Shown: positions 1 to 64,000 of the stretch, piece after piece
How the letters are laid out: every line of letters starts with the position of its first letter
Numbering within the stretch: the first letter of the stretch is position 1
The notes under the pieces: generated by a model
The model's database searches: none
What the model was told of the DNA's origin: nothing
The model's input: the letters and a program-made list of their open reading frames with translations, nothing else
Made by a program: the position numbers and the translations under genes
Assembly (NCBI GenBank): GCA_035482295.1
Contig: DATHQX010000222.1
Span: 24,911 to 88,910, forward strand
Length of the DNA stretch: 64,000 bases
Direction of reading: 5' to 3'
From: Verrucomicrobiia bacterium
Lineage (GTDB): Bacteria; Acidobacteriota; Terriglobia; Terriglobales; Acidobacteriaceae

Positions 1-1254
1 TGGGATCCCAACTATCAGATCAAGGTTCGCGTGATCTGCGAGCGTCCCTATCACGCGCTGTTCATGCACACCATGCTCATCCGCCCGACGCGCGAGCAAC
101 TGGCGAGCTTCGGGAAACCCGATTTCGTGATTTACAATGCCGGCCGTTTTCCGGCAAATAAATACACGGCGGGGGTTGGTTCGACGACCAGCATCTGCGT
201 CAACCTGGAAGATCGTGAACTGGTGATTTTGGGTACCGAATACGCCGGAGAAATGAAGAAGGGCGTGTTCACCGTAATGAACTACTTTGCCCCCAAACGC
301 GGAGTGCTCTCCATGCATTGCTCGGCGACCGCCGACAAGGTAACGGGTCGCTCTTCCCTGCTGTTCGGCCTCAGCGGCACGGGTAAGACAACGTTGTCAG
401 CCGATCCCAACCGCCTGCTGGTTGGTGACGACGAGCATTGCTGGAGTGACGCGGGAATCTTCAACATCGAGGGCGGCTGTTACGCAAAAGCCATCAACCT
501 CACACCAGAGTCGGAGCCCGATATCTTCCAGGCCTTGCGCTACGGAGCTGTGCTGGAAAATGTTGTGCTCGAAGAAGACCGGCACGTGGATTTCGCCGAT
601 ACCAAAATCACGGAGAACACTCGTGGCGCCTATCCCATCGAGTTCATACAGAACGCGAAAATTCCGTGCGTAGCCGATCATCCAACCGACATCATCTTTC
701 TGACTGCCGACGCCTTTGGAGTTCTGCCGCCGGTCAGCTCGTTGAGTCCGGCGCAGGCGATGTATCACTTCATCAGTGGATATACCGCCAAGGTTGCCGG
801 CACTGAGGTCGGCGTGAAAGATCCCACCGCAACGTTCTCGCCCTGTTTCAGTGGACCTTTCATCGTCTGGCACCCCAGCAAATACGCTGAACTTCTAGCC
901 GAAAAGATGAAAAAACATGGAGCCCGTGTCTGGCTGGTGAACACCGGCTGGAGCGGCGGCGCGTTTGGAGTTGGCAAGCGAATCAAACTGGCTCACACTC
1001 GCGCGATCGTCAACGCGATTCACAGCGGTAAGCTGGCCAACGTCAAGACCGAAAAAGACCCCGTATTCGGGCTTGAGGTCATCACCGAGTGCCCAGGTGT
1101 TCCATCCGAAATCCTCAACCCGCGCAATACGTGGGCGGATAAAGCCGCCTACGATACAGCGGCAAAGAAGCTGGCAAACCTGTTCCGTGAGAATTTCAAG
1201 ACGTACGAGGCGGGGGTTAGCGCCGAAGTCAGAGCAGCGGGACCTTCGGTTTAG
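1..1254 (+). CDS. pckA: Phosphoenolpyruvate carboxykinase (ATP), 5'-truncated by the window edge
   Basis: Frame 1 is open from nt 1 ([21 protein letters not shown]...), so the Met at 31 is internal. Motifs [11 protein letters not shown] (P-loop), [17 protein letters not shown] and VNTGWSGG are typical of ATP-dependent PckA. Confidence 0.95.
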
Positions 1255-1305
1255 ACCTCAGGTCTGGCCGAGACCGCCGCTCTTGCGCGATCAACTTGTC
1301 GCAAG

Positions 1306-1728
1306 CTAGGGAGCACCTGGTGTGCTCCCTATTTCTTTGCACATCGGAGGAACAATCGATAATTTGCGCCGGGCAATCAGCTTCTCGATCGATCGCAGAA
1401 ACACCGAAGGCCCTAGACACTTCATCAGAATCAGATCTACATCGTCGGTTTCCGTCGGTGGATCGAAAGCTCCGTTCAACAGCACAAACAGAATTTCCGG
1501 CTTCAGACTCTTCATGGGGCGGGCGATCTGAGCACCCTTCATTCCCTGCAGATACTGCTCCGTTAGGACGACATCTACCCGCGAGTTGCGAAATAGATTC
1601 CACCCCGCTTCCGCCGATGCTGCTGTGCGAACTTCATAACCGGCGATCGAAAGAAGCAGGCTGCGAGCCATCAACGCCTTCGGATCGTCGTCGATACATA
1701 AAATCACTGTGGGAGCTACTTTGGGCAC
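1306..1728 (-). CDS. Single-domain response regulator (CheY-like receiver)
   Basis: Receiver-domain pattern TVILCIDDDPKAL...VDVVLTEQYLQGMKG...ILFVLLNG. I prefer the in-frame GTG at 1728, preceded by GGAGA; the long ORF reaching 1887 adds a non-receiver-like N-terminus. Confidence 0.75.
   Translation of the reverse strand: MPKVAPTVILCIDDDPKALMARSLLLSIAGYEVRTAASAEAGWNLFRNSRVDVVLTEQYLQGMKGAQIARPMKSLKPEILFVLLNGAFDPPTETDDVDLILMKCLGPSVFLRSIEKLIARRKLSIVPPMCKEIGSTPGAP
1308..1338 (+). terminator. Candidate intrinsic terminator after pckA; overlaps the 3' end of the convergent gene
   Basis: Perfect 9-bp stem AGGGAGCAC (1308-1316) / GTGCTCCCT (1322-1330) with a 5-nt loop, followed by ATTTCTTT. Confidence 0.4.
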
Positions 1729-2062
1729 ACGTTTCTCCGGTACACAGCAGCTTCTCTCGCTGCCGCGGTAGAACTTTTGCAAACCTGATCCCCTATAAGA
1801 CCGGGCCTGAAACCTGTTGGTAAAACAGAGGGGTAAATTCTTGAGCACGGTTTCCGAAGAGCCATCTTCAAAAGTCGAGGGCCACAACCTGTGGCCCTCG
1901 CTGCGTATCGAAACCCTTACCGCTCACAGCCCCATGTCAGACATGGAAGCAAATTGCCGATGTGACAATCATTACAGAGCGGCGACGGTAGATCGTTGTC
2001 AGGCCGCAGATTTGACGTTGCGCCAAATCAAAGAGCGGTGGTTACCCCGGCAGACTGGACGA

Positions 2063-2755
2063 TTAGAGGTCCTGCAGCAGGAGCCTTTCGGGAAATGGAA
2101 CCAGCACTTTTCCGCGGCTTTTCTTGACCAAACCGCCGCGCTGCCATTCGCTCATCAGGCGACTGACGGTGAACGTAGTTACGTTTGCGGCTGATGCCAG
2201 CTCCTCGTTGCGAATCGCAAGCTCAATTCCCCCGGATACGCGACGCCCAATGCCGCTGGCCATGCCGACCAGTACCTCCGCCAGCCGTTGACGAGCCGAG
2301 TGGCAGCTGAGCGCCACTTGCGTGGCGATGCTGGCGTTCAAATATTCCGACGCAATCGACAATCCATTGTCCATCAGTTGCGGATAGCGAAGGATCAACG
2401 TCCGGATGCTTGCCCGATCCCATGTCAGGGTGTAGCTGTCTTTCACCGCTTCGGTGCTGACGATGTACTCGGAATGCCGGGCAATCAGGGCCATACCGCC
2501 AAACATCTCACCGGCTGGATAGGAGTAGACATGCAGCTTGTGCCCCGTCTGGGTAAGGAAGAAGCTGCGTGCGGCGCCGGTAAGAACCATGTAAATCTGG
2601 TTGGCGGGATGGCCCTGGTTGGTGATGACTGACTTGGCCAGAAACCGCTGCTGGCGCGCCGGCGCCAGGACGGCGCTCAATTCCTCCGGCGCCAGATCTT
2701 GTAGAAACGGAGGCTTGAGCCTTTTGACGAAGGCGGTCAACTCGGATGCGGTCAT
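2063..2755 (-). CDS. Crp/Fnr family transcriptional regulator
   Basis: cNMP-binding-like N-terminal domain and a C-terminal HTH (NEELASAANVTTFTVSRLMSEWQRGGLV). The ATG at 2755 has AGGAG 8 nt upstream and gives about 230 aa; the ORF is open up to 2899. Confidence 0.85.
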   Translation of the reverse strand: MTASELTAFVKRLKPPFLQDLAPEELSAVLAPARQQRFLAKSVITNQGHPANQIYMVLTGAARSFFLTQTGHKLHVYSYPAGEMFGGMALIARHSEYIVSTEAVKDSYTLTWDRASIRTLILRYPQLMDNGLSIASEYLNASIATQVALSCHSARQRLAEVLVGMASGIGRRVSGGIELAIRNEELASAANVTTFTVSRLMSEWQRGGLVKKSRGKVLVPFPERLLLQDL

Positions 2756-2986
2756 TCGGTTGGCTCCTGAGATGAAGGCGAAAGTCATTATCAGGGCGGA
2801 GTTGGTGACAATCAAGCTATTGTTCGGTTGTAGGCTGGAGTCTCGCCGGATTTGAAACCAACGCGGGCAGGATTCGATGTTAACTGCATCGCTTGCCATC
2901 GACCCGGTTTGGGCATTCCATCTTCCTTCAGCTAATCTGGATTGGCAGTCATAAGAGCTGTATTCAACCGGAACCAGAGGTAGGTC

Positions 2987-3457
2987 ATGAACGTTTCAAA
3001 AGTGTTGGCATTCGTGCTCTGCGCGTTTCTGCTCGCGACAGTAGCGATGGCACAGACTGCGCAACCGTCACAACTGCCTCCCGGCAGCCCGCAGCTCGTT
3101 AGTCCTGAAGATCTCGTAAAGGTGCTCCAGTCGCCTACGGGCGAGAAGCCTCTCATACTGAATGTCGGACCATGGCTGCTCTATCGGCAGGCACACATTC
3201 CCGATGCAGAGTACGTTGGAACCGGCTCTGAGAAGGACGGGCTCCAGAAGCTGCGCGCCCGCGTAAAATCGCTCCCACACAATAACGCTATTATTCTTTA
3301 CTGCGGTTGCTGTCCCTGGAGTCACTGTCCCAATGTTCAGCCCGCCTTCAAGGAGCTGACTTCGATGGGCTTCACGAATGTCAAAGTGCTGTACATTGCC
3401 GACGACTTCGGTACCGACTGGGTCTACAAGGGATATCCCACCATCAAAGGTCAATAA
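2987..3457 (+). CDS. Secreted rhodanese-like domain protein (non-canonical CGCCPW...CPN loop)
   Basis: Signal peptide MNVSKVLAFVLCAFLLATVAMAQT; rhodanese-like layout with the Cys-rich loop ILYCGCCPWSHCPN. Confidence 0.6.
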   Translation: MNVSKVLAFVLCAFLLATVAMAQTAQPSQLPPGSPQLVSPEDLVKVLQSPTGEKPLILNVGPWLLYRQAHIPDAEYVGTGSEKDGLQKLRARVKSLPHNNAIILYCGCCPWSHCPNVQPAFKELTSMGFTNVKVLYIADDFGTDWVYKGYPTIKGQ

Positions 3458-3460
3458 CGC

Positions 3461-3979
3461 ATGAGAAAAGTTGTCCTGATAATTATCGCGATCGCCGTCG
3501 TGATCGGTCTCTATGAGTTCGCGCGTCACCAATCGGCCCGTAACGGCGGACCTGCAGGAACCGTCGGTTCGGTGGCCGCTCCGTTTTCGCTTACTGACAT
3601 CGACGGGAAGCCTGTGAACCTGGCGAGCTACAAGGGGAAGGTCGTCCTACTGGATTTCTGGGCAACATGGTGTGTTCCCTGTCAGTCGGAGATTCCGCAC
3701 TTCGTCGAGTTTCAGAACAACTACGCAGCGCAAGGCTTTCAGGTGGTCGGTATTTCTATGGACGACGGGCCTGATCCGGTGCGCACTTTCTACCGGCAGT
3801 ACAAAATGAACTATCCCGTGGCGATGGGATCGACGGAGTTGGCGCAGTCCTACGGCGGAATCCTAGGCTTGCCAGTCACATTTCTGATCGACCGCAATGG
3901 CCATGTTGCCGCGAATTACCGCGGACAAACCGATACCGCCGTGATTCAGCAACGGCTCGAGGCCCTACTGAAGCAGTAG
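3461..3979 (+). CDS. TlpA/ResA-like periplasmic thiol:disulfide oxidoreductase (thioredoxin fold)
   Basis: N-terminal TM anchor and the motif LLDFWATWCVPCQSEIP (WCxxC). Sits 3 nt after the preceding gene. Confidence 0.9.
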   Translation: MRKVVLIIIAIAVVIGLYEFARHQSARNGGPAGTVGSVAAPFSLTDIDGKPVNLASYKGKVVLLDFWATWCVPCQSEIPHFVEFQNNYAAQGFQVVGISMDDGPDPVRTFYRQYKMNYPVAMGSTELAQSYGGILGLPVTFLIDRNGHVAANYRGQTDTAVIQQRLEALLKQ

Positions 3980-4007
3980 GTCAAGATCCGGCTTCGCTCA
4001 GCGCGGA

Positions 4008-4982
4008 TCACTTTAAAGGAAAGTACTGATGGAATAGCGCCGTCAAGCCGCGATCCCCGCGCTCTTCCACAGCCGAAGTCACGGATTGCCTGACTGCCTC
4101 GTTGCTGCCGTAGTTCGACAGAGCCCCCAATATCTCTCCCGCCGTCGCTAGGTCGGTGTTCTGCAACTGCGAACCGAGAAAATCGATGGCTTCCTGGAGT
4201 CGCGACGCCGCGAGGGCACCCACCAGCGCCTTGCGTGCAGAACGATCGACAGTGCGCTCCCACTTGTCCTTGAGCGCCTCGACAGCGGCCGGTCGCCGCG
4301 ATTGCCCCAGCGCCCAAATCGCGGCCTCGGTGATCGCCTCGTCCTCGGAATCCATATACCTCGCAACAAACGACAGCGTTTGCTCAGGTGCGCAGGACAT
4401 CAGAGCAGAAAAACCCTCTGCCGTGACTTCCAGGTCTTCGTCACCAACCAGGGCCTTAAAGCGGAGCAGCAGCGCCCCAGCTTCACCACCGTTCAAGGCC
4501 AATGCCCGAATAGCACCCAGTCGCGCAGCCGGCTCAGGATCGGCGAGCAGATCCACGACCAGAGACATGGCGTCCGCGCTATGCGTGCGAAGCAAGCCTT
4601 GTGCGCAGATACCACGTAGCTTAGTGGCAGTGTCGACCGGGGGACCGAACGATGCTTCTTTCTGCACGTGCCGAATGCCACGCCGGTAGACCTCCGGCTC
4701 GGTGTAATCAAGCTCGTACAACGCGGTGATGATCTCTGTGATCGCAGCGCAACGCTTGTCGAGCTTCTGTGGATTGGTCATCATCCGATCGAACGCCGCT
4801 GTAAGTTCAGGCACGAGAGACAACCGCAGCTCCCCGACAACCTTCGCTGCTTTGGCAATAACCAGGTTGGAGCGATCCCTCAGGAAGCCACGCAACTGGA
4901 CAGCAGCCTCTTTCGGATCATTCTTGGAGCGGAGGTCGCCGATCGCGTTCAGCGCCTGCTCGATGGGGTCGGTCTTCTTCAT
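4008..4982 (-). CDS. HEAT-repeat protein
   Basis: Repeated helical HEAT/PBS-lyase-like units (DPEPAARLGAIRALA, DSEDEAITEAAIWALGQSRRPAAVEAL, ARKALVGALAASRLQEAIDFL). Its start overlaps the stop of the upstream flippase by 4 nt (ATGA). Confidence 0.6.
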   Translation of the reverse strand: MKKTDPIEQALNAIGDLRSKNDPKEAAVQLRGFLRDRSNLVIAKAAKVVGELRLSLVPELTAAFDRMMTNPQKLDKRCAAITEIITALYELDYTEPEVYRRGIRHVQKEASFGPPVDTATKLRGICAQGLLRTHSADAMSLVVDLLADPEPAARLGAIRALALNGGEAGALLLRFKALVGDEDLEVTAEGFSALMSCAPEQTLSFVARYMDSEDEAITEAAIWALGQSRRPAAVEALKDKWERTVDRSARKALVGALAASRLQEAIDFLGSQLQNTDLATAGEILGALSNYGSNEAVRQSVTSAVEERGDRGLTALFHQYFPLK

Positions 4983-6520
4983 AACTCAACCTGGGGCGCA
5001 GCGACGGCGGCTGCTTCTTCGAAGGTCGGGGTGAACGATCTCATTTCCCGACGGAATTGTCGCGACTGGGGCATAACCAGTATCGCTGCTACGGCTAGAA
5101 GGCCGAGACCGATACCCGCGCATACTCGCAGTACAGCCCCTCCTGCGGTCAGATGAAGAATTGCAGCCATGCTCGCCGCTGGCGTTACATACAACAATGT
5201 TCTCCAGGTCAGCGCGCTTCGCCCGGTGAATATGTGAAACGCGACTACTGCTCCGATCAGATAGAACAGTTCCGTGGCTGCCGTGGCGAAGCCGGCGGCG
5301 GTGAAGTTGTAACGCCGCAGCAGTACGAGGTTCAGCGCGACGTTGGCGACCAGCGCCAGGGTTCCGATTGTCAACAGGACCTTTTCCCTTCGGTCCGCCA
5401 GCATGGACGCCGTCACGACGGTTGTGACGCAAACCAATCCCAAGGCCACAGACAGCCAGCGAAAGGCATTTACGCAGGAGAGGGGCCCTTCGAGGTAGCG
5501 CACAGGATATAGAAGCCTGACGAGATCGGGAGCCAGGAGAACGCCGGCCACCGCGCCGCAGCTTCCGACTCCGAAAGCGATCTCGCAGGCGCTCCTCACC
5601 TGGCAAATGAACTGTTCACGGCTTCTAGTCAGCACCACCGTTAGCACCGGCACAACAGGAACCATTAGCAGCCAGGGCAGGAGCAGCAACGGATTGATCG
5701 GTCTGAACGCCGCTGCGTAGGCGCCAAGCTCGTCCCGTCCGCGCAAGGCGAGAACAAAGAAAACATCGCAGTTGAAATAGACGGTGTAGATCAGGCTGGC
5801 CAGACTGAAGATCAGCGCTGGTCCGACAAACGCTTTCAACGCTCGACCGCGGAATCCGGCTTTAGGGTGATACCCCAACAGTCGGTTCGCCAGGATCTTT
5901 GTGCCCAGCAGCGAGAACGCTTCACGTATTACCAGCAGCAAAGCGAACACAGCTCCGGCGAAAGCGAGGCGGTTGAATACAACGCTGCCTAGCAGTACCA
6001 GAAACCCGCCGCACAAGTTCAGGAATGCCGGTCCTCCTTGCGCTTGTCGAACTTGGAACGCAGGGTCCAAAGCTGCCGGCTCGGTGAACAGCAGCACGAC
6101 ACCTGCCGCTAACAACACCCAACGCTCCTGCGGGTCCCTCTGCACGAAAGCGAAAACGAACAGCGCGAGTGCCAGCGCCACCCCGGCCGCTCTGCGGTAG
6201 GCCATCATGCCTTCCAGGATCGGGCGCTCGCGCTGCGGATCTTGAGCGATGTCCCTTGCAGCAACATTGCTTAATCCAAGATCGAGAACCTTGCGAGCGA
6301 GAATGAAGATAGTTCCGATAAGTGAGAAGAATCCGAAGGCCGCTGGAGACAATACGCGCGCCAGATAGACGGTGATTACCAGCGCCAGACCGAGTTGTCC
6401 CAGTGCGCTCGCCAGCAGAACGGCCTGAGCAACATTCGGACTGCCCCGGGGCGTCATCTGCGGGCCAGATGGTGCGGCCTGGACCGACGCGCCCGCCTGC
6501 GGTTTGTGACGCTCGCCCAT
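4979..6520 (-). CDS. MOP-superfamily polysaccharide flippase (Wzx-like polysaccharide biosynthesis protein)
   Basis: About 12-14 hydrophobic segments with a Polysacc_synt-like pattern. The start is placed at ATG 6520 (MGERHKPQ...), because the ORF extension to 6862 is non-membrane-like and collides with the divergent gene at 6593. Confidence 0.7.
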   Translation of the reverse strand: MGERHKPQAGASVQAAPSGPQMTPRGSPNVAQAVLLASALGQLGLALVITVYLARVLSPAAFGFFSLIGTIFILARKVLDLGLSNVAARDIAQDPQRERPILEGMMAYRRAAGVALALALFVFAFVQRDPQERWVLLAAGVVLLFTEPAALDPAFQVRQAQGGPAFLNLCGGFLVLLGSVVFNRLAFAGAVFALLLVIREAFSLLGTKILANRLLGYHPKAGFRGRALKAFVGPALIFSLASLIYTVYFNCDVFFVLALRGRDELGAYAAAFRPINPLLLLPWLLMVPVVPVLTVVLTRSREQFICQVRSACEIAFGVGSCGAVAGVLLAPDLVRLLYPVRYLEGPLSCVNAFRWLSVALGLVCVTTVVTASMLADRREKVLLTIGTLALVANVALNLVLLRRYNFTAAGFATAATELFYLIGAVVAFHIFTGRSALTWRTLLYVTPAASMAAILHLTAGGAVLRVCAGIGLGLLAVAAILVMPQSRQFRREMRSFTPTFEEAAAVAAPQVEL

Positions 6521-6592
6521 CCTGCTCCCGCTTCGAATAGTACAATGAAGAGTTTCCTCATACTTCTTTGTTGTTCTAGTAAGGGCTGACCC

Positions 6593-7354
6593 GTGTTTTG
6601 TAAGGTCTACTGCAGTATTCTGATCGTCCTCGTCGTACTTTCGATAACCGCTTGCAACTCTCATGCAGCTGGGAGCACAGAATCGTCTGCTGCAGCATCG
6701 CAACCCAAAGCCGCTCCGGTCGATCCGGCTACGGCAGCCAGCATCACCGGCATCGTCAATTTCGACGGCACGCCGCCGAAGGCTCGAGCAATCGATATGT
6801 CCAACGATCCCGGATGCAAGGGTCAGACTGAATCGGAGCAGGTGGTCGTGGACGACGGTCACATGGCCAACGTGCTCGTGTACGTCAAAGGCGGGCTACC
6901 GGCAGGCAGCTACGATCCGCCGAAGCAGAGTGTCAGCATCAGGCAGGAAGGCTGCCGCTACGTTCCACACATGGCTGCCGTGATGGTTGGCCAACCGGTC
7001 AATTTCGTTGACGATGACCAGACCCTGCACAACATTCACCCGATGCCCAAAAACAATCCCCAATGGAACCAGTCTCAGATGCCAAACTCACAACCGCTGG
7101 AGAAGACCTTCGACCATCCCGAACTGATGATTCCTATCAAGTGCAATCAGCATCCCTGGATGCAGATGTACCTCAGCGTTCTTAGCAGCCCTTACTTTGC
7201 GGTCACCGGGAAAGATGGCAAGTTCACGCTCGCCGGTCTCCCACCCGGAACCTATACCATCGCGGCGGTGCAGGAGAAGTACGGTGAGAAGACTCAAACC
7301 ATTTCCATTGGGCCCAAGGAAGATAAGAACCTAAGCTTCAGCTATCAGCCGTAA
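6593..7354 (+). CDS. Lipoprotein with a carboxypeptidase-regulatory-like (Ig-like) C-terminal domain
   Basis: Lipobox LSITAC after a hydrophobic leader; C-terminal TGKDGKFTLAGLPPGTYTIAAVQEKYG resembles a CarboxypepD_reg fold. GTG start. Confidence 0.55.
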   Translation: MFCKVYCSILIVLVVLSITACNSHAAGSTESSAAASQPKAAPVDPATAASITGIVNFDGTPPKARAIDMSNDPGCKGQTESEQVVVDDGHMANVLVYVKGGLPAGSYDPPKQSVSIRQEGCRYVPHMAAVMVGQPVNFVDDDQTLHNIHPMPKNNPQWNQSQMPNSQPLEKTFDHPELMIPIKCNQHPWMQMYLSVLSSPYFAVTGKDGKFTLAGLPPGTYTIAAVQEKYGEKTQTISIGPKEDKNLSFSYQP

Positions 7355-7430
7355 GTTATTGTTGATTCACCAGATTCTCATTGACCCGAGCGGGGTGAGT
7401 GCGCTCCCGCCTAAGCTATACTCGCCCACC

Positions 7431-8564
7431 ATGGATCGACGAGCGGCGCTGAAATCGTTGGGGATTCTTGCCGGAGCGATTGCACTCGATGGCTGCGCGT
7501 CGAAGCACGTTTCGCAGGCGGCCATCCCGCCTGCGCCAACGGCGCCACCGCTCCTCAAGCTGCCTAAGGTCGACGTCAGTCCCGACCGGGAGATCCGCAC
7601 CGTTGTTGGGCTGCGGCCGTTTCGCCCATCGGGATTTGTTGTCGCCGCGCAGAAGTTCGACGACAAACTGGTCGTCCACAATTACGGGCACGGTGGCGGG
7701 GGCGTCACTCTCTCGTGGGGAACGGCCGAGTTGGCCTGCCGGGAAGTGGACGCGGCAGGAGTGAAAAACGTCGCGGTTCTGGGATGTGGAGCCGTCGGGC
7801 TGGCAACGGCTCGACTACTGCAGGAACGCGGATGCCGCGTCACTATTTACGCCAAGGCTCTTCCGCCAAACACGACCTCCAACATCGCCGGCGCACAGTG
7901 GTGTCCGGTGTCTGTCTACCATCACGGCAAAGAGGCGCCTGGCTTCCTGCCGCGATTTGTCGAGGCGTCCCATATCGCAAATCGCCGCTATCAATTGATG
8001 GTCGGCTCGCGTTACGGAATCCGTTGGATGCCGAACTTCGTGATGGGTCGGGACTCGATACCGCCAGGCGCGCTGCTTGCGCTCGACAGCCCGATTCGCG
8101 ACCTCCTGCCCGAGATGCATGATCTCGCCCCGCCGCAAAATCCCTTTCCGTATCCCTGGGTACGCCAATTCGACACCATGATGATCGAGCCCAACACCTA
8201 TCTTCCGGCGGTGATGCAGGACTTCCGAATTGCCGGGGGACAAATCGAAGTACGCGAGATTCGCGAGATCGCCGAGTTGCAGACGCTGCCGGAGAAAGTC
8301 ATCGTGAACTGCACCGGACTCGGCGCGAAGGCCCTCTTCGGCGATGAAGAACTCACGCCCGTCAAAGGCCAACTCACGATTCTGTTGCCGCAGTCCGATA
8401 TCGCCTACTGCACCCTTCCCGAAGACCTCTACATGTTCCCTCGCACCGACGGCATCCTGCTCGGCGGTACGCACGAGACTGGGGTATGGTCGCTCGAGCC
8501 GAACCTTGAGGCCAAGCAGCGAATTGTCGCCGGACATCAGCAGTTCTTCCGCGACATGCGTTAA
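7431..8564 (+). CDS. Tat-exported FAD-dependent oxidoreductase (D-amino-acid-oxidase family), possible lipoprotein
   Basis: Start at ATG 7431 gives MDRRAALKSLGILAGAIALDGCAS (twin-arginine motif plus a Cys). Also the dinucleotide fold VAVLGCGAVGLATARLLQERGCRVTIYAK and VHNYGHGGGGVTLSWG, typical of the DAO family. Confidence 0.8.
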   Translation: MDRRAALKSLGILAGAIALDGCASKHVSQAAIPPAPTAPPLLKLPKVDVSPDREIRTVVGLRPFRPSGFVVAAQKFDDKLVVHNYGHGGGGVTLSWGTAELACREVDAAGVKNVAVLGCGAVGLATARLLQERGCRVTIYAKALPPNTTSNIAGAQWCPVSVYHHGKEAPGFLPRFVEASHIANRRYQLMVGSRYGIRWMPNFVMGRDSIPPGALLALDSPIRDLLPEMHDLAPPQNPFPYPWVRQFDTMMIEPNTYLPAVMQDFRIAGGQIEVREIREIAELQTLPEKVIVNCTGLGAKALFGDEELTPVKGQLTILLPQSDIAYCTLPEDLYMFPRTDGILLGGTHETGVWSLEPNLEAKQRIVAGHQQFFRDMR

Positions 8565-11506
8565 AACGAGAACAGCATCTGCAGATCGATACGGCGCACG
8601 GCGGATCCTGACGAAAATGGCGCCCCGGCCAATGAAGTGGAGGTGCCGAAAAACGATGAGTCGAGATTCCCAACCGGAGGCCCGTAGTTCACATTGTTAA
8701 ACAGGTTGCGAGCGCTGACGCTGAAGGTCAGGTTGTATTTGTGGTTCGTTTCGCCGCTGAAGATAAACGGACCCCCACCGCCGCCGCCGCTCAAACCTCG
8801 GCCGCCAAGACCACCACCGCGTGAACCTCCACCACGAGGACCGCCGGCTGACGCAGGACCTTCCAGCTTCGGACCGATCCCGAAAGTCTTGCTGAGTCGC
8901 AGATTGAACGAGAACAGGGCGGGCCCAGTTCCGGAATTAATGGGCACGATCGGCTGGCCGGCAATCGGGACAGTATTGAATGTGCCGTACGGCGTCACGA
9001 TAACTTGGCCGCCGGGACCTGCAGTGGTGCCTAGCGCAGGGCGATCGTTGAAGATCGAGTCCCCATTCAAATCCTGACCAACGATGATGTCGAAGGGTGA
9101 GCCAGAGTCAGCAATAATAAAGGGGCTTAGACGGAAAGCGTACGGCAATGAAATCGTGCCACCCAGAAACAGTCGGTTGCGAACATCAAACGCCGCCCGC
9201 CCATAATCCTGCATGGGATCGTAAGAGTTCATCACGAACTGCGGAGAACTGGTGCCTCCGCCAAATGCACCGCCGAAGCCCTCACCCCCGGCTGAAGAGC
9301 CAATGGATATTGGGCCTCCGGATCCCAGATCGCTGTTTGCGTAATTCAGCGAATAGAAGCCAAACAACGAGAGCTTTTGTCCCACGCTGACGCGGAAGTT
9401 GGCGATGAGCTGGTTTTGCTCGAATTCTCCGCCGGAATTGTACTGATAAATGTTCGTATTGTTACCATCCGGCCGGATGCCGCTGGTGGGATCGGCAGGA
9501 TTGTAGGTGCCGGGCAGCGGCGCGTTGGCGTTGCGCAGAAAGAGCTGATGCACGCCGCGTGAGTTCAAATACGTGAGTGATATGGTGGCGTTCTTCGTCA
9601 CTTGCCGTTCGAGGCTCACCGCCGACTCCATCGTGTAGGGTACGTGAAGATTACTTTGTACCTGGTAGGTCGTCGGCGAAGTCGTCGAGAGCTGCTGCAA
9701 TTGTGAGGGACTCGGAATCAGCGGGAAGAAGTTGGGATTCGCGACAACATACTGCTGCTGCGTCAAGCCGTTGTAACGGTCGGCCTGTAGCAGGTAGTCA
9801 TAAGAGAAGCGGTCGTAGAATATGCCGAAGCCGCCGCGTATCACCGTCTTCGGCTGTTTGGAATGACCCAGGCCCCAGGCGAGGCTCACACGCGGCGCAA
9901 GGTTTCCCTCGTAGGGAATGCCCGTTTGTGTCTCGTATCGCAATCCATAACTGAGCGAGATGTTCGGCTTGATTCGCCATTCATCTTCGGCATACAGGCC
10001 AATATCAATCATCGACACATCAGAGAGCGGCTGACCCGCTACAAGCGAAAACTGGCTGGCGCCGCCGCCGAGGGCACGAATTTCCGCCGGCGTTAGTCCT
10101 TCGGCAATGCCGTTTTCGGTGATCTGATACGCATTCAGTGAAGAAAAATTGTAGCTGCCGTTGAAGCCGGAATTCTGGGTGCTGGAATAAACTGTGCCGC
10201 GCAGCCGCCCACCAAACTTAATGAAGTGTGTTCCGTGCGATATCGAGGTGTAGTTCTGCAGCTCATAGTGATCTTGGTTGCCGATAACGATACCCTGTGA
10301 GCTGCCGCCGCCGGTGAAGGCTCCCTGAACTACCAGCGTAGGGTCAAGGCTTAGAGGCGTCTGGCTGTCGCTGTCGCGGATGTACTGGAATCGCGTCTCA
10401 TTGACGATGTTGGGACTGATGACCTGGGTGTCGCTAATCTGCACCGTTTGCTCTGTGCTGTGGGAGTTGTAGCCGGTTGTGGGCAGCGAGAATTGCCCGA
10501 TCCCAGCATTGTCCTGCGTGTTCTTCACATATTGATAGCGAATCGTCAATGTGTTGTTCTTTGATAACTGAAAATCCGCGCGCGGGCTGATGTTGAGTCG
10601 CGTCGACGGATTTGGCACGTTGGCCGAGAAGGGCGTGATTACGTTGCCCGGTCCCAGTACGTTTGCCACTACGACATTGACGTTGTCGATGTCGCGTTGT
10701 TGCACCGTGAAGAAGAAGGATGCGTTCTTGCTGATGGGCCCACTGAGATTGCCATTGAAAATTTCCGAGTAGTATCCCGGCGACTCGCTGACAAACGGAT
10801 TTTGGGTGTTGAAGGCTGACGAGTTCCCATTCATCATCAACTGGCCGTGATATTTATCGGTTCCCGGCTTGGTGAAAATCTCGATGCGGCCGTATCCCAA
10901 TTTGTCGTACTCAGCGGAGAAAGGATTCTGGTTGATTCGGATTTCGCGAATAGCCGACTTGGGCGGAAGCTGCCCGGCGGTAAATCCGTCTACATAGATC
11001 TGACCGCCGTTGGGACCAGCCGAAGGCCCGGCGAGCGCCTGTAGCTCTGAAGAAAGCTCGTCGGGATCGTCCGACAATGCATCCAGATCTTTTCCCTTGA
11101 GCACGAGCGTACTAGCGCTGTTTTCCGGGCTGACGCTGACGGTCGGGGCTTCTTCCTGCACCTCGATATGCTGCTGCTCAACTTGGATCTGGAGCGCAAC
11201 GTCGAGTTCCTGCGTCTGACCGGAGGTGACGTTCACCGCAGCTTCCTGATCAACGGCGAAGCCCTTCGCTTCGATGGTTACGTTGTAGGCGCCGGGCGCC
11301 AGACGCGTGAACTGAAAGTTGCCCTGATGGTCGGTTGCCACGACGGCCGATTTGCCGTCAGCACCAGTGACCGTAACCTTCGCCTGAGGGACCACGGCTC
11401 CCGAAGGGTCGGTGACCCGGCCGCGCAGCGTTCCCGACGAACTTTGCGCTATAGCCGGAACAGCAACACAGGAAAACAAGAAAAGAACGAGTGCATACAA
11501 ACGCAT
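8561..11506 (-). CDS. TonB-dependent receptor-like outer-membrane protein with an N-terminal CarboxypepD_reg domain
   Basis: Signal peptide; GTLRGRVTDPSGAVVPQAKVTVTG...GAYNVTIEAKGF (CarboxypepD_reg); a long beta-barrel-like alternating sequence; terminal Phe (...LQMLFSF). Confidence 0.85.
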   Translation of the reverse strand: MRLYALVLFLFSCVAVPAIAQSSSGTLRGRVTDPSGAVVPQAKVTVTGADGKSAVVATDHQGNFQFTRLAPGAYNVTIEAKGFAVDQEAAVNVTSGQTQELDVALQIQVEQQHIEVQEEAPTVSVSPENSASTLVLKGKDLDALSDDPDELSSELQALAGPSAGPNGGQIYVDGFTAGQLPPKSAIREIRINQNPFSAEYDKLGYGRIEIFTKPGTDKYHGQLMMNGNSSAFNTQNPFVSESPGYYSEIFNGNLSGPISKNASFFFTVQQRDIDNVNVVVANVLGPGNVITPFSANVPNPSTRLNISPRADFQLSKNNTLTIRYQYVKNTQDNAGIGQFSLPTTGYNSHSTEQTVQISDTQVISPNIVNETRFQYIRDSDSQTPLSLDPTLVVQGAFTGGGSSQGIVIGNQDHYELQNYTSISHGTHFIKFGGRLRGTVYSSTQNSGFNGSYNFSSLNAYQITENGIAEGLTPAEIRALGGGASQFSLVAGQPLSDVSMIDIGLYAEDEWRIKPNISLSYGLRYETQTGIPYEGNLAPRVSLAWGLGHSKQPKTVIRGGFGIFYDRFSYDYLLQADRYNGLTQQQYVVANPNFFPLIPSPSQLQQLSTTSPTTYQVQSNLHVPYTMESAVSLERQVTKNATISLTYLNSRGVHQLFLRNANAPLPGTYNPADPTSGIRPDGNNTNIYQYNSGGEFEQNQLIANFRVSVGQKLSLFGFYSLNYANSDLGSGGPISIGSSAGGEGFGGAFGGGTSSPQFVMNSYDPMQDYGRAAFDVRNRLFLGGTISLPYAFRLSPFIIADSGSPFDIIVGQDLNGDSIFNDRPALGTTAGPGGQVIVTPYGTFNTVPIAGQPIVPINSGTGPALFSFNLRLSKTFGIGPKLEGPASAGGPRGGGSRGGGLGGRGLSGGGGGGPFIFSGETNHKYNLTFSVSARNLFNNVNYGPPVGNLDSSFFGTSTSLAGAPFSSGSAVRRIDLQMLFSF

Positions 11507-11556
11507 TGAGTAAATCGAACCCTTTACGAGACGTAGTAATCCCTACGAGTATTCCC

Positions 11557-12786
11557 TCAGGGAGCGTCTCCCGTTCCAGCATTTCCACCGGTAGAAAGAT
11601 TCCAGGGAGACAAAATCGTACTGGCCTGCCGCGGAGAAGCGGCGGTAAGGATAGGCTCGACACCGCTCAGCAGAATAATCACCTGTGACGGCGAATCGGC
11701 CGAGCCCTCGGTAGCCACAATCATCAGAGCGCTTCCCTTTTGCAGGTCGCCGATTGAAACACTCGGCATGCGGCTGAGCATCTGCTGAAAGTCAGGCGTG
11801 CCACCGCCTGGCCGCCCGCCCGCGCCCGCACCGCCTTGCGTCGCTCCCTGACTGGTCTGAGGACGCTGCGGCGTCGCGGAGCCTCCCGCAGCACCAGCAC
11901 CTGTCGCTCCTTCTGAACCGCCCTTTAAGCGCATCGCGATCCGCTGCGCAGCCATCGCGGGCAACTGATGCATTTGCGACTCGGGCGTAATCTTCAGCGT
12001 CACAGGGCGCTTAGTTACAAGATCGGTAATCGTAATCGTGTTGTTAGCGGCATCGGCGGAGTTGAAGGTCGCAGCAATGCTACGGAATGTACCCGAGACA
12101 ACTTCTGCCGCACCCAGTTCCTTTCCGTCGTCACTCTTGGTGCCGCGAGCGCGCAGTTGGTCGCCAGCCTTGATTTGATCAAGCGTGCCTGGCTTGGCAT
12201 CGTCGAACTTAATGGAGTTGGGCGCGTACCGACGAATGATGGTCTCTTTGGAAACGTGAACTGCAAGGGTGTTGGCGGCGAGTGTCCCGGTCGACAGCGT
12301 GATCGTCCCATTCGTGGCGTCAACCGATTTCACCACTCCGGCAACACCGTTCTTCTGCCACTCTTCGCGATCATGCTGCTGTTTTTCGGCGACGTCAGCC
12401 TTCTTCATGACAACTGCCGTCGTTGCCGCGATCGATTTGCCGTCGTCCGACGGCGCTCCGCCTACCAACATGCGATCGCCAACCTGAACGTCATTCAACT
12501 GAATCGCCGGTGCGGTCTTCAGGTCCGTTTGCCCGGGCCCCATCCGTACGAGCCTGGTATTCGGCTGGATGGAGACGGCGACTTCCGCCCCGGTGTCGGT
12601 CTGCAACGTAATCGTGTTGCCCGTGACCGACTTCACGGCGCCAACGGCTCGCGCCTTCTTAGTTGCGGTCGCTTGCTGTCCAGAGTCAGCCTGTTGAGCG
12701 GCCCAGCCGCGAGGAACGATCCCGCCAACGGCACCCGAAAGAATGGCTATGACTACCGCACTTCGAAATGGCAAAATAAGTCGCAT
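11557..12786 (-). CDS. Secreted repeat protein (DUF5666-like modules)
   Basis: Signal peptide. About 4 repeats of the type V(K/T)SV..(T/N)NTITL.T..G...V.V...T.I, plus a Gly/Ala-rich linker GATGAGAAGGSATPQRPQTSQGATQGGAGAGGRPGGG. Lies immediately upstream of the TonB-dependent receptor gene on the same strand. Confidence 0.55.
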   Translation of the reverse strand: MRLILPFRSAVVIAILSGAVGGIVPRGWAAQQADSGQQATATKKARAVGAVKSVTGNTITLQTDTGAEVAVSIQPNTRLVRMGPGQTDLKTAPAIQLNDVQVGDRMLVGGAPSDDGKSIAATTAVVMKKADVAEKQQHDREEWQKNGVAGVVKSVDATNGTITLSTGTLAANTLAVHVSKETIIRRYAPNSIKFDDAKPGTLDQIKAGDQLRARGTKSDDGKELGAAEVVSGTFRSIAATFNSADAANNTITITDLVTKRPVTLKITPESQMHQLPAMAAQRIAMRLKGGSEGATGAGAAGGSATPQRPQTSQGATQGGAGAGGRPGGGTPDFQQMLSRMPSVSIGDLQKGSALMIVATEGSADSPSQVIILLSGVEPILTAASPRQASTILSPWNLSTGGNAGTGDAP

Positions 12787-12952
12787 TTCAAACCAACTAC
12801 TACGAAAGCATATCGCCGCGCCAGTTTTTGTTAAGAAAACATAAGTTTTGTAAATGCTTGGTGCGAGGCAGCTCGGGAACAGGCACCTTGCGTTATCGTT
12901 TGCGGATGGAACCCGCTCGCCAGGCTTTGCGTATTAGTGATCAGGTACATCG

Positions 12953-13837
12953 ATGGAACTGAAAATTGAAGCTCTCTCCAAGCGCTATCCCAACGGGACG
13001 CAGGCGTTACAGGACGTCTCACTCTCCATCCCTCAAGGCATGTTCGGCTTGCTTGGGCCTAATGGCGCCGGCAAGTCCACACTGATGCGCACCCTGGCGA
13101 CGCTGCAGGAAGCCGATAGCGGTAGCGCGCGCATGGACGGCATCGACGTGCTGAAGCAGAAAGACGAAGTGCGCAAGATGCTGGGCTATCTGCCACAGGA
13201 GTTCGGACTCTATCCGAAGGTTCCGGCCGAAGCCTTGCTCTCGCACTTTGCCGCATTGAAGGGGATCGAGAATCCGAAGGAACGGCGTGAGGTGGTGCAC
13301 GCCCTTCTCCGTCAGACCAACCTTTGGGATCACCGTCACAAACCGTTGGGCAGCTTTTCCGGCGGAATGAAGCAGCGCTTCGGCATTGCCCAAGCCCTTC
13401 TGGGGAATCCTCGTCTCATCATCGTCGATGAGCCGACCGCTGGCCTCGATCCGGAAGAGCGAGTTCGCTTTCACAATCTGCTGAGCGCCATCGGCGAGAA
13501 CATCATCGTGATTCTCTCCACGCATATCGTTTCCGATGTCAGCGACCTCTGCCGCAACATGGCCATCATCCACCAGGGTCGGGTGCGTGCTGCGGGAGAT
13601 CCGACGGCGCTAGTGCAGACCCTTACCGGATCCGTTTGGAAGAAGGCTATCGACCGCGCGCAACTTGCCGATTACCAGCAACGGTTCAAGGTCATCTCCA
13701 TGCGACTGGTAGCCGGAAAGACGCTGCTCCACGTTCACCAGAGTGAACCGCCGGAGTCGGGCTTCGAACCGGTAGTTCCGGATCTCGAAGACCTCTACTT
13801 CGCCACCATCCGAGGCATCCACGGAGCGGCCAACTAA
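12953..13837 (+). CDS. ABC transporter ATP-binding protein
   Basis: Walker A GPNGAGKST, signature FSGGMKQRF, Walker B LIIVDEPTAGLD, H-loop STHIV. Confidence 0.95.
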   Translation: MELKIEALSKRYPNGTQALQDVSLSIPQGMFGLLGPNGAGKSTLMRTLATLQEADSGSARMDGIDVLKQKDEVRKMLGYLPQEFGLYPKVPAEALLSHFAALKGIENPKERREVVHALLRQTNLWDHRHKPLGSFSGGMKQRFGIAQALLGNPRLIIVDEPTAGLDPEERVRFHNLLSAIGENIIVILSTHIVSDVSDLCRNMAIIHQGRVRAAGDPTALVQTLTGSVWKKAIDRAQLADYQQRFKVISMRLVAGKTLLHVHQSEPPESGFEPVVPDLEDLYFATIRGIHGAAN

Positions 13838-13839
13838 CC

Positions 13840-16800
13840 ATGCTGGCCAACATCTTTCTCTTCGAAATTCAGCAGCGACTGCGCCGGCTGTCGACGTATG
13901 TCTACTTCGTAGTTTTCTTCGCGCTGGGCTTGCTATTTGTGCTGATGTCGGGCGGCGCTTTCGCGAATGCCAGCGTTGACTTCGGCACCGGCGGTAAGGT
14001 CCTGATCACCTCTCCCTACGCTCTGAACGGGGTGATCACGTTCATCTGCTTCTTCGGCATCGTCATCACTGCGGCGATCGCCGGACAGGCGACCTATCAG
14101 GATATCGACAGTAACAGCGCGGTCTTCTTCTACACCGCGCCTATCACCAAGTTTGACTACCTGGGCGGACGCTTTCTCGCTGCCTTCGCCATTCAGGTCT
14201 TGATCTTCAGCAGCGTTGGCCTGGGAGCGTGGATTGGCACGCTTACTCCGTGGCTCGACAAAACTCGCGTCGGCCCGCAGATGGTGGGAGCGTACTTTCA
14301 GCCCTACTTCATCAACGTGCTGCCCAACCTGCTGTTCCTGACTGCGATTTTCTTCGCACTCTCGACGCTTTCGCGCAAGATGCTGCCCGTCTACGTGGCC
14401 AGCGTTCTGGTGCTGATCGGATACTTTACCGTCGGCCAGCTGAACAATACGACGCTGACTGCAAGTGTGCGCGCTGCTTTGGCCGACCCTCTGGGCGGCG
14501 CGGCCATCGATCGAATCACCCGTTACTGGACGCCCTTTCAGCGCAACACTCAGCTCATACCCCTCGAAGGAATTATCTTCGCGAATCGCGCACTATGGCT
14601 CGGATTGGGCGCTATCTTTCTGATTTTCGCCTACGTCAAGTTTGAGTTCGCTTATCCGGCCGAGAAGAGCAAGCGGCGCGTGGCGGTCGATGAGAAAGAA
14701 GAGGTTTCGGCCGCGCAGACGTTGCCCATTGCGCATCCGACCTTTTCTGCATCAGCCTCGTTTCAGCACCTGATTGCACTCACTCGTATTCACTTCCGTG
14801 AAACTACCAAAAACATATTCTTCCTCGTTTTGATGCTGGCGGGCTTTCTTTTTGCGGCTTTAACAGCGTCGGGAATCACTAATCCGCAAGCGACGCGCAC
14901 CTACCCTGTCACCTACCAGATGCTGGAGTTCGCCAGCGCCGGCTTTTCGATCTTTGCGATCGCCATCATCATTTTCTATTCGGGCGAGCTGGTTTGGCGT
15001 GAACGCGATGCGCAGCTCAGTCAGGTTATCGACGCTTTCCCCTTACAGCGATGGGTCCTGTTCTGCTCGAAGCTGCTGGCGCTGATGCTGGTGCAGGTTC
15101 TGGTTGTGCTGCTGATTTTCGCCTCGGGCTTGACGGTGCAGGTCGCACAAGGCTTTTACCACTTCCAGTTCGGCTTGTATTTCCGTGAACTATTCCTCGA
15201 CCGGCTAACCTCGCTGTGGATCCTGTGCGTGCTGGCGATATTCATTCAGACCATCGTCAACAACAAATATCTCGGCCACTTCGTGATGGTGCTTTATATT
15301 GTCGCTACCATCGCGTTGCCACCGGCGGGATTCCAGAATTATCTTTACCGCTTTGGTGAAGCTCCACAGGTAACCTACTCCGACATCAACAGGTACGGAC
15401 CATTCCTCCAACCCCTGATCTGGTTCAGGATCTACTGGATCTTCGGCGCTATCCTGCTGGCAATCCTGACCAATCTGCTTTGGGTTCGCGGTACCGAAAG
15501 CAGCTTTCGCGTCCGCATGAGCCAGGCTGCCACACGATTCTCGGGCGCATCGATGGCCGGTGTTTTCGTCTGCCTCATCGCCATGGCGGGAGTTGGCGGC
15601 TACATCTTTTACAACACGCATGTCCTGAATCACTACCAGACAACTTTCCAGATCGATGAAGCCAGAGCTCAGTACGAAAAGAAGTACAAGCAATACTGGG
15701 AGTTACCACAACCCCGCATTACCGATGTGAAAACTGAAGTTGATTTCTATCCAGAGCGGCGCGCGTTTTCCATGCGCGGCACGATGTGGCTGGAGAACAA
15801 AACCTCCACTCCTATCGATCAGGTGGCCATCACCCTCTGGCCGGTGGACTTGATCCCGCTGCCCCGGTTGCACATGCAGGTCAACAAGCTCAATTTCGTC
15901 GGCGGCCAGACGCCCATCATAGAAGACGCGGCGTTGGGTTTTTACCAGTACAAGTTGCCCAACGCACTGCCACCCAACGGTCGTATTCAGCTTGATTATG
16001 ATCTGCAATACGACAATCCCGGCTTTCAGAACGATGCCCCAAACACCGACATCGTGGAGAACGGAAGCTTCATCAACGATCGCTATGGCCCCTACATCGG
16101 CTATGCGCAGGAAGTCGAGCTAACCGACGACAGTACCCGGCATCGTCATGGTCTGGCTACGGCGCGGCGGATGCCGAAGTTGGAAGACGTAGCGGCCCGA
16201 GAATATAACAGCGTCGCATTTGATGCTGACTGGATCAATTTTGAAGCCACCGTCAGCACCAGTCCGGACCAGATCGCCATCGCTCCCGGATACCTGCAGA
16301 AGGAGTGGATGGAGAACGGCCGTCGCTACTTTCAATACAAAATGGACGCGCCTATCCTGAATATCTATTCCTTCCAGTCGGCACGTTACGCGGTGCGACG
16401 GGATCACTGGAACAACGTCAATCTCGAGATCTACTATCAGCCGGGACACGAGTTCGACATCGACACCATGATGGAGAGCATGAAGGAAACACTGGCCTAC
16501 TGCAGCGAGAACTTCAGCCCCTTCCAATTCCATCAGCTGCGCATCATCGAATTTCCTCGCTACGGTACCTTTGCCGAGTCGTTCGCGAATACCGTTCCCT
16601 TCTCTGAATCCATTGGCTTCCTGACGAAGATGAGCGACAAGCCGGATTCAGTCGTCCTTCCCTTCTACGTGACCGCGCATGAAACCGGCCACCAGTGGTG
16701 GGCACACCAGGTTATTTCGGCTTACGTTGAGGGCGACACCTCCATCGACGAGACTATGGCCCAATACACGGCGCTGATGGTGATGAAGCATCACTACGGG

Positions 16801-17448
16801 CCCGAATCGATGAAGCGCTTCCTGCGCTTTGAACTCGATCAGTATCTTCGCGGACGCGCCAATGAGCGCAACGAAGAAAATCCACTTTACAAGGTCGACC
16901 AGAACCAGGGGTACGTTCACTACCGCAAAGGCTCGATGGCGATGTACGCGCTGCAGGATTACATCGGGGAAGACAAAGTCAATGAAGCCATCCGCGGCTT
17001 TCTGAAGCAATACGCGTTCAAAGGTCCGCCGTATCCGACTTCATTGGATCTGGAGGGCTACTTCCAGAAGGTCACTCCTCCGCAATATCAGTATTTGCTT
17101 GAGGATCTTTTCCGAACCATCACGCTTTACGACAATCGTGCGCTTGCGGCCAGTTACCAGCAGCTTCCCGACGGCAAGTATCAGGTGAGTCTGACGGTCG
17201 AGGCCAAGAAATTCCGCGCCGACGGCAAGGGGCAGGAGCATTCCATTCCGGTTAACGACTGGATGGATATCGGTGTACTCGATGCCGACGGGCAATATCT
17301 CTATCTCCAGAAACAGAAGATCGATCAGGAGAAGACCGACGTGACCATCACGGTCGACAAAAAGCCCGTGCAGGCAGGAATCGATCCGCTGGACAAGTTG
17401 ATCGATCGTAATCCCGACGACAACGTGATGGCCGTCGCGAAGAAGTAG
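13840..17448 (+). CDS. Fusion protein: ABC-2-type permease (N-terminal, about 590 aa, multi-TM) fused to an M1-family zinc metallopeptidase domain
   Basis: The N-terminal half is strongly hydrophobic with multiple TM segments. The C-terminal half carries the gluzincin motif VTAHETGHQWWAHQV...SIDETMAQY (HExxH at 16678-16692 plus a distal Glu). Starts 3 nt after the ABC ATPase stop. Confidence 0.85.
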   Translation: MLANIFLFEIQQRLRRLSTYVYFVVFFALGLLFVLMSGGAFANASVDFGTGGKVLITSPYALNGVITFICFFGIVITAAIAGQATYQDIDSNSAVFFYTAPITKFDYLGGRFLAAFAIQVLIFSSVGLGAWIGTLTPWLDKTRVGPQMVGAYFQPYFINVLPNLLFLTAIFFALSTLSRKMLPVYVASVLVLIGYFTVGQLNNTTLTASVRAALADPLGGAAIDRITRYWTPFQRNTQLIPLEGIIFANRALWLGLGAIFLIFAYVKFEFAYPAEKSKRRVAVDEKEEVSAAQTLPIAHPTFSASASFQHLIALTRIHFRETTKNIFFLVLMLAGFLFAALTASGITNPQATRTYPVTYQMLEFASAGFSIFAIAIIIFYSGELVWRERDAQLSQVIDAFPLQRWVLFCSKLLALMLVQVLVVLLIFASGLTVQVAQGFYHFQFGLYFRELFLDRLTSLWILCVLAIFIQTIVNNKYLGHFVMVLYIVATIALPPAGFQNYLYRFGEAPQVTYSDINRYGPFLQPLIWFRIYWIFGAILLAILTNLLWVRGTESSFRVRMSQAATRFSGASMAGVFVCLIAMAGVGGYIFYNTHVLNHYQTTFQIDEARAQYEKKYKQYWELPQPRITDVKTEVDFYPERRAFSMRGTMWLENKTSTPIDQVAITLWPVDLIPLPRLHMQVNKLNFVGGQTPIIEDAALGFYQYKLPNALPPNGRIQLDYDLQYDNPGFQNDAPNTDIVENGSFINDRYGPYIGYAQEVELTDDSTRHRHGLATARRMPKLEDVAAREYNSVAFDADWINFEATVSTSPDQIAIAPGYLQKEWMENGRRYFQYKMDAPILNIYSFQSARYAVRRDHWNNVNLEIYYQPGHEFDIDTMMESMKETLAYCSENFSPFQFHQLRIIEFPRYGTFAESFANTVPFSESIGFLTKMSDKPDSVVLPFYVTAHETGHQWWAHQVISAYVEGDTSIDETMAQYTALMVMKHHYGPESMKRFLRFELDQYLRGRANERNEENPLYKVDQNQGYVHYRKGSMAMYALQDYIGEDKVNEAIRGFLKQYAFKGPPYPTSLDLEGYFQKVTPPQYQYLLEDLFRTITLYDNRALAASYQQLPDGKYQVSLTVEAKKFRADGKGQEHSIPVNDWMDIGVLDADGQYLYLQKQKIDQEKTDVTITVDKKPVQAGIDPLDKLIDRNPDDNVMAVAKK

Positions 17449-17497
17449 GCCGGATGCTTTGGCGTTGCATTCAGAGTATTCTCAGATGCTCGCGATC

Positions 17498-17956
17498 ATG
17501 AAACCTCAAACAACGCCGATGAGACACCTGGGCATCGTAACCCTCTTCTTTGCTGTTTCCTTGCCGCTGTTTTCGCAGGACACGGAGCAGTTCAAGGCCT
17601 GCAATGCCAAGGCGCAGACGCAGACAGACATGAACGCCTGTGCCGGCGCGGAAGCTAACCGCATAGATGCGAAATTGAATGCGTTGTATCGGCAGCTCCT
17701 CTCCAAAGCGGCTGGCGAACAAAATGCCGTCGCCAAAATCAAGGCTTCGGAGCGTGCCTGGATCGCTTATCGCGACGCCTATATCGATGCCACGTATCCG
17801 GCAACCGATAAGCAGTCGGGATACGGCTCCATGTACGGAATGGACGTCGCCCTGCTCCGCGCTAAGCTCACTCAACAGCACCTCGCTGACATGCAGGAGT
17901 TGCTGAAGCAATACAGTGGCGACTCAGGAGCAGGCCCAGCCAATCCGCAGAAATAG
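17498..17956 (+). CDS. DUF1311 / LprI-like (lysozyme-inhibitor-like) secreted protein
   Basis: Signal peptide MKPQTTPMRHLGIVTLFFAVSLPLFSQ; the pattern C..........MN.C...E....D..LN..Y..L........SERAWI.YRD matches the DUF1311 hallmark. Confidence 0.7.
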   Translation: MKPQTTPMRHLGIVTLFFAVSLPLFSQDTEQFKACNAKAQTQTDMNACAGAEANRIDAKLNALYRQLLSKAAGEQNAVAKIKASERAWIAYRDAYIDATYPATDKQSGYGSMYGMDVALLRAKLTQQHLADMQELLKQYSGDSGAGPANPQK

Positions 17957-17967
17957 CGGCGCTCGCT

Positions 17968-18438
17968 TTACTTGCCCATCTGCTGAGATAGATAGGCGCC
18001 AATCCCCATTTCCTTTATTGCGTGCAGCTGCGCTTCAAGAAAATCGGCGTGCTTCTCTTCGTCGGCCAGCAGCGCTTCAAACAGGTCCTTGCTGCCCGCG
18101 TCGCCTTCTTTCGCACATAATGCGACGTCTTGGTTGTACTCGCGAATGGCGCCATCTTCGGAGGCCAAGTCTGCTTCTAACTGCTTCTGGACTGTGTCTC
18201 CAACTTCGGGTGCGAGAGGGACGCTCACATTCGGTGTACCGTCCAAGAAGATGATGCGCTCGATCAGCCGCTCTGCATGATGCATCTCTGTCATGGCGCG
18301 CGCTTTAGTAAAGCCGGCCAGGCGACCATAGCCCCAGTTCTCGCAAATCTCCGCCTGCACCATGTATTGCACGATGGCCGTCAGCTCGTCGTGTAGCGCC
18401 TTGTTCAGCGCGCCGATCACTTTCTCATTACCCTTCAT
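17968..18438 (-). CDS. bfr: Bacterioferritin
   Basis: MKGNEKVIGALNKALHDELTAIVQYMVQAEICENWGY...AMTEMHHAERLIERIIFLDG is classic Bfr, with ferroxidase-centre E/H residues and a candidate heme-ligand Met. GAGGAG lies 7 nt upstream of the ATG. Confidence 0.95.
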   Translation of the reverse strand: MKGNEKVIGALNKALHDELTAIVQYMVQAEICENWGYGRLAGFTKARAMTEMHHAERLIERIIFLDGTPNVSVPLAPEVGDTVQKQLEADLASEDGAIREYNQDVALCAKEGDAGSKDLFEALLADEEKHADFLEAQLHAIKEMGIGAYLSQQMGK

Positions 18439-18484
18439 TGATGGCTCCTCACTCCTACCATCAAGGATGACCCGCAGGTAATTC

Positions 18485-18500
18485 AGTGAGATAGATCACA
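18485..18500. promoter_or_regulatory. CRP/FNR-type palindrome aGTGA-N6-TCACA in the bfr / aldo-keto reductase divergent region
   Basis: AGTGAGATAGATCACA; the half-sites GTGA/TCAC are perfectly inverted. Lies 47 nt upstream of the bfr ATG and 108 nt upstream of the AKR ATG. Confidence 0.3.
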
Positions 18501-18607
18501 AATGGAGGCGACATGAGAAAAGGCCGCAAATATTTGAGCCGCCCGAATCCATTATGCGGTGTCCCTCATCAATTGCAGCCATAGCGTTTCCTGCAAGGAG
18601 AAATCAT

Positions 18608-19468
18608 ATGGCAGCATCAAAAACCTTTAACATCGGCGGCGACCTCGAGGTCAACAGACTCGGCTTCGGCGCCATGCGCATTACTGGTGAAGGCATCTGG
18701 GGAGAACCCACAGACCTTGAAGAATCCAAGCGCGTACTCAAGCGTGCAGTGGAACTGGGAGTCAACTTCATCGACACAGCTGACAGCTACGGCCCCGACG
18801 TTAGCGAGAATCTGATTGGCGAAACTTTGGCCCCCTACAAGGAAGGCCTGGTCATCGCAACCAAAGCCGGCCTGACGCGACAAGGCCCGAACCTGTGGCA
18901 GCCGGTCGGTCGGCCCGAATATCTGGCACAAGAGGTAGAAATGAGCTTGCGCCGACTGCGGACCAAGCGGATCGACCTGTGGCAGTTGCATCGCATCGAT
19001 CCCAAGGTTCCGGTGGAAGAATCTCTCGCGCCAATCGTGGAATTTCAAAAGCAAGGCAAAATCCGTCACGTCGGACTGAGCGAAGTAAAGCCGCACGAAA
19101 TCGACCGCGCCCGCAAGGTGATGAACATCGTCAGCGTGCAGAACCTGTACAACGTGGCCGATCGCCAGCATGAGGATGTACTCGAGTATTGCGAAAAGAA
19201 CAACCTGGCGTTCATTCCCTGGTTCCCTGTCGCGGCAGGCAAGCTAGCGCAGCCGGGTGGCAAACTCGATCAGCTGGCGAAGAAGCACAAAGCGACCGTT
19301 TCGCAGATCTCACTTGCGTGGCTGCTGCATCGCAGTCCGGTGATGTTGCCGATTCCAGGCACATCTTCGGTCGCACACCTGGAAGAGAATCTTAAGGCGG
19401 CGGAAATCAAGCTTTCAAAGGCGGAGATGCAGGAGATCGAAGACGTAGTGGGCCAGCGCGCGGCTTAG
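18608..19468 (+). CDS. Aldo/keto reductase
   Basis: ATG 18608 is preceded by AAGGAG. Sequence FGAMRITGEGIWG...VNFIDTADSYG...LVIATKAG...IDLWQLHRID...VGLSEV is typical of the AKR family. Confidence 0.9.
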   Translation: MAASKTFNIGGDLEVNRLGFGAMRITGEGIWGEPTDLEESKRVLKRAVELGVNFIDTADSYGPDVSENLIGETLAPYKEGLVIATKAGLTRQGPNLWQPVGRPEYLAQEVEMSLRRLRTKRIDLWQLHRIDPKVPVEESLAPIVEFQKQGKIRHVGLSEVKPHEIDRARKVMNIVSVQNLYNVADRQHEDVLEYCEKNNLAFIPWFPVAAGKLAQPGGKLDQLAKKHKATVSQISLAWLLHRSPVMLPIPGTSSVAHLEENLKAAEIKLSKAEMQEIEDVVGQRAA

Positions 19469-20029
19469 TTAGTTCAATTGAGCCAGCGCTTTGCGAACTT
19501 TATCCGCGTCTGGCCCGTCGGGCTTGAGCTTGAGGTACGCCTCGTAAGTCTGGCGTGCCTCTTCTTTTTTGCCGAGCTTCTGCTGCGCCTGAGCCAATCC
19601 AATGAGCGCTGCGGGTAAATTGGGCTGGATCTCCAGAGCCTCTTTCAAACGAGACTCCGCCGCGCGATAGTTCTTGTCTTTTAGGTAGTAGTAGCCGACA
19701 TCGACATCCTCGGCCGCCCGTTTTTGGTCGTCAGGGACTGGCCTGCCCGGTTCAGCAGCTGGCGACGACCAGCAACTGTGAAAGATGACATCGATGCAAT
19801 GGGGATCCAGCTTGTTGAGCGTGCGCTTCGCTGCAGACTTTGGCGGCTCTTCAGTAGCAGTTCCCTGGTCGGGCACAGGCGCATCGGGCGGACTTGGCGG
19901 CCCCTGGGCTTGCGGCCGGGACGTACTTTCTCCAGACGGAGTTTGCGTGCTTTGGGCGATTGCAACCACACAGCAAACGAGCAGCGTCAGCAAGAGCAAG
20001 ATAACTCGCGATGGCGCTGGTACAGACAT
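19469..20029 (-). CDS. Secreted TPR-repeat protein
   Basis: Signal peptide; a Pro/Ser/Thr-rich linker; C-terminal TPR units (YYYLKDKNYRAAESRLKEALEIQPNLPAALIGLAQAQQKLGKKEEARQTYEAYLKLKP). Confidence 0.7.
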   Translation of the reverse strand: MSVPAPSRVILLLLTLLVCCVVAIAQSTQTPSGESTSRPQAQGPPSPPDAPVPDQGTATEEPPKSAAKRTLNKLDPHCIDVIFHSCWSSPAAEPGRPVPDDQKRAAEDVDVGYYYLKDKNYRAAESRLKEALEIQPNLPAALIGLAQAQQKLGKKEEARQTYEAYLKLKPDGPDADKVRKALAQLN

Positions 20030-20032
20030 TGC

Positions 20033-21337
20033 CTAGCTGGCAACTGCAGGCGCAGTCATCCGTCGCGGCAGTAATTCACCGATCCGACGAATCTGCGCAC
20101 CCACACCTTTTAGCTTCTCTTCGATATGCTCGTAACCGCGATCGATGTGATATACGCGATCGATGATGGTCTCGCCGTCGGCAACCAGAGCCGCAATCAC
20201 CAGCGACGCCGATGCCCGCAGATCACTCGCCTGCACCGCCGCTCCGCTGAGCGCCGTCCGGCCACGCACCACTGCCCTGCTGCCTTCGATCCTGACATTG
20301 GCTCCCATGCGCACCAGTTCCAGCGCGTGCATGAAGCGGTTCTCGAAGATGTTTTCGGTGATGATGCTGGTGCCGTTCGCCTGCGTCGCCAGGGCCATAT
20401 ACTGCGCCTGCATGTCCGTCGGGAAGCCAGGATATTCTTCGGTGATGATGTCGGCGCACTTCAACGGTCCGTTGCCGACGATGCGCACTGACTCGCCATT
20501 CCTGTGAACCGTCACTCCGCAATCTTCCAGCTTCGTCAACAACGCATCGAGATGGATCGGATCGCAACTGGTAACGGTCAGATCGCCCCCGGTCAGAGCT
20601 CCCGCGATGATGAATGTGCCAGCTTCAATGCGATCAGGAATAATGCGATGCCGAGCGCCGTGCAGCTTCTCGACTCCGTGAACCCGAATGGTTTGGGTAC
20701 CGGCGCCTTCAACCTGCGCGCCCATTTTGTTCAGCAACACCGCTAAATCGACCACTTCGGGCTCACGCGCGCAATTCTCCAGAACCGTCTCGCCCTCAGC
20801 GAGGGTCGCCGCCATGAGCAAATCTTCTGTTCCAGTGACCGTGATCTTCTCGAAGACAATGCGCGCGCCCTTTAGCCTCTCGGCGCTGGCCTGGATGTAG
20901 CCATGCTCCTGCGTGATCTTCGCTCCCAGCTTCTCCAGCCCCTTGATGTGCAAATCGATTGGGCGGGCGCCAATGGCGCAACCACCCGGCAGAGAAACAC
21001 GGGCACTCTTCATACGGGCGACCAACGGCCCCAGCACCAGTGTCGAAGCGCGCATAGTCTTTACCAGCTCGTACGACGCTTCGGGATTCACCAGGTCGCG
21101 ACAGCAGATGGTGGTGCGGTGCTGGGCACGTCCGTAGCCCAGTTCGACTTCGGCGCCCATGGCAGACAGCAGCTTGCGCTCCGTCTCGATGTCACGGACC
21201 TGCGGAATGTTTTCGAGTATGACCGGCTCTTCGGTCAGCAGAGCCGCGGCCATTGCCGGTAGAGCGGCGTTTTTGGCGCCGCTGATTCGCACTGTTCCCA
21301 GCAGCGGATTGCCGCCACGAATGACGAACTTATCCAT
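20033..21337 (-). CDS. murA: UDP-N-acetylglucosamine 1-carboxyvinyltransferase
   Basis: MDKFVIRGGNPLLGTVRISGAKNAALPAMAAALLTEEPVILENIPQVRDI...; the active-site region LPGGCAIGARPIDLH is present. Start at ATG 21337 rather than the upstream Met at 21385. Confidence 0.95.
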   Translation of the reverse strand: MDKFVIRGGNPLLGTVRISGAKNAALPAMAAALLTEEPVILENIPQVRDIETERKLLSAMGAEVELGYGRAQHRTTICCRDLVNPEASYELVKTMRASTLVLGPLVARMKSARVSLPGGCAIGARPIDLHIKGLEKLGAKITQEHGYIQASAERLKGARIVFEKITVTGTEDLLMAATLAEGETVLENCAREPEVVDLAVLLNKMGAQVEGAGTQTIRVHGVEKLHGARHRIIPDRIEAGTFIIAGALTGGDLTVTSCDPIHLDALLTKLEDCGVTVHRNGESVRIVGNGPLKCADIITEEYPGFPTDMQAQYMALATQANGTSIITENIFENRFMHALELVRMGANVRIEGSRAVVRGRTALSGAAVQASDLRASASLVIAALVADGETIIDRVYHIDRGYEHIEEKLKGVGAQIRRIGELLPRRMTAPAVAS

Positions 21338-21706
21338 CAGAGAGTTTCCTAACCTGAAACTACGTACGCCGAACTTCGGTATCAAGGCGTTACCTCATTT
21401 TACGAGTAATCTGGCCAGGAGTCCGAACGGCAGTTACAGACCTTGGGAATACGGCGCTCAGGTCGAATCCGACTCACAAACACGGGTGCGCTCGCAATAG
21501 CGCGGGAAGCAGTCACCAGGGATTTCTAAACCGTTGACAAAGAGGCCGCGCAAGAAAGGGACTCTCGGACGTTCCCTTTTTGATGCGGCGCAGTATATAG
21601 CAGTGAGGCCTGTGGAAAGCAGAAAATCCGGAGCTCCCGCTGACGAAGATGCGCCCGGGCGGTATGATTTGGCTCACGGTCCAAGGTGAGTCGTCTGGAG
21701 GATGTG

Positions 21707-22447
21707 ATGGCAAGAACGAAATTCTGCATTCCTACGATGTTGGTGGCCCTACTCTTCGGCATACTCGGCCTGAACATGCTGGCGACTGCGCAGGAGCAAG
21801 CGACCAAAATCATTCCAAATTCGGTCTGGGTGGGCGCCGATGGCAAGTTCGAAAGCGATCCCGACACAGCTCTGGTCCAATTCGGTATTTCGGCGCAACA
21901 GGAGAAGCTGCAGGATGCGAGCCAGCAGGCCACAGAGGCCGCCGAAAAGGTTCGCCAGCTTCTGCGCTCTAACGGCATCGACCCCAGCCAGGCGCAGATC
22001 AGCCGCTTCGCGACCCAACCGGTCTACGACTACAACAATCCCAAGCGCAAACTGGTCGGTTATCGCGTTGAGGCGAACATTAGCGTCAAGGTGAAGGATT
22101 TCTCTAAGATCGGACCAATCTCCGACGGCCTGGCAAACATGGATGTCACCGACACCTCCATCAGCTACCTGCTCGACAACATGGACGCTGCGAAGATCAA
22201 AGCTGTTCAGGATGCGCTGCGGCGTGCGAAAGACGAAGCCAATGCGGTGGCGCAGTCCAGCGGGCGCGCTCTGGGCGAGCTTTCCTATGCGTCAGTAGAT
22301 ACCTTCGAGCAGCAGCCCGTGCGGCCGATGATGATGAAGGTACAGGCAGCTGCCGGTGTTAGTTCAACTCCTCCTCCTACTGCCGAATTCAGCGCCGAAA
22401 AGATAACCGTAACTGCGCACGTGAACGCTCTGTTTGGCCTAAAATAA
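21707..22447 (+). CDS. SIMPL-domain (DUF541) periplasmic protein
   Basis: ATG 21707 follows GGAGGA; signal peptide; ...LVGYRVEANISVKVKDFSKIGPI...AKIKAVQDALRRAKDEANAVAQSSG...ITVTAHVNALFGL resembles the 26-kDa periplasmic immunogenic protein family. Confidence 0.8.
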   Translation: MARTKFCIPTMLVALLFGILGLNMLATAQEQATKIIPNSVWVGADGKFESDPDTALVQFGISAQQEKLQDASQQATEAAEKVRQLLRSNGIDPSQAQISRFATQPVYDYNNPKRKLVGYRVEANISVKVKDFSKIGPISDGLANMDVTDTSISYLLDNMDAAKIKAVQDALRRAKDEANAVAQSSGRALGELSYASVDTFEQQPVRPMMMKVQAAAGVSSTPPPTAEFSAEKITVTAHVNALFGLK

Positions 22448-22536
22448 GGGGCATTCGGCGGGCTGCTCGATGGGGGCCGCGACTTTCGGTTATCCGCCGC
22501 GTTCAAGCAAGTACAGCCGCCCACTTGGAGGAAGCA

Positions 22537-23268
22537 ATGAGAGCAATCGCCGCGTTCGTCGGAGCGACTATCAGCTTCGCACTTGCCGTCCCGGCTTCCC
22601 CGCAGACCAGCCAGGATCCGCCACATCTGACTCCAAGGAATGGCATAACCACGCCTGCTCCGCCCGATCCCGCGCCCGTTCTACCGATCACTGTTGCCTC
22701 CGGCACGAAGATTCCGCTCACCCTGAAACAGGGCATCACGACAAAGAGCGCGCGTCCCGGAGATCCCGTCTATGCGCAGACCGCTTTTCCGATTACCGCC
22801 GACAATCAGATTGTCATTCCCGCGGGGACATTCGTTCAAGGCGAGGTCCTAAGGGTGGTGCGTCCAGGCCGAGTGAAAGGACGCGCCGAACTTCAGATGA
22901 GCTTCACCTCGATGATCTTTCCCAACGGCTACACCGTAATGCTACCTGGAGCGGTACAGGGCACGCCCGGTTCCACCACCAACACGATGAAGGGCAAGGA
23001 AGGAACGATCCAAGGTGACAGTAGTAAGGGCAAAGATGTCGGCACTGTGGTGGGTGCGACAATTCCCGGCGCTGCTATTGGTGCTCTGGCTGACGGAGGC
23101 AAGGGAGCGGCGATCGGCGCCGCCAGCGGTGGTGTCCTAGGCTTGGCGACGGTGCTGCTCACGCGCGGTCCCGAGGTCACGCTAGGGACCGGTGAATCCG
23201 TGGAGATGGTGCTGGAAAGCAACATCGAACTGGATCCCACGAAGATTCACAAGCCAGTCGCGCAGTGA
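22537..23268 (+). CDS. Secreted hypothetical protein with a C-terminal glycine-zipper segment
   Basis: Signal peptide MRAIAAFVGATISFALAVPASPQ; the ATG follows GGAGGA; GATIPGAAIGALADGGKGAAIGAASGGVLGLATVLL is glycine-zipper-like. Confidence 0.5.
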   Translation: MRAIAAFVGATISFALAVPASPQTSQDPPHLTPRNGITTPAPPDPAPVLPITVASGTKIPLTLKQGITTKSARPGDPVYAQTAFPITADNQIVIPAGTFVQGEVLRVVRPGRVKGRAELQMSFTSMIFPNGYTVMLPGAVQGTPGSTTNTMKGKEGTIQGDSSKGKDVGTVVGATIPGAAIGALADGGKGAAIGAASGGVLGLATVLLTRGPEVTLGTGESVEMVLESNIELDPTKIHKPVAQ

Positions 23269-23601
23269 TTGCTCAATCCGCACGCACCGCGAAGACAAAT
23301 GTCCAACTCTCGGTCACCTGTGGCGTCCAGTTTTTGTACGATTCAACTCCTTTGCCCGTTGACAATGCTTCGTCATTCTTTGCAAACCTAAGCAAACATT
23401 GCCATCTTGTTTTCCACAAGCGGCGTGGCAGCCTACCTGCTTTAGTCGATTAGCACGTTTGAATCAATGCAAAGTAGCACGTTGATGGTTTGCCAGTTTG
23501 CTATCGGCTGACAACTCTCAAGAAATTAGTGGCTGCTCGTTTCCAGGAGGGTTTGGGACTGGGAATGGCGAAGCCATGCGCTTGTTCCGCGCGCCGCTGC
23601 T

Positions 23602-24108
23602 ATGAAACTAGACCGCAATCGTCGCTGTTGGCTCGCGGCCTACACGCGCTCGAATCACGAGCGACAAGTGGCGCGACAACTGGGTCAGAAGAATCTTGAA
23701 TATCTGCTGCCGACTTACCATCGCATGGTGCGCTGGACAGACAGGGTCAAGCGAGTCGAAATCCCTCTTTTTCCCAGCTACATTTTCGTGCATATCTGCG
23801 AATCGGAACGCGTTTCTCTACTGGAGACGGTCGGCATCCTCCATCTGGTTTCATCGGCAGGTGCGTTAGCCGTGCTTGCGGACGAGGACATTGCCCGTAT
23901 TCAGTCCTGTTGCCTGGGTTCAGGCGACGTTGAGCCTCATCCCTATCTCAGGATCGGGAACCGGGTTCGCGTAAAGCATGGCCCCTTCATCGGATGGGTG
24001 GGCACGCTGCTGGAAAAGCAGAACTCCCGCCGGCTCATCGTCTCCATCGATCAAATCATGAAGTCCATCTCCATCAACCTGCACGCCGCTGATGTCGAGC
24101 CACTGTAA
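23602..24108 (+). CDS. NusG-paralog transcription antiterminator (UpxY/RfaH-like; NGN plus KOW)
   Basis: WLAAYTRSNHERQVARQLGQKNLEYLLP...IPLFPSYIFVHI (NGN domain) and a C-terminal KOW (RIGNRVRVKHGPFIGWVGTLLEK). It is the first gene of the EPS locus, preceded by a non-coding region of about 330 nt. Confidence 0.8.
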   Translation: MKLDRNRRCWLAAYTRSNHERQVARQLGQKNLEYLLPTYHRMVRWTDRVKRVEIPLFPSYIFVHICESERVSLLETVGILHLVSSAGALAVLADEDIARIQSCCLGSGDVEPHPYLRIGNRVRVKHGPFIGWVGTLLEKQNSRRLIVSIDQIMKSISINLHAADVEPL

Positions 24109-24153
24109 CTGCTTCGAACAATCGTCGGGTGTTATCTCGGAAACCTAACTTCC

Positions 24154-25140
24154 ATGGGAACTCCTTCACGTTCTCTCTCGGTCTCTGCCGCGTCATCTCT
24201 AGGCACTGGAAATCATTCAAACCTTCTGACGAAGTTGTTGAGTCATGAGAGAGTGTTGGACGTTGGTATCGTCACCGCCTCCGTTTTTTTCGCCAGCGCT
24301 CTTCGGCAGCTGTTGAAAGCCGGGTATTCGCTCTCGTTAACTACGCTGTCTGCCGCTTGCTTTTCCCTGGTGTTGATTGTCCCCTTAGAGAACCACCTTG
24401 CGCACGAGCCATCGACGAGTCCCCTGAATATCCGGCGGACTGAGCATTCGTTGAGAGTGAGCTGCATAGCATGTGCGGGAGCAATGCTGACCTCTCAATG
24501 GATTGCTCCCTCAATGCCGCGGCTCCAATTCTGGCTACTTCTGGCGCCTACATTCATTGCTCTGACGCCCCAAAGCTCGAGGCTCGTCAACGTCAGCAAG
24601 CGATTGTTTGACCTGTTGTTAGGTAGTCTTGGCTTAGTTCCCTTGATCGCTTTGACGCCCTTGCTTGCACTCCTGGTAAAGCTCTCTTCCCGGGGGCCCG
24701 TGTTCTTCTCGCAGATCCGGGTTGGAAAAAATGGTCAATTGTTCCCGATATACAAATTCCGCACGATGTACTTGGACGCACCCAGGTACGGTTACTCGCC
24801 CAAAGGCAGTCGGGATCCTCGAGTGACGCCGACAGGAAGAGCGCTGCGTCGTTCTAAGCTGGACGAATTGCCGCAGCTGATCAACGTTTTGCTTGGCCAA
24901 ATGTCGCTGGTCGGGCCTCGACCGGAAATGCCATTCATCGTTGAGCAGTACACTGCGATTCAACGTCAACGGCTGGCCCTCACGCCCGGCATAACTGGGT
25001 TGTGGCAAATCAGCGAGCATCGGACCGCTCCCATTCATGAGCACCTGGAGTACGACTTTTATTACGCCGAACATCGCTCCATGATTTTGGATCTCGCGAT
25101 CATTTGCCGCACCGCATCGTGCCTCATCGGGAAGACTTGA
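24154..25140 (+). CDS. Initiating undecaprenyl-phosphate sugar-phosphotransferase (bacterial sugar transferase family, WbaP/EpsL-like)
   Basis: N-terminal TM segments, then KRLFDLLLG...SSRGPVFFSQIRVGKNGQLFPIYKFRTM...PRVTPTGRALRRSKLDELPQLINVLLGQMSLVGPRPE. Confidence 0.9.
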   Translation: MGTPSRSLSVSAASSLGTGNHSNLLTKLLSHERVLDVGIVTASVFFASALRQLLKAGYSLSLTTLSAACFSLVLIVPLENHLAHEPSTSPLNIRRTEHSLRVSCIACAGAMLTSQWIAPSMPRLQFWLLLAPTFIALTPQSSRLVNVSKRLFDLLLGSLGLVPLIALTPLLALLVKLSSRGPVFFSQIRVGKNGQLFPIYKFRTMYLDAPRYGYSPKGSRDPRVTPTGRALRRSKLDELPQLINVLLGQMSLVGPRPEMPFIVEQYTAIQRQRLALTPGITGLWQISEHRTAPIHEHLEYDFYYAEHRSMILDLAIICRTASCLIGKT

Positions 25141-25171
25141 ACTTTATTCATCAACTTCACCGACGTAGTAC

Positions 25172-27388
25172 TTGCTCCTCAGCGTTGAACCGACCCACCT
25201 AGTGAAAGCTAATTCAAACGAACAGTTGAGAATCCCTCAGCACACCGAGCGCGAGGAACTGCTCTTACCTGAGCTTTGGCGAATGCTGCGAATTCGCTGG
25301 CGCGTACTAGCGGCATGCGTCTCTCTGTGTTTGCTCCTGTCGATCCTGTACATAATCGTCCGCTCACCTCGCTACGAGGCGATTGCAGAGATCGAAGTCA
25401 GTCCGGTTGGCACCAATTCCATGGGGCTCGATGAACTAGCAACCCGGGTGCTGAATCCTTCCGACCCAACCATTCAGCTACAGAGTGCGGCAACGGTACT
25501 GCAAAGCAAAACCGTGGCTCTGGCCGTGATGCAGCAAACCCGGCTCGCTGAGAGGAAGGATTTTGCCGGCGCCTGGATTCAGCCAGCGGACACAGACGTC
25601 ATGGAGCTGTCACCCGAGATCCGCGATCACTTGCTCCGACGCTTTCAAAAGAACCTGAAAGTCGAGATTGTCCCCAAGACCGATATTCTGAGCGTGCAGT
25701 TTCGCACTACCGATCCAAAACTCGCGGCAGAAGTGGTCAACGCGACGGTGAGCTGCTATACGGAAAGGAATTTTCACAGCAGCTACGATGCTGCCAGCCA
25801 GGTAACGACCTGGCTTTCGGCGCAGATGGACGATCTCAAACTGAAAGCAAACCAGGCACAGGAAAAGCTGTCGGAATTACAAAAACGCCGAGGCCTGATC
25901 GGCGTCGATGAAACCGACAACATCATTACCGACAAGCTGAAGGACCTGAACGAGCAGCTGACCACCGCGGAATCGGACCGGATCGTGAAAGAGGCTCGGT
26001 ATCGGATCGCTGGCTCGGGCAATCCTGAATTGATCGCCTCCACCGTTCCCGAGCCGACGTTGCAGGTGTTGCGCTCACAGCAGGCGCAGTTGCGTGTCGA
26101 TTACGCCAAGCTCAGCACCAAGTTCGGAGAGGGATACCCGAAACTGGCGGAGTTGGGTAACGAGATGGCGCAAGTCGATGCCGCCATCCACGCTGAGTTG
26201 AAGAACCTGGCTGAGCGCTACAAGAACGAGTATCTGGCTGCCGCCAATGCGGAAAAAATGTTGCAGTCTAAGTTCGAGGAGCAGAAGCAAAAGGCCTACG
26301 ACTTGAATCAGGGAGCAGCCCAGTACGCCATACTCAAACACGAAGTCGAAACGACGCAGGACCTCTATCAGACCCTGCAGCTGAAGTTGAAGCAGGCTGG
26401 AATCATGGCGGGACTGGCTTCAGCAAATATCGGCATCGTCGAGCCTGCCCAGGTCCCGTCCGAACCGGTCGACCCCAGACCAATCCTTGACATCGGGCTG
26501 GGGCTGGGGTGTGGTGCGGTTCTTGGGCTTCTGACCGCCGCAGGCCTGGAAGCGCTGGACGCAACGGTGCGCAACGGCGAAGAGATCGAGTGCCTCACCT
26601 CTCTGCCAACCTTGGCTGAGATCCCACGTTTTGTCGCGAGAAAGCCAAGGCGTTATGCCGAGGCGGTTACTTCGAGAGCGTCCGACACACATTGGCAATT
26701 GGTCACCCATTATCAGCCTCAGTCGTCGTTTGCCGAATCCTATCGGTGCCTACGGACTTCACTCCTGCGCCTAGGAACTCGTCCGCCGAAGTTAGTGGTG
26801 GTTGTCAGTTGCCTCCCAGGCGAAGGAAAGACGGTCACCGCGATCAATTGTGCGGTTGTGTTGGCGCAGCAGGGGGCAAGGGTTCTCCTGGTCGACGCGG
26901 ACCTGCGCAAGCCATCGGTGCACGTAGCCTTCGGACTCCCGCAGAACCCCGGCTTGACTGCCATCCTGTCGGGTCGGTGCAAGGAAAGCGAAGCCGTCGC
27001 AACCTCGGAAGTTCTTCCCAACCTTTCAGTCTTGCCTGCCGGGGAGAACCGCCCCTTTCCCGCCGAGATGCTGGCATCCGTAGGCATGGCAGCGCTTCTT
27101 GAGGACTGGCGCTTGCGATACGACCACATCGTAATGGATACGGCTCCGATCTCCGTCTTTACGGACGCCGCAGTTGTGGGTTGTCAGGCCGATGCTGTTT
27201 TGGTCATAGCACGCTGGGGGACGACCACAAAATACGCACTGCGCCACGCGTGCGATCAGATGACTCGATCCGGCGCCAATCTCGCCGGAATCGTTTTGAC
27301 GGACATCGATCAGAACTACGACAACTCGTACTACCACCGATACGGGTATGGCTTCAGCCGATCAGATGCCAGGCACCTGGACAACTAG
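25172..27388 (+). CDS. Polysaccharide co-polymerase / BY-tyrosine kinase (Wzc/GumC-like, PCP-2a)
   Basis: Wzz-type N-terminal TM plus a long coiled-coil periplasmic region and a second TM. Cytoplasmic kinase with Walker A PGEGKTVTA, A' LLVDADLRKP, B IVMDTAP, and a C-terminal Tyr cluster NYDNSYYHRYGYGF. The start is uncertain (TTG 25172 or GTG 25202). Confidence 0.9.
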   Translation: MLLSVEPTHLVKANSNEQLRIPQHTEREELLLPELWRMLRIRWRVLAACVSLCLLLSILYIIVRSPRYEAIAEIEVSPVGTNSMGLDELATRVLNPSDPTIQLQSAATVLQSKTVALAVMQQTRLAERKDFAGAWIQPADTDVMELSPEIRDHLLRRFQKNLKVEIVPKTDILSVQFRTTDPKLAAEVVNATVSCYTERNFHSSYDAASQVTTWLSAQMDDLKLKANQAQEKLSELQKRRGLIGVDETDNIITDKLKDLNEQLTTAESDRIVKEARYRIAGSGNPELIASTVPEPTLQVLRSQQAQLRVDYAKLSTKFGEGYPKLAELGNEMAQVDAAIHAELKNLAERYKNEYLAAANAEKMLQSKFEEQKQKAYDLNQGAAQYAILKHEVETTQDLYQTLQLKLKQAGIMAGLASANIGIVEPAQVPSEPVDPRPILDIGLGLGCGAVLGLLTAAGLEALDATVRNGEEIECLTSLPTLAEIPRFVARKPRRYAEAVTSRASDTHWQLVTHYQPQSSFAESYRCLRTSLLRLGTRPPKLVVVVSCLPGEGKTVTAINCAVVLAQQGARVLLVDADLRKPSVHVAFGLPQNPGLTAILSGRCKESEAVATSEVLPNLSVLPAGENRPFPAEMLASVGMAALLEDWRLRYDHIVMDTAPISVFTDAAVVGCQADAVLVIARWGTTTKYALRHACDQMTRSGANLAGIVLTDIDQNYDNSYYHRYGYGFSRSDARHLDN

Positions 27389-27398
27389 GGGACGACAC

Positions 27399-28322
27399 AT
27401 GCACAACCTTCTTCGCAAGGCATGGTTCCTCATCGCTTGCGTAGTGGTCGTCGTTTGCCCGCTGAATAACGCGAATGCGCAGTCTCCTCTTCCACCAGAG
27501 GCAGCTCTCACGAGCAATGCTCTGTTGCTCGATGCCGGCGACCTCATTGAATTACAAGTGTTCGACACGCCTGAGCTTTCCGGCAAGCTTCGAGTCGACG
27601 ATCTCGGAGAGATTAGCCTTCCAGTGGGAGGCGCTATCAGCGTTAAAGGACTCACGGCAGAACAGGCTCAGTTCGCAGTCGAGGAGCGATTCCGCGAGAA
27701 GCAGATCCTCCGTAACCCCCATGTCGAGATTCTTGTTCTGGAGTACGCGACTCAGGGAGTGACTGTTACCGGAGAAGTAAAAGCGCCTGGCGTTTACCCT
27801 TGGGCGACAAAGCACACCGTGGCAGATTTCATTGCGGTTGCTGGAGGGGTTACGCCAACCGCATCGAGAACTGTAACGGTGAACCGCCGGAACCGCGAAC
27901 AGGTCATGACCTTCCAGTTAGGGAATTCCGCACAATTGCCTAGCGGAGCCGACATGCAGGTGCGACCAGGCGACCGCATCCAGGTCAAACGCGCCGGGGT
28001 GGTTTACGTTGTCGGCGACGTCGGCAGGCCTGGCGGCTATCTGGTCGACAACACGGACACCATTACGGTCCTGGAGGCACTGGCGCTGGCGCAAGGCGTA
28101 AACAAAACTGCGAAATCCGAGGCGAAGCTGATTCGTAATACCTCCGCCGGGCGAACCGAGTCCGACCTTTCGCTCAAGAAGATTCTTTCTAACCACGCAG
28201 CCGATCCCAAGCTTCAGGACGGAGACATCGTGTTTGTTCCGGTCAGCGGCGGCAAGCAATTCTCAGATAAAGGTGTCAGCGCCATCCTTCAAATGGCAGT
28301 GGGACTCGCAATTTGGCAATAA
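27399..28322 (+). CDS. Outer-membrane polysaccharide export protein (Wza-like; Poly_export plus SLBB)
   Basis: ATG 27399; signal peptide MHNLLRKAWFLIACVVVVVCPLNNANAQ; LDAGDLIELQVFDTPELSG...VDDLGEISLPVGGAISVKGLT; later GDRIQV..AGVVYVVGDV (SLBB). Confidence 0.9.
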   Translation: MHNLLRKAWFLIACVVVVVCPLNNANAQSPLPPEAALTSNALLLDAGDLIELQVFDTPELSGKLRVDDLGEISLPVGGAISVKGLTAEQAQFAVEERFREKQILRNPHVEILVLEYATQGVTVTGEVKAPGVYPWATKHTVADFIAVAGGVTPTASRTVTVNRRNREQVMTFQLGNSAQLPSGADMQVRPGDRIQVKRAGVVYVVGDVGRPGGYLVDNTDTITVLEALALAQGVNKTAKSEAKLIRNTSAGRTESDLSLKKILSNHAADPKLQDGDIVFVPVSGGKQFSDKGVSAILQMAVGLAIWQ

Positions 28323-28999
28323 GCAGCGTTCGAATAGAAGGACGGCTACCGAGGGGCGGGAGGTGGGTCGCGTTCTTTGGGCCTGACGGGGTCGGCAAGT
28401 CAGCCGTGATCGAGCGCTTGCAACAGACCTATAAACCCGCAGTCAGCGACACGCGCTGTTTTCACTTTCGACCTCACTTTCGTACACGTGGGGTTAATCG
28501 TCCACCAGTCTTGCAACCGCACTCGAACCCACCCCGTGGATTGTTGATATCGCTTTGTAAGTTGTTTTACTGGCTGGCGGACTGCTGGTTTGGCTACCTG
28601 GCGGCGGTCAGGCCCGTCCGAAGGCGATCGGGGCTGCTGTTGTTCGACCGATACTACCCGGATGTACTCGTGGATCCTGTGCGTTACCGGTTGCCAGAGC
28701 GGTCCCTACGATTTGCTCGATGGCTGATGGCGTTTACGCCTCAGCCTGACCTCTACATCCTGCTGGATGCGCCGGCCGACGTTGTCCAACGTCGCAAGGC
28801 GGAACTGACGTCTGACGAAGTACGGCGTCAGCGCGTTGCCTACCTTCGACTTTTTCAGAGTTTCAGCTCCCGATTGATCGTCAATGCCGAGCGCCCCGTC
28901 AACGAAGTTGCGCAGCGTATAGCTCTAGCTTTGTCTGACTGCGACGCTATACCTGTCGTGGTACCCGTCGAGCCTGTTTCGTGCCAGCCTTTGAAGTGA
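28313..28999 (+). CDS. P-loop kinase-like protein (thymidylate-kinase / dNK fold), function unknown
   Basis: Walker A FFGPDGVGKS, hydrophobic-strand-Asp LLLFDRY, and a LID-like LLDAPADVVQRRKAEL. The only in-frame start before the P-loop is TTG 28313, which overlaps the wza-like stop by 10 nt. Confidence 0.6.
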   Translation: MAISSVRIEGRLPRGGRWVAFFGPDGVGKSAVIERLQQTYKPAVSDTRCFHFRPHFRTRGVNRPPVLQPHSNPPRGLLISLCKLFYWLADCWFGYLAAVRPVRRRSGLLLFDRYYPDVLVDPVRYRLPERSLRFARWLMAFTPQPDLYILLDAPADVVQRRKAELTSDEVRRQRVAYLRLFQSFSSRLIVNAERPVNEVAQRIALALSDCDAIPVVVPVEPVSCQPLK

Positions 29000-31371
29000 T
29001 CCAAAAAATATTTTGTACATTGCCGCAGAGCCGGACTCGTAATCTACCGGCAACCCTCTTCGTGGTCTCCGGACCGGCGGGCCCACGATGGATCTTGCCG
29101 GCAGGACCAAACCTCAATCCGGTTTTGGCCAACTGGTCTCCCTATGGGATTAACTCACAGATCCTTTGGCGGGGGGTTCAGGTAGCCCAACGGGTGGGTC
29201 TGATGCGTTGGCTGCCCCGGGTCCAACGAGTGCATCTCGGCGATTTGTTGGGGATCGACTGGCAAGCTCTGGGCTGGAAAGGCAGTGCCCCACCGGTGCC
29301 CGTTATCTACGTTGGAACTCCCGGACCGCAACGGAAAGCTGCGATTCATCTCGTCGATCCGGCGAGTGGCGACTGCCCCATGGTGGTGAAGGTCCCTTTG
29401 CAACTCGCTGCCCAGACAGCAATCCTTCGCGAAGCTGCGGTGCTGACCGTCCTGGCCGAGGAACCCGACATCGCCGCACCGCAGCTGATTCACGTCGACG
29501 AGCAGCGCGCCGTCGCCACTCAAAGGTTTGTAACAGGCCGTCCGGGTAGTCGCCGCCTTCTGCCTGACTACCAGAATCTATTGCGTTCGCTGGTACTTTT
29601 GGACGAACACACCACGCTGGCCGGACAAGCGGAAAGTTGGCAATACCATCCTCTGTGGGACTACATGGAAGCCGCCGACTTCAACTTGTTGGCAGCTGCT
29701 CTGGCTGAGCAGGCGGATACGCGGAGCTTGCCGTCGTTTTGGGTTCATGGAGACTTTGCGCCGTGGAATATCCGTCATCGTCGTGGCCTCACTCCCGCTC
29801 TCATCGACTGGGAACAGGGACAGCGCGGCGGACTGCCTCTGCAGGATGCCTTTCACTTTCTACATATCCAAGATTTCCTGTTCCGAGAGCGAGCAAGGGC
29901 TCACTTCAAGGCGTTGGAGCCACTTGCGCAAAGCTTGGGTATCTCGTCAGAGATGTGCACGAAGCTGGAGATTGCTTACCTGTCTCGCAGCTACTTCACT
30001 TGCATGGAGTGGGGCGACCGTCGACGCGCTGACTACCTGCTGAAAAGTTTAAAGGCGCTCTTACCGGAATGTGGCCGCTCCTCCGCTTACCAGACACCAA
30101 AGCAAAACCACCGTCTACACCTCGTGACATCTAGAGCCAGCAACTACGGCGCCGTACGCGGAGAGCTGTTCTCGTGCCTGATTGCCGAGCTGAATCGTTC
30201 TGGCATTCCCTATTGCATTCTTAGCGGATATCTAAACGCGAGCGCGATCAATGCTTCCGACATTGATGTCACGTTCTGCCCCCGCGATCTCCACCGCGTT
30301 CCGGAATTGCTGGCGCGATGCGCTGCTTCTGCCGGAGCCCACCTAGTTCAATCGCTTCGCCACGAGACGTCCGCTTGTTACTTTGTCTTGGCGAAAACCC
30401 AAGGCAAGCACATCACCCACCTCGCCGTCGATTGCTACGGCGATTACCGACGTAAAGGTCGCTCTTGGCTAAAAGCCGACGATTTGCTGACGCGACGTCG
30501 TCCTTTCGACGGATTTTATCTTCCGAGCATTGGAGACGAGTTCACCTACCGCCTAGTTAAATTAGTTCTAAAACAATCGCTGAACCAAATCCATCTGAAG
30601 CATCTGCAACATTTGTTTGCACGCGACGCCGCTGCTTGCCAGCAGGCGATGGCCACCTTCTGGCCAGCCACCGCTGCCCAGATAGAAAAAGCAGTCGTCG
30701 AACAAGATTTTGATGGGTTACGCCGGCAATTGCGCGGTCTGGCGAAACAAGCGTGGCGATCGAAAAATGCCGACAACTTCTTACGCCGCACGATTCAGGG
30801 CATCCGGGAGATAGGCCGCGTCGTCCGTCGGATTCTCCTCCCCACAGGTATGCACGTCCGGGTTTCCGGAGATAGCCCCGGCCCGCTCCAGGAAGTGGCC
30901 GATCGAATCCTCTGCAGCCTTGAACCGGCATTTCGGCGTTCGACCAAAATGGTTTTTCCCAACTCTGTCAGGGGATTGTTAGCTGCAGTGCTGCACACAT
31001 CGATAGACCGGATGCGATCTACCGTGATTGTCGAAACCGTCGAGAGCGGATCCGGTATTCCACCGCAGGGGGTGTTTGCACAGTTTTATTTGAGACTATT
31101 CTCGCGACCTGACCTGACCCTCAATGTCCGCTCCGAGCGTAGCGTAGACAAAAGTACAGCTCCGGAAGACCGCACGGGAATCCATCGCCAAGTCACTCTG
31201 GATTCCGGACAAAGCCCCGAAGCTATGGCCGAGCAGGTCAACCTGGTAATAGTGGATTGGCTGGAAGCGCGCACGAGGAAACGCCTGCACCTGCGGGCAA
31301 CGACAATACAGCCATTGCCGAGATCCTTTGCACAGTCGGCCGGCAATTGCGATTCTGCGGGACTGGATTGA
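28981..31371 (+). CDS. Multidomain protein: APH/WaaP-type kinase-like domain, NTase-fold-like middle region and a degenerate P-loop-kinase-like C-terminal domain
   Basis: Kinase hallmarks MVVKVPL (Lys), ILREAAV (Glu), WVHGDFAPWN (HxDxxxxN, nt 29746) and LIDWE (nt 29803). The middle region GIPYCILSGYLNASAINASDIDVTF is pol-beta NTase-like. The C-terminus (aa ~620-765) aligns by eye to the upstream P-loop protein but has VSGDSPGP in place of Walker A. Alternative start GTG 28996 (GTGA overlap). The stop overlaps the next ATG (TGATG). Confidence 0.6.
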   Translation: MPAFEVIQKIFCTLPQSRTRNLPATLFVVSGPAGPRWILPAGPNLNPVLANWSPYGINSQILWRGVQVAQRVGLMRWLPRVQRVHLGDLLGIDWQALGWKGSAPPVPVIYVGTPGPQRKAAIHLVDPASGDCPMVVKVPLQLAAQTAILREAAVLTVLAEEPDIAAPQLIHVDEQRAVATQRFVTGRPGSRRLLPDYQNLLRSLVLLDEHTTLAGQAESWQYHPLWDYMEAADFNLLAAALAEQADTRSLPSFWVHGDFAPWNIRHRRGLTPALIDWEQGQRGGLPLQDAFHFLHIQDFLFRERARAHFKALEPLAQSLGISSEMCTKLEIAYLSRSYFTCMEWGDRRRADYLLKSLKALLPECGRSSAYQTPKQNHRLHLVTSRASNYGAVRGELFSCLIAELNRSGIPYCILSGYLNASAINASDIDVTFCPRDLHRVPELLARCAASAGAHLVQSLRHETSACYFVLAKTQGKHITHLAVDCYGDYRRKGRSWLKADDLLTRRRPFDGFYLPSIGDEFTYRLVKLVLKQSLNQIHLKHLQHLFARDAAACQQAMATFWPATAAQIEKAVVEQDFDGLRRQLRGLAKQAWRSKNADNFLRRTIQGIREIGRVVRRILLPTGMHVRVSGDSPGPLQEVADRILCSLEPAFRRSTKMVFPNSVRGLLAAVLHTSIDRMRSTVIVETVESGSGIPPQGVFAQFYLRLFSRPDLTLNVRSERSVDKSTAPEDRTGIHRQVTLDSGQSPEAMAEQVNLVIVDWLEARTRKRLHLRATTIQPLPRSFAQSAGNCDSAGLD

Positions 31372-32603
31372 TGGCAAGAGTTCTGCTGTCCGCTTATGCG
31401 TGCGAACCGGGGCGCGGATCAGAACCCGGAGTCGGCTGGAACTGGGCGACCGAGTTAGCCGAGCTTGGACATCACGTCACGGTAATTACTCGTGCCGATA
31501 ATCGAACGATGATCGAATCTCATTTCTTGCCGCCGAACCTGACATTCGTCTACTTTGACCTGCCCCGCTGGGTCCAGCGGTGGCGTGCCGGCCTTCGTGC
31601 GAAGGCTGCCTACTATGTGCTTTGGCAATGGTTCGCTGTCAGACACATCCGGCGGCTGTTTCCCTCGCCGCCATTTGATGTGGTCCACCACATCACTTAT
31701 GTCAGCGCACGGTATCCCAGCTTCATGGGATCCTTGGGCATACCGTTTTGGTTCGGTCCGGTCTCCGGTGGCGAAGCGGTCCCCCGTCCCCTTCGTTCCG
31801 GATTCTCGGCCAAGCAACGATTCAGGGAGTGGCTACGCGATGTCTCGAATTCCATGCTGCGCTTCGATCCGTTGGTGCGCAGAACCTTCCATCGTGCCTC
31901 GCGCATTCTGGTGACTCGAGATACAAGGCCGCTTCTCCCATCGAGTTGCCTAAGTAAGACTGATGTCCACTTGGCCGTCGGTCTGCCGGACGCGGAGTTG
32001 ACCTCCATGTCCAGGCTCTCGACGAATCAACCCTCTGAACTTCGCATGCTTTACATCGGACGCCTGCTGGAATGGAAGGGGGTTGACATTGCGTTGCTCG
32101 CGATGAGCCAAATTATCAAGGCGCGGCCTGACGTCCGGTTTACTATCATCGGTCAAGGTCCCGCTCGTTCCAGGCTGGAGAATCTATGCAGCGACCTTCA
32201 TCTGCAGGCCGTCGTGCATTGGATCGGATGGCAGCCGCAGCGGACCCTCGATGAACACTATTCCACATCAAACCTCCTGCTCTTTCCCAGCTTGCGCGAT
32301 TCCGGGGGAAGCGTAGTGCTCGAGGCCCTGGCACACGGTCTTCCTGTCTTGTGTACTGATCTTGGCGGTCCTGGAATCATCGTCGATGCCACATGCGGCC
32401 GAGTGTTGCCCACCGCTGGACGCGAACGAACAATTCTCTCCCTGGACATGGCCGACGCTGTGATCGAAGTTGTCTCCACACCCAACCTCCTGAAGTCCCT
32501 TTCTTATGGGGCTCGGGTTCGAGCACGGCAATTCAAATTCCGGGACTTGGCAGAAGCGGTTTACGCCGATCTTCTCCCGATGAAAGCACCCCAACAAGCG
32601 TGA
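31371..32603 (+). CDS. Glycosyltransferase family 4 (GT-B)
   Basis: MARVLLSAYACEPGRGSEPGVGWNWA... N-terminus and a C-terminal E-x7-E-like region (FPSLRDSGGSVVLEALAHGLPVLCTDLGGP). Confidence 0.85.
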   Translation: MARVLLSAYACEPGRGSEPGVGWNWATELAELGHHVTVITRADNRTMIESHFLPPNLTFVYFDLPRWVQRWRAGLRAKAAYYVLWQWFAVRHIRRLFPSPPFDVVHHITYVSARYPSFMGSLGIPFWFGPVSGGEAVPRPLRSGFSAKQRFREWLRDVSNSMLRFDPLVRRTFHRASRILVTRDTRPLLPSSCLSKTDVHLAVGLPDAELTSMSRLSTNQPSELRMLYIGRLLEWKGVDIALLAMSQIIKARPDVRFTIIGQGPARSRLENLCSDLHLQAVVHWIGWQPQRTLDEHYSTSNLLLFPSLRDSGGSVVLEALAHGLPVLCTDLGGPGIIVDATCGRVLPTAGRERTILSLDMADAVIEVVSTPNLLKSLSYGARVRARQFKFRDLAEAVYADLLPMKAPQQA

Positions 32604-33919
32604 CTACAGTCGCGACTCCATTTCCTGACTTCCTGTGTCCGGACGCGAGGTCATACTCTCGGCTCTTCGCATACCGGCTATGGCAGGCGATCATTCTTAT
32701 CTGTCTGTGGTCGATCGTCTTCCTGCCCGAATTTGCTCGTACGGACGACAACATTGCAAACCTGCTTCCTTACAGGAAAGTAGCAATCGGCTTCCGGTAC
32801 ATCGATCTCTTCGTGATTGTGATGGTCTTTTGCCATGTCGTCTGCCTTGGCTGCCTGCGTCACAGGCACATACATTTTCCCCGGCAACTGCTTGCGCCCG
32901 GGTGGGCGTTCCTGACGACCATTGCTATCGCTATCGCTTACGGAGCTCAACGCGGGGGCAGCAACTTCTTCTTTGACTGGCGCGGTTTGGGGCTGGGGAT
33001 CGGCCTGTTTTTCGTGTGGTCTTTCTGGTTACAGAACCGTGGCGATATCGCCTTTGCGATTCAGATATTCGCAGTCTACGCGGCTTTGCGAGTGGCAGGA
33101 ATCTTCGTACTGTACGCGTTGGGTTATGGCGACAATCTTTTTGGGATCGCCATCCCGGTTTTTGACGGCCCAATCCTGTCTTGCATCGTGTTTACCGGGT
33201 TATTGGCATTGAGTCAGCAGCAAGCCGCACAACGGGTCAAACGGCGACTCCCGTGGATCCTGCTTGCAGGGGCATCCTGTCTCCTAGTCCTGCTGTGCCT
33301 CCGGCGTACATATTGGGGAGAACTGGGAATTGGAGTTTGCATCCTGACACTTCTGCAGACCCGAAACCGTTGGCGAAAGTTTCTGTTCCTGGTTTTGAGC
33401 ATCGCTTTAGCCGCTGGAATCCTCGGCCCCAGCCTCTTGAGTCGTGTGCAAAGCCTGGACCCAACCAGCGACGACAATCAATTCAGCGCTGATAATGCGG
33501 ACCATGTCCACGACATCGCGGACGCGTGGGACCAGATACAGCTTTCGCCGTGGATGGGCATAGGGGTCGGCACCTCGTATTCGACATGGCACATCCGCAG
33601 ATGGAAGCCGGAGTCAGTCATGGTGCATAACGCTCCGCTGCATGTCTGGCTCAAGTACGGTCTGGCGGGGATGCTCTGCTATTTATGGTTTCACATCGCC
33701 TTGCTGCGATGGCTATACCGCCAGACAAAGAGAACTGATCGGGCGACTGCGTTCTTACAGGCGGGATTCGCGTACGTTGTTGCGCAGTTCATCATGACAC
33801 TTGGATTTGCGCCCTGGCCTTATTCTGAGCTCCAACTCACCGTTCTGCTGTCATTTATTTTGGCTGCGTCGATCGTAGCCGCGCGAACATCGGTTGCCGC
33901 AAATTATGGAACTCCCTAG
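32600..33919 (+). CDS. O-antigen polymerase/ligase-family membrane protein (Wzy-like)
   Basis: About 10-12 TM segments with a Wzy_C-like loop (...SYSTWHIRRWKPESVMVHNAPLHVWLKYGLAGML). GTG 32600 overlaps the GT4 stop (GTGA); the upstream part of the ORF lies inside the GT4 gene. Confidence 0.75.
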   Translation: MTTVATPFPDFLCPDARSYSRLFAYRLWQAIILICLWSIVFLPEFARTDDNIANLLPYRKVAIGFRYIDLFVIVMVFCHVVCLGCLRHRHIHFPRQLLAPGWAFLTTIAIAIAYGAQRGGSNFFFDWRGLGLGIGLFFVWSFWLQNRGDIAFAIQIFAVYAALRVAGIFVLYALGYGDNLFGIAIPVFDGPILSCIVFTGLLALSQQQAAQRVKRRLPWILLAGASCLLVLLCLRRTYWGELGIGVCILTLLQTRNRWRKFLFLVLSIALAAGILGPSLLSRVQSLDPTSDDNQFSADNADHVHDIADAWDQIQLSPWMGIGVGTSYSTWHIRRWKPESVMVHNAPLHVWLKYGLAGMLCYLWFHIALLRWLYRQTKRTDRATAFLQAGFAYVVAQFIMTLGFAPWPYSELQLTVLLSFILAASIVAARTSVAANYGTP

Positions 33920-34766
33920 CTTTTCGGTCATTACGCCTTCGTACAACAGCGCTGTGTTCATCGAAGATGCGATCGGTAGTGTCGCGCGGCAAGAAGGCGT
34001 CGACGTCGAACACGTCGTAATCGACGCTGCGTCAAGCGACGGCACTATAGAGATCGTCAAGCGGCATGAGGTGCAATGGATCTCCGAACCCGATCGTGGT
34101 CAATCCGACGCGATTAACAAAGGTTTTCTGCGCGCAAGCGGTGATCTGGTCGGCTGGTTGAACGCGGACGACTACTACCTACCCGAGGGTTTGAGGGCCA
34201 TCGCGCTTGCCGCTCAACAACATCCCGAGGCGGACATCTTTTATGGCGACTGCGTCTTCGTAGACAGCGTTGGTAACATCCTGCGGTCGAAAGTTGAGCA
34301 TGAGTTCGATCGATCAGTGTTAATGCGGTTTGGCTGTTATATTCCCTCCACATCCACCTTCTTCCGGCGGCGTGTCATCGAAGCCGGTCACCTGCTGAAT
34401 TGCGACTACCGTGTGTGTATGGACTTCGAATACTTTGCCCGCCTGGCGCACGCTGGTTTCAAGTTCCAGTACGTTCCCAGGTTCATAGCCGCTTTCCGAT
34501 GGCACGGCGGCAATGTCAGCATCCGAAATATGACCAGGCGCGCACAAGAAAGAGAGATGGTTCAACGATCTTTCGGCGGCACTGATTCTGCCGTGGAATT
34601 CGACTCGTGGACTGCAACTCTCTATCGCGCCAAGCGGCTGCTTCTTAAGGTTTGGAGCGGAAACCTCGATCGCGAACTCCGAATCAGGCAAATGATAGGC
34701 GAGAACACCCGCTGGACCGCCGATCCGACAGGCCGGAAAACGTGCATAAACCTAGCGTCCTGGTGA
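33906..34766 (+). CDS. Glycosyltransferase family 2
   Basis: FSVITPSYNSAVFIEDAIGSVARQEGVDVEHVVIDAASSDGT...NADDYY (DxD-like) is typical GT2. Confidence 0.9.
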   Translation: MELPSFSVITPSYNSAVFIEDAIGSVARQEGVDVEHVVIDAASSDGTIEIVKRHEVQWISEPDRGQSDAINKGFLRASGDLVGWLNADDYYLPEGLRAIALAAQQHPEADIFYGDCVFVDSVGNILRSKVEHEFDRSVLMRFGCYIPSTSTFFRRRVIEAGHLLNCDYRVCMDFEYFARLAHAGFKFQYVPRFIAAFRWHGGNVSIRNMTRRAQEREMVQRSFGGTDSAVEFDSWTATLYRAKRLLLKVWSGNLDRELRIRQMIGENTRWTADPTGRKTCINLASW

Positions 34767-35914
34767 TACACAATCATTATCAGCAGAGCGGTGGCGAAGA
34801 CACCGTGGTTAGGGCCGAAGTTGACCTGCTCCGGCGCGCCGGTCACCGGGTCGTGCTGTACACCCGACAGAATGCCGAGATTGCCCACTACGGTTCGCTG
34901 CGCAAATCTCTTCTGTTTTTCACAACCAGTTGGGCCGGCACGGCGTACTCCGAAATTTGCGCTCTCATCCGTAAGGAAAAACCCGACGTCGCCCATTGCC
35001 ATAACTTTCTGCCTTTGGTGAGCCCTGCCGCCCACTACGCGTGCGGAACAGCAGGCGTTCCCGTGTTGCAAACCCTTCATAACTATCGGCTGCTCTGCCC
35101 TTCGGGTACGTTTTTCCAGAACGGCCAGCGCTGTTCAACTTGCGGCGGCTGCCCGGTGCGCGGCATATTACGTGGGTGTTATCGGCATTCTCACCTGCAG
35201 ACCGGCGCCGTCTCTCTGATGCTGGCCAGCCATGGCGCAATTGGTACGTGGAAGCGCCTGGTCGACGCCTATATTGCTCCCAGCCGGTTCTGCCGTGACA
35301 CCTTCGTACGAGCTGGGTGGTCGCCGGCAAAAATATATTGCAAACCTAATTTTCTGCCGTCTGACCCCGGTCAGCGTCGCGGCAGCGGCGAATATGCTCT
35401 CTTCGTGGGAAGGCTCAGCCCCGAGAAAGGCGTCCTGGAACTGTTCGAGGCCTGGAGGCATCTGTCCGACATTCCGCTCCTTTTCGCGGGTGACGGTCCG
35501 CTCCATGATCAGCTTGGCTGTTTGCTCGCCGCCACAAAATTGCCGATCAAGCTCTTGGGTCGTCTCAGCTCAGAAGACACGATCTCCTGCATCAAAGGGG
35601 CGCGTTTCCTGATTTTCCCGAGCCAGTGGCACGAACCGTTTGGCATGGGACTGCTGGAAGCCGCCGCCTGTGGTGTTCCCGCTATCGCTTCACGAATTGG
35701 AGCGATTCCTGAAGTTGTCGACGACCGCCGCACCGGCTTGCTCTTCGATCCTGACGACTGCGAAGAATTAGCCCAACAGGTTCGCTGGGCCTGGACCCAC
35801 CCCGCCGCAATGGAGGAGATGGGCTTAGCAGCTCGAGCGCGCTACCTGCAGTCTTATACCTCAGAAAAAAACTACCAAAGACTGATGGAGATCTATCACG
35901 CTCTCCTGAACTAG
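34742..35914 (+). CDS. Glycosyltransferase family 4
   Basis: PSVLVIHNHYQQSGGEDTVVRAEVDLLRRAGHRV...; C-terminal FPSQWHEPFGMGLLEAAACGVPAIASRIGAIPEVV. The start is uncertain: GTG 34742 is preferred, and the ORF is open from 34652. Confidence 0.85.
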   Translation: MHKPSVLVIHNHYQQSGGEDTVVRAEVDLLRRAGHRVVLYTRQNAEIAHYGSLRKSLLFFTTSWAGTAYSEICALIRKEKPDVAHCHNFLPLVSPAAHYACGTAGVPVLQTLHNYRLLCPSGTFFQNGQRCSTCGGCPVRGILRGCYRHSHLQTGAVSLMLASHGAIGTWKRLVDAYIAPSRFCRDTFVRAGWSPAKIYCKPNFLPSDPGQRRGSGEYALFVGRLSPEKGVLELFEAWRHLSDIPLLFAGDGPLHDQLGCLLAATKLPIKLLGRLSSEDTISCIKGARFLIFPSQWHEPFGMGLLEAAACGVPAIASRIGAIPEVVDDRRTGLLFDPDDCEELAQQVRWAWTHPAAMEEMGLAARARYLQSYTSEKNYQRLMEIYHALLN

Positions 35915-35938
35915 AGGCATGACGAAATATTCCGATCG

Positions 35939-36631
35939 ATGAAGTGCTTCACCTACCTGGGCCGTGCATTCGTTCTAATGCTGTTGAGCGCACCAATGGC
36001 AAGACCTTGCGCGGCGCAGGCTCAAACAAATCCGGACGATGCCACCACGCCATCTTTCGATGGGCAGAACCTGCCGTCACTTTTTACTTCGGCGGATCGA
36101 CCTGCTTTCGTGGAAGTAGACGGCTTGGTCGACGCACGGACGGAAACCAACGTGTTACAGCTATCGGACATCCGTCCAAACCTTGGCGAGGACGGCAGGG
36201 CCACTCCGGTTGCAAGGCCTGCACTGGCATTTCGAGAGACGAATCAACTTGTCGCCGCGACATCCTGGAGCCCGCGGCGATCGGCACCTGCAACGGTTAT
36301 CACAGTGGAACCAACGCTAGGTTCGACCGCTCCGGGCACTACAACGTCGATCCTGCCAGCGCCATCGCTATCCGGCGCGGCTAACACGGATCAATATCTG
36401 GGGACTGGATTTCTCGGGCCAGACGATTCGGTTCTCCATTCTCGGAAACGCCGCCTGGAAGACGCAAAGCGTCGAAGGCGAACAGCCACTCTGGAAGCTC
36501 AAAACCGTCGCCAGTGCATTGAGCATGGGCTTATAGGATCCGACTGCGGACCAACATTCGAGAGCGCCCTGCCATCGGGCCGGCTCTCTGCCGACGGCGG
36601 TGCGCCAGGTTCGATATCGTTCCAGCACTAA
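35939..36631 (+). CDS. Secreted hypothetical protein (EPS locus)
   Basis: Signal peptide MKCFTYLGRAFVLMLLSAPMARPCAAQA; Ala/Thr/Pro-rich body; basic C-terminal segment RKRRLEDAKRRRR. I recognise no family. Confidence 0.45.
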   Translation: MKCFTYLGRAFVLMLLSAPMARPCAAQAQTNPDDATTPSFDGQNLPSLFTSADRPAFVEVDGLVDARTETNVLQLSDIRPNLGEDGRATPVARPALAFRETNQLVAATSWSPRRSAPATVITVEPTLGSTAPGTTTSILPAPSLSGAANTDQYLGTGFLGPDDSVLHSRKRRLEDAKRRRRTATLEAQNRRQCIEHGLIGSDCGPTFESALPSGRLSADGGAPGSISFQH

Positions 36632-36695
36632 TTGTTTTTAACCGGTAGTTCCCTTTCTCCAATACATCTCCACCGCAAATAAGAGGCCATCATTC

Positions 36696-37697
36696 ATGAA
36701 ATCGAAAACTCGTGTGTTAGTCACCGGAGCAGGCGGCTTCATCGGCCATCATCTCGTAAAGCGCCTCAAGCAGGAAGGCTATTGGGTAAGAGGCGTGGAT
36801 ATTAAGAAACCGGAATTTGAGCCGACCGTTGCGGATGAATTTCAGCTTCTCGATCTGAGATCTATGGAAAACGCCCTTCAGGCAACGGACTCAATCGAGC
36901 TGGTATTTGCACTTGCCGCTGACATGGGTGGGATAGGCTACATCACCGCACTACTGGCTCAAATCGCGCGTAACAATGTCCTCATCAACGCCAATACTCT
37001 GGAAGCAGCCCGAATCAACGGCGTCCGTCGTCTGTTGTATTCTTCTTCGGCCTGCGTTTACGCCGGATACAAACAAAACGTCACTGACCTCACCCCGTTA
37101 AAAGAGGAGGACGCGCATCCTGCCGATCCGGAGCCGGGCTACGGCTGGGAGAAACTGTTCACCGAACAACTCTGCAAGTACTACAAGCACGATTTCGATC
37201 TCGAAATCCGTATCGTCCGTTTCCACAATGTTTACGGGCCTCTTGGTACGTATGAAGGGGGAAAGGAAAAAGCTCCAGCGGCAATCTCCCGCAAAGTTGC
37301 GCTGGTTGCCGATCACGGAGAGATCGAGATCTGGGGCGATGGCCAACAAACCAGATCATTCATGTTTATTTCCGACTGCGTTGAAGGCCTGATGAGACTG
37401 ATGGCCAGTGACTACCGTGAACCCCTGAACCTTGGCACTGAAGAGATGGTTAGCGTGGACCAGCTGGTGGATAAAATCTGCGACGTCGCCGGCAAGCGGC
37501 TTACCAAGCGTCACGAGCTGAATCGTCCCCAGGGGGTGCGCGGACGCAACAGCGACAATTCCCGCTTGCGCCGGGTACTTGGCTGGGAGCCGACCGTTCC
37601 CCTTCGTGATGGGCTTGCAATTACTTATCGCTGGATCGAGGGGGAACTCCAGAAAGCCGGCCGCGTGGAAGCTGCGCAAGTCTATGCCTCCCACTAG
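36696..37697 (+). CDS. NAD-dependent epimerase, GDP-mannose 3,5-epimerase-like (extended SDR)
   Basis: VLVTGAGGFIGHHL; DEFQLLDLRSMEN; LAADMGGIGYI; EAARINGV; SSACVYAGYKQ; YGWEKLFTEQLCKYY; RFHNVYGP.GTYEGGKEKAPAA; WGDGQQTRSF.FI.DCVEG; GVRGRNSDN. These blocks closely track the plant GME sequence as I remember it, including the Cys (SSAC) and Lys (GGKEK) acid/base residues. Confidence 0.8.
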   Translation: MKSKTRVLVTGAGGFIGHHLVKRLKQEGYWVRGVDIKKPEFEPTVADEFQLLDLRSMENALQATDSIELVFALAADMGGIGYITALLAQIARNNVLINANTLEAARINGVRRLLYSSSACVYAGYKQNVTDLTPLKEEDAHPADPEPGYGWEKLFTEQLCKYYKHDFDLEIRIVRFHNVYGPLGTYEGGKEKAPAAISRKVALVADHGEIEIWGDGQQTRSFMFISDCVEGLMRLMASDYREPLNLGTEEMVSVDQLVDKICDVAGKRLTKRHELNRPQGVRGRNSDNSRLRRVLGWEPTVPLRDGLAITYRWIEGELQKAGRVEAAQVYASH

Positions 37698-38499
37698 AGA
37701 GGGACTACCCCGAGCGAATGTGCTCGGGGTAGGCATCCACGCGATCGCGATGCAGGAAGCCCTGCGCGAATCGGAGTGGGCACTCCAGCAGCGCCGTAAG
37801 GCCTACATTTGCGTAACCGGCGTCCACGGCGTCATGGAGGCGCAATCGGACTTGGCGCTGCGAGACATTCTGAATGGCGCGTTCCTGTGCACGCCGGATG
37901 GAATGCCAACGGTCTGGGTTGGCCGATGCCAAGGTTACCAGCAGATGCGCCGCGTTTACGGCCCCGATTTCATGTGGGAGCTGTGTCGCCAATCCGTGAA
38001 ACCAGGTTACCGGCACTTCCTGTATGGCGGAAAGCCTGGTGTCGCTGACACCCTGAAATTGTCGCTCGAGAAACGCATTCCCGGCATCCTCATCTGCGGC
38101 ACCTACACTCCGCCATTCCAGCCCCTGACCCCTCAAGAGGAAGATCGATTAACTAATGCCGTGAATAGCGCGTGCCCTGATATCGTCTGGGTCGGCCTCA
38201 GCACGCCGAAGCAGGAACACTTCATGGGCCAATTTCTGGATCGTCTCAACACTTCGCTGATGATCGGCGTCGGCGCGGCATTCGATATTCATGCCGGACT
38301 CGTGCCCGATGCGCCAGGCTGGATGAAGGCCTCAGGACTCCAGTGGCTGCATCGGCTGTACACGGAACCCAGACGCCTGTGGCGTCGGTACCTTTCCAAT
38401 AACCCCCGATTCCTTTGGAAGATCCTGCTACAACTCACCAGACTCAAGAGCTTCTCATTGAACACTGCGATCATTCGATCGGAGGTGAACGCAGACTAA
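37684..38499 (+). CDS. WecB/TagA/CpsF-family glycosyltransferase (GT26)
   Basis: ANVLGVGIHAIAMQEAL...YICVTGVHGVMEAQSD...FLCTPDGMPTVWVGR...YGPDFMWELC...HFLYGGKPGVA...VGLSTPKQEHFM. ATG 37684 overlaps the preceding gene by 14 nt. Confidence 0.85.
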   Translation: MPPTREGLPRANVLGVGIHAIAMQEALRESEWALQQRRKAYICVTGVHGVMEAQSDLALRDILNGAFLCTPDGMPTVWVGRCQGYQQMRRVYGPDFMWELCRQSVKPGYRHFLYGGKPGVADTLKLSLEKRIPGILICGTYTPPFQPLTPQEEDRLTNAVNSACPDIVWVGLSTPKQEHFMGQFLDRLNTSLMIGVGAAFDIHAGLVPDAPGWMKASGLQWLHRLYTEPRRLWRRYLSNNPRFLWKILLQLTRLKSFSLNTAIIRSEVNAD

Positions 38500-38525
38500 C
38501 CAGAGCAGTTGGCGTCTCTTTCCGC

Positions 38526-38556
38526 GCGGACCTCGCCTGAGGTCCGCCTTTTTTTT
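38526..38556 (+). terminator. Rho-independent terminator closing the EPS locus
   Basis: Perfect 8-bp GC-rich stem GCGGACCT (38526-33) / AGGTCCGC (38540-47), a 6-nt loop, then C plus T8 (38549-56). Confidence 0.8.
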
Positions 38557-38728
38557 GATGAACAATTTTGTTGTGACCCGCATCACTGCCACATTTCTGT
38601 AAAGCGCAGAGCATAGGGATTCGCGATTAGCCGGGAAACTCTGGCCGTTGTTTCTGCGCCCGCAGATGATCGTTCCCGGCCTCGCGAAGTGGAAGGTTGC
38701 ACTGCTCCCGCATTTCAATTGAGTCTGA

Positions 38729-40138
38729 TTGGCACGATGCCCCCTCGAGCAATGCTTCGTGTCAACCGTACAGGTGCGCCGCTTGAGCCAAAACCGAATT
38801 CTGGTCGTTGATATCGACCCTGTCATCCGCTCTGGTATTTGCAGTTTTCTTTCCGCGCAAGGCCATATTGTTTGCGATGTCTCCAATTACGACGACGCCC
38901 AGACCGAACTACGCCGCTTCCGCCCGGAGGCACTCGTGCTCGATTTGTACCTCCCTAATGGGGATGTACCTCAGTTGCTGCGTCTGGTTAAGGCCCTGCA
39001 ACCGGCGGTTCCGGTAGTGGTGCTCAGTGGACAGTCGAGTGCCGACGCGGCTGGCCGCGCCGTCCGCATGGGCGCGGACCAGATTTTGGTGAAGCCCGTC
39101 GAACTGCACGAACTGCATGCCGTTCTCTTGCGCCTGTTAAAGGGCGAACGAATCTCGTCACGATCCACTCTTTCGCACAAGAGCGAGTGCATCGATCCGT
39201 TTGTCGGCACAAGTGCTGCAATTCAAAATCTACGAACGATTGCCAGCCGCGTGCTTTCGAGCGAAAGTCCGATTCTTCTGCAGGGTGAAACGGGATCGGG
39301 AAAGGGAGTGCTCGCCAACTGGATTCACCGCAATGGCCCTCGTGCCCACAAGCCTTTTCTCGATCTGAACTGCGCTGGATTGTCTCGTGAGTTACTTGAG
39401 TCGGAATTATTTGGCTACGAAAAGGGTGCCTTCACCAGCGCCGTCAACGCAAAACAAGGCTTGCTGGAAGTCGCAAACCGCGGTACGGTCTTTCTCGACG
39501 AGATCGGCGACATCGACCTCCAGGTGCAACCCAAACTGCTCAAGGTGCTGGAGGAGCGCACATTTCGTCGGTTGGGTGACGTTCGTGATCGCGCCGTCGA
39601 TATCCGGCTCATCTCGGCCACTCATCGAGAACTGCCGCAATTAGTTCGCGAAAAACAATTTCGCAGCGATCTGTTTTTTCGGCTAAACATTTTCTTTGTT
39701 TCCGTGCCTTCTCTGCGCGAACGTAAAGAAGATATCGCTCTTCTCTCCCAGCGTATCTTGACAACTATCACTCGCAGATACGCTCGTCCGGAGCTGCGCA
39801 TTTCGGATTCTGCGATGGGGGATCTTGAGCGTTATCCTTGGCCGGGTAATATTCGAGAGCTGCGCAATGTGATGGAGCGTGCGGCTATGGTTGCCGACCA
39901 CGGTGTGATCTCGCCGGAGCACCTGCACTTTCAGGTCGCCGGCCACGAACAGCTGCCATCGGGTCTCAATGGAACATTGAAAGACGTTGAATGCGCTTAC
40001 ATCCGGCATGTCTTACAGGATGAAGGCGGATCGATTGAGCATGCAGCGCGCCGCCTAGGCATTCCCCGCAGCTCGCTCTACAACAAAATGAGGCGCTTCG
40101 ACATCCCGCATGGCACAGGACGCCTCTTGTTAGACTAG
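38729..40138 (+). CDS. Sigma-54-dependent response regulator (NtrC-family enhancer-binding protein)
   Basis: Receiver (ILVVDIDP...[12 protein letters not shown]...VVVLSG), AAA+ sigma-54 module ([21 protein letters not shown] variant of [21 protein letters not shown]), and a C-terminal Fis-type HTH ([16 protein letters not shown]). The start is uncertain (TTG 38729, GTG 38759 or 38774). Confidence 0.9.
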
Positions 40139-40200
40139 TTGCGATTTTGGTGGCCAACCCAGTCTACGGGTCCCACACTCTTACGATATAGTTACTGGAT

Positions 40201-40380
40201 ATGTGGGCTCTCACTCGGCTTCCGGAATTTTACAAAGCCTATCAGGCCACAGACGCAACGCTTACTCCTGCTGAAGCCGCTGCTTCCCTTCCATTACCAA
40301 AAGGACTCCTCGTGGCGTTCGTATTGGCTACCCCATTTTGGACAGCTATCGGACTTCTGGTCCATCACATCGCCCGTTAG
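40201..40380 (+). CDS. Possible small membrane protein (59 aa; below the ORF-track cut-off)
   Basis: My own translation from ATG 40201 to TAG 40378-80: MWALTRLPEFYKAYQATDATLTPAEAAASLPLPKGLLVAFVLATPFWTAIGLLVHHIAR, with one clear TM segment. There is no homology evidence. Confidence 0.3.
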   Translation: MWALTRLPEFYKAYQATDATLTPAEAAASLPLPKGLLVAFVLATPFWTAIGLLVHHIAR

Positions 40381-40460
40381 CGTCGTTGCCCGGCCTTTCC
40401 GCCTCTCACACGTTATGATGAATTCGGTCGTCATTTCATTTGTGGGGTAAGTGTCTTTAC

Positions 40461-41666
40461 ATGCCTGATGCCTTTATCTGCGATGTCATTCGTACTCCTT
40501 TCGGACGATACGGTGGAGCGCTGTCGACCGTTCGGACAGACGACCTGGCGGCTATCCCTATCAAAGCGTTGCTCGAGCGCAATCCAAATGTGGATTGGAC
40601 TGCGGTCGATGACGTGGTCTTCGGCTGCGCGAACCAAGCAGGAGAGGACAACCGCAATGTCGCCCGAATGGCGCTGCTACTTGCCGGATTGTCCCAGACT
40701 GTCCCTGGTACGACCGTGAATCGACTCTGCGGTTCCAGCATGGATGCGGTTGCCATCGCCGCACGTGCGATCAAGACCGCGGAGAACTCGCTAGTACTGG
40801 CCGGAGGCGTGGAAAGTATGTCGCGGGCTCCATTCGTTATGGGTAAAGCTGATTCAGCCTTTTCCCGCACAACGAAACTGGAAGACACGACGCTCGGCTG
40901 GCGCTTCGTCAATCCGGCAATGAAAACTCTGTATGGCACCGACTCCATGCCTGAAACAGGAGAAAATGTCGCCGCTGAGTTCAGCATCTCGCGTGAGGAT
41001 CAGGATGCCTTCGCCTACCGTAGCCAGCAACGGGCCGCCGCCGCGATGCAAAACGGCATCCTGGCAGAGGAACTCACGCCGGTGACGATCACGCCACGAA
41101 AAGGACCACCGGTCGTTTTCGACAAGGATGAACATCCGCGGCCGGACACCACCTTAGAGGCTCTGGCTGCTCTCAAGCCGGTCGTGAAAGCCGATGGGAC
41201 CATCACCGCTGGCAACGCATCTGGGGTCAACGACGGAGCTTGTGCTCTGCTGCTGGCATCCGAGGGGGCAGCCAAGCGATACGGCTTGAAACCTAAGGCG
41301 CGAGTGGTAGCCTCAGCGGTCGCCGGAGTCGCTCCTCGCATAATGGGCATGGGGCCGGTTCCAGCCACGCGCAAAGTCCTTGCCCTCGCTGGACTGACCA
41401 TTGCCGAAATGGACGTAATCGAGCTGAACGAGGCTTTCGCATCCCAGGCGCTGGCCGTATTGCGCGATTTGGAAGTACCAGACGACGCGTCCCATGTAAA
41501 TCCGAACGGCGGGGCCATTGCGCTCGGCCATCCGCTTGGAGCGAGTGGGGCGCGTCTGGTGGCTGCGGCAACTTTGCAACTGCAACGTACCGGAGGGCGC
41601 TATGCCCTCTGCACGATGTGCATCGGCGTGGGACAAGGCATAGCCATGGTGTTGGAACGACTTTAA
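40461..41666 (+). CDS. Acetyl-CoA C-acyltransferase (thiolase; beta-ketoadipyl-CoA/PaaJ-PcaF-like)
   Basis: MPDAFICDVIRTPFGRYGGALS...; catalytic Cys NRLCGSSMDA, His NPNGGAIALGHPLGASG and Cys CIGVGQG. Confidence 0.95.
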   Translation: MPDAFICDVIRTPFGRYGGALSTVRTDDLAAIPIKALLERNPNVDWTAVDDVVFGCANQAGEDNRNVARMALLLAGLSQTVPGTTVNRLCGSSMDAVAIAARAIKTAENSLVLAGGVESMSRAPFVMGKADSAFSRTTKLEDTTLGWRFVNPAMKTLYGTDSMPETGENVAAEFSISREDQDAFAYRSQQRAAAAMQNGILAEELTPVTITPRKGPPVVFDKDEHPRPDTTLEALAALKPVVKADGTITAGNASGVNDGACALLLASEGAAKRYGLKPKARVVASAVAGVAPRIMGMGPVPATRKVLALAGLTIAEMDVIELNEAFASQALAVLRDLEVPDDASHVNPNGGAIALGHPLGASGARLVAAATLQLQRTGGRYALCTMCIGVGQGIAMVLERL

Positions 41667-41725
41667 GACCTCAAAATCAAGCCCGGCGAACAACATTTTG
41701 TCCCTCTCGGACCTTCAAAGCATGC

Positions 41726-42076
41726 ATGTTGCAATTTGTCTGTGATTTCTGTGGCAACGTCAAAGAGTCTGGCGAGACCTGGATCAATGGTGTCGCTGCC
41801 GAGAACGTGGGTACCCAGGCTGCACGGCGTGAGGTCATCATTGACCCAACATGGCGTCGCGAGCGAGCCATCCTGCCGCTTGCGGTGCATTTCTGCTCGT
41901 TAGAGTGCAAGGACAACTACCTGGAGCAGTTGTTCAACAAGCCCGTCCCTGTGCTCGAGGTCGTGAAAACGACGGTCGACAACCGAGGCGTTCGAAAAGT
42001 CACAGCCAAGAAGAAGCTGCCGTCCTCGGCGGCCCGACTCCGCAGCAAGACTTCGAGGAAGGCGCGCGCCCATTGA
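41726..42076 (+). CDS. Small Cys4 (zinc-ribbon-like) protein with a Lys/Arg-rich tail
   Basis: MLQFVCDFCGNVK...HFCSLECKDNY (CxxC...CxxxC), then a basic tail KVTAKKKLPSSAARLRSKTSRKARAH. Start taken at ATG 41726, since upstream the ORF overlaps the thiolase. Confidence 0.45.
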   Translation: MLQFVCDFCGNVKESGETWINGVAAENVGTQAARREVIIDPTWRRERAILPLAVHFCSLECKDNYLEQLFNKPVPVLEVVKTTVDNRGVRKVTAKKKLPSSAARLRSKTSRKARAH

Positions 42077-42288
42077 ACGAACGCCGAGCGACCGCTTCGG
42101 CAGGTATTTTGCAGCCTCTGTCGTTTGACCATACGGCAGCCCTCTCATAAACTTATATTTGGGGCGAGTGCATTTGTTTTCCTGCTCGCATCGCCGGCGC
42201 CCTCGCATCCCGAGCACATTGTGCACTCAACCTCGAGGGAGGGTTCTCGCCGAGTTCTCCCATTCTTAATCTGTTTGAAGGCAATTCC

Positions 42289-43593
42289 TTGACGACTGAA
42301 ACTACAGCGACAGAAACGACCTCCGAAGAAATTAATCCTTGTCAGCGCGAACTCGCCATTGAAATTCCGGCCGAGGTAGTAAAAGCGGAGACTGAAAATC
42401 TCATTAACCGCTATCAAAAACTGGCGCGAATTCCGGGCTTCCGCAAGGGCAAAGTCCCAGCTTCCATTGTCCGCCAGCGCTTTGCCGAAGAAATCAAGAG
42501 CGACGTAGTTGATGCGCTGGTTCCCCGTTATTTCCGGGACGAAGCCAAGAAGCAGAATCTCTCGCCGGTTTCCCAACCTCGAGTAACCGATCTTCACATA
42601 CACGAAGGAGAACCCCTGCGCTTCAAGGCTTCGTTCGAAGTTCTACCTGACTTTAAGGTCGCCCCCTATGACGACATTCGCGTCGAGACTCTGGACACCA
42701 ACGTTTCAGACGAAGAGGTCGAGACTTCGCTGACGAACCTCCGCGAGCAACAGGCGGCGTACACGGCCGTCGAAGAGGATCGGACACTCGCGGACGGGGA
42801 CTTCGCGGTGGTTAGCTTCAAGGGAACGCCTAAAGAAGCCCAGGACGATGCGAAACCTGTAGAGGTTGACGAGATCATGGTCGAGATCGGCGGCCAGAAC
42901 ACCATCCCGGATTTCAGCGATAACCTGCGTGGAGCCAAACCGAACGAGCAGCGAACCTTTGACGTGAAGTATGCCGACGACTTCTCTGACAAGCGACTTG
43001 CCGGTAAGACGCTGACTTACGAGGTCTCCATCAAAGGTATCAAAACGAAGACGGTCCCGGAGTTGAACGACGAGTTTGCCAAAGAACTCAGCACAGACTT
43101 CAACACGGTCGGCGATCTCCGCAATCGCGTGCGCGATAACATGAAGGCCGAAAAGGAGCACGAGGCCGAGCATCAGGGCAAAGACAAACTCGTAGAGGAA
43201 TTGCTCAAACGCAACGACTTTGCTGTTCCCGAGGCCTTAGTCAATGATCAGATCGATGTTCGTCTGGAACGCGGTCTACGAGCGCTCGCAGCTCAAGGCA
43301 TGCGGACTGAGGACATGAAGAATATGGACTTCAGCCGCCTGCGTGTCGGTCAGCGGGAAGGTGCATTACGTGAAGTTCGGACGGCCCTGATCCTCGATCA
43401 GATCGCCGAACAGGAGAAGATCGAGGTTCCGGAGGACGAACTGGAACACGATTTGGAAGAGCTTGCAAAGCAGTCCAAACAGACGTTGGAGCAAGTACGC
43501 ACTCGTTTAACGGAGAATGGTGGGCTGGATAGAATTCGCCATCGTCTGCGCAACGAGAAGACTCTAGACACCCTTTACCGCAGATCGGCGTAG
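42289..43593 (+). CDS. tig: Trigger factor
   Basis: Ribosome-binding N-domain signature RIPGFRKGKVP, a central FKBP-like domain and a C-terminal helical domain. In the conserved position upstream of clpP-clpX. TTG start. Confidence 0.93.
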   Translation: MTTETTATETTSEEINPCQRELAIEIPAEVVKAETENLINRYQKLARIPGFRKGKVPASIVRQRFAEEIKSDVVDALVPRYFRDEAKKQNLSPVSQPRVTDLHIHEGEPLRFKASFEVLPDFKVAPYDDIRVETLDTNVSDEEVETSLTNLREQQAAYTAVEEDRTLADGDFAVVSFKGTPKEAQDDAKPVEVDEIMVEIGGQNTIPDFSDNLRGAKPNEQRTFDVKYADDFSDKRLAGKTLTYEVSIKGIKTKTVPELNDEFAKELSTDFNTVGDLRNRVRDNMKAEKEHEAEHQGKDKLVEELLKRNDFAVPEALVNDQIDVRLERGLRALAAQGMRTEDMKNMDFSRLRVGQREGALREVRTALILDQIAEQEKIEVPEDELEHDLEELAKQSKQTLEQVRTRLTENGGLDRIRHRLRNEKTLDTLYRRSA

Positions 43594-43738
43594 AAGATTT
43601 GCATTCCAACTCCCAACTTTTCCTCGCTGGAAAAGTGTGGGTTAAGGCGTACGGCGGGTAGTGCCCGCTGCCGGCATCCCAAGCACAGTAAAGGGGCTGC
43701 CGAGAACGCATGCCGCAGAGGCAGAGGAGCGACGAATA

Positions 43739-44323
43739 ATGCTTGTGCCCATGGTGATTGAGCAAACCAGCAGGGGCGAGCGGGCCTACGATATCTATTC
43801 CCGGCTGTTGCGGGACAACATTATCTTTCTTGGCACTCCTATCGATGATAATGTCGCAAACCTGATTATCGCGCAGATGCTGTTCCTGGAAGCAGAGGAT
43901 CCGGAAAAAGACATCTCCCTGTACATCAATTCGCCCGGCGGCTCGATTACGGCGGGTATGGCAATCTACGACACTATGCAGTTCATCCGGCCGGATGTAA
44001 CGACCATTTGCATTGGCCAAGCCGCCAGCATGGCGGCGACGCTGCTGGCCGGCGGCGCACCCAAGAAGCGGTTTGCCCTGCCGACCTCGCGCATCCTGAT
44101 TCACCAGCCGCTCATGTCCGGCCTCTCCGGTCAGGCCACTGATATCGACATTCACGCGCGCGAGATCCTGCGCATGCGCGAGATCACGAATCAGTTGCTT
44201 TCGAAACACAGTGGTCAGCCGCTAGAGAAGGTTGAGCGCGACGTCGAGCGCGATTTCATCATGAATGCTTATCAGGCGAAGGAATATGGAATCGTCGACG
44301 ACATTATTTTTAAACATAAATAG
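43739..44323 (+). CDS. clpP: ATP-dependent Clp protease proteolytic subunit
   Basis: [32 protein letters not shown]...; catalytic Ser (GQAASMAA), His (IHQP) and Asp. ATG 43739 is preceded by GAGGAG. Confidence 0.97.
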
Positions 44324-44602
44324 GAATCCGACATTGTTGGGCACTCGGGTGTAGAAAGATTTTCCAGGGTTGCTGCCAAAGTTGTACGGAACATTGCACT
44401 GAGGGTGCGTTGCGAGAGTCAAAACTGTGGTTCAATAGCTCTCACAGTGCACCAGTTCCAATGGGTTTTCGAGGGGTAGCCGATGGCCGATAGCGGCGAC
44501 CTTCTCAAGGGGTAGCACGACTCCTCCCGGATTGGACGGACGGGGAAGCGGCAAGTCGAGACAATTCAACTTGCTGGCGTGCGCTGTGAAGGAGTTTCAT
44601 CC

Positions 44603-45874
44603 GTGAGAACCAGGACCGGTTCCGAAGAAGTGCTTCGTTGCTCGTTTTGCCACAAGTCACAGGACGCCGTCGCGAAGCTGATTTCCTCTCCCACCGACTA
44701 CCCACGCGCCTACATCTGCGATGAGTGTGTCGCTGTCTGCAACTCCATTCTGGAAGACGATCGCACCGAGGCTCAGCCTGGCGCGACGCCGAACCAGCTC
44801 CCGAAGCCCGCTGAAGTCAAGGCCTTCCTTGATGAATACGTCATCGGACAGCAGCAGACTAAGAAGAAGTTGGCCGTAGCCGTCTACAACCATTACAAGC
44901 GGGTTTACATGAACCGCCAGCGCGGCACGGAAGTGGAACTTGCGAAGTCGAACATCATGCTGATTGGTCCGACGGGCACCGGCAAAACCTTGCTGGCCCA
45001 GACGCTGGCCAAGATGCTGGATGTGCCCTTCGCGATCGTTGACGCCACGACTTTGACCGAGGCAGGTTACGTCGGCGAAGACGTCGAGAACATCATCCTG
45101 AAGCTCTTGCAGGCCGCCGATGGTGACGTGGCCCGCGCTCAGACCGGCATCATCTATATCGACGAAGTCGACAAAATAGGGCGTAAGGATGAGAACCCGT
45201 CCATCACGCGCGACGTCTCCGGCGAGGGCGTCCAGCAGGCGCTGCTGAAGATATTGGAAGGCACCGTAGCCAACGTTCCTCCGCAAGGCGGGCGCAAGCA
45301 CCCGCATCAGGAATTCACCCCGGTCGACACCACCAACATACTTTTCATATGCGGCGGAGCATTTGTCGGTTTGGAGCGCATCATCGGACGACGGTTGGGC
45401 AAGCGCTCGATGGGCTTCCGGACCGATGCCGACAAGGAAGCGGCCTTCACCGAGAGCAACAAGCGCGATACCGAGTTGCTGGCGCGCGTCGAACCACAGG
45501 ACCTGATTAAGTTTGGCCTGATCCCCGAGTTTGTCGGCCGCCTGCCAGTGGTTGGAGTTCTGAGCGATCTGGATGAGGACGCTCTGGTCGAGATTTTGAC
45601 CAAGCCGAAGAACGCTATTGTTAAGCAATACCAGCGCCTGTTCGACTTCGAGAACGTCAAGCTGAAATTCGCCGACGACGCCCTGCGCGCCATTTCGCGC
45701 GACGCGATGTCCCGCAAGGTGGGAGCGCGAGGATTGCGCATGATTCTCGAAGAGCTGATGCTCGACCTCATGTATAACCTCCCCGGCCAGAAGCGCGTCA
45801 AGGACTTTGAGGTCACGCGTGAGATGGTCGAGAAGCGCAACGTCAGCTTGCCTCTGATGGAGAAGGCCGGCTAA
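44603..45874 (+). CDS. clpX: ATP-dependent Clp protease ATP-binding subunit ClpX
   Basis: C4 zinc-binding domain CSFCHK...CDEC, Walker A GPTGTGKT, Walker [10 protein letters not shown] and the pore loop GYVG. GTG 44603 lies 8 nt after GAAGGAG. Confidence 0.97.
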
Positions 45875-45902
45875 TCACGACATACACTTGCCAATACTCA
45901 TT

Positions 45903-45931
45903 CGGCGCGGCTTCGGTCGCGCCGATTCGCT
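45903..45931 (+). terminator. Possible weak terminator after clpX
   Basis: 7-bp stem CGGCGCG (45903-09) / CGCGCCG (45918-24) with an 8-nt loop, followed by ATTCGCTT (a poor U-tract). Confidence 0.35.
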
Positions 45932-46292
45932 TATGGCGGGAGCCCCAGGGTCAACTTGAGGCTTAAGGCAGGCGCGGTATGGCACTTCCTTGCTGGGTCT
46001 TGCTAAAAGCGGCATCTACAGGGCCCTGAATCCGTCGGCAAAGGGCCGCATCCAACGAGGAAGCCACACATTTTGTAGACCGCTTGCCAACCCGACCGCG
46101 GCCGCGAGAGCAGATCGCAGAAGTTACTCACTTCTCAACACTTTGTTTGCTTCTTCGGCTTCCCCCGCGTGATATTCTTGAGTAAATCCGGCTGCGACAC
46201 GGGGCCAGCCGGCGCGTACGTGTACGCGTTTCGACAATCATTATTTCTTCCCAGAGCAGCTACTTCGCTCTGAATGACAAGGTGGTTATTCA

Positions 46293-48701
<2,409 letters not shown>

Positions 48702-48723
48702 CCGATTCTTACGCTGATAATAA

Positions 48724-48750
48724 AGGCCCGCTCAATCGGGCCTTTTTTCT
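48724..48750 (+). terminator. Rho-independent terminator after lon
   Basis: Stem AGGCCCG (48724-30) / CGGGCCT (37-43), a 6-nt loop, then a T6 run. Confidence 0.75.
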
Positions 48751-48841
48751 TATCGCTAACTCTTGCCGCGCGGCTTGTGCTGAAAAACGGCTGCCGTTTA
48801 CGCCCCTTGCGCTTTCTTCCTTCTCCAGCGATAGTAAAAAC

Positions 48842-49474
48842 ATGAAGGTTCTGACGCGCTTCGTGACCTCGGCTGCCGATGCCCGGCAGTTCCCTCCTCC
48901 GAACGCGCCAGAGATCGCCTTTGTAGGACGCTCTAATGTTGGAAAGTCCAGCTTGATTAATTCGCTGGTCGGCAGCAAGATCGCGAAGACCAGCAACACT
49001 CCCGGTCGCACCCAGACCATCAATTTCTTCCAGATCCGTCGCCCCGGCAAGCCTCATCCCGACTTCGTCTTTGCTGACCTGCCAGGATACGGCTTTGCAC
49101 GTGTGCCGAAAGAAGTCACGGCACAGTGGGCAAGTTTCATCAACCCGTACTTAGAGAAGCGCGAGTCGCTCGCTCTGTGTCTTCTGCTGGTCGATGTGAC
49201 TATCCCGCCTCAGGAACTCGACAAACAACTCGTCGAGTGGATGCGCCACGTGGAACGCAGGTTTCTCATCGTCGCCACCAAGGCCGACCGCATCTCCGGA
49301 AACCAGCTGCGAACCTCGTTGCAAAAGCTCGCGGAGCAGTTCGGCATCGCACCGGAGCAGATTATTCCGTACTCTGCGAAAGCTCGCGTTGGCTATGACT
49401 CGCTCTGGAAGGCAATCAAAGCGGCTGCAGGTGCGGAAGAGGCACAAGGCGAAGACGTGCCGCAGGCGGGCTGA
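48842..49474 (+). CDS. engB: Ribosome-biogenesis GTPase YihA/YsxC
   Basis: G1 GRSNVGKSSLIN, G2 PGRTQ, G3 DLPGYG, G4 TKADR. In the conserved position after lon. Confidence 0.9.
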   Translation: MKVLTRFVTSAADARQFPPPNAPEIAFVGRSNVGKSSLINSLVGSKIAKTSNTPGRTQTINFFQIRRPGKPHPDFVFADLPGYGFARVPKEVTAQWASFINPYLEKRESLALCLLLVDVTIPPQELDKQLVEWMRHVERRFLIVATKADRISGNQLRTSLQKLAEQFGIAPEQIIPYSAKARVGYDSLWKAIKAAAGAEEAQGEDVPQAG

Positions 49475-49602
49475 AGAAACAACTAGCAACTAGCCGCCAG
49501 CAGTTAGCCTTTGGTACTCAATGCCAATGGGCGGCGGCATTTGCATCTCAGGCGAACCACTACACACACTAATCCCTGACCCCCGATCTCTAACCTCTGC
49601 TC

Positions 49603-50442
49603 TTAGGGCCAGATCTCCAGCGCCGTCTTTTCCAGTATCTGCTGTTTAGTCGCTTCACTGAGTGGTAGCGCACGAAATTCCGCAAGATTATTCGCAATCT
49701 CAGGCACACCCGGACCTGGCCAATCCGTCCCGAACAGCGTCTTGTGGGCTATCTCGTCCAGGCGCGGGAAGTATTTCAGCAGTGTCTTAGGCGGAATGCC
49801 GCTGATATCGAGAAAGACGTTCTTGTGGCGTCGAATAAGGAAAAACGCCGTATTCATCCACAGTGGGCGTCCTCCGTGGGCCAGAAGGATCTTCAGCTTC
49901 GGGAAGTCGACTGCGACGTCGTCAACGTAAATCGGATCACCGTACTTGTTGCGGGCGCCCGGAAAAATCGACGTTCCCGTGTGCACCATGATGGGGATGC
50001 CGTTCGCCTCGGCCGCGCGATAGATAATCTCAAGCTCCTTCACCCCGTTAACGTAGTCATTGGGATAAAGCAGCTGGTGCGGCGGATGTATCTTGATGAG
50101 CTTAATGCCCAGGCGAACAATCTGCTCCATGTCGGCCAGCACATTCGACGTGTGCCGAGGATGGACGCTGCCACAAGGGATCAGCCGTTTCGGATCTTCC
50201 TTGACGTAGTTCGCGATGAACTCGTTGACGGCCGGCGTGAAGCCAATGACCTCCGGCGCGACGTAGTTGATCAGCACAGCGCGGTCAATGCCAATGCCGT
50301 CGAGATGCTTCAGGAATGCCTTTGGCGAAGCGCAGTACTCGGCAACCCGATCGAAGTCCTTGCGGGACTTTTTCATCAGTGCCAGCGCTTCCGGCTTGAA
50401 TAATTCCAGTGGCTGTATGTGGACGTGGCAGTCGGTAATCAT
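49603..50442 (-). CDS. Amidohydrolase_2-family metal-dependent hydrolase/decarboxylase
   Basis: MITDCHVHIQP... (HxH), later VHTG and LAHGG, and a TIM-barrel pattern of the ACMSD/amidohydrolase_2 family. Last gene of the minus-strand cluster. Confidence 0.75.
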   Translation of the reverse strand: MITDCHVHIQPLELFKPEALALMKKSRKDFDRVAEYCASPKAFLKHLDGIGIDRAVLINYVAPEVIGFTPAVNEFIANYVKEDPKRLIPCGSVHPRHTSNVLADMEQIVRLGIKLIKIHPPHQLLYPNDYVNGVKELEIIYRAAEANGIPIMVHTGTSIFPGARNKYGDPIYVDDVAVDFPKLKILLAHGGRPLWMNTAFFLIRRHKNVFLDISGIPPKTLLKYFPRLDEIAHKTLFGTDWPGPGVPEIANNLAEFRALPLSEATKQQILEKTALEIWP

Positions 50443-50516
50443 GAGCAGTTGTCGGTTCTCAGTGATCGGTGGTTAGTCTTCTCGGGTTACTCCGTTTGTC
50501 CGACACTGACAACCGA

Positions 50517-51497
50517 CTAATTCGCGGCCGCCATCACCGCTCGCCTGGCGTAGACCTTTACCATCTCGCGGCGATATTCCGGCGTCAGAACCGACGTCGT
50601 GAGCGGCTTGGCCGTGCGCGCCGCCAGTTCCCCGATTCTTTCCGCGATCTCCTCGGTCGGAGCAAGACCGATCAGGTGCGCGTCCGCATCGTTCAAGAGG
50701 TGCGGCGCCGGATTTACGGCGGTTATCGCGACCCGGGCATCTTCTACCCGGCCGGAGTTCATCTTCATCGCCACGGCGACGCCGGCCAGCGGATAGTCGA
50801 TGCTGCCGCGTATACGGAGCTTCTGATAGCTTCCTCGCCATCCTGCCGACGATGCTGGCAGATGAATGCGAGTGACGATTTCATTTTTCCCCAAATGCAG
50901 CCGCACGATGCCGTCGTTGACGTAGAATTCCGATAGCGGAATACGACGAAGCCCGCTCGATCCGGCGATCTCCAGTTCTGCTCCCAGACACAGGAGAGCA
51001 GGTGCGGTGTCGCCCGAAAAGGCCGCCCAACAAAACTTTCCGCCCGGCGCGACGTGACACAGATTGCCATCCTTCTTCAGGCAAAATCCGCAACTCTTGC
51101 GCCAGGCGAGCGACTGGTTGTACCAGAGACAGCGTGTGTCCAGACAGACGTTGCCGCCCAGCGTGCCCATATTGCGCAGCACGGGCGACGCCACCGTTCT
51201 AACGGCGTCATGCAGGACGGCGTAGTCGCGTCGGATCATCGGCGAGTGCTCTACTTCCGCCAGCGTGGTCAGCGCGCCAATCTCGGCGCCGTTTCCAGCC
51301 ACATCGCGTATGCCGCGCAGCTCAGAAATTCCACGTAAATCCAGAACAAAGCCGGGCGTAAACAATTTCTGCTTCATCGACGGCAGCAGATCGGTTCCAC
51401 CGGCAACGACTTTCAATTCGCCCTCATGCTTCGCCATGAAGGCGACGGCTTCCTCCAGAGTCCTGGGACGCAGTAACTGGAACGTTGGCAGACTCAC
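50517..51497 (-). CDS. Molybdenum-hydroxylase FAD-binding (medium) subunit with an extra Cys4 loop (4-hydroxybenzoyl-CoA reductase beta-like)
   Basis: FAD_binding_5 pattern (VVAGGTDLLPSMK, GTLGGN), plus the insertion CLDTRCLWYNQSLAWRKSCGFCLKKDGNLCHVAPGGKFCWAAF. ATGA overlap with the large-subunit gene. Confidence 0.85.
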   Translation of the reverse strand: MSLPTFQLLRPRTLEEAVAFMAKHEGELKVVAGGTDLLPSMKQKLFTPGFVLDLRGISELRGIRDVAGNGAEIGALTTLAEVEHSPMIRRDYAVLHDAVRTVASPVLRNMGTLGGNVCLDTRCLWYNQSLAWRKSCGFCLKKDGNLCHVAPGGKFCWAAFSGDTAPALLCLGAELEIAGSSGLRRIPLSEFYVNDGIVRLHLGKNEIVTRIHLPASSAGWRGSYQKLRIRGSIDYPLAGVAVAMKMNSGRVEDARVAITAVNPAPHLLNDADAHLIGLAPTEEIAERIGELAARTAKPLTTSVLTPEYRREMVKVYARRAVMAAAN

Positions 51498-54070
51498 CGC
51501 TCACCTCCAGTTGTCGTGCCAGCGGGTTGCCGCGCCGGATCCAACGGATGTCGCATCGGCCCCTTGCCTTTAAACCACAGCGAGCCCCCGTGCTCACGGA
51601 ACGTTGTCGGCGCGGTCGGGTCGACGTGCTCGGTCATCTCGATTCGCTTCAGTCCCTTTTTGGCCCGCAGAGCCGACAGCACGCGTTCGGGTGTGAACGG
51701 AGACTCGCGCAGACGAATGCCAACCGCATCGTAGATTGCGTTGGAGATCGCGGGAATCGTTGCCGCAAGTGAGCCTTCTCCGGCTTCCTTTGCACCGAAC
51801 GGCCCTTCCGGATCGATGCTCTCAACAATCACACAATCGATCTCCGGCGACTCCTCCGACGACGGGCTGCGGTATTCCAGCATGCCCGGATTCATCAGCA
51901 GTCCGTCTTTCCAGACCATCTCCTCCTGCAGGGCCTGACCTAGCCCCATCCATACCGATCCGATCACCTGGCCTTCGACGGCAACGGGATTCAGAGCGCG
52001 TCCGCAATCGTGAGCCGCCCAGATCTTGTGCACGCTGATTTGGCCTGTCTCCTCGTCGACGCTGACCTCAGCGACCTGCGCCGAGTACGAGTACGCAGGT
52101 GACGGACCCACGCCTCCGCCCTTGTGCCGACCTCCGCGTGCCTCGACCGGCGGAGCGTACGAACCGGTTCCCGTCAGCGCTCCGTGAAAGTCGATCGCCG
52201 AAACCACAGCTTCTTCAAAGCTCATGTGCTCTTTCGGACCCTGGTCCTTTCGCGTCTGAAGCACTGAGCCTCGAAGAATCTGCCCATCCACTCGTCCACG
52301 AGGAGCGTCGACCTTCTCGAGGATTTCGGCTGCACCAGGGTCACGGCCGCCGCCGGTCGTTCCACTCTTGTAGACGCGATCGCCCCGCATAATGACGTCT
52401 TCCGGAGCGCAGTCCATTCTCTTCGCGGCTGCGCTCACGATATTCTTCTTCACATCCTGGGCAGCTCGCAGAGCCGCGTTGCCGGCCATGAAAGTTACGC
52501 GGCTCGAGTAAGAACCCAGATCGATCGGCGTGAGGTCGGTGTCGGCGGCGATCACCCGAACGCGCGAAAGGTCGCAGCCCAGCACCTCCGCGACTACCTG
52601 AGCGGTCATGGTGTCCGATCCCTGCCCAATCTCCGAAGCTCCGGTATAAACAACCACTCCGCCATCGCGATCAATTTTGATGTTCACCGTCGAGTGCGGC
52701 ATGTCGGAACGAATGATGCTGTTCGCTGCGCCACTCACGTAGTGGCTGCACGCCATGCCCAACCCGCGGCCCTTTGGCAGCTTGCCTCTGCGCTCATCCC
52801 AGCCTGAGCGGGTGATCACTTGGTCGATGCACTCAGGCAAACCATAGCTCAGCACGCGGAGGCCATTCACCGTGATGGTCGGCGGCTTCAGCAGGTTGAT
52901 TCGGCGTACAGAAGCCGGATTAAGGTTCAGCTTGGCAGCAATCTCGTCCATCTGCGACTCGAAGGCGAAGCGGACATTGACCGTGCCATGTCCGCGCATG
53001 GCGCCGCAGGCTGGCTTGTTAGTAAGCACGCGGTAGCCGTCATATCGGATATGCGGGATGTCATACAAGGCGCCGATCAAGGCGCCCGAGTACAGAATCG
53101 TTACCACTCCGTAAGAACAATAAGCGCCGCCGTCTTGAATAACCTTGCAGGCAACGGAAGTGACGCGGCCATCTTTCTTTACTCCCGTCTTGAGGTCGAT
53201 GATCGTGCGCGGCCGGCCGCGATGCGCCCAAAACACTTCTTCCCGCGTGTAGGTAATCTTCACCGGAGCCCTCGCCGCGCGGGCTGTAACGGCAGCAATA
53301 ATCTCGAGAGGGATAATCTCACTCTTTCCTCCAAAGCCGCCACCCACCAGCGGCTTGATCACCCGGATCTGCGACATCGGCATCTCGAGCACCAGTGAGA
53401 GCTTATGCTGCAGGTAGTAGGGAACCTGCGTCGAAGAAATCACGGTCAAACGGCCGAGTGTACCTGTGTACGGGTCGAGTTCGAAGTTAGCCAGTGTAGA
53501 GTGCGGCTCCATCGCAGCATGCGTCACTTCTTGGGCGATGTACCGTGCTTCGGCGATGTAGTCGGCTTCGGCAAAGCCTTTCTCCGGATCGCCGAAAACA
53601 TGATGGTAGTCCTTCTCGATATTGTTCGGTCGGTTCTCGTGAATGAGATGGCCCTCTGTCTTCATCGACAGTTCTGGGTCGAAATAGGCAGGGAGCGGCT
53701 CGTATTCTACGTCGATTAGTTCGAGGGCGCGTTCGGCAATCTCTTCCGAAACCGCAGCCACGCAAGCAACGTGATCGCCGACATACCGTACCTTGCCGAC
53801 CGCGAGAGCAGTCTCATCGTGACCGACGGGAAGAATGCCGTAGGTGTTAGGCGCATCTTCGCCGGTCACGACGGCAACCACTCCCTCCAACGCCTTCGCG
53901 CGCGAAGTGTCGATGCTCTTGATAAGCGCATGCGGATACGGCGAGTGCAGAATCTTGCCGATCAGCATTCCGGGGAGTTTGAAGTCGTCAGTGTACTTGC
54001 CCGCACCGGTCGTCTTTCCGGCGGCATCGATCATGGCAATGGGCTTACCGATTACTGAAAATTCGCTCAT
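51494..54070 (-). CDS. Molybdopterin-binding large subunit of a xanthine-oxidase-family enzyme (HcrA-like)
   Basis: GKPIAMIDAAGKTTGAGKYTDDF...; GGGFGGK; C-terminal AKEAGEGSL with the conserved Glu. 858 aa, with a C-terminal tail of about 55 aa. Confidence 0.9.
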   Translation of the reverse strand: MSEFSVIGKPIAMIDAAGKTTGAGKYTDDFKLPGMLIGKILHSPYPHALIKSIDTSRAKALEGVVAVVTGEDAPNTYGILPVGHDETALAVGKVRYVGDHVACVAAVSEEIAERALELIDVEYEPLPAYFDPELSMKTEGHLIHENRPNNIEKDYHHVFGDPEKGFAEADYIAEARYIAQEVTHAAMEPHSTLANFELDPYTGTLGRLTVISSTQVPYYLQHKLSLVLEMPMSQIRVIKPLVGGGFGGKSEIIPLEIIAAVTARAARAPVKITYTREEVFWAHRGRPRTIIDLKTGVKKDGRVTSVACKVIQDGGAYCSYGVVTILYSGALIGALYDIPHIRYDGYRVLTNKPACGAMRGHGTVNVRFAFESQMDEIAAKLNLNPASVRRINLLKPPTITVNGLRVLSYGLPECIDQVITRSGWDERRGKLPKGRGLGMACSHYVSGAANSIIRSDMPHSTVNIKIDRDGGVVVYTGASEIGQGSDTMTAQVVAEVLGCDLSRVRVIAADTDLTPIDLGSYSSRVTFMAGNAALRAAQDVKKNIVSAAAKRMDCAPEDVIMRGDRVYKSGTTGGGRDPGAAEILEKVDAPRGRVDGQILRGSVLQTRKDQGPKEHMSFEEAVVSAIDFHGALTGTGSYAPPVEARGGRHKGGGVGPSPAYSYSAQVAEVSVDEETGQISVHKIWAAHDCGRALNPVAVEGQVIGSVWMGLGQALQEEMVWKDGLLMNPGMLEYRSPSSEESPEIDCVIVESIDPEGPFGAKEAGEGSLAATIPAISNAIYDAVGIRLRESPFTPERVLSALRAKKGLKRIEMTEHVDPTAPTTFREHGGSLWFKGKGPMRHPLDPARQPAGTTTGGER

Positions 54071-54073
54071 CGC

Positions 54074-54580
54074 CTACTTCGCCCCCACCAATTCATGTTT
54101 CATGCCCTTTTGTTCCGCGGCAAGCGCGGCCCGAATCGCCTGAAACATCTGTAGATATCCGGTACAGCGGCAGAGATTGCTGCTCAGGGCCTCGCGAATT
54201 TCTTCGTCCGTGGGATCAGGATTCGACGCCAGCAACGCCTTCACCGTCATCATGAAACCGGGCGTGCAGTATCCGCACTGAGCGCCTCCGAAGTCACCGT
54301 ACGCCTTCTGCAATGCCGCGAGCCCGCCATGGTCGGCCAGACCTTCCACGGTAGTGATCTCCTGGCCCTCGCAGCTTGCGGCGAGCATGGTACACGAGAG
54401 CATTGGAACGCCATTCAACTGCACCGTACACGCTCCGCAGGAAGAATCGTCGCAGCCGCGCTTCGAACCCGTGAGATCGAGGTCCTGCCGCAGCACGTCG
54501 AGTAGCAATTTGCTGGGTTCGACAGCTAATTCATGGGTGCGTCGGTTGACGCGTAGTGAAATTAATTCTTTTTTCATCAT
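54074..54580 (-). CDS. [2Fe-2S]-binding small subunit of the molybdenum hydroxylase (HcrC/CoxS-like)
   Basis: Two cluster motifs: GCDDSSCGACTV...SC and QCGYCTPGF...NLCRCTGY. Confidence 0.92.
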   Translation of the reverse strand: MMKKELISLRVNRRTHELAVEPSKLLLDVLRQDLDLTGSKRGCDDSSCGACTVQLNGVPMLSCTMLAASCEGQEITTVEGLADHGGLAALQKAYGDFGGAQCGYCTPGFMMTVKALLASNPDPTDEEIREALSSNLCRCTGYLQMFQAIRAALAAEQKGMKHELVGAK

Positions 54581-54594
54581 GAAGCCTTTAGCCG

Positions 54595-54918
54595 TTAGTA
54601 CAACGGCACCTTCGGATCAATCTCTCTTGCCCAGCGATCGATGCCGCCTCGCAATGATTGAACCTTGTCATATCCCTGCTGTCGAAGCCACGCGGTCACG
54701 TTCCAGGAGCGCACGCCGTGATGGCACAGAATGACGATGTGCTTCTGCTGATCGAGAACGTCGCCATAACGCGACGGGATATCGTTCATCGGAATGTTAA
54801 GCGTGCCGCCGAGGCTCGCGGTCTCGATCTCCCACGGTTCTCGAACGTCGACCAGGACAACGTCCGACCCGTTGTCTCGCAGCGCTTTCAAATCCTCCGG
54901 TGCGATCTCGTAATCCAA
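54595..54918 (-). CDS. Single-domain rhodanese (sulfurtransferase)
   Basis: VDVREPWE...; active-site loop ILCHHGVRS (Cys-x4-Arg). Confidence 0.85.
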   Translation of the reverse strand: MDYEIAPEDLKALRDNGSDVVLVDVREPWEIETASLGGTLNIPMNDIPSRYGDVLDQQKHIVILCHHGVRSWNVTAWLRQQGYDKVQSLRGGIDRWAREIDPKVPLY

Positions 54919-54949
54919 TCTTATTTCCTTTTGACCTGCGCGGCGATCT

Positions 54950-55729
54950 TCACTTCCCTATCCACTTCGGGCGGCGACGTTCGAGAAACGCGTTGATGCC
55001 TTCCTGCGCATCGGAAGTCTTCATCAGCTCGTCGTTGTAAATCTGCTCCGCCCGCGTCAATCCTTTGTCGAAATGCATCGAATCCCACGCATAAAAGGCT
55101 TTCTTGGCTAGCTTCAAGGCCGCTGGGCTTAGTTGCGCGACACGTTGCACGCATTCAGCTGCTAAGGTTTCTGGATCCTCCGCCAGACCGTTAACCAGCC
55201 CTCCAGCCAGCGCCTCTTCCCCGCTTAAAGTTCGATCCGTCAGCAGCAATTCTGCCGCGAGCTTCTGCCCGACGATCGCGGCCAAGGCCACGCTTGCCAC
55301 CGGGGCATAGCAGGCCAGCTTGATTTCCGGAAAACCCCACACGGAATCCGGCGAAGCGTAAATGATGTCGCACATCAGCGCAAGTTCCGCTCCGCCTCCG
55401 AGGCAATGCCGCCGAACACTCGCAATCGTAAGCTTGCTGCTAGAAACAATCGAGCGAATCACACTATGAAAATCGGTCAGCATGCCACGCACCTTGTCCG
55501 GTGTGTGCGCCGCAATATCTACTCCGCTGGAGAACCCGCGCTCGGAACCTGCGAAGACAATGACACTGATCTCCGGCCGCGCCTCAACCTGTTCCAATGC
55601 AGCGCGCAACTCTTCCATCATCCGGATGTCGATGATGTTCAGCGGCGGATTGTTGAGTGTCACGCGAGCTGCGGGAGGCCGAAGCTCGACCGCGATACGC
55701 GTGAACGTGTTGCTGGACGCAGAGTTCAT
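54950..55729 (-). CDS. Enoyl-CoA hydratase/isomerase (crotonase) family protein
   Basis: Crotonase-fold pattern: LNNPPLNII...VIVFAGSERGFSSGVDI...IASVRRHCLGGGAELALMCDIIYA. Confidence 0.85.
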   Translation of the reverse strand: MNSASSNTFTRIAVELRPPAARVTLNNPPLNIIDIRMMEELRAALEQVEARPEISVIVFAGSERGFSSGVDIAAHTPDKVRGMLTDFHSVIRSIVSSSKLTIASVRRHCLGGGAELALMCDIIYASPDSVWGFPEIKLACYAPVASVALAAIVGQKLAAELLLTDRTLSGEEALAGGLVNGLAEDPETLAAECVQRVAQLSPAALKLAKKAFYAWDSMHFDKGLTRAEQIYNDELMKTSDAQEGINAFLERRRPKWIGK

Positions 55730-55844
55730 GAATGCGGGTCTCTCCGCTATGCGGCTCCGACTTTCTTCATTGCCAATCCAAAGGTAATCCTTACAGCTAA
55801 AACAAATTTCGCGCTTCCGGCTAACGGGTCAATCATCATACTCC

Positions 55845-56663
55845 CTACTTCGCCGTGAACTTCGCCGGACGCTTTTCGATATATGCCGCCAGACCTTCCT
55901 TTGCGTCGGCACTTTCGAAGAGCAGTTGCTGATTTTCCCGCTCCAGAGCCAACCCGGCTTCAATCGGAATCTCCCAGCCGGTCTGCACTGCGCGCTTGAT
56001 ACGTCCTACCGCCTTGGCGGCCTTATTAGGCGGACAGAACTGGCGAGCATAGTTCATCACCTGCTCAGAAAAATCATCCCCTTCGAAAATCTCATTCACG
56101 AGCCCAAATTCCTTCGCCTCGTCGAAGGAAAAGGTCTTGCCCAGCACCATCAGTTCAATGGCCTTCGATTTGCCCAGAAGCCTCGACAGACGCTGTGTTC
56201 CGCCGGTTCCCGGAAGTACGCCAAGATTCACTTCCGGCAGACCAATCTTGCCGGAGTCTTTGCGCGCTAGACGAATGTCGGCTGCCATGGCGACTTCAAG
56301 CCCTCCGCCGACACAGTGTCCGTTCAGCCCGGCGATCACCAGCTTGGGCGTGTGCTCCAGACGAAGTAACGTCTCGTTCGCATGCAGGCAGAAGTAGTAC
56401 TTGAAGGTCGGATCGACCTCGGTGAGCATCTGAATGTTGGCTCCGGCGCAAAAGAACTTCTCTCCTGCCCCTGTCAGCACGATCACGTACACGCCTTCGT
56501 CCATACGCGCCTGCAGAATCGCATCGTCGAGCTGGCGGTTCATCTCATAGCTGTACGTGTTCGCAGGAGGATCGTTCAGCTCAATCACCGCAACTCCGTT
56601 TTCGGTGCGGTAACGAATCAGCTGCTTGTTCTCTGTGGCTACGCTCGACGTCGTACTACTCAT
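55845..56663 (-). CDS. Enoyl-CoA hydratase/isomerase (crotonase) family protein
   Basis: VAVIELNDPPANTYS...VIVLTGAGEKFFCAGANI...IAGLNGHCVGGGLEVAMAADIRLA. Confidence 0.85.
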   Translation of the reverse strand: MSSTTSSVATENKQLIRYRTENGVAVIELNDPPANTYSYEMNRQLDDAILQARMDEGVYVIVLTGAGEKFFCAGANIQMLTEVDPTFKYYFCLHANETLLRLEHTPKLVIAGLNGHCVGGGLEVAMAADIRLARKDSGKIGLPEVNLGVLPGTGGTQRLSRLLGKSKAIELMVLGKTFSFDEAKEFGLVNEIFEGDDFSEQVMNYARQFCPPNKAAKAVGRIKRAVQTGWEIPIEAGLALERENQQLLFESADAKEGLAAYIEKRPAKFTAK

Positions 56664-56678
56664 CCAAATGCACCTCCC

Positions 56679-57422
56679 TTAATTTCCGGCTTTACGCGCG
56701 GCCTTTCGCACTTGGGTTTTTGCGCGAGGACTTTTCCTTGCCGAAACCGCAGCGTCCTTACTTTCTTCTCTGGCAGTCCGGATTCCGCTTAGGAAAATGT
56801 CGCCGAACTCACGCGCCAAAACCTCCGCGTCGGGATCGACGCGCGGCCTATACCAGGTGTAAAGCCAGTTCATCATGCCGAACAGACCCATAACAGCGGT
56901 CCGCGTATTGATGCCTTCCGACTCAGCATTCGGGCCCGCCGGCTTCAACCCGTCGGCCTTCACGAGGTCGTCCACCAACCCGACGCAGATACGGTAATAC
57001 TCGCGCTTGATCGCCGCCAGTTCAGACCCGTATCCGTTCTTCAAGATGTCGTCTTCGTGCGAGAGCACCTTCATCGCCTTCTGCTTGGCTACGGAGTAGT
57101 CAACGTGGTTGTGCACGAAGATGCGGATACGGGTCTCCGGATCGTTGCTGGTCGCCAGACGCGTCCGCAAGCGCTCCATAATGGTCCTGAAGGTGTGCTG
57201 CTGGATGAAGTACAGCAACTTCTCTTTCGATTCGAAGTAGTAATACAGCCCCGCCAGCGAGATGCCGCTGCGTCGCGACAGATCGCGCATCGAGGCTCCT
57301 TCGTATCCTTTCTCTGCGAAAACTTCGGTGGCATAGTCAAGGATTTCGGCGAGGCGCCGGTCAAACCGCGTATCCTGGGGAGTGGGGCGTTCGCCATCGC
57401 GACTTGTGATAGAGGCTGGCAT
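56679..57422 (-). CDS. TetR/AcrR-family transcriptional regulator
   Basis: N-terminal HTH ILDYATEVFAEKGYEGASMRDLSRRSGISLAGLYYYFESKEKLL. First gene of the minus-strand cluster. Confidence 0.9.
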   Translation of the reverse strand: MPASITSRDGERPTPQDTRFDRRLAEILDYATEVFAEKGYEGASMRDLSRRSGISLAGLYYYFESKEKLLYFIQQHTFRTIMERLRTRLATSNDPETRIRIFVHNHVDYSVAKQKAMKVLSHEDDILKNGYGSELAAIKREYYRICVGLVDDLVKADGLKPAGPNAESEGINTRTAVMGLFGMMNWLYTWYRPRVDPDAEVLAREFGDIFLSGIRTAREESKDAAVSARKSPRAKTQVRKAARKAGN

Positions 57423-57463
57423 GTCGGTAAGGTGGTAGGCGTTAAAGGTAAGAACAGATTCGC

Positions 57464-57475
57464 ACGAACGTTCGT
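57464..57475. promoter_or_regulatory. Perfect 12-bp palindrome, candidate TetR operator
   Basis: ACGAACGTTCGT lies 42 nt upstream of the tetR-like ATG (57422), in the 304-bp divergent intergenic region. Confidence 0.4.
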
Positions 57476-57726
57476 TCTAATTCTATAGCATTCGGTGAGA
57501 GGGCGGCAAGTTAGCACCGCGCCTCCGTTTTTCCCTTCTCGCCGTTCTTCCGTTGCGATTGCATAAAAGGCAAGATGGGAAGATGGCAACTCGGTCCATC
57601 GACTCCCATTATGGTTGAGAATGTCGCGGCAAACTCGCCATTCGAAACCCTTTCATTGACAAGTCTGTCGCGAACAGGCAAACTGCAGAATTCCTGAGTA
57701 TTCGGCCGTAGACCACCGCGCCTCAG

Positions 57727-58191
57727 GTGAGCGAGCGATTGATGACCGCGCCACAACGCGTTTCGTACCGGATGGAATCAACGCTGGAAAGCGTAAATAA
57801 GGCCGAGGAGATGGCTGATCGGATATCGGCCCAGGCCGGTTTTGACGAAGACACTCGCAGCGGCATCTCCATGGCGGTTCGGGAGGGCATGATCAACGCC
57901 GTATTGCACGGCAATGCCTACGACCCGGCCAAGCGCGTGAATCTGACTATGGAGCAGAGCGGCCAGCAGTTAATATTCACGATTACTGATGAAGGTAAAG
58001 GCTTTGTACCTGACGAGGTGCCCGACCCGCTGGCTCCCGAGAACCTTTTAAAAGAGTCGGGCCGTGGCATATTCTTAATGCGGGCATTCATGGATGAGGT
58101 TCGGTTTCGTAAACTGAATCCCGGCACTGAAATCATTTTGATCAAGCGGCTCCAGGGCAATGATCTGGACCGCCAGGAGGCTTCCACGTGA
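57727..58191 (+). CDS. Anti-sigma-factor-type Ser kinase (RsbW/SpoIIAB-like HATPase_c)
   Basis: N-box AVREGMINAVLHGN, G1 DEGKGF, G2 ESGRGIFLM. GTG start. Confidence 0.85.
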   Translation: MSERLMTAPQRVSYRMESTLESVNKAEEMADRISAQAGFDEDTRSGISMAVREGMINAVLHGNAYDPAKRVNLTMEQSGQQLIFTITDEGKGFVPDEVPDPLAPENLLKESGRGIFLMRAFMDEVRFRKLNPGTEIILIKRLQGNDLDRQEAST

Positions 58192-58535
58192 GCATGAAAG
58201 CGAGCACGCGGCAGGTAGATGGGATCACCATCGTCGACTTGAGTGGACGAATCACTCTCGGCGAAGGCAGCGTCATTTTGCGCGACACCATCAAAGACCT
58301 GCTCGGCAAAGGGCAGAAGAAGATCCTGCTGAACCTGGGTGACGTCAGCTATATCGACAGCTCGGGCATCGGCGAGTTGGTCAGTGCCTTCACCTCCGTC
58401 CGCAATCAGGGCGGCGAGCTGAAGCTGCTGAATCTGACCAAGAAAGTTCACGATCTCCTTCAGATTACGAAGTTGTATACCGTGTTTGATGTGAAAGACG
58501 ACGAAGCTGCCGCCATAGGCGCTTTTACCCGCTAA
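58188..58535 (+). CDS. STAS-domain anti-sigma-factor antagonist (RsbV/SpoIIAA-like)
   Basis: ITIVDLSGRITLGEG...ILLNLGDVSYIDSSGIGELV (phosphorylatable Ser in DSSG). GTGA overlap with the kinase gene; AGGAGG 7 nt upstream. Confidence 0.9.
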   Translation: MSMKASTRQVDGITIVDLSGRITLGEGSVILRDTIKDLLGKGQKKILLNLGDVSYIDSSGIGELVSAFTSVRNQGGELKLLNLTKKVHDLLQITKLYTVFDVKDDEAAAIGAFTR

Positions 58536-58567
58536 CCTTCCAGCAAGGCTGGCGCGTCTGATTTCTT

Positions 58568-58602
58568 GATGCCCTTTCCTCCGGGAAGGGCATCTCTCTT
58601 TT
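58568..58602 (+). terminator. Rho-independent terminator after the STAS gene
   Basis: 9-bp stem GATGCCCTT (58568-76) / AAGGGCATC (58586-94), followed by TCTCTTTT. Confidence 0.7.
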
Positions 58603-58957
58603 ATGGAAGCAAGCTGCTCAACCAGCACTCCTTTTCTTGCATAGTTAGCGCTCCGATCCCCCACGGCTAAGATCCCGCAGCTCACATTTTTGATTTTTCA
58701 CAGGCAAGCCTTTTATCAAAAATAGCATCCAACTTCTTGTTCGGCGTTCCGGTGATCAGCCGCATAACGTCAGGAAAAGGCTGCCGTCTCGCTCCGGCGG
58801 CCTACTCTTTTTCTAGCCGATCTTACGGACAGACCATATTGAACGATCCCCTGTTAGTCGCAGATCGATTTCCAGCGAAGGTTGACAGCCTCGAATACCT
58901 AAGGTACTTTCTAAATATGTTGTCAATGACTCACCGAATGATCATGGCCATGTGCAC

Positions 58958-59056
58958 CCTAGGCGGTGCCTGCGTCACATTCGGAGTCTGACAGCCCAAC
59001 CAGAGAAAACTCCAATCGTGACCGGCCGCCTAGGACAGGCGGTCTTGCTGTTTCCG
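58958..59056 (+). promoter_or_regulatory. Structured 5' leader (candidate cis-regulatory RNA) upstream of the methionine-type operon
   Basis: Nested helices CCTAGGCGG (58958-66) / CCGCCTAGG (59026-34), GTCAC (58974-78) / GTGAC (59018-22) and GGAGT (58983-87) / ACTCC (59009-13). A competing hairpin CCGCC (59026-30) / GGCGG (59038-42) is followed by TCTTGCTGTTT. The CDS starts at 59083. I could not assign a riboswitch class. Confidence 0.3.
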
Positions 59057-59082
59057 GGTAATTTTTCGATTGGAGTACTTCA

Positions 59083-60282
59083 ATGGCCTTCTCGGCTGAG
59101 CTATTCTCAACGACTGCGGTACGTGGCGGCCTTAGGCCCGATCCCACGACCGGTGCTGTTCTCACCCCGATTTATCAATCTACGACCTACCATCAGGAAG
59201 CTGTCGGCGTTCACAAGGGTTTCACCTATTCGCGTGCTGCGAATCCTACGGTTTCGGCCCTCGAATCGGCTCTGGGAGCGCTGGAAGACACGCCGCCGGC
59301 GGTGTGTTTCTCCAGTGGCATGGCTGCTATCTCAGCGCTGTTTTTTGCGACCCTGAAAGCCGGCGATCACGTTGTCGTCTCGGACGTCGTCTATGGCGGC
59401 ACAGTACGGCTCTTCCAGCAGATCCTGACCAACTTCGGCGTCGAAGCTTCGTTCGTCGATACGGCCGATCCGCAAGCTGTCGCCCAGGCGATCCAACCCA
59501 ATACCCGCCTGGTTTTCATCGAGACGCCAGCGAATCCGACGCTGAAGCTGACCGACATCGCGGCCATCGCCAACGTTGCGCACGCGGCCGGAGTGAGACT
59601 TGCAGTCGACAACACGTTCCTCACGCCAGCGCTGCAGCGTCCGCTGGATCTGGGTGCCGACATTTCCTTGCTCTCGACCACGAAGTACATCGAGGGTCAC
59701 AACTCCACAGTCGGTGGTTCAATCGCCACGCGCGACCAGGCCCTCATCGAATGTCTGCGCGTCGTGCGCAAGACGCTGGGCTGCATCCAGTCTCCGCAAG
59801 AGTCGTGGTTGACGCTGCGGGGACTGAAGACACTTCCCTTGCGACTGCAACAGCACTCCACCAATGCACAGAAGGTTGCGGAATGGCTGGAACAGCATGC
59901 CAAAGTCGCCCGCGTTCACTTCCCCGGCCTCGCCACCTTCCCGCAATTCTCCCTTGCAGAAAAACAGCAAGCGCTTCCCGGAGGCATACTTTCCTTCGAA
60001 CTCAAAGGCGGCGCCAACGCTGGCATTCAGCTCATGAACACCGTTCGCCTTTGCTTGCTGGCCGAGAACCTCGGCGCAGTCGAGACGCTGATCACCCACC
60101 CGGTCTCGATGACTCATGGCGATGTGCCCCGTGAAATCCGCGAGCGCACCGGCGTGACCGACGGGCTAGTACGGCTCTCTGTCGGCCTGGAAAATCCCGC
60201 CGACATCATCGCCGATCTGGAAAGCGCTCTGACTGCGATCGAAATCACCGAGCCTAAGGAGGAAGTATGTCTCGCAAAGTAA
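59083..60282 (+). CDS. Cys/Met-metabolism PLP-dependent enzyme (cystathionine gamma-synthase/gamma-lyase family)
   Basis: TPIYQSTTY, YSRAANPT, DNTF.TP and the PLP-Lys signature DISLLSTTKYIEGHNS. Confidence 0.9.
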   Translation: MAFSAELFSTTAVRGGLRPDPTTGAVLTPIYQSTTYHQEAVGVHKGFTYSRAANPTVSALESALGALEDTPPAVCFSSGMAAISALFFATLKAGDHVVVSDVVYGGTVRLFQQILTNFGVEASFVDTADPQAVAQAIQPNTRLVFIETPANPTLKLTDIAAIANVAHAAGVRLAVDNTFLTPALQRPLDLGADISLLSTTKYIEGHNSTVGGSIATRDQALIECLRVVRKTLGCIQSPQESWLTLRGLKTLPLRLQQHSTNAQKVAEWLEQHAKVARVHFPGLATFPQFSLAEKQQALPGGILSFELKGGANAGIQLMNTVRLCLLAENLGAVETLITHPVSMTHGDVPREIRERTGVTDGLVRLSVGLENPADIIADLESALTAIEITEPKEEVCLAK

Positions 60283-62039
60283 TCGTCCTGAAATTCGGAA
60301 GCTCGGTTTTGCAGTCACGCGCCGACCTGCCCCATGCGGTTCACGAAATCTATCGCTGGATTCGGTGCCAGTATCGCGTCGTTGCCGTGGTTTCGGCCTT
60401 TGCGGGTGAAACCGATCGTCTGCTAGACACTGTCGAGGACTACCGCAACGCGAATGAAGAAGCGATCGCTCGTATCGTCGCCACCGGCGAAGAGGTCGCC
60501 ACCGCATTCCTCACGCTGGAGCTTGATCGCTTCGGCATTCCAGCACAGGTACTCGATCCGGGACAGATTCGGCTGATCGCCGAGACCAGCTCCAACGATA
60601 CTGAGCCGGTCAGCGCCGACATTAGTGCCGTAGAGAACGTGCTTGGCCAAGGCCGCGTCGCCGTCATCCCCGGATTCGTCGCGCGTGATCGTCTCGGAAG
60701 GGTCGCCCTGTTCGGACGCGGCGGCTCCGATTTGTCGGCTCTATTCCTTGCCAAGCAGCTCAAAGCCCGCTGTCGCCTGATCAAAGACGTGGATGGTATC
60801 TACAACAACGATCCCGCCACCTGCTCCGACGCCAAGCGTTTCGACGAGATCAACTTTGCCGACGCGCTGACGATCGCCGGCAAAGTGGTGCAGAAGAAAG
60901 CCATCTCCTTCGGCAGAAAGACGGGCGTGCCCTTCGAGGTTGCCGCTCTGGGCGAAAACTACGCAACCGTCGTCGGCAGCCATCGCTCAGTACTCTCGCC
61001 GACGGCTTCCTCGCCTGCGCCTCTGCGCGTCGGGCTTCTCGGACTCGGCACGGTCGGTCTGGGTGTTTTCCAGGAGCTCTGGAAGCATCCACAGCTGTTC
61101 GACGTCACCGGTATCGCCGTTCGACGTCCCGAGCTGCATCTCGACGACGCTCCGAGCAACCTGCTGACGCGCGATTGCTGGAACGTGATTGACGATGTGG
61201 ATGTGGTAGTCGAGCTGATTGGCGGTAACGATCCGGCCGGCGACCTGGTGCAGGCCGCGCTCAATGCGGGCAAGCCGGTTGTCACCGCTAACAAACTGCT
61301 GTTGGCAACCAACGCGCAACTGGAAACCCACAACGCACTTCGCTATTCGGCGGCCGTAGGCGGCGCTGTACCGGCGCTCGAGGCCGTGCGGGCGCTGGCT
61401 GACGACGGACGTATCGTGTCGCTCTCGGGCGTACTGAACGGCACCTGCAACTACATCCTCGACCGCATCGCAGCCGGCTGCTCCTGGGACAAGGCCATCT
61501 CCGAAGCGCAGGCGCGTGGCTTCGCCGAAGCCGATCCCAGCGCCGATCTATCGGGCTCCGACACAGTTTGCAAGTTGCGGCTCTTGGCGCGGCGGGCTTT
61601 TCCGGAGATTGGCGCTCACTACGTCAGCTCTACCGGAATCGACTCCATCGATCTCGACTGGGTGCAGGCGGCCGTGCGCGAAGGTAGTCGCGCTCGACTG
61701 GTGGGCACCGCGGCATTGGACGGAGGCCGAGTTCACCTCGAAGTGAAACCCCGGCTAGTCGATTCGACCCATCCTTTTGCCCAGATTCGGAACGAAGAGA
61801 ACTGCCTGCTGATCAACACAGGTCACGCGAACTCGCAGCATGTCTGGACCGGCCGCGGAGCAGGACGTTGGCCAACCACAACTGCTGTGATGGCCGACCT
61901 GTTCGACCTAAGCCGCGAACACAGAGCGGAGAAGCTTCAACAATCTGTCGCGGTCAACCAATCCAAGGTCCCATCGCAAGCTGTTCAACTGACTACTGGC
62001 TGTTGGCCACTGGGTACCGAACAAGGAGGTGCAGCGTGA
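60267..62039 (+). CDS. Short bifunctional aspartokinase / homoserine dehydrogenase (no recognisable ACT domains)
   Basis: N-terminal amino-acid-kinase fold (VLKFGSSVL...VVSAFAGETD...GRGGSDLSA...IKDVDGIYNNDP) joined at about aa 250 to a homoserine dehydrogenase (VGLLGLGTVGLGV...TANK...VGGAVP...GVLNGTCNYIL...GFAEADPS.DL.G.D). 590 aa in total. Confidence 0.85.
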   Translation: MSRKVIVLKFGSSVLQSRADLPHAVHEIYRWIRCQYRVVAVVSAFAGETDRLLDTVEDYRNANEEAIARIVATGEEVATAFLTLELDRFGIPAQVLDPGQIRLIAETSSNDTEPVSADISAVENVLGQGRVAVIPGFVARDRLGRVALFGRGGSDLSALFLAKQLKARCRLIKDVDGIYNNDPATCSDAKRFDEINFADALTIAGKVVQKKAISFGRKTGVPFEVAALGENYATVVGSHRSVLSPTASSPAPLRVGLLGLGTVGLGVFQELWKHPQLFDVTGIAVRRPELHLDDAPSNLLTRDCWNVIDDVDVVVELIGGNDPAGDLVQAALNAGKPVVTANKLLLATNAQLETHNALRYSAAVGGAVPALEAVRALADDGRIVSLSGVLNGTCNYILDRIAAGCSWDKAISEAQARGFAEADPSADLSGSDTVCKLRLLARRAFPEIGAHYVSSTGIDSIDLDWVQAAVREGSRARLVGTAALDGGRVHLEVKPRLVDSTHPFAQIRNEENCLLINTGHANSQHVWTGRGAGRWPTTTAVMADLFDLSREHRAEKLQQSVAVNQSKVPSQAVQLTTGCWPLGTEQGGAA

Positions 62040-63214
62040 AGTTCGCAACTCGATTACTGACATTCGATCCCGCTCCCGGCGACCGCTTCACGCCCGCCAA
62101 CACGCCCATCTACCAGACCGCCACCTTCCGTCAGGACGACGCCACCGCTTTCGGCGAGTACGACTACTCCCGCAGCGGCAATCCCACGAGGTCCGTCGTA
62201 GAGAAGCAGCTTGCGGCTCTCGAGTGCGGCACGAGAGGCTTCTGCTTCAGCACGGGATTGGCTGCAATCACTGCGGTGACGCGGCTGCTCTCGCCTGGCG
62301 ATGAGATTCTGGCCTGCGACGACTTATACGGCGGAACCTATCGGCTCTTCTCGCGCATTCTCGCGAAGCGCGGCATCAACGTGTGCTACGTCGATTTCAC
62401 CGATCTCGATGCGGTGGCCAAGGCAGTCACTACCAACACGCGACTCATTTACGTGGAGAGCCCGACCAATCCGCTGCTGCAGATCATCGACATCTCCGCC
62501 GTTGTCGAGATTGCTCACCGCAGCAACGCGCTGGTGTGTGTCGATAACAGCACCATGTCGCCTTATCTCCAGCGACCGCTGGAGCTCGGCGCCGACATCG
62601 TTTTACATTCCGCGACCAAATTTCTTTGCGGACACAGCGACGTGATGGCCGGCGCCGTCGTGGTGGCCGACGAGGTACTTGGCCAGGAACTGTACTTGAT
62701 TCAGAACGGCGAGGGCGCTGGCCTGTCGCCATTCGACAGCTTCCTGCTGTTGCGTGGGAGCAAAACGCTCTCGCTGCGGTTGGACCGGCAACAGTCGAAC
62801 GCCCAGGCGATTGCCCGGCTGCTGGACTCTCACCCGGCCGTGGACCGCGTCTACTATCCTGGCTTGGCCGACGTGCGCCAACTTGCCATCCATCGCTCAC
62901 AAGCCTCAGGCGATGGAGCGGTGCTCAGCTTTGTCACCGGCGATCCTGAGTTCTCGCGCACTGTCGTCGAAGCGACGAAGCTATTCGCAATCACGGTGAG
63001 CTTTGGCGGAGTGAACTCGACAATCAGCCTGCCTAACTATATGTCGCATGCCAGCATTCCGGCGCACCTGCGCCAACAGAAAAGCATTCCGGCGGACTTA
63101 GTTAGGGTCTCCGTGGGCGCCGAAGATGTCGACGATCTGATTGACGACCTGAGCCAGGCATTCGAGGTTGCCACCCGGCAAACCAGGGTCTTGCGGGCGG
63201 TCGCCGCCGATTAG
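62036..63214 (+). CDS. Cys/Met-metabolism PLP-dependent enzyme (cystathionine beta-lyase/gamma-synthase family)
   Basis: GTG 62036 (GTGA overlap, AAGGAGG 6 nt upstream). TPIYQTATF, YSRSGNPT, DNSTMSP and the PLP-Lys signature DIVLHSATKFLCGHSD. Confidence 0.9.
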   Translation: MKFATRLLTFDPAPGDRFTPANTPIYQTATFRQDDATAFGEYDYSRSGNPTRSVVEKQLAALECGTRGFCFSTGLAAITAVTRLLSPGDEILACDDLYGGTYRLFSRILAKRGINVCYVDFTDLDAVAKAVTTNTRLIYVESPTNPLLQIIDISAVVEIAHRSNALVCVDNSTMSPYLQRPLELGADIVLHSATKFLCGHSDVMAGAVVVADEVLGQELYLIQNGEGAGLSPFDSFLLLRGSKTLSLRLDRQQSNAQAIARLLDSHPAVDRVYYPGLADVRQLAIHRSQASGDGAVLSFVTGDPEFSRTVVEATKLFAITVSFGGVNSTISLPNYMSHASIPAHLRQQKSIPADLVRVSVGAEDVDDLIDDLSQAFEVATRQTRVLRAVAAD

Positions 63215-63276
63215 AGCATGAAACATGAAAAAGGAGCCCACATCCGGGCTCCTCTTCATCCGCTGTTTGGCTGCCC

Positions 63277-63789
63277 TTATTGCTGCGGCGGTGCTCCAGT
63301 CGAACTCGGAGGAGGCGTAGTAGTTGAACCTCCATTTGTAGTCGCGTCTGGAGTATTAGGCGCCGCCGTTGGACTGTTAGGCGCTGCGCTCGGCGTATTG
63401 GGTGCCGCAGTTGGCGTGTTCGGAGCCACGCTGGGCGATGACGGAACTGCGCCCGGTGTGGTCGTCGAGTTCGGCGTTACTGTAGTTCCCGGTTGAGTTG
63501 TGCCTGGTGTCGTGGCGCTCGGTGTCTGCGAGTTCGCGCCGGGAGTGTTCATGGTTCCGGTCGATCCCGATTGACCACCCATCGTGCCGGTCTGAGTTCC
63601 AGTCTGGCCGCCCATCGTACCCGACTGCGTTCCCATGCTGCCGGACGAGCTCGCACCCGGTGCGGCCCTGCCAGCGCCCGCGCCGGCTCCTGCGCCCGCG
63701 CCCGCTCCCGCTGCTCCACCCGCTTGCGCAATTGCCCAGCATCCGCACAGCAGCACTGTAGCTGTTGAGAGAATCAGTTTCCGCTTCAT
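63277..63789 (-). CDS. Secreted low-complexity Gly/Ala/Thr/Pro-rich repeat protein
   Basis: Signal peptide MKRKLILSTATVLLCGCWAIAQA, a (GA)n run, GTMGGQ(T/S)G repeats and (T/S)AAPN(T/S)P repeats. No family recognised; the coding call rests on the signal peptide and the ORF length. Confidence 0.55.
   Translation of the reverse strand: MKRKLILSTATVLLCGCWAIAQAGGAAGAGAGAGAGAGAGRAAPGASSSGSMGTQSGTMGGQTGTQTGTMGGQSGSTGTMNTPGANSQTPSATTPGTTQPGTTVTPNSTTTPGAVPSSPSVAPNTPTAAPNTPSAAPNSPTAAPNTPDATTNGGSTTTPPPSSTGAPPQQ
63343..63432 (-). repeat. Imperfect 21-nt tandem repeat (about 4 copies) encoding (T/S)AAPN(T/S)P
   Basis: The peptide APNTPTAAPNTPSAAPNSPTAAPNTPDA is encoded here; on the plus strand it reads as GTATTAGGCGCCGCC GTTGGA / CTGTTAGGCGCTGCG CTCGGC / GTATTGGGTGCCGCA GTTGGC-type units. 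Confidence 0.5.
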
Positions 63790-64000
63790 TGTGTCTTCCC
63801 ACCCTTTTTGAAGTTGCCGAAATGGTTGCTATCTATCCGATGGAGGTATCAGACTACGGAGATGTCCTTAACCAACTAGTAAATCCAGAGCAGACGTTTC
63901 CTCGCGGTTCACCTGTCGAAAGACGCTCGGCAGCAGCTTCCATTTAGAATAAGGAGTTTCCCCAGAGGTATTTATGTCCTTCATACGCTTCCTGATGGTG

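Follow-up and report, generated by a model that had tools for sequence, protein, structure and literature searches.

Within the 64,000-nucleotide window, an exopolysaccharide (EPS) operon carries two adjoining genes, ORF A and ORF B, an uncharacterised enzyme set that recurs beside one particular glycosyltransferase in many bacterial phyla. An ORF check of the window placed ORF A (TTG start, 228 aa) at 28313-28999 and ORF B (GTG start, 796 aa) at 28981-31371, flanked by genes that bear out the EPS context claimed in the original prediction:

23602-28322, + strand: upstream operon genes, whole block
23602-24108, + strand: UpxY-family antiterminator
24154-25140, + strand: phosphoglycosyl transferase (PGT)
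25172-27388, + strand: Wzc-like PCP with tyrosine kinase
27348-28322, + strand: Wza-like exporter
31371-32603, + strand: GT4 glycosyltransferase (GT4a), the module's partner conserved across phyla
32393-33919, + strand: Wzy_C-domain polymerase-like membrane protein (Pfam Wzy_C), its true start probably near 32600
33894-38557, + strand: GT2, GT4b, 230-aa ORF, epimerase/dehydratase and WecG/TagA-family GT
35939-36631, + strand: the 230-aa ORF, without assigned function
38526-38557: terminator-like hairpin and T-run after the WecG/TagA-family GT

The TTG start of ORF A falls within the 3′ end of wza, ORF A and ORF B overlap at GTGA (28996-28999), and the stop of ORF B overlaps the ATG of GT4a at TGATG (31369-31373), all as had been claimed. 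GC content is uniform, and about 50 acidobacterial species preserve the synteny of the pair. This conservation, the uniform GC content and junctions that permit translational coupling support ORF A and ORF B as a native part of the operon, in keeping with the earlier view that they are not an inserted cassette.

Domain make-up of ORF A and ORF B

ORF A is a TMPK-like P-loop kinase with the following features:

28313-28999, + strand: TMPK-like P-loop kinase, 228 aa (family profile against PDB thymidylate kinases)
28379-28402, + strand: Walker A GPDGVGKS, aa 23-30
28463-28474, + strand: HFRP
aa 108-114, + strand: LLLFDRY
28643-28663, + strand: FDRYYPD
aa 151-162, + strand: LDAPADVVQRRK
28790-28804, + strand: LID-like RRKAE

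The motifs on which this assignment was first proposed are all present, and the ORF A family profile matches PDB thymidylate kinases at E = 1e-8, with 42 invariant columns in an alignment of 34 ORF A homologs. In its Walker A GxDGxGK[ST], DRY motif and basic LID segment, ORF A agrees with the thymidylate kinase/NMP-kinase fold (PF02223), but it scores below the Pfam cut-off (24.9 vs 27) and the NCBIfam dTMP-kinase equivalog cut-off (21 bits vs 83.25). By contrast with thymidylate kinases, its family has the substrate-binding segment replaced by HFRP, PH, KLxYWLxDCW and LVDPxRYRLP, always lies in polysaccharide loci and is usually fused to an NTase-like domain.

ORF B contains three domains, the second preceded by a linker:

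28981-30060, + strand: aa 1-360, Trp-rich N-terminal extension, then APH-type kinase (Pfam APH, Foldseek)
29389-29391, + strand: Lys of VKV, K137
aa 151: Glu of REA, E151
29746-29769, + strand: HGDFAPWN, aa 256-263
29803-29814, + strand: IDWE, aa 275-278
30073-30129, + strand: disordered interdomain linker, aa 365-383 (AF2 pLDDT < 50)
30133-30825, + strand: putative Pol-beta NTase-like core and helical bundle, aa 385-615 (AF2, Foldseek)
aa 415-432: span of the SGY...SDIDVTF motif
30211-30231, + strand: YCILSGY, middle domain
30256-30270, + strand: SDIDV, middle domain
within 30424-30447, + strand: D484, middle domain
30826-31290, + strand: degenerate TMPK-like (pseudo-kinase) domain, aa 616-770 (hhalign against the ORF A family)
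30841-30888, + strand: former P-loop region PTGMHVRVSGDSPGPL, C-terminal domain
aa 628-635: VSGDSPGP
aa 709-712: RPDL

The intact APH-type kinase core claimed for ORF B is confirmed by a Pfam APH score of 38.1 bits (cut-off 23.2), and the catalytic residues K137, E151, H256, D258, N263, D276 and E278, which include the HxD...N and D-x-E positions whose conservation had been in question, are invariant both in 50 acidobacterial sequences and in a 15-sequence alignment across phyla. In Foldseek, the domain matched APH(4)-Ia, MphH and APH(2'') at E = 7e-7, with Bud32/PRPK also among the matches. ORF B thus scores above the gathering cut-off of the APH/choline-kinase family (PF01636; APH(4)-Ia, MphH, APH(2''), MTR kinase, LicA), with which it shares the bilobal kinase fold and the invariant Lys, Glu, HxDxxxxN and metal-binding Asp. 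Unlike known members, however, the module's APH branch is very divergent, its cross-phylum profile finding solved members only at E >= 5e-4; in ORF B the domain has a Trp-rich N-terminal extension of ~100 aa and is fused to two further domains, in polysaccharide loci. Both ORF A and ORF B lack transmembrane segments and have a pI of about 10.

The linker has a pairwise identity of 18%, compared with about 50% in the flanking domains. The middle domain was modelled confidently as an alpha-beta core (AF2 pLDDT 87.6, pTM 0.83), and like the Pol-beta superfamily (Pol beta/mu palm, CCA-adding enzyme, KNTase/ANT, LicD/fukutin) it has a G-x10-DxD motif with a third Asp on the following sheet; across phyla, D427 and D429 of this triad are invariant and D484 almost so. 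All top Foldseek matches belong to the Pol-beta superfamily (best matches Pol beta/mu, CCA-adding enzyme, RelP, Tut1/Cid1 and OAS, E = 0.02-0.2), but none reaches E <= 1e-3, no Pfam NTase or other Pfam model was found to cover the domain, and PF14907 matched one of 13 family members, at E = 0.13. The proposed pol-beta NTase holds only in part: the triad and the identity of the matches weakly suggest, at the level of the fold, a Pol-beta nucleotidyltransferase-like domain.

The C-terminal domain had been aligned with ORF A by eye and called its pseudo-kinase paralog, and the profile comparison suggested at the time bears this out, with hhalign aligning the ORF A family to it at 97.5% probability and E = 7.6e-12; like the matches of the ORF A profile to thymidylate kinases and of the APH domain to Pfam, this is far from anything chance would give. 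Twelve 450-aa proteins have intact kinase halves with which the domain lines up collinearly, but it lacks GxxGxGK[ST], the HLRP..PH..KLxYF segment, DRYYHD and RKxE. The P-loop is degenerate in 107/107 ORF B homologs carrying the anchor motif, and the pairwise identity of 35% is lower than in the other ORF B domains.

A 450-aa protein family and the conserved neighbourhood

The C-terminal half of ORF B aligns end to end with a ~450-aa protein that comprises an NTase-like domain and an intact kinase and forms a family of 1,588 representative clusters; the kinase half of the Microbulbifer member is 38% identical to ORF A (E = 6e-43). These alignments show ORF B to be a fusion of a predicted active APH-fold kinase with a degenerate copy of this widespread protein; in Acidobacteriota, the fused kinase copy has, as read from its motifs, lost its ATP site, and the separate, intact ORF A would supply that activity. 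No model in Pfam, NCBIfam or PADLOC, and no paper, was found that describes the domain combination, and the earlier statement that no characterised system has it stands. As for the middle and C-terminal parts of ORF B, they do not represent an ad hoc assembly but the degenerate copy of the 450-aa protein.

Outside Acidobacteriota, the unit is made up of three genes: one for the 450-aa protein, one for an APH kinase of ~370 aa and one for a GT4 glycosyltransferase. A Wzy-like gene is usually close by. Of 79 genome loci, 68 had an A-like gene within 3 kb, 72 had the GT4a ortholog no more than 4 kb from the APH gene, and 78 contained a polysaccharide gene. The linkage spans Acidobacteriota, Nitrospinota, Desulfobacterota, Cyanobacteria and Alpha-, Beta- and Gammaproteobacteria, and Streptomyces gave matches that are more distant. 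A Wzy_C or EpsG-type gene adjoins the module, or sits inside it, in loci of Microbulbifer, Leisingera and Streptomyces. The original prediction had looked to wza and wzc as conserved partners, but across phyla this role falls to the specific GT4 and a Wzy-like gene.

Natural fusions of A and B occur (P0055, P0074, P0081), as do the order NTase-like-kinase-APH and fusions of NTase-like and kinase domains with a Wzx flippase or an O-acetyltransferase-type Hexapep, and of polysaccharide deacetylase with the NTase-like domain. The fusion orders other than A+B point to a membrane-proximal enzyme decorating the repeat unit. Some lineages (L058, Streptomyces) lack the NTase-like domain while retaining the two kinases and the GT4, and it is dispensable there.

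Proposed function of the module

The module probably serves to introduce phosphate-based chemistry into the sugar repeat unit. The role put forward earlier, in which the polymer, the lipid carrier or a substituent would be phosphorylated or nucleotidylylated, is still plausible. Taking these observations together, we tentatively propose (probability about 0.38) that ORF A and ORF B form a single enzyme module, belonging natively to a Wzy-type polysaccharide pathway, and that this module phosphorylates the lipid-linked repeat unit in an ATP-dependent manner. The dead kinase domain would keep its fold and dock ORF A, by analogy with the dimerisation of TMPK-type kinases, bringing all activities into one soluble, basic, membrane-peripheral complex. 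This complex would work from the cytoplasmic side of the membrane on the undecaprenyl-diphosphate-linked repeat unit, at the sugar that the co-conserved GT4 handles or beside it. O-phosphorylation of a sugar hydroxyl would fall to the APH domain, and the TMPK-like kinase may add a second phosphate, either to the resulting phosphomonoester or at another site, as suggested by its DRY motif and many invariant Arg/Lys, typical of enzymes with an anionic acceptor. Where present, the NTase-like domain may cap or activate the phosphate with NMP, and the modified unit would then be flipped and polymerised by the adjacent Wzy.

This proposal is consistent with the invariant catalytic residues of the APH domain and ORF A, the pseudo-kinase/ORF A homology, the A+B and other fusions, the linkage to GT4 (72/79) and polysaccharide genes (78/79), and two basic proteins free of transmembrane segments. 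Among P-loop kinases, LpxK has a lipid-linked sugar as its substrate; WaaP and KdkA, protein-kinase-like kinases of LPS core sugars, belong to the same superfamily as the APH domain, are encoded in glycan biosynthesis loci and act at the cytoplasmic face with glycosyltransferases. WbdD shares these traits and, having a protein-kinase fold, phosphorylates polyprenol-linked O-antigen at the cytoplasmic membrane (PMC3482155). By contrast, no module protein matched Kdo/WaaP (PF06293) at E <= 1 in the Pfam scan, WbdD, which is fused to a methyltransferase, works in ABC-transporter pathways, and none of the three kinases is paired with a TMPK-like kinase or NTase-like domain. Against phosphorylation of the repeat unit stand the weak support for the NTase-like fold and its loss in some lineages, the lack of any Wzx found in this operon, Wzx fusions that could reflect mere gene adjacency and, to our knowledge, no documented phosphate-containing EPS in these organisms.

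Three activities also exceed simple phosphorylation, and a multi-step small-molecule pathway would fit them better. The main rival, which we consider possible but doubtful, is that the module synthesises a phospho-activated donor, to be used by the adjacent GT4 or by a different transferase: the APH-fold kinase would phosphorylate a free sugar or alcohol, the NTase-like domain would join the product to NMP to give an NDP-linked donor, and the TMPK-like kinase would add one more phosphate, whether a 3'-phosphate like that of PAPS or that added by the MeOPN pathway enzyme Cj1415, or one converting monophosphate to diphosphate. Anomeric sugar kinases are found among APH-fold enzymes (NahK, AmgK, MtnK and maltokinase share the fold with choline kinase LicA), the fusion of the three catalytic domains in every order suggests channelling between consecutive steps, the fixed link to one GT4 ortholog is what one would expect of a dedicated unusual donor, and the DRY motif suits a phosphorylated or nucleotide acceptor. 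LicA/LicC/LicD (phosphocholine), Cj1418/1416/1415 (MeOPN) and PAPS synthase, multi-step phospho-substituent pathways, offer the same logic of kinase, NTase and P-loop kinase in a surface-glycan locus, and Fkp/HldE a further analogy; they differ in using other protein families for each step, a likeness of analogy and not homology, and no head-group biosynthesis or transferase genes (LicD, Cj1421) were detected at this locus. Donor synthesis sits poorly with the lineages in which the two kinases and the GT4 occur without the NTase-like domain, with an operon devoid of transporter or other salvage genes, and with fusions to Wzx and glycan-decorating enzymes, which fit a membrane-face modifier better; moreover, we know of no NDP-sugar pyrophosphorylase with a Pol-beta fold.

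It is improbable that the APH-fold kinase and/or ORF A are protein kinases phosphorylating PGT, Wzc, GT or Wzy to control output, with the pseudo-kinase domain as scaffold. The APH fold does lie within the protein-kinase-like superfamily, Foldseek also matched Bud32/PRPK, the pseudo-kinase domain is kept, and kinases and pseudo-kinases, such as EcpK, are known from Wzx/Wzy pathways; but structurally the domain comes closest to small-molecule kinases (hygromycin, macrolide, aminoglycoside, MTR), protein regulation does not typically involve a TMPK fold or a Pol-beta NTase-like domain, and the module accompanies GT4 and Wzy even without Wzc or Wza nearby. Least plausible is an inserted resistance-like pair (APH and ANT-like), a defence island or an ordinary dTMP kinase in ORF A, a reading favoured by homologs named 'aminoglycoside phosphotransferase family protein' and 'thymidylate kinase' and by a Pfam GT4-conflict match of GT4a, yet largely refuted by synteny and opposed by the conserved position in Acidobacteriota, polysaccharide linkage, uniform GC content, no PADLOC match, the sub-threshold scores of ORF A and generic GT4 matches stronger than the GT4-conflict one.

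Organisation of the operon

Both genes of the pair, ORF A and ORF B, were found on the + strand where the original prediction had placed them, all the peptide motifs it had quoted were located in their translations, and the overlapping junctions it had described were seen at wza/A, A/B (GTGA) and B/GT4a (TGATG), GT4a being the GT4 glycosyltransferase gene directly after ORF B. The operon forms a single + strand unit at window positions 23602-38557, in which the genes abut or overlap, with flat GC content throughout the A/B region and one strong terminator-like hairpin after it, at 38526.

Features of the operon and its surroundings (window positions)
8561-11506, - strand: 981-aa CarboxypepD_reg plus outer-membrane beta-barrel protein (TonB-dependent-receptor-like), upstream of the operon
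13840-17448, + strand: 1,202-aa protein in which an ABC-2 membrane domain is fused to a peptidase M1 domain, upstream of the operon
23602-24108, + strand: UpxY-family antiterminator, first operon gene; NusG paralog, NCBIfam 118 bits against a cut-off of 100
Operon gene 2, + strand: polyprenyl glycosylphosphotransferase
Operon gene 3, + strand: Wzc-like co-polymerase (PCP-2a) with tyrosine kinase
Operon gene 4, + strand: Wza-like exporter (OPX), directly before ORF A and ORF B
28313-28999, + strand: ORF A, TTG start, 228 aa
28981-31371, + strand: ORF B, GTG start, 796 aa
After ORF B, + strand: GT4a, Wzy_C protein, GT2 and GT4b, in that order
35939-36631, + strand: 230-aa ORF between GT4b and the epimerase/dehydratase
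Last operon genes, + strand: epimerase/dehydratase, then WecG/TagA-family GT
38729-40138, + strand: sigma-54-dependent response regulator, directly after the operon terminator

The operon holds the PGT, PCP-2a (Wzc), OPX (Wza), Wzy and glycosyltransferases of the Wzx/Wzy-dependent EPS type, and is flanked by housekeeping genes (EPSP synthase, thiolase, trigger factor, ClpX and Lon). No Wzx (MOP-family) flippase was matched among the scanned operon ORFs and flanking large ORFs, which make up part of the window ORFs, and the acidobacterial flippase of this pathway must be encoded elsewhere or be of an unrecognised type. Other phyla differ, in that the flippase adjoins, or is fused to, a protein combining NTase-like and kinase domains (P0276, P0341). 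Pfam and NCBIfam scans of the 230-aa ORF were empty, and its tblastn matches lay only in the closest relatives (L001-L003). The two large ORFs upstream of the operon showed no relation to the two-kinase module.

The TTG of ORF A, ten bases inside the end of the wza-like gene, is the sole start codon that retains the P-loop. Since the P-loop is kept only from this TTG at 28313, inside wza, automated annotation probably truncates the ORF A gene. A public gene call (P0121, 197 aa, 99% identity to ORF A) spans only 86% of ORF A, an extent that agrees with a start at the GTG of V32, and such a start removes Walker A (28313-28408 region). At the A/B junction, the overlapping GTGA occupies 28996-28999 and the GTG at 28981 offers an alternative start, and at the B/GT4a junction (TGATG, 31369-31373) the stop of ORF B and the next ATG have one base in common.

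Domain architecture of ORF A and ORF B

ORF A had been assigned to the thymidylate-kinase/dNK-fold P-loop kinases, a call that was borne out by an alignment of 34 family members (A4) with 42 invariant columns, including Walker A G23-S30, D112-R113-Y114 and R161-K162 of the basic LID, and by the family profile, which matched solved thymidylate kinases in the PDB (E = 1e-8 to 1e-5). ORF A itself scored 24.9 bits against Pfam Thymidylate_kin (PF02223), under the cut-off of 27 that some of its homologs pass, and 21 bits against the dTMP-kinase equivalog TIGR00041, for which the cut-off is 83.25. The TMK substrate-binding segment is replaced by family-specific motifs (HFRP, PH, KLxYWLxDCW and LVDPxRYRLP in the 34-member alignment). 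Together, the sub-cut-off scores, invariant columns and profile matches suggest that ORF A is apparently an active kinase of the TMPK fold and, judged from its sequence, not an orthodox dTMP kinase; an ordinary dTMP kinase was ruled out by synteny, the gene being found in polysaccharide loci throughout, with APH and GT4 as neighbours, and by the Pfam and TIGR00041 scores. HFRP..KLxYWLxDCW was also considered as a membrane anchor and rejected, with no transmembrane segment by hydropathy and an alignment to the TMK NMP-binding region.

For the N-terminal third of ORF B, an intact APH-type core of the fold used by LPS core kinases had been predicted. The core stood, with 38.1 bits against Pfam APH (PF01636, cut-off 23.2) over aa 126-298, compared with 40.5 bits for the Microbulbifer homolog, and a complete catalytic set of beta3 Lys, alphaC Glu, HxDxxxxN loop and metal-binding Asp. 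K137, H256/D258/N263 and D276/E278 were invariant or nearly so in 50 acidobacterial homologs, with E151 at 90% or more, and all of these residues were strictly invariant in a 15-sequence cross-phylum alignment. Kdo/WaaP (PF06293) gave no match in ORF B, for which a Pfam scan at E <= 1 returned PF01636 alone. The AF2 model (pLDDT 86) has a bilobal protein-kinase-like fold, with a Foldseek match to APH(4)-Ia (E = 7e-7, target-normalised TM-score 0.59) and further matches to macrolide and aminoglycoside kinases, MTR kinase and Bud32. The cross-phylum APH profile (15 sequences) matched solved kinases weakly (ACAD11 kinase domain, hygromycin kinase and choline kinase), and we regard the putative ORF B kinase as a deep branch of the superfamily.

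Foldseek with the full-length ORF B model returned APH-domain matches only, and the middle domain (aa 385-615) was modelled on its own (pLDDT 87.6, pTM 0.83). Pfam, NCBIfam and PDB-sequence profile searches with this domain gave no true match, PF14907 being matched by one of 13 family members at E = 0.13. The Pol-beta NTase signature noted earlier was borne out in part: S415-G416-x10-D427-x-D429 and the third carboxylate D484 conform to the G[SG]-x9-13-DxD pattern, and the best Foldseek matches all fall in the Pol-beta superfamily (Pol beta/mu, CCA-adding enzyme, RelP, Tut1/Cid1 and OAS), but their values were weak (E = 0.02-0.2, none at 1e-3, TM-scores ~0.3) and Pfam offered nothing. Across phyla, D427 and D429 are invariant, D484 is nearly so, and the Gly is mostly but not always retained. 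We take an NTase-like fold to be likely for this domain, and catalysis by it to be possible. Its profile found 1,588 representative clusters at E <= 1e-3 among 1.84 billion, most of them 430-480 aa long.

The C-terminal domain (aa 616-770) had been taken by eye for a pseudo-kinase paralog of ORF A, and a profile-profile comparison with the ORF A family found the two homologous (hhalign probability 97.5%, E = 7.6e-12, 147 columns). Pairwise BLASTP was not significant (E = 0.047), and PDB-sequence profile searches of the middle and C-terminal domains gave spurious matches only. Walker A (GxxxxGK[ST]) was missing in all 107 of the 107 ORF B homologs where the anchor motif was locatable, together with, in ORF B, the DRY motif, the LID RK and the substrate segment. 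This domain evolves faster than the others in ORF B, with a mean pairwise identity of 35% against 50-53%.

ORF B aa 385-796 aligned collinearly, over the whole length and including the linker R..R..PTG[LM]xV, with twelve members of a widespread 450-aa family that joins an NTase-like domain to an intact TMPK-like kinase; relative to these, ORF B has lost GPDGxGKS, the HLRP..PH..KLxYF segment, DRYYHD and RKxE. The collinear alignment, the lost motifs and the resemblance of ORF A to the kinase half of the Microbulbifer 450-aa protein (38% identity, E = 6e-43) show that in ORF B an APH kinase is joined to a 450-aa-protein copy that has decayed, while the live kinase domain is encoded on its own as ORF A. 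Natural A+B fusions occur (P0055, P0074 and P0081), and other fusions combine NTase-like, kinase and APH domains; Wzx flippase, NTase-like and kinase domains; NTase-like, kinase and Hexapep acetyltransferase domains; and polysaccharide deacetylase with an NTase-like domain.

Distribution and gene neighbourhood

Relatives were searched with one genome per species (372 relatives), and 79 loci were fetched. The gene order of the whole window was kept in ~50 Acidobacteriaceae, Korobacteraceae and Binatia loci. Outside that group the system consists of three genes, encoding a protein of ~450 aa, an APH kinase of ~370 aa and a GT4 of ~410 aa that is the ortholog of GT4a, with a Wzy_C gene usually next and homologs of GT4b, WecG and the epimerase often close by. 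This form occurs in Nitrospinota, Desulfobacterota, Alpha-, Beta- and Gammaproteobacteria and Cyanobacteria, including the cultured Microbulbifer guangxiensis. An A-like gene lay within 3 kb of the APH gene in 68/79 loci, GT4a within 4 kb of it in 72/79, and some polysaccharide gene was present in 78/79, counts that are not independent because many loci come from related MAGs. The argument for polysaccharide linkage is carried by the cross-phylum cases.

On plasmids of cultured Leisingera, the module genes are bordered by a flippase, an EpsG-type polymerase and a rhamnose operon. In the plasmid of Leisingera sp. M658 (NZ_CP083552.1, L081), remote cassette homologs at 4183-16083 have an rfbCBDA operon for rhamnose and a LuxI/LuxR pair next to them, an arrangement that resembles the Roseobacter-group 'biofilm plasmids' (PMC5030684), whose description makes no mention of the cassette genes. 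On a Streptomyces plasmid, a GT4 and a gene of the O-antigen-ligase family flank an A-like gene (32% identity, E = 7e-17); since the match of the 'phosphotransferase' to the ORF B kinase is confined to the region of the catalytic loop (E = 7e-5), this locus lends the cassette weak support. RefSeq names the Leisingera and Streptomyces module genes 'phosphotransferase' and 'hypothetical protein'.

An APH-only paralog with 30-36% identity to ORF B aa ~25-370, and without the fused domains, was seen in other acidobacterial polysaccharide loci (L060-L063 and L069-L074; Acidobacteriaceae, Terracidiphilus MAGs). There the A-like gene, if any, lies several kb off on the opposite strand, suggesting a second, looser version of the system.

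Function of the module

The module comprises two kinases of unrelated folds, predicted from their residues to be catalytically intact, an NTase-like domain whose acidic triad is intact and a dead kinase domain. Its linkage to a GT4 and a Wzy-type polymerase is obligatory, and the proteins of ORF A and ORF B are soluble and basic. We put at about 0.85 the probability that it is an active phosphotransferase module devoted to polysaccharide biosynthesis. An unrelated or housekeeping origin of the gene pair has a very small chance in view of the synteny and of dTMP-kinase scores under the cut-offs; synteny and scores also ruled out an inserted resistance cassette, and a defence or conflict-system origin was rejected when PADLOC gave no matches.

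As to the substrate, we tentatively favour, at somewhat short of even odds, a reading in which A/B acts at the cytoplasmic face and takes the lipid-linked repeat unit as its target. The pseudo-kinase domain of ORF B would dock ORF A, and the resulting complex would carry out phosphoryl chemistry tied to the sugar handled by GT4a. This reading is favoured because both kinase folds have precedents, because fusions link the module to a flippase and to glycan-decorating enzymes, and because the NTase-like domain is dispensable in some lineages. WaaP, KdkA and LpxK are precedents for such action on lipid-linked glycans. A further one is WbdD, a kinase that acts on a lipid-linked glycan at the cytoplasmic face (PMC3482155). 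The main rival, which we consider doubtful, is a three-step synthesis of a phospho- or nucleotide-activated donor or substituent. It has analogues in LicA/C/D, the MeOPN enzymes, PAPS synthase and Fkp/HldE. Mechanisms other than those listed here are rather unlikely, and a regulatory protein-kinase role for the module is quite improbable.

Building on action at the lipid-linked repeat unit, we speculate, with the odds against it, that the loci represent a hitherto unrecognised cross-phylum pathway of phosphorus chemistry on glycans. The repeat unit of a conserved Wzy-dependent polysaccharide, while lipid-linked, would receive a diphosphate, a phosphodiester or a phosphate capped by a nucleotide from two unrelated kinases, in most cases together with a Pol-beta-type NTase, the acidobacterial dead kinase serving as a docking site for its live paralog. 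If true, this would define a new enzyme family, based on the NTase-like domain with its ~1,600 clusters, together with a new P-loop class of glycan kinases.

None of the folds is unfamiliar, and enzymes that phosphorylate glycans are already known as a kind. No description of the domain combination, the 450-aa family, the pseudo-kinase arrangement or the cross-phylum cassette was found in the literature or family libraries searched. In NCBIfam, neither ORF B nor the 450-aa protein nor the stand-alone APH kinase had a model, ORF A gave only sub-threshold dTMP-kinase matches, and the N-terminal (NTase-like) domain of the 450-aa family had no family model in the searched libraries. An odd gene pair has become a defined, widespread cassette of APH kinase, TMPK-like kinase with or without an NTase-like domain, specific GT4 and Wzy, directly testable because cultured Microbulbifer and Leisingera carry it, as does Streptomyces in a more remote form. 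Should the module phosphorylate or nucleotidylate the repeat unit, it would represent a new glycan-modifying enzyme family, an annotation could be given to ~1,600 representative clusters now named 'hypothetical protein', polymer charge and metal-binding properties might be explained, and the pair would offer a clear case of a pseudo-enzyme kept beside its active paralog. In soil and peat, Acidobacteriota rank with the most abundant bacteria, and the exopolysaccharides they make affect soil aggregation and carbon retention; to our knowledge, very little has been described of the chemistry of these polymers.

UpxY regulators are best known from Bacteroides capsule loci; here a UpxY-family gene heads an acidobacterial EPS operon and is kept in ~50 related loci. 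The sigma-54-dependent response regulator at 38729-40138 resembles the PEP-CTERM-box regulator TIGR02915 (325 bits, under the 502.6 cut-off). Its synteny extends to many related loci, and it may be a regulator of the operon.
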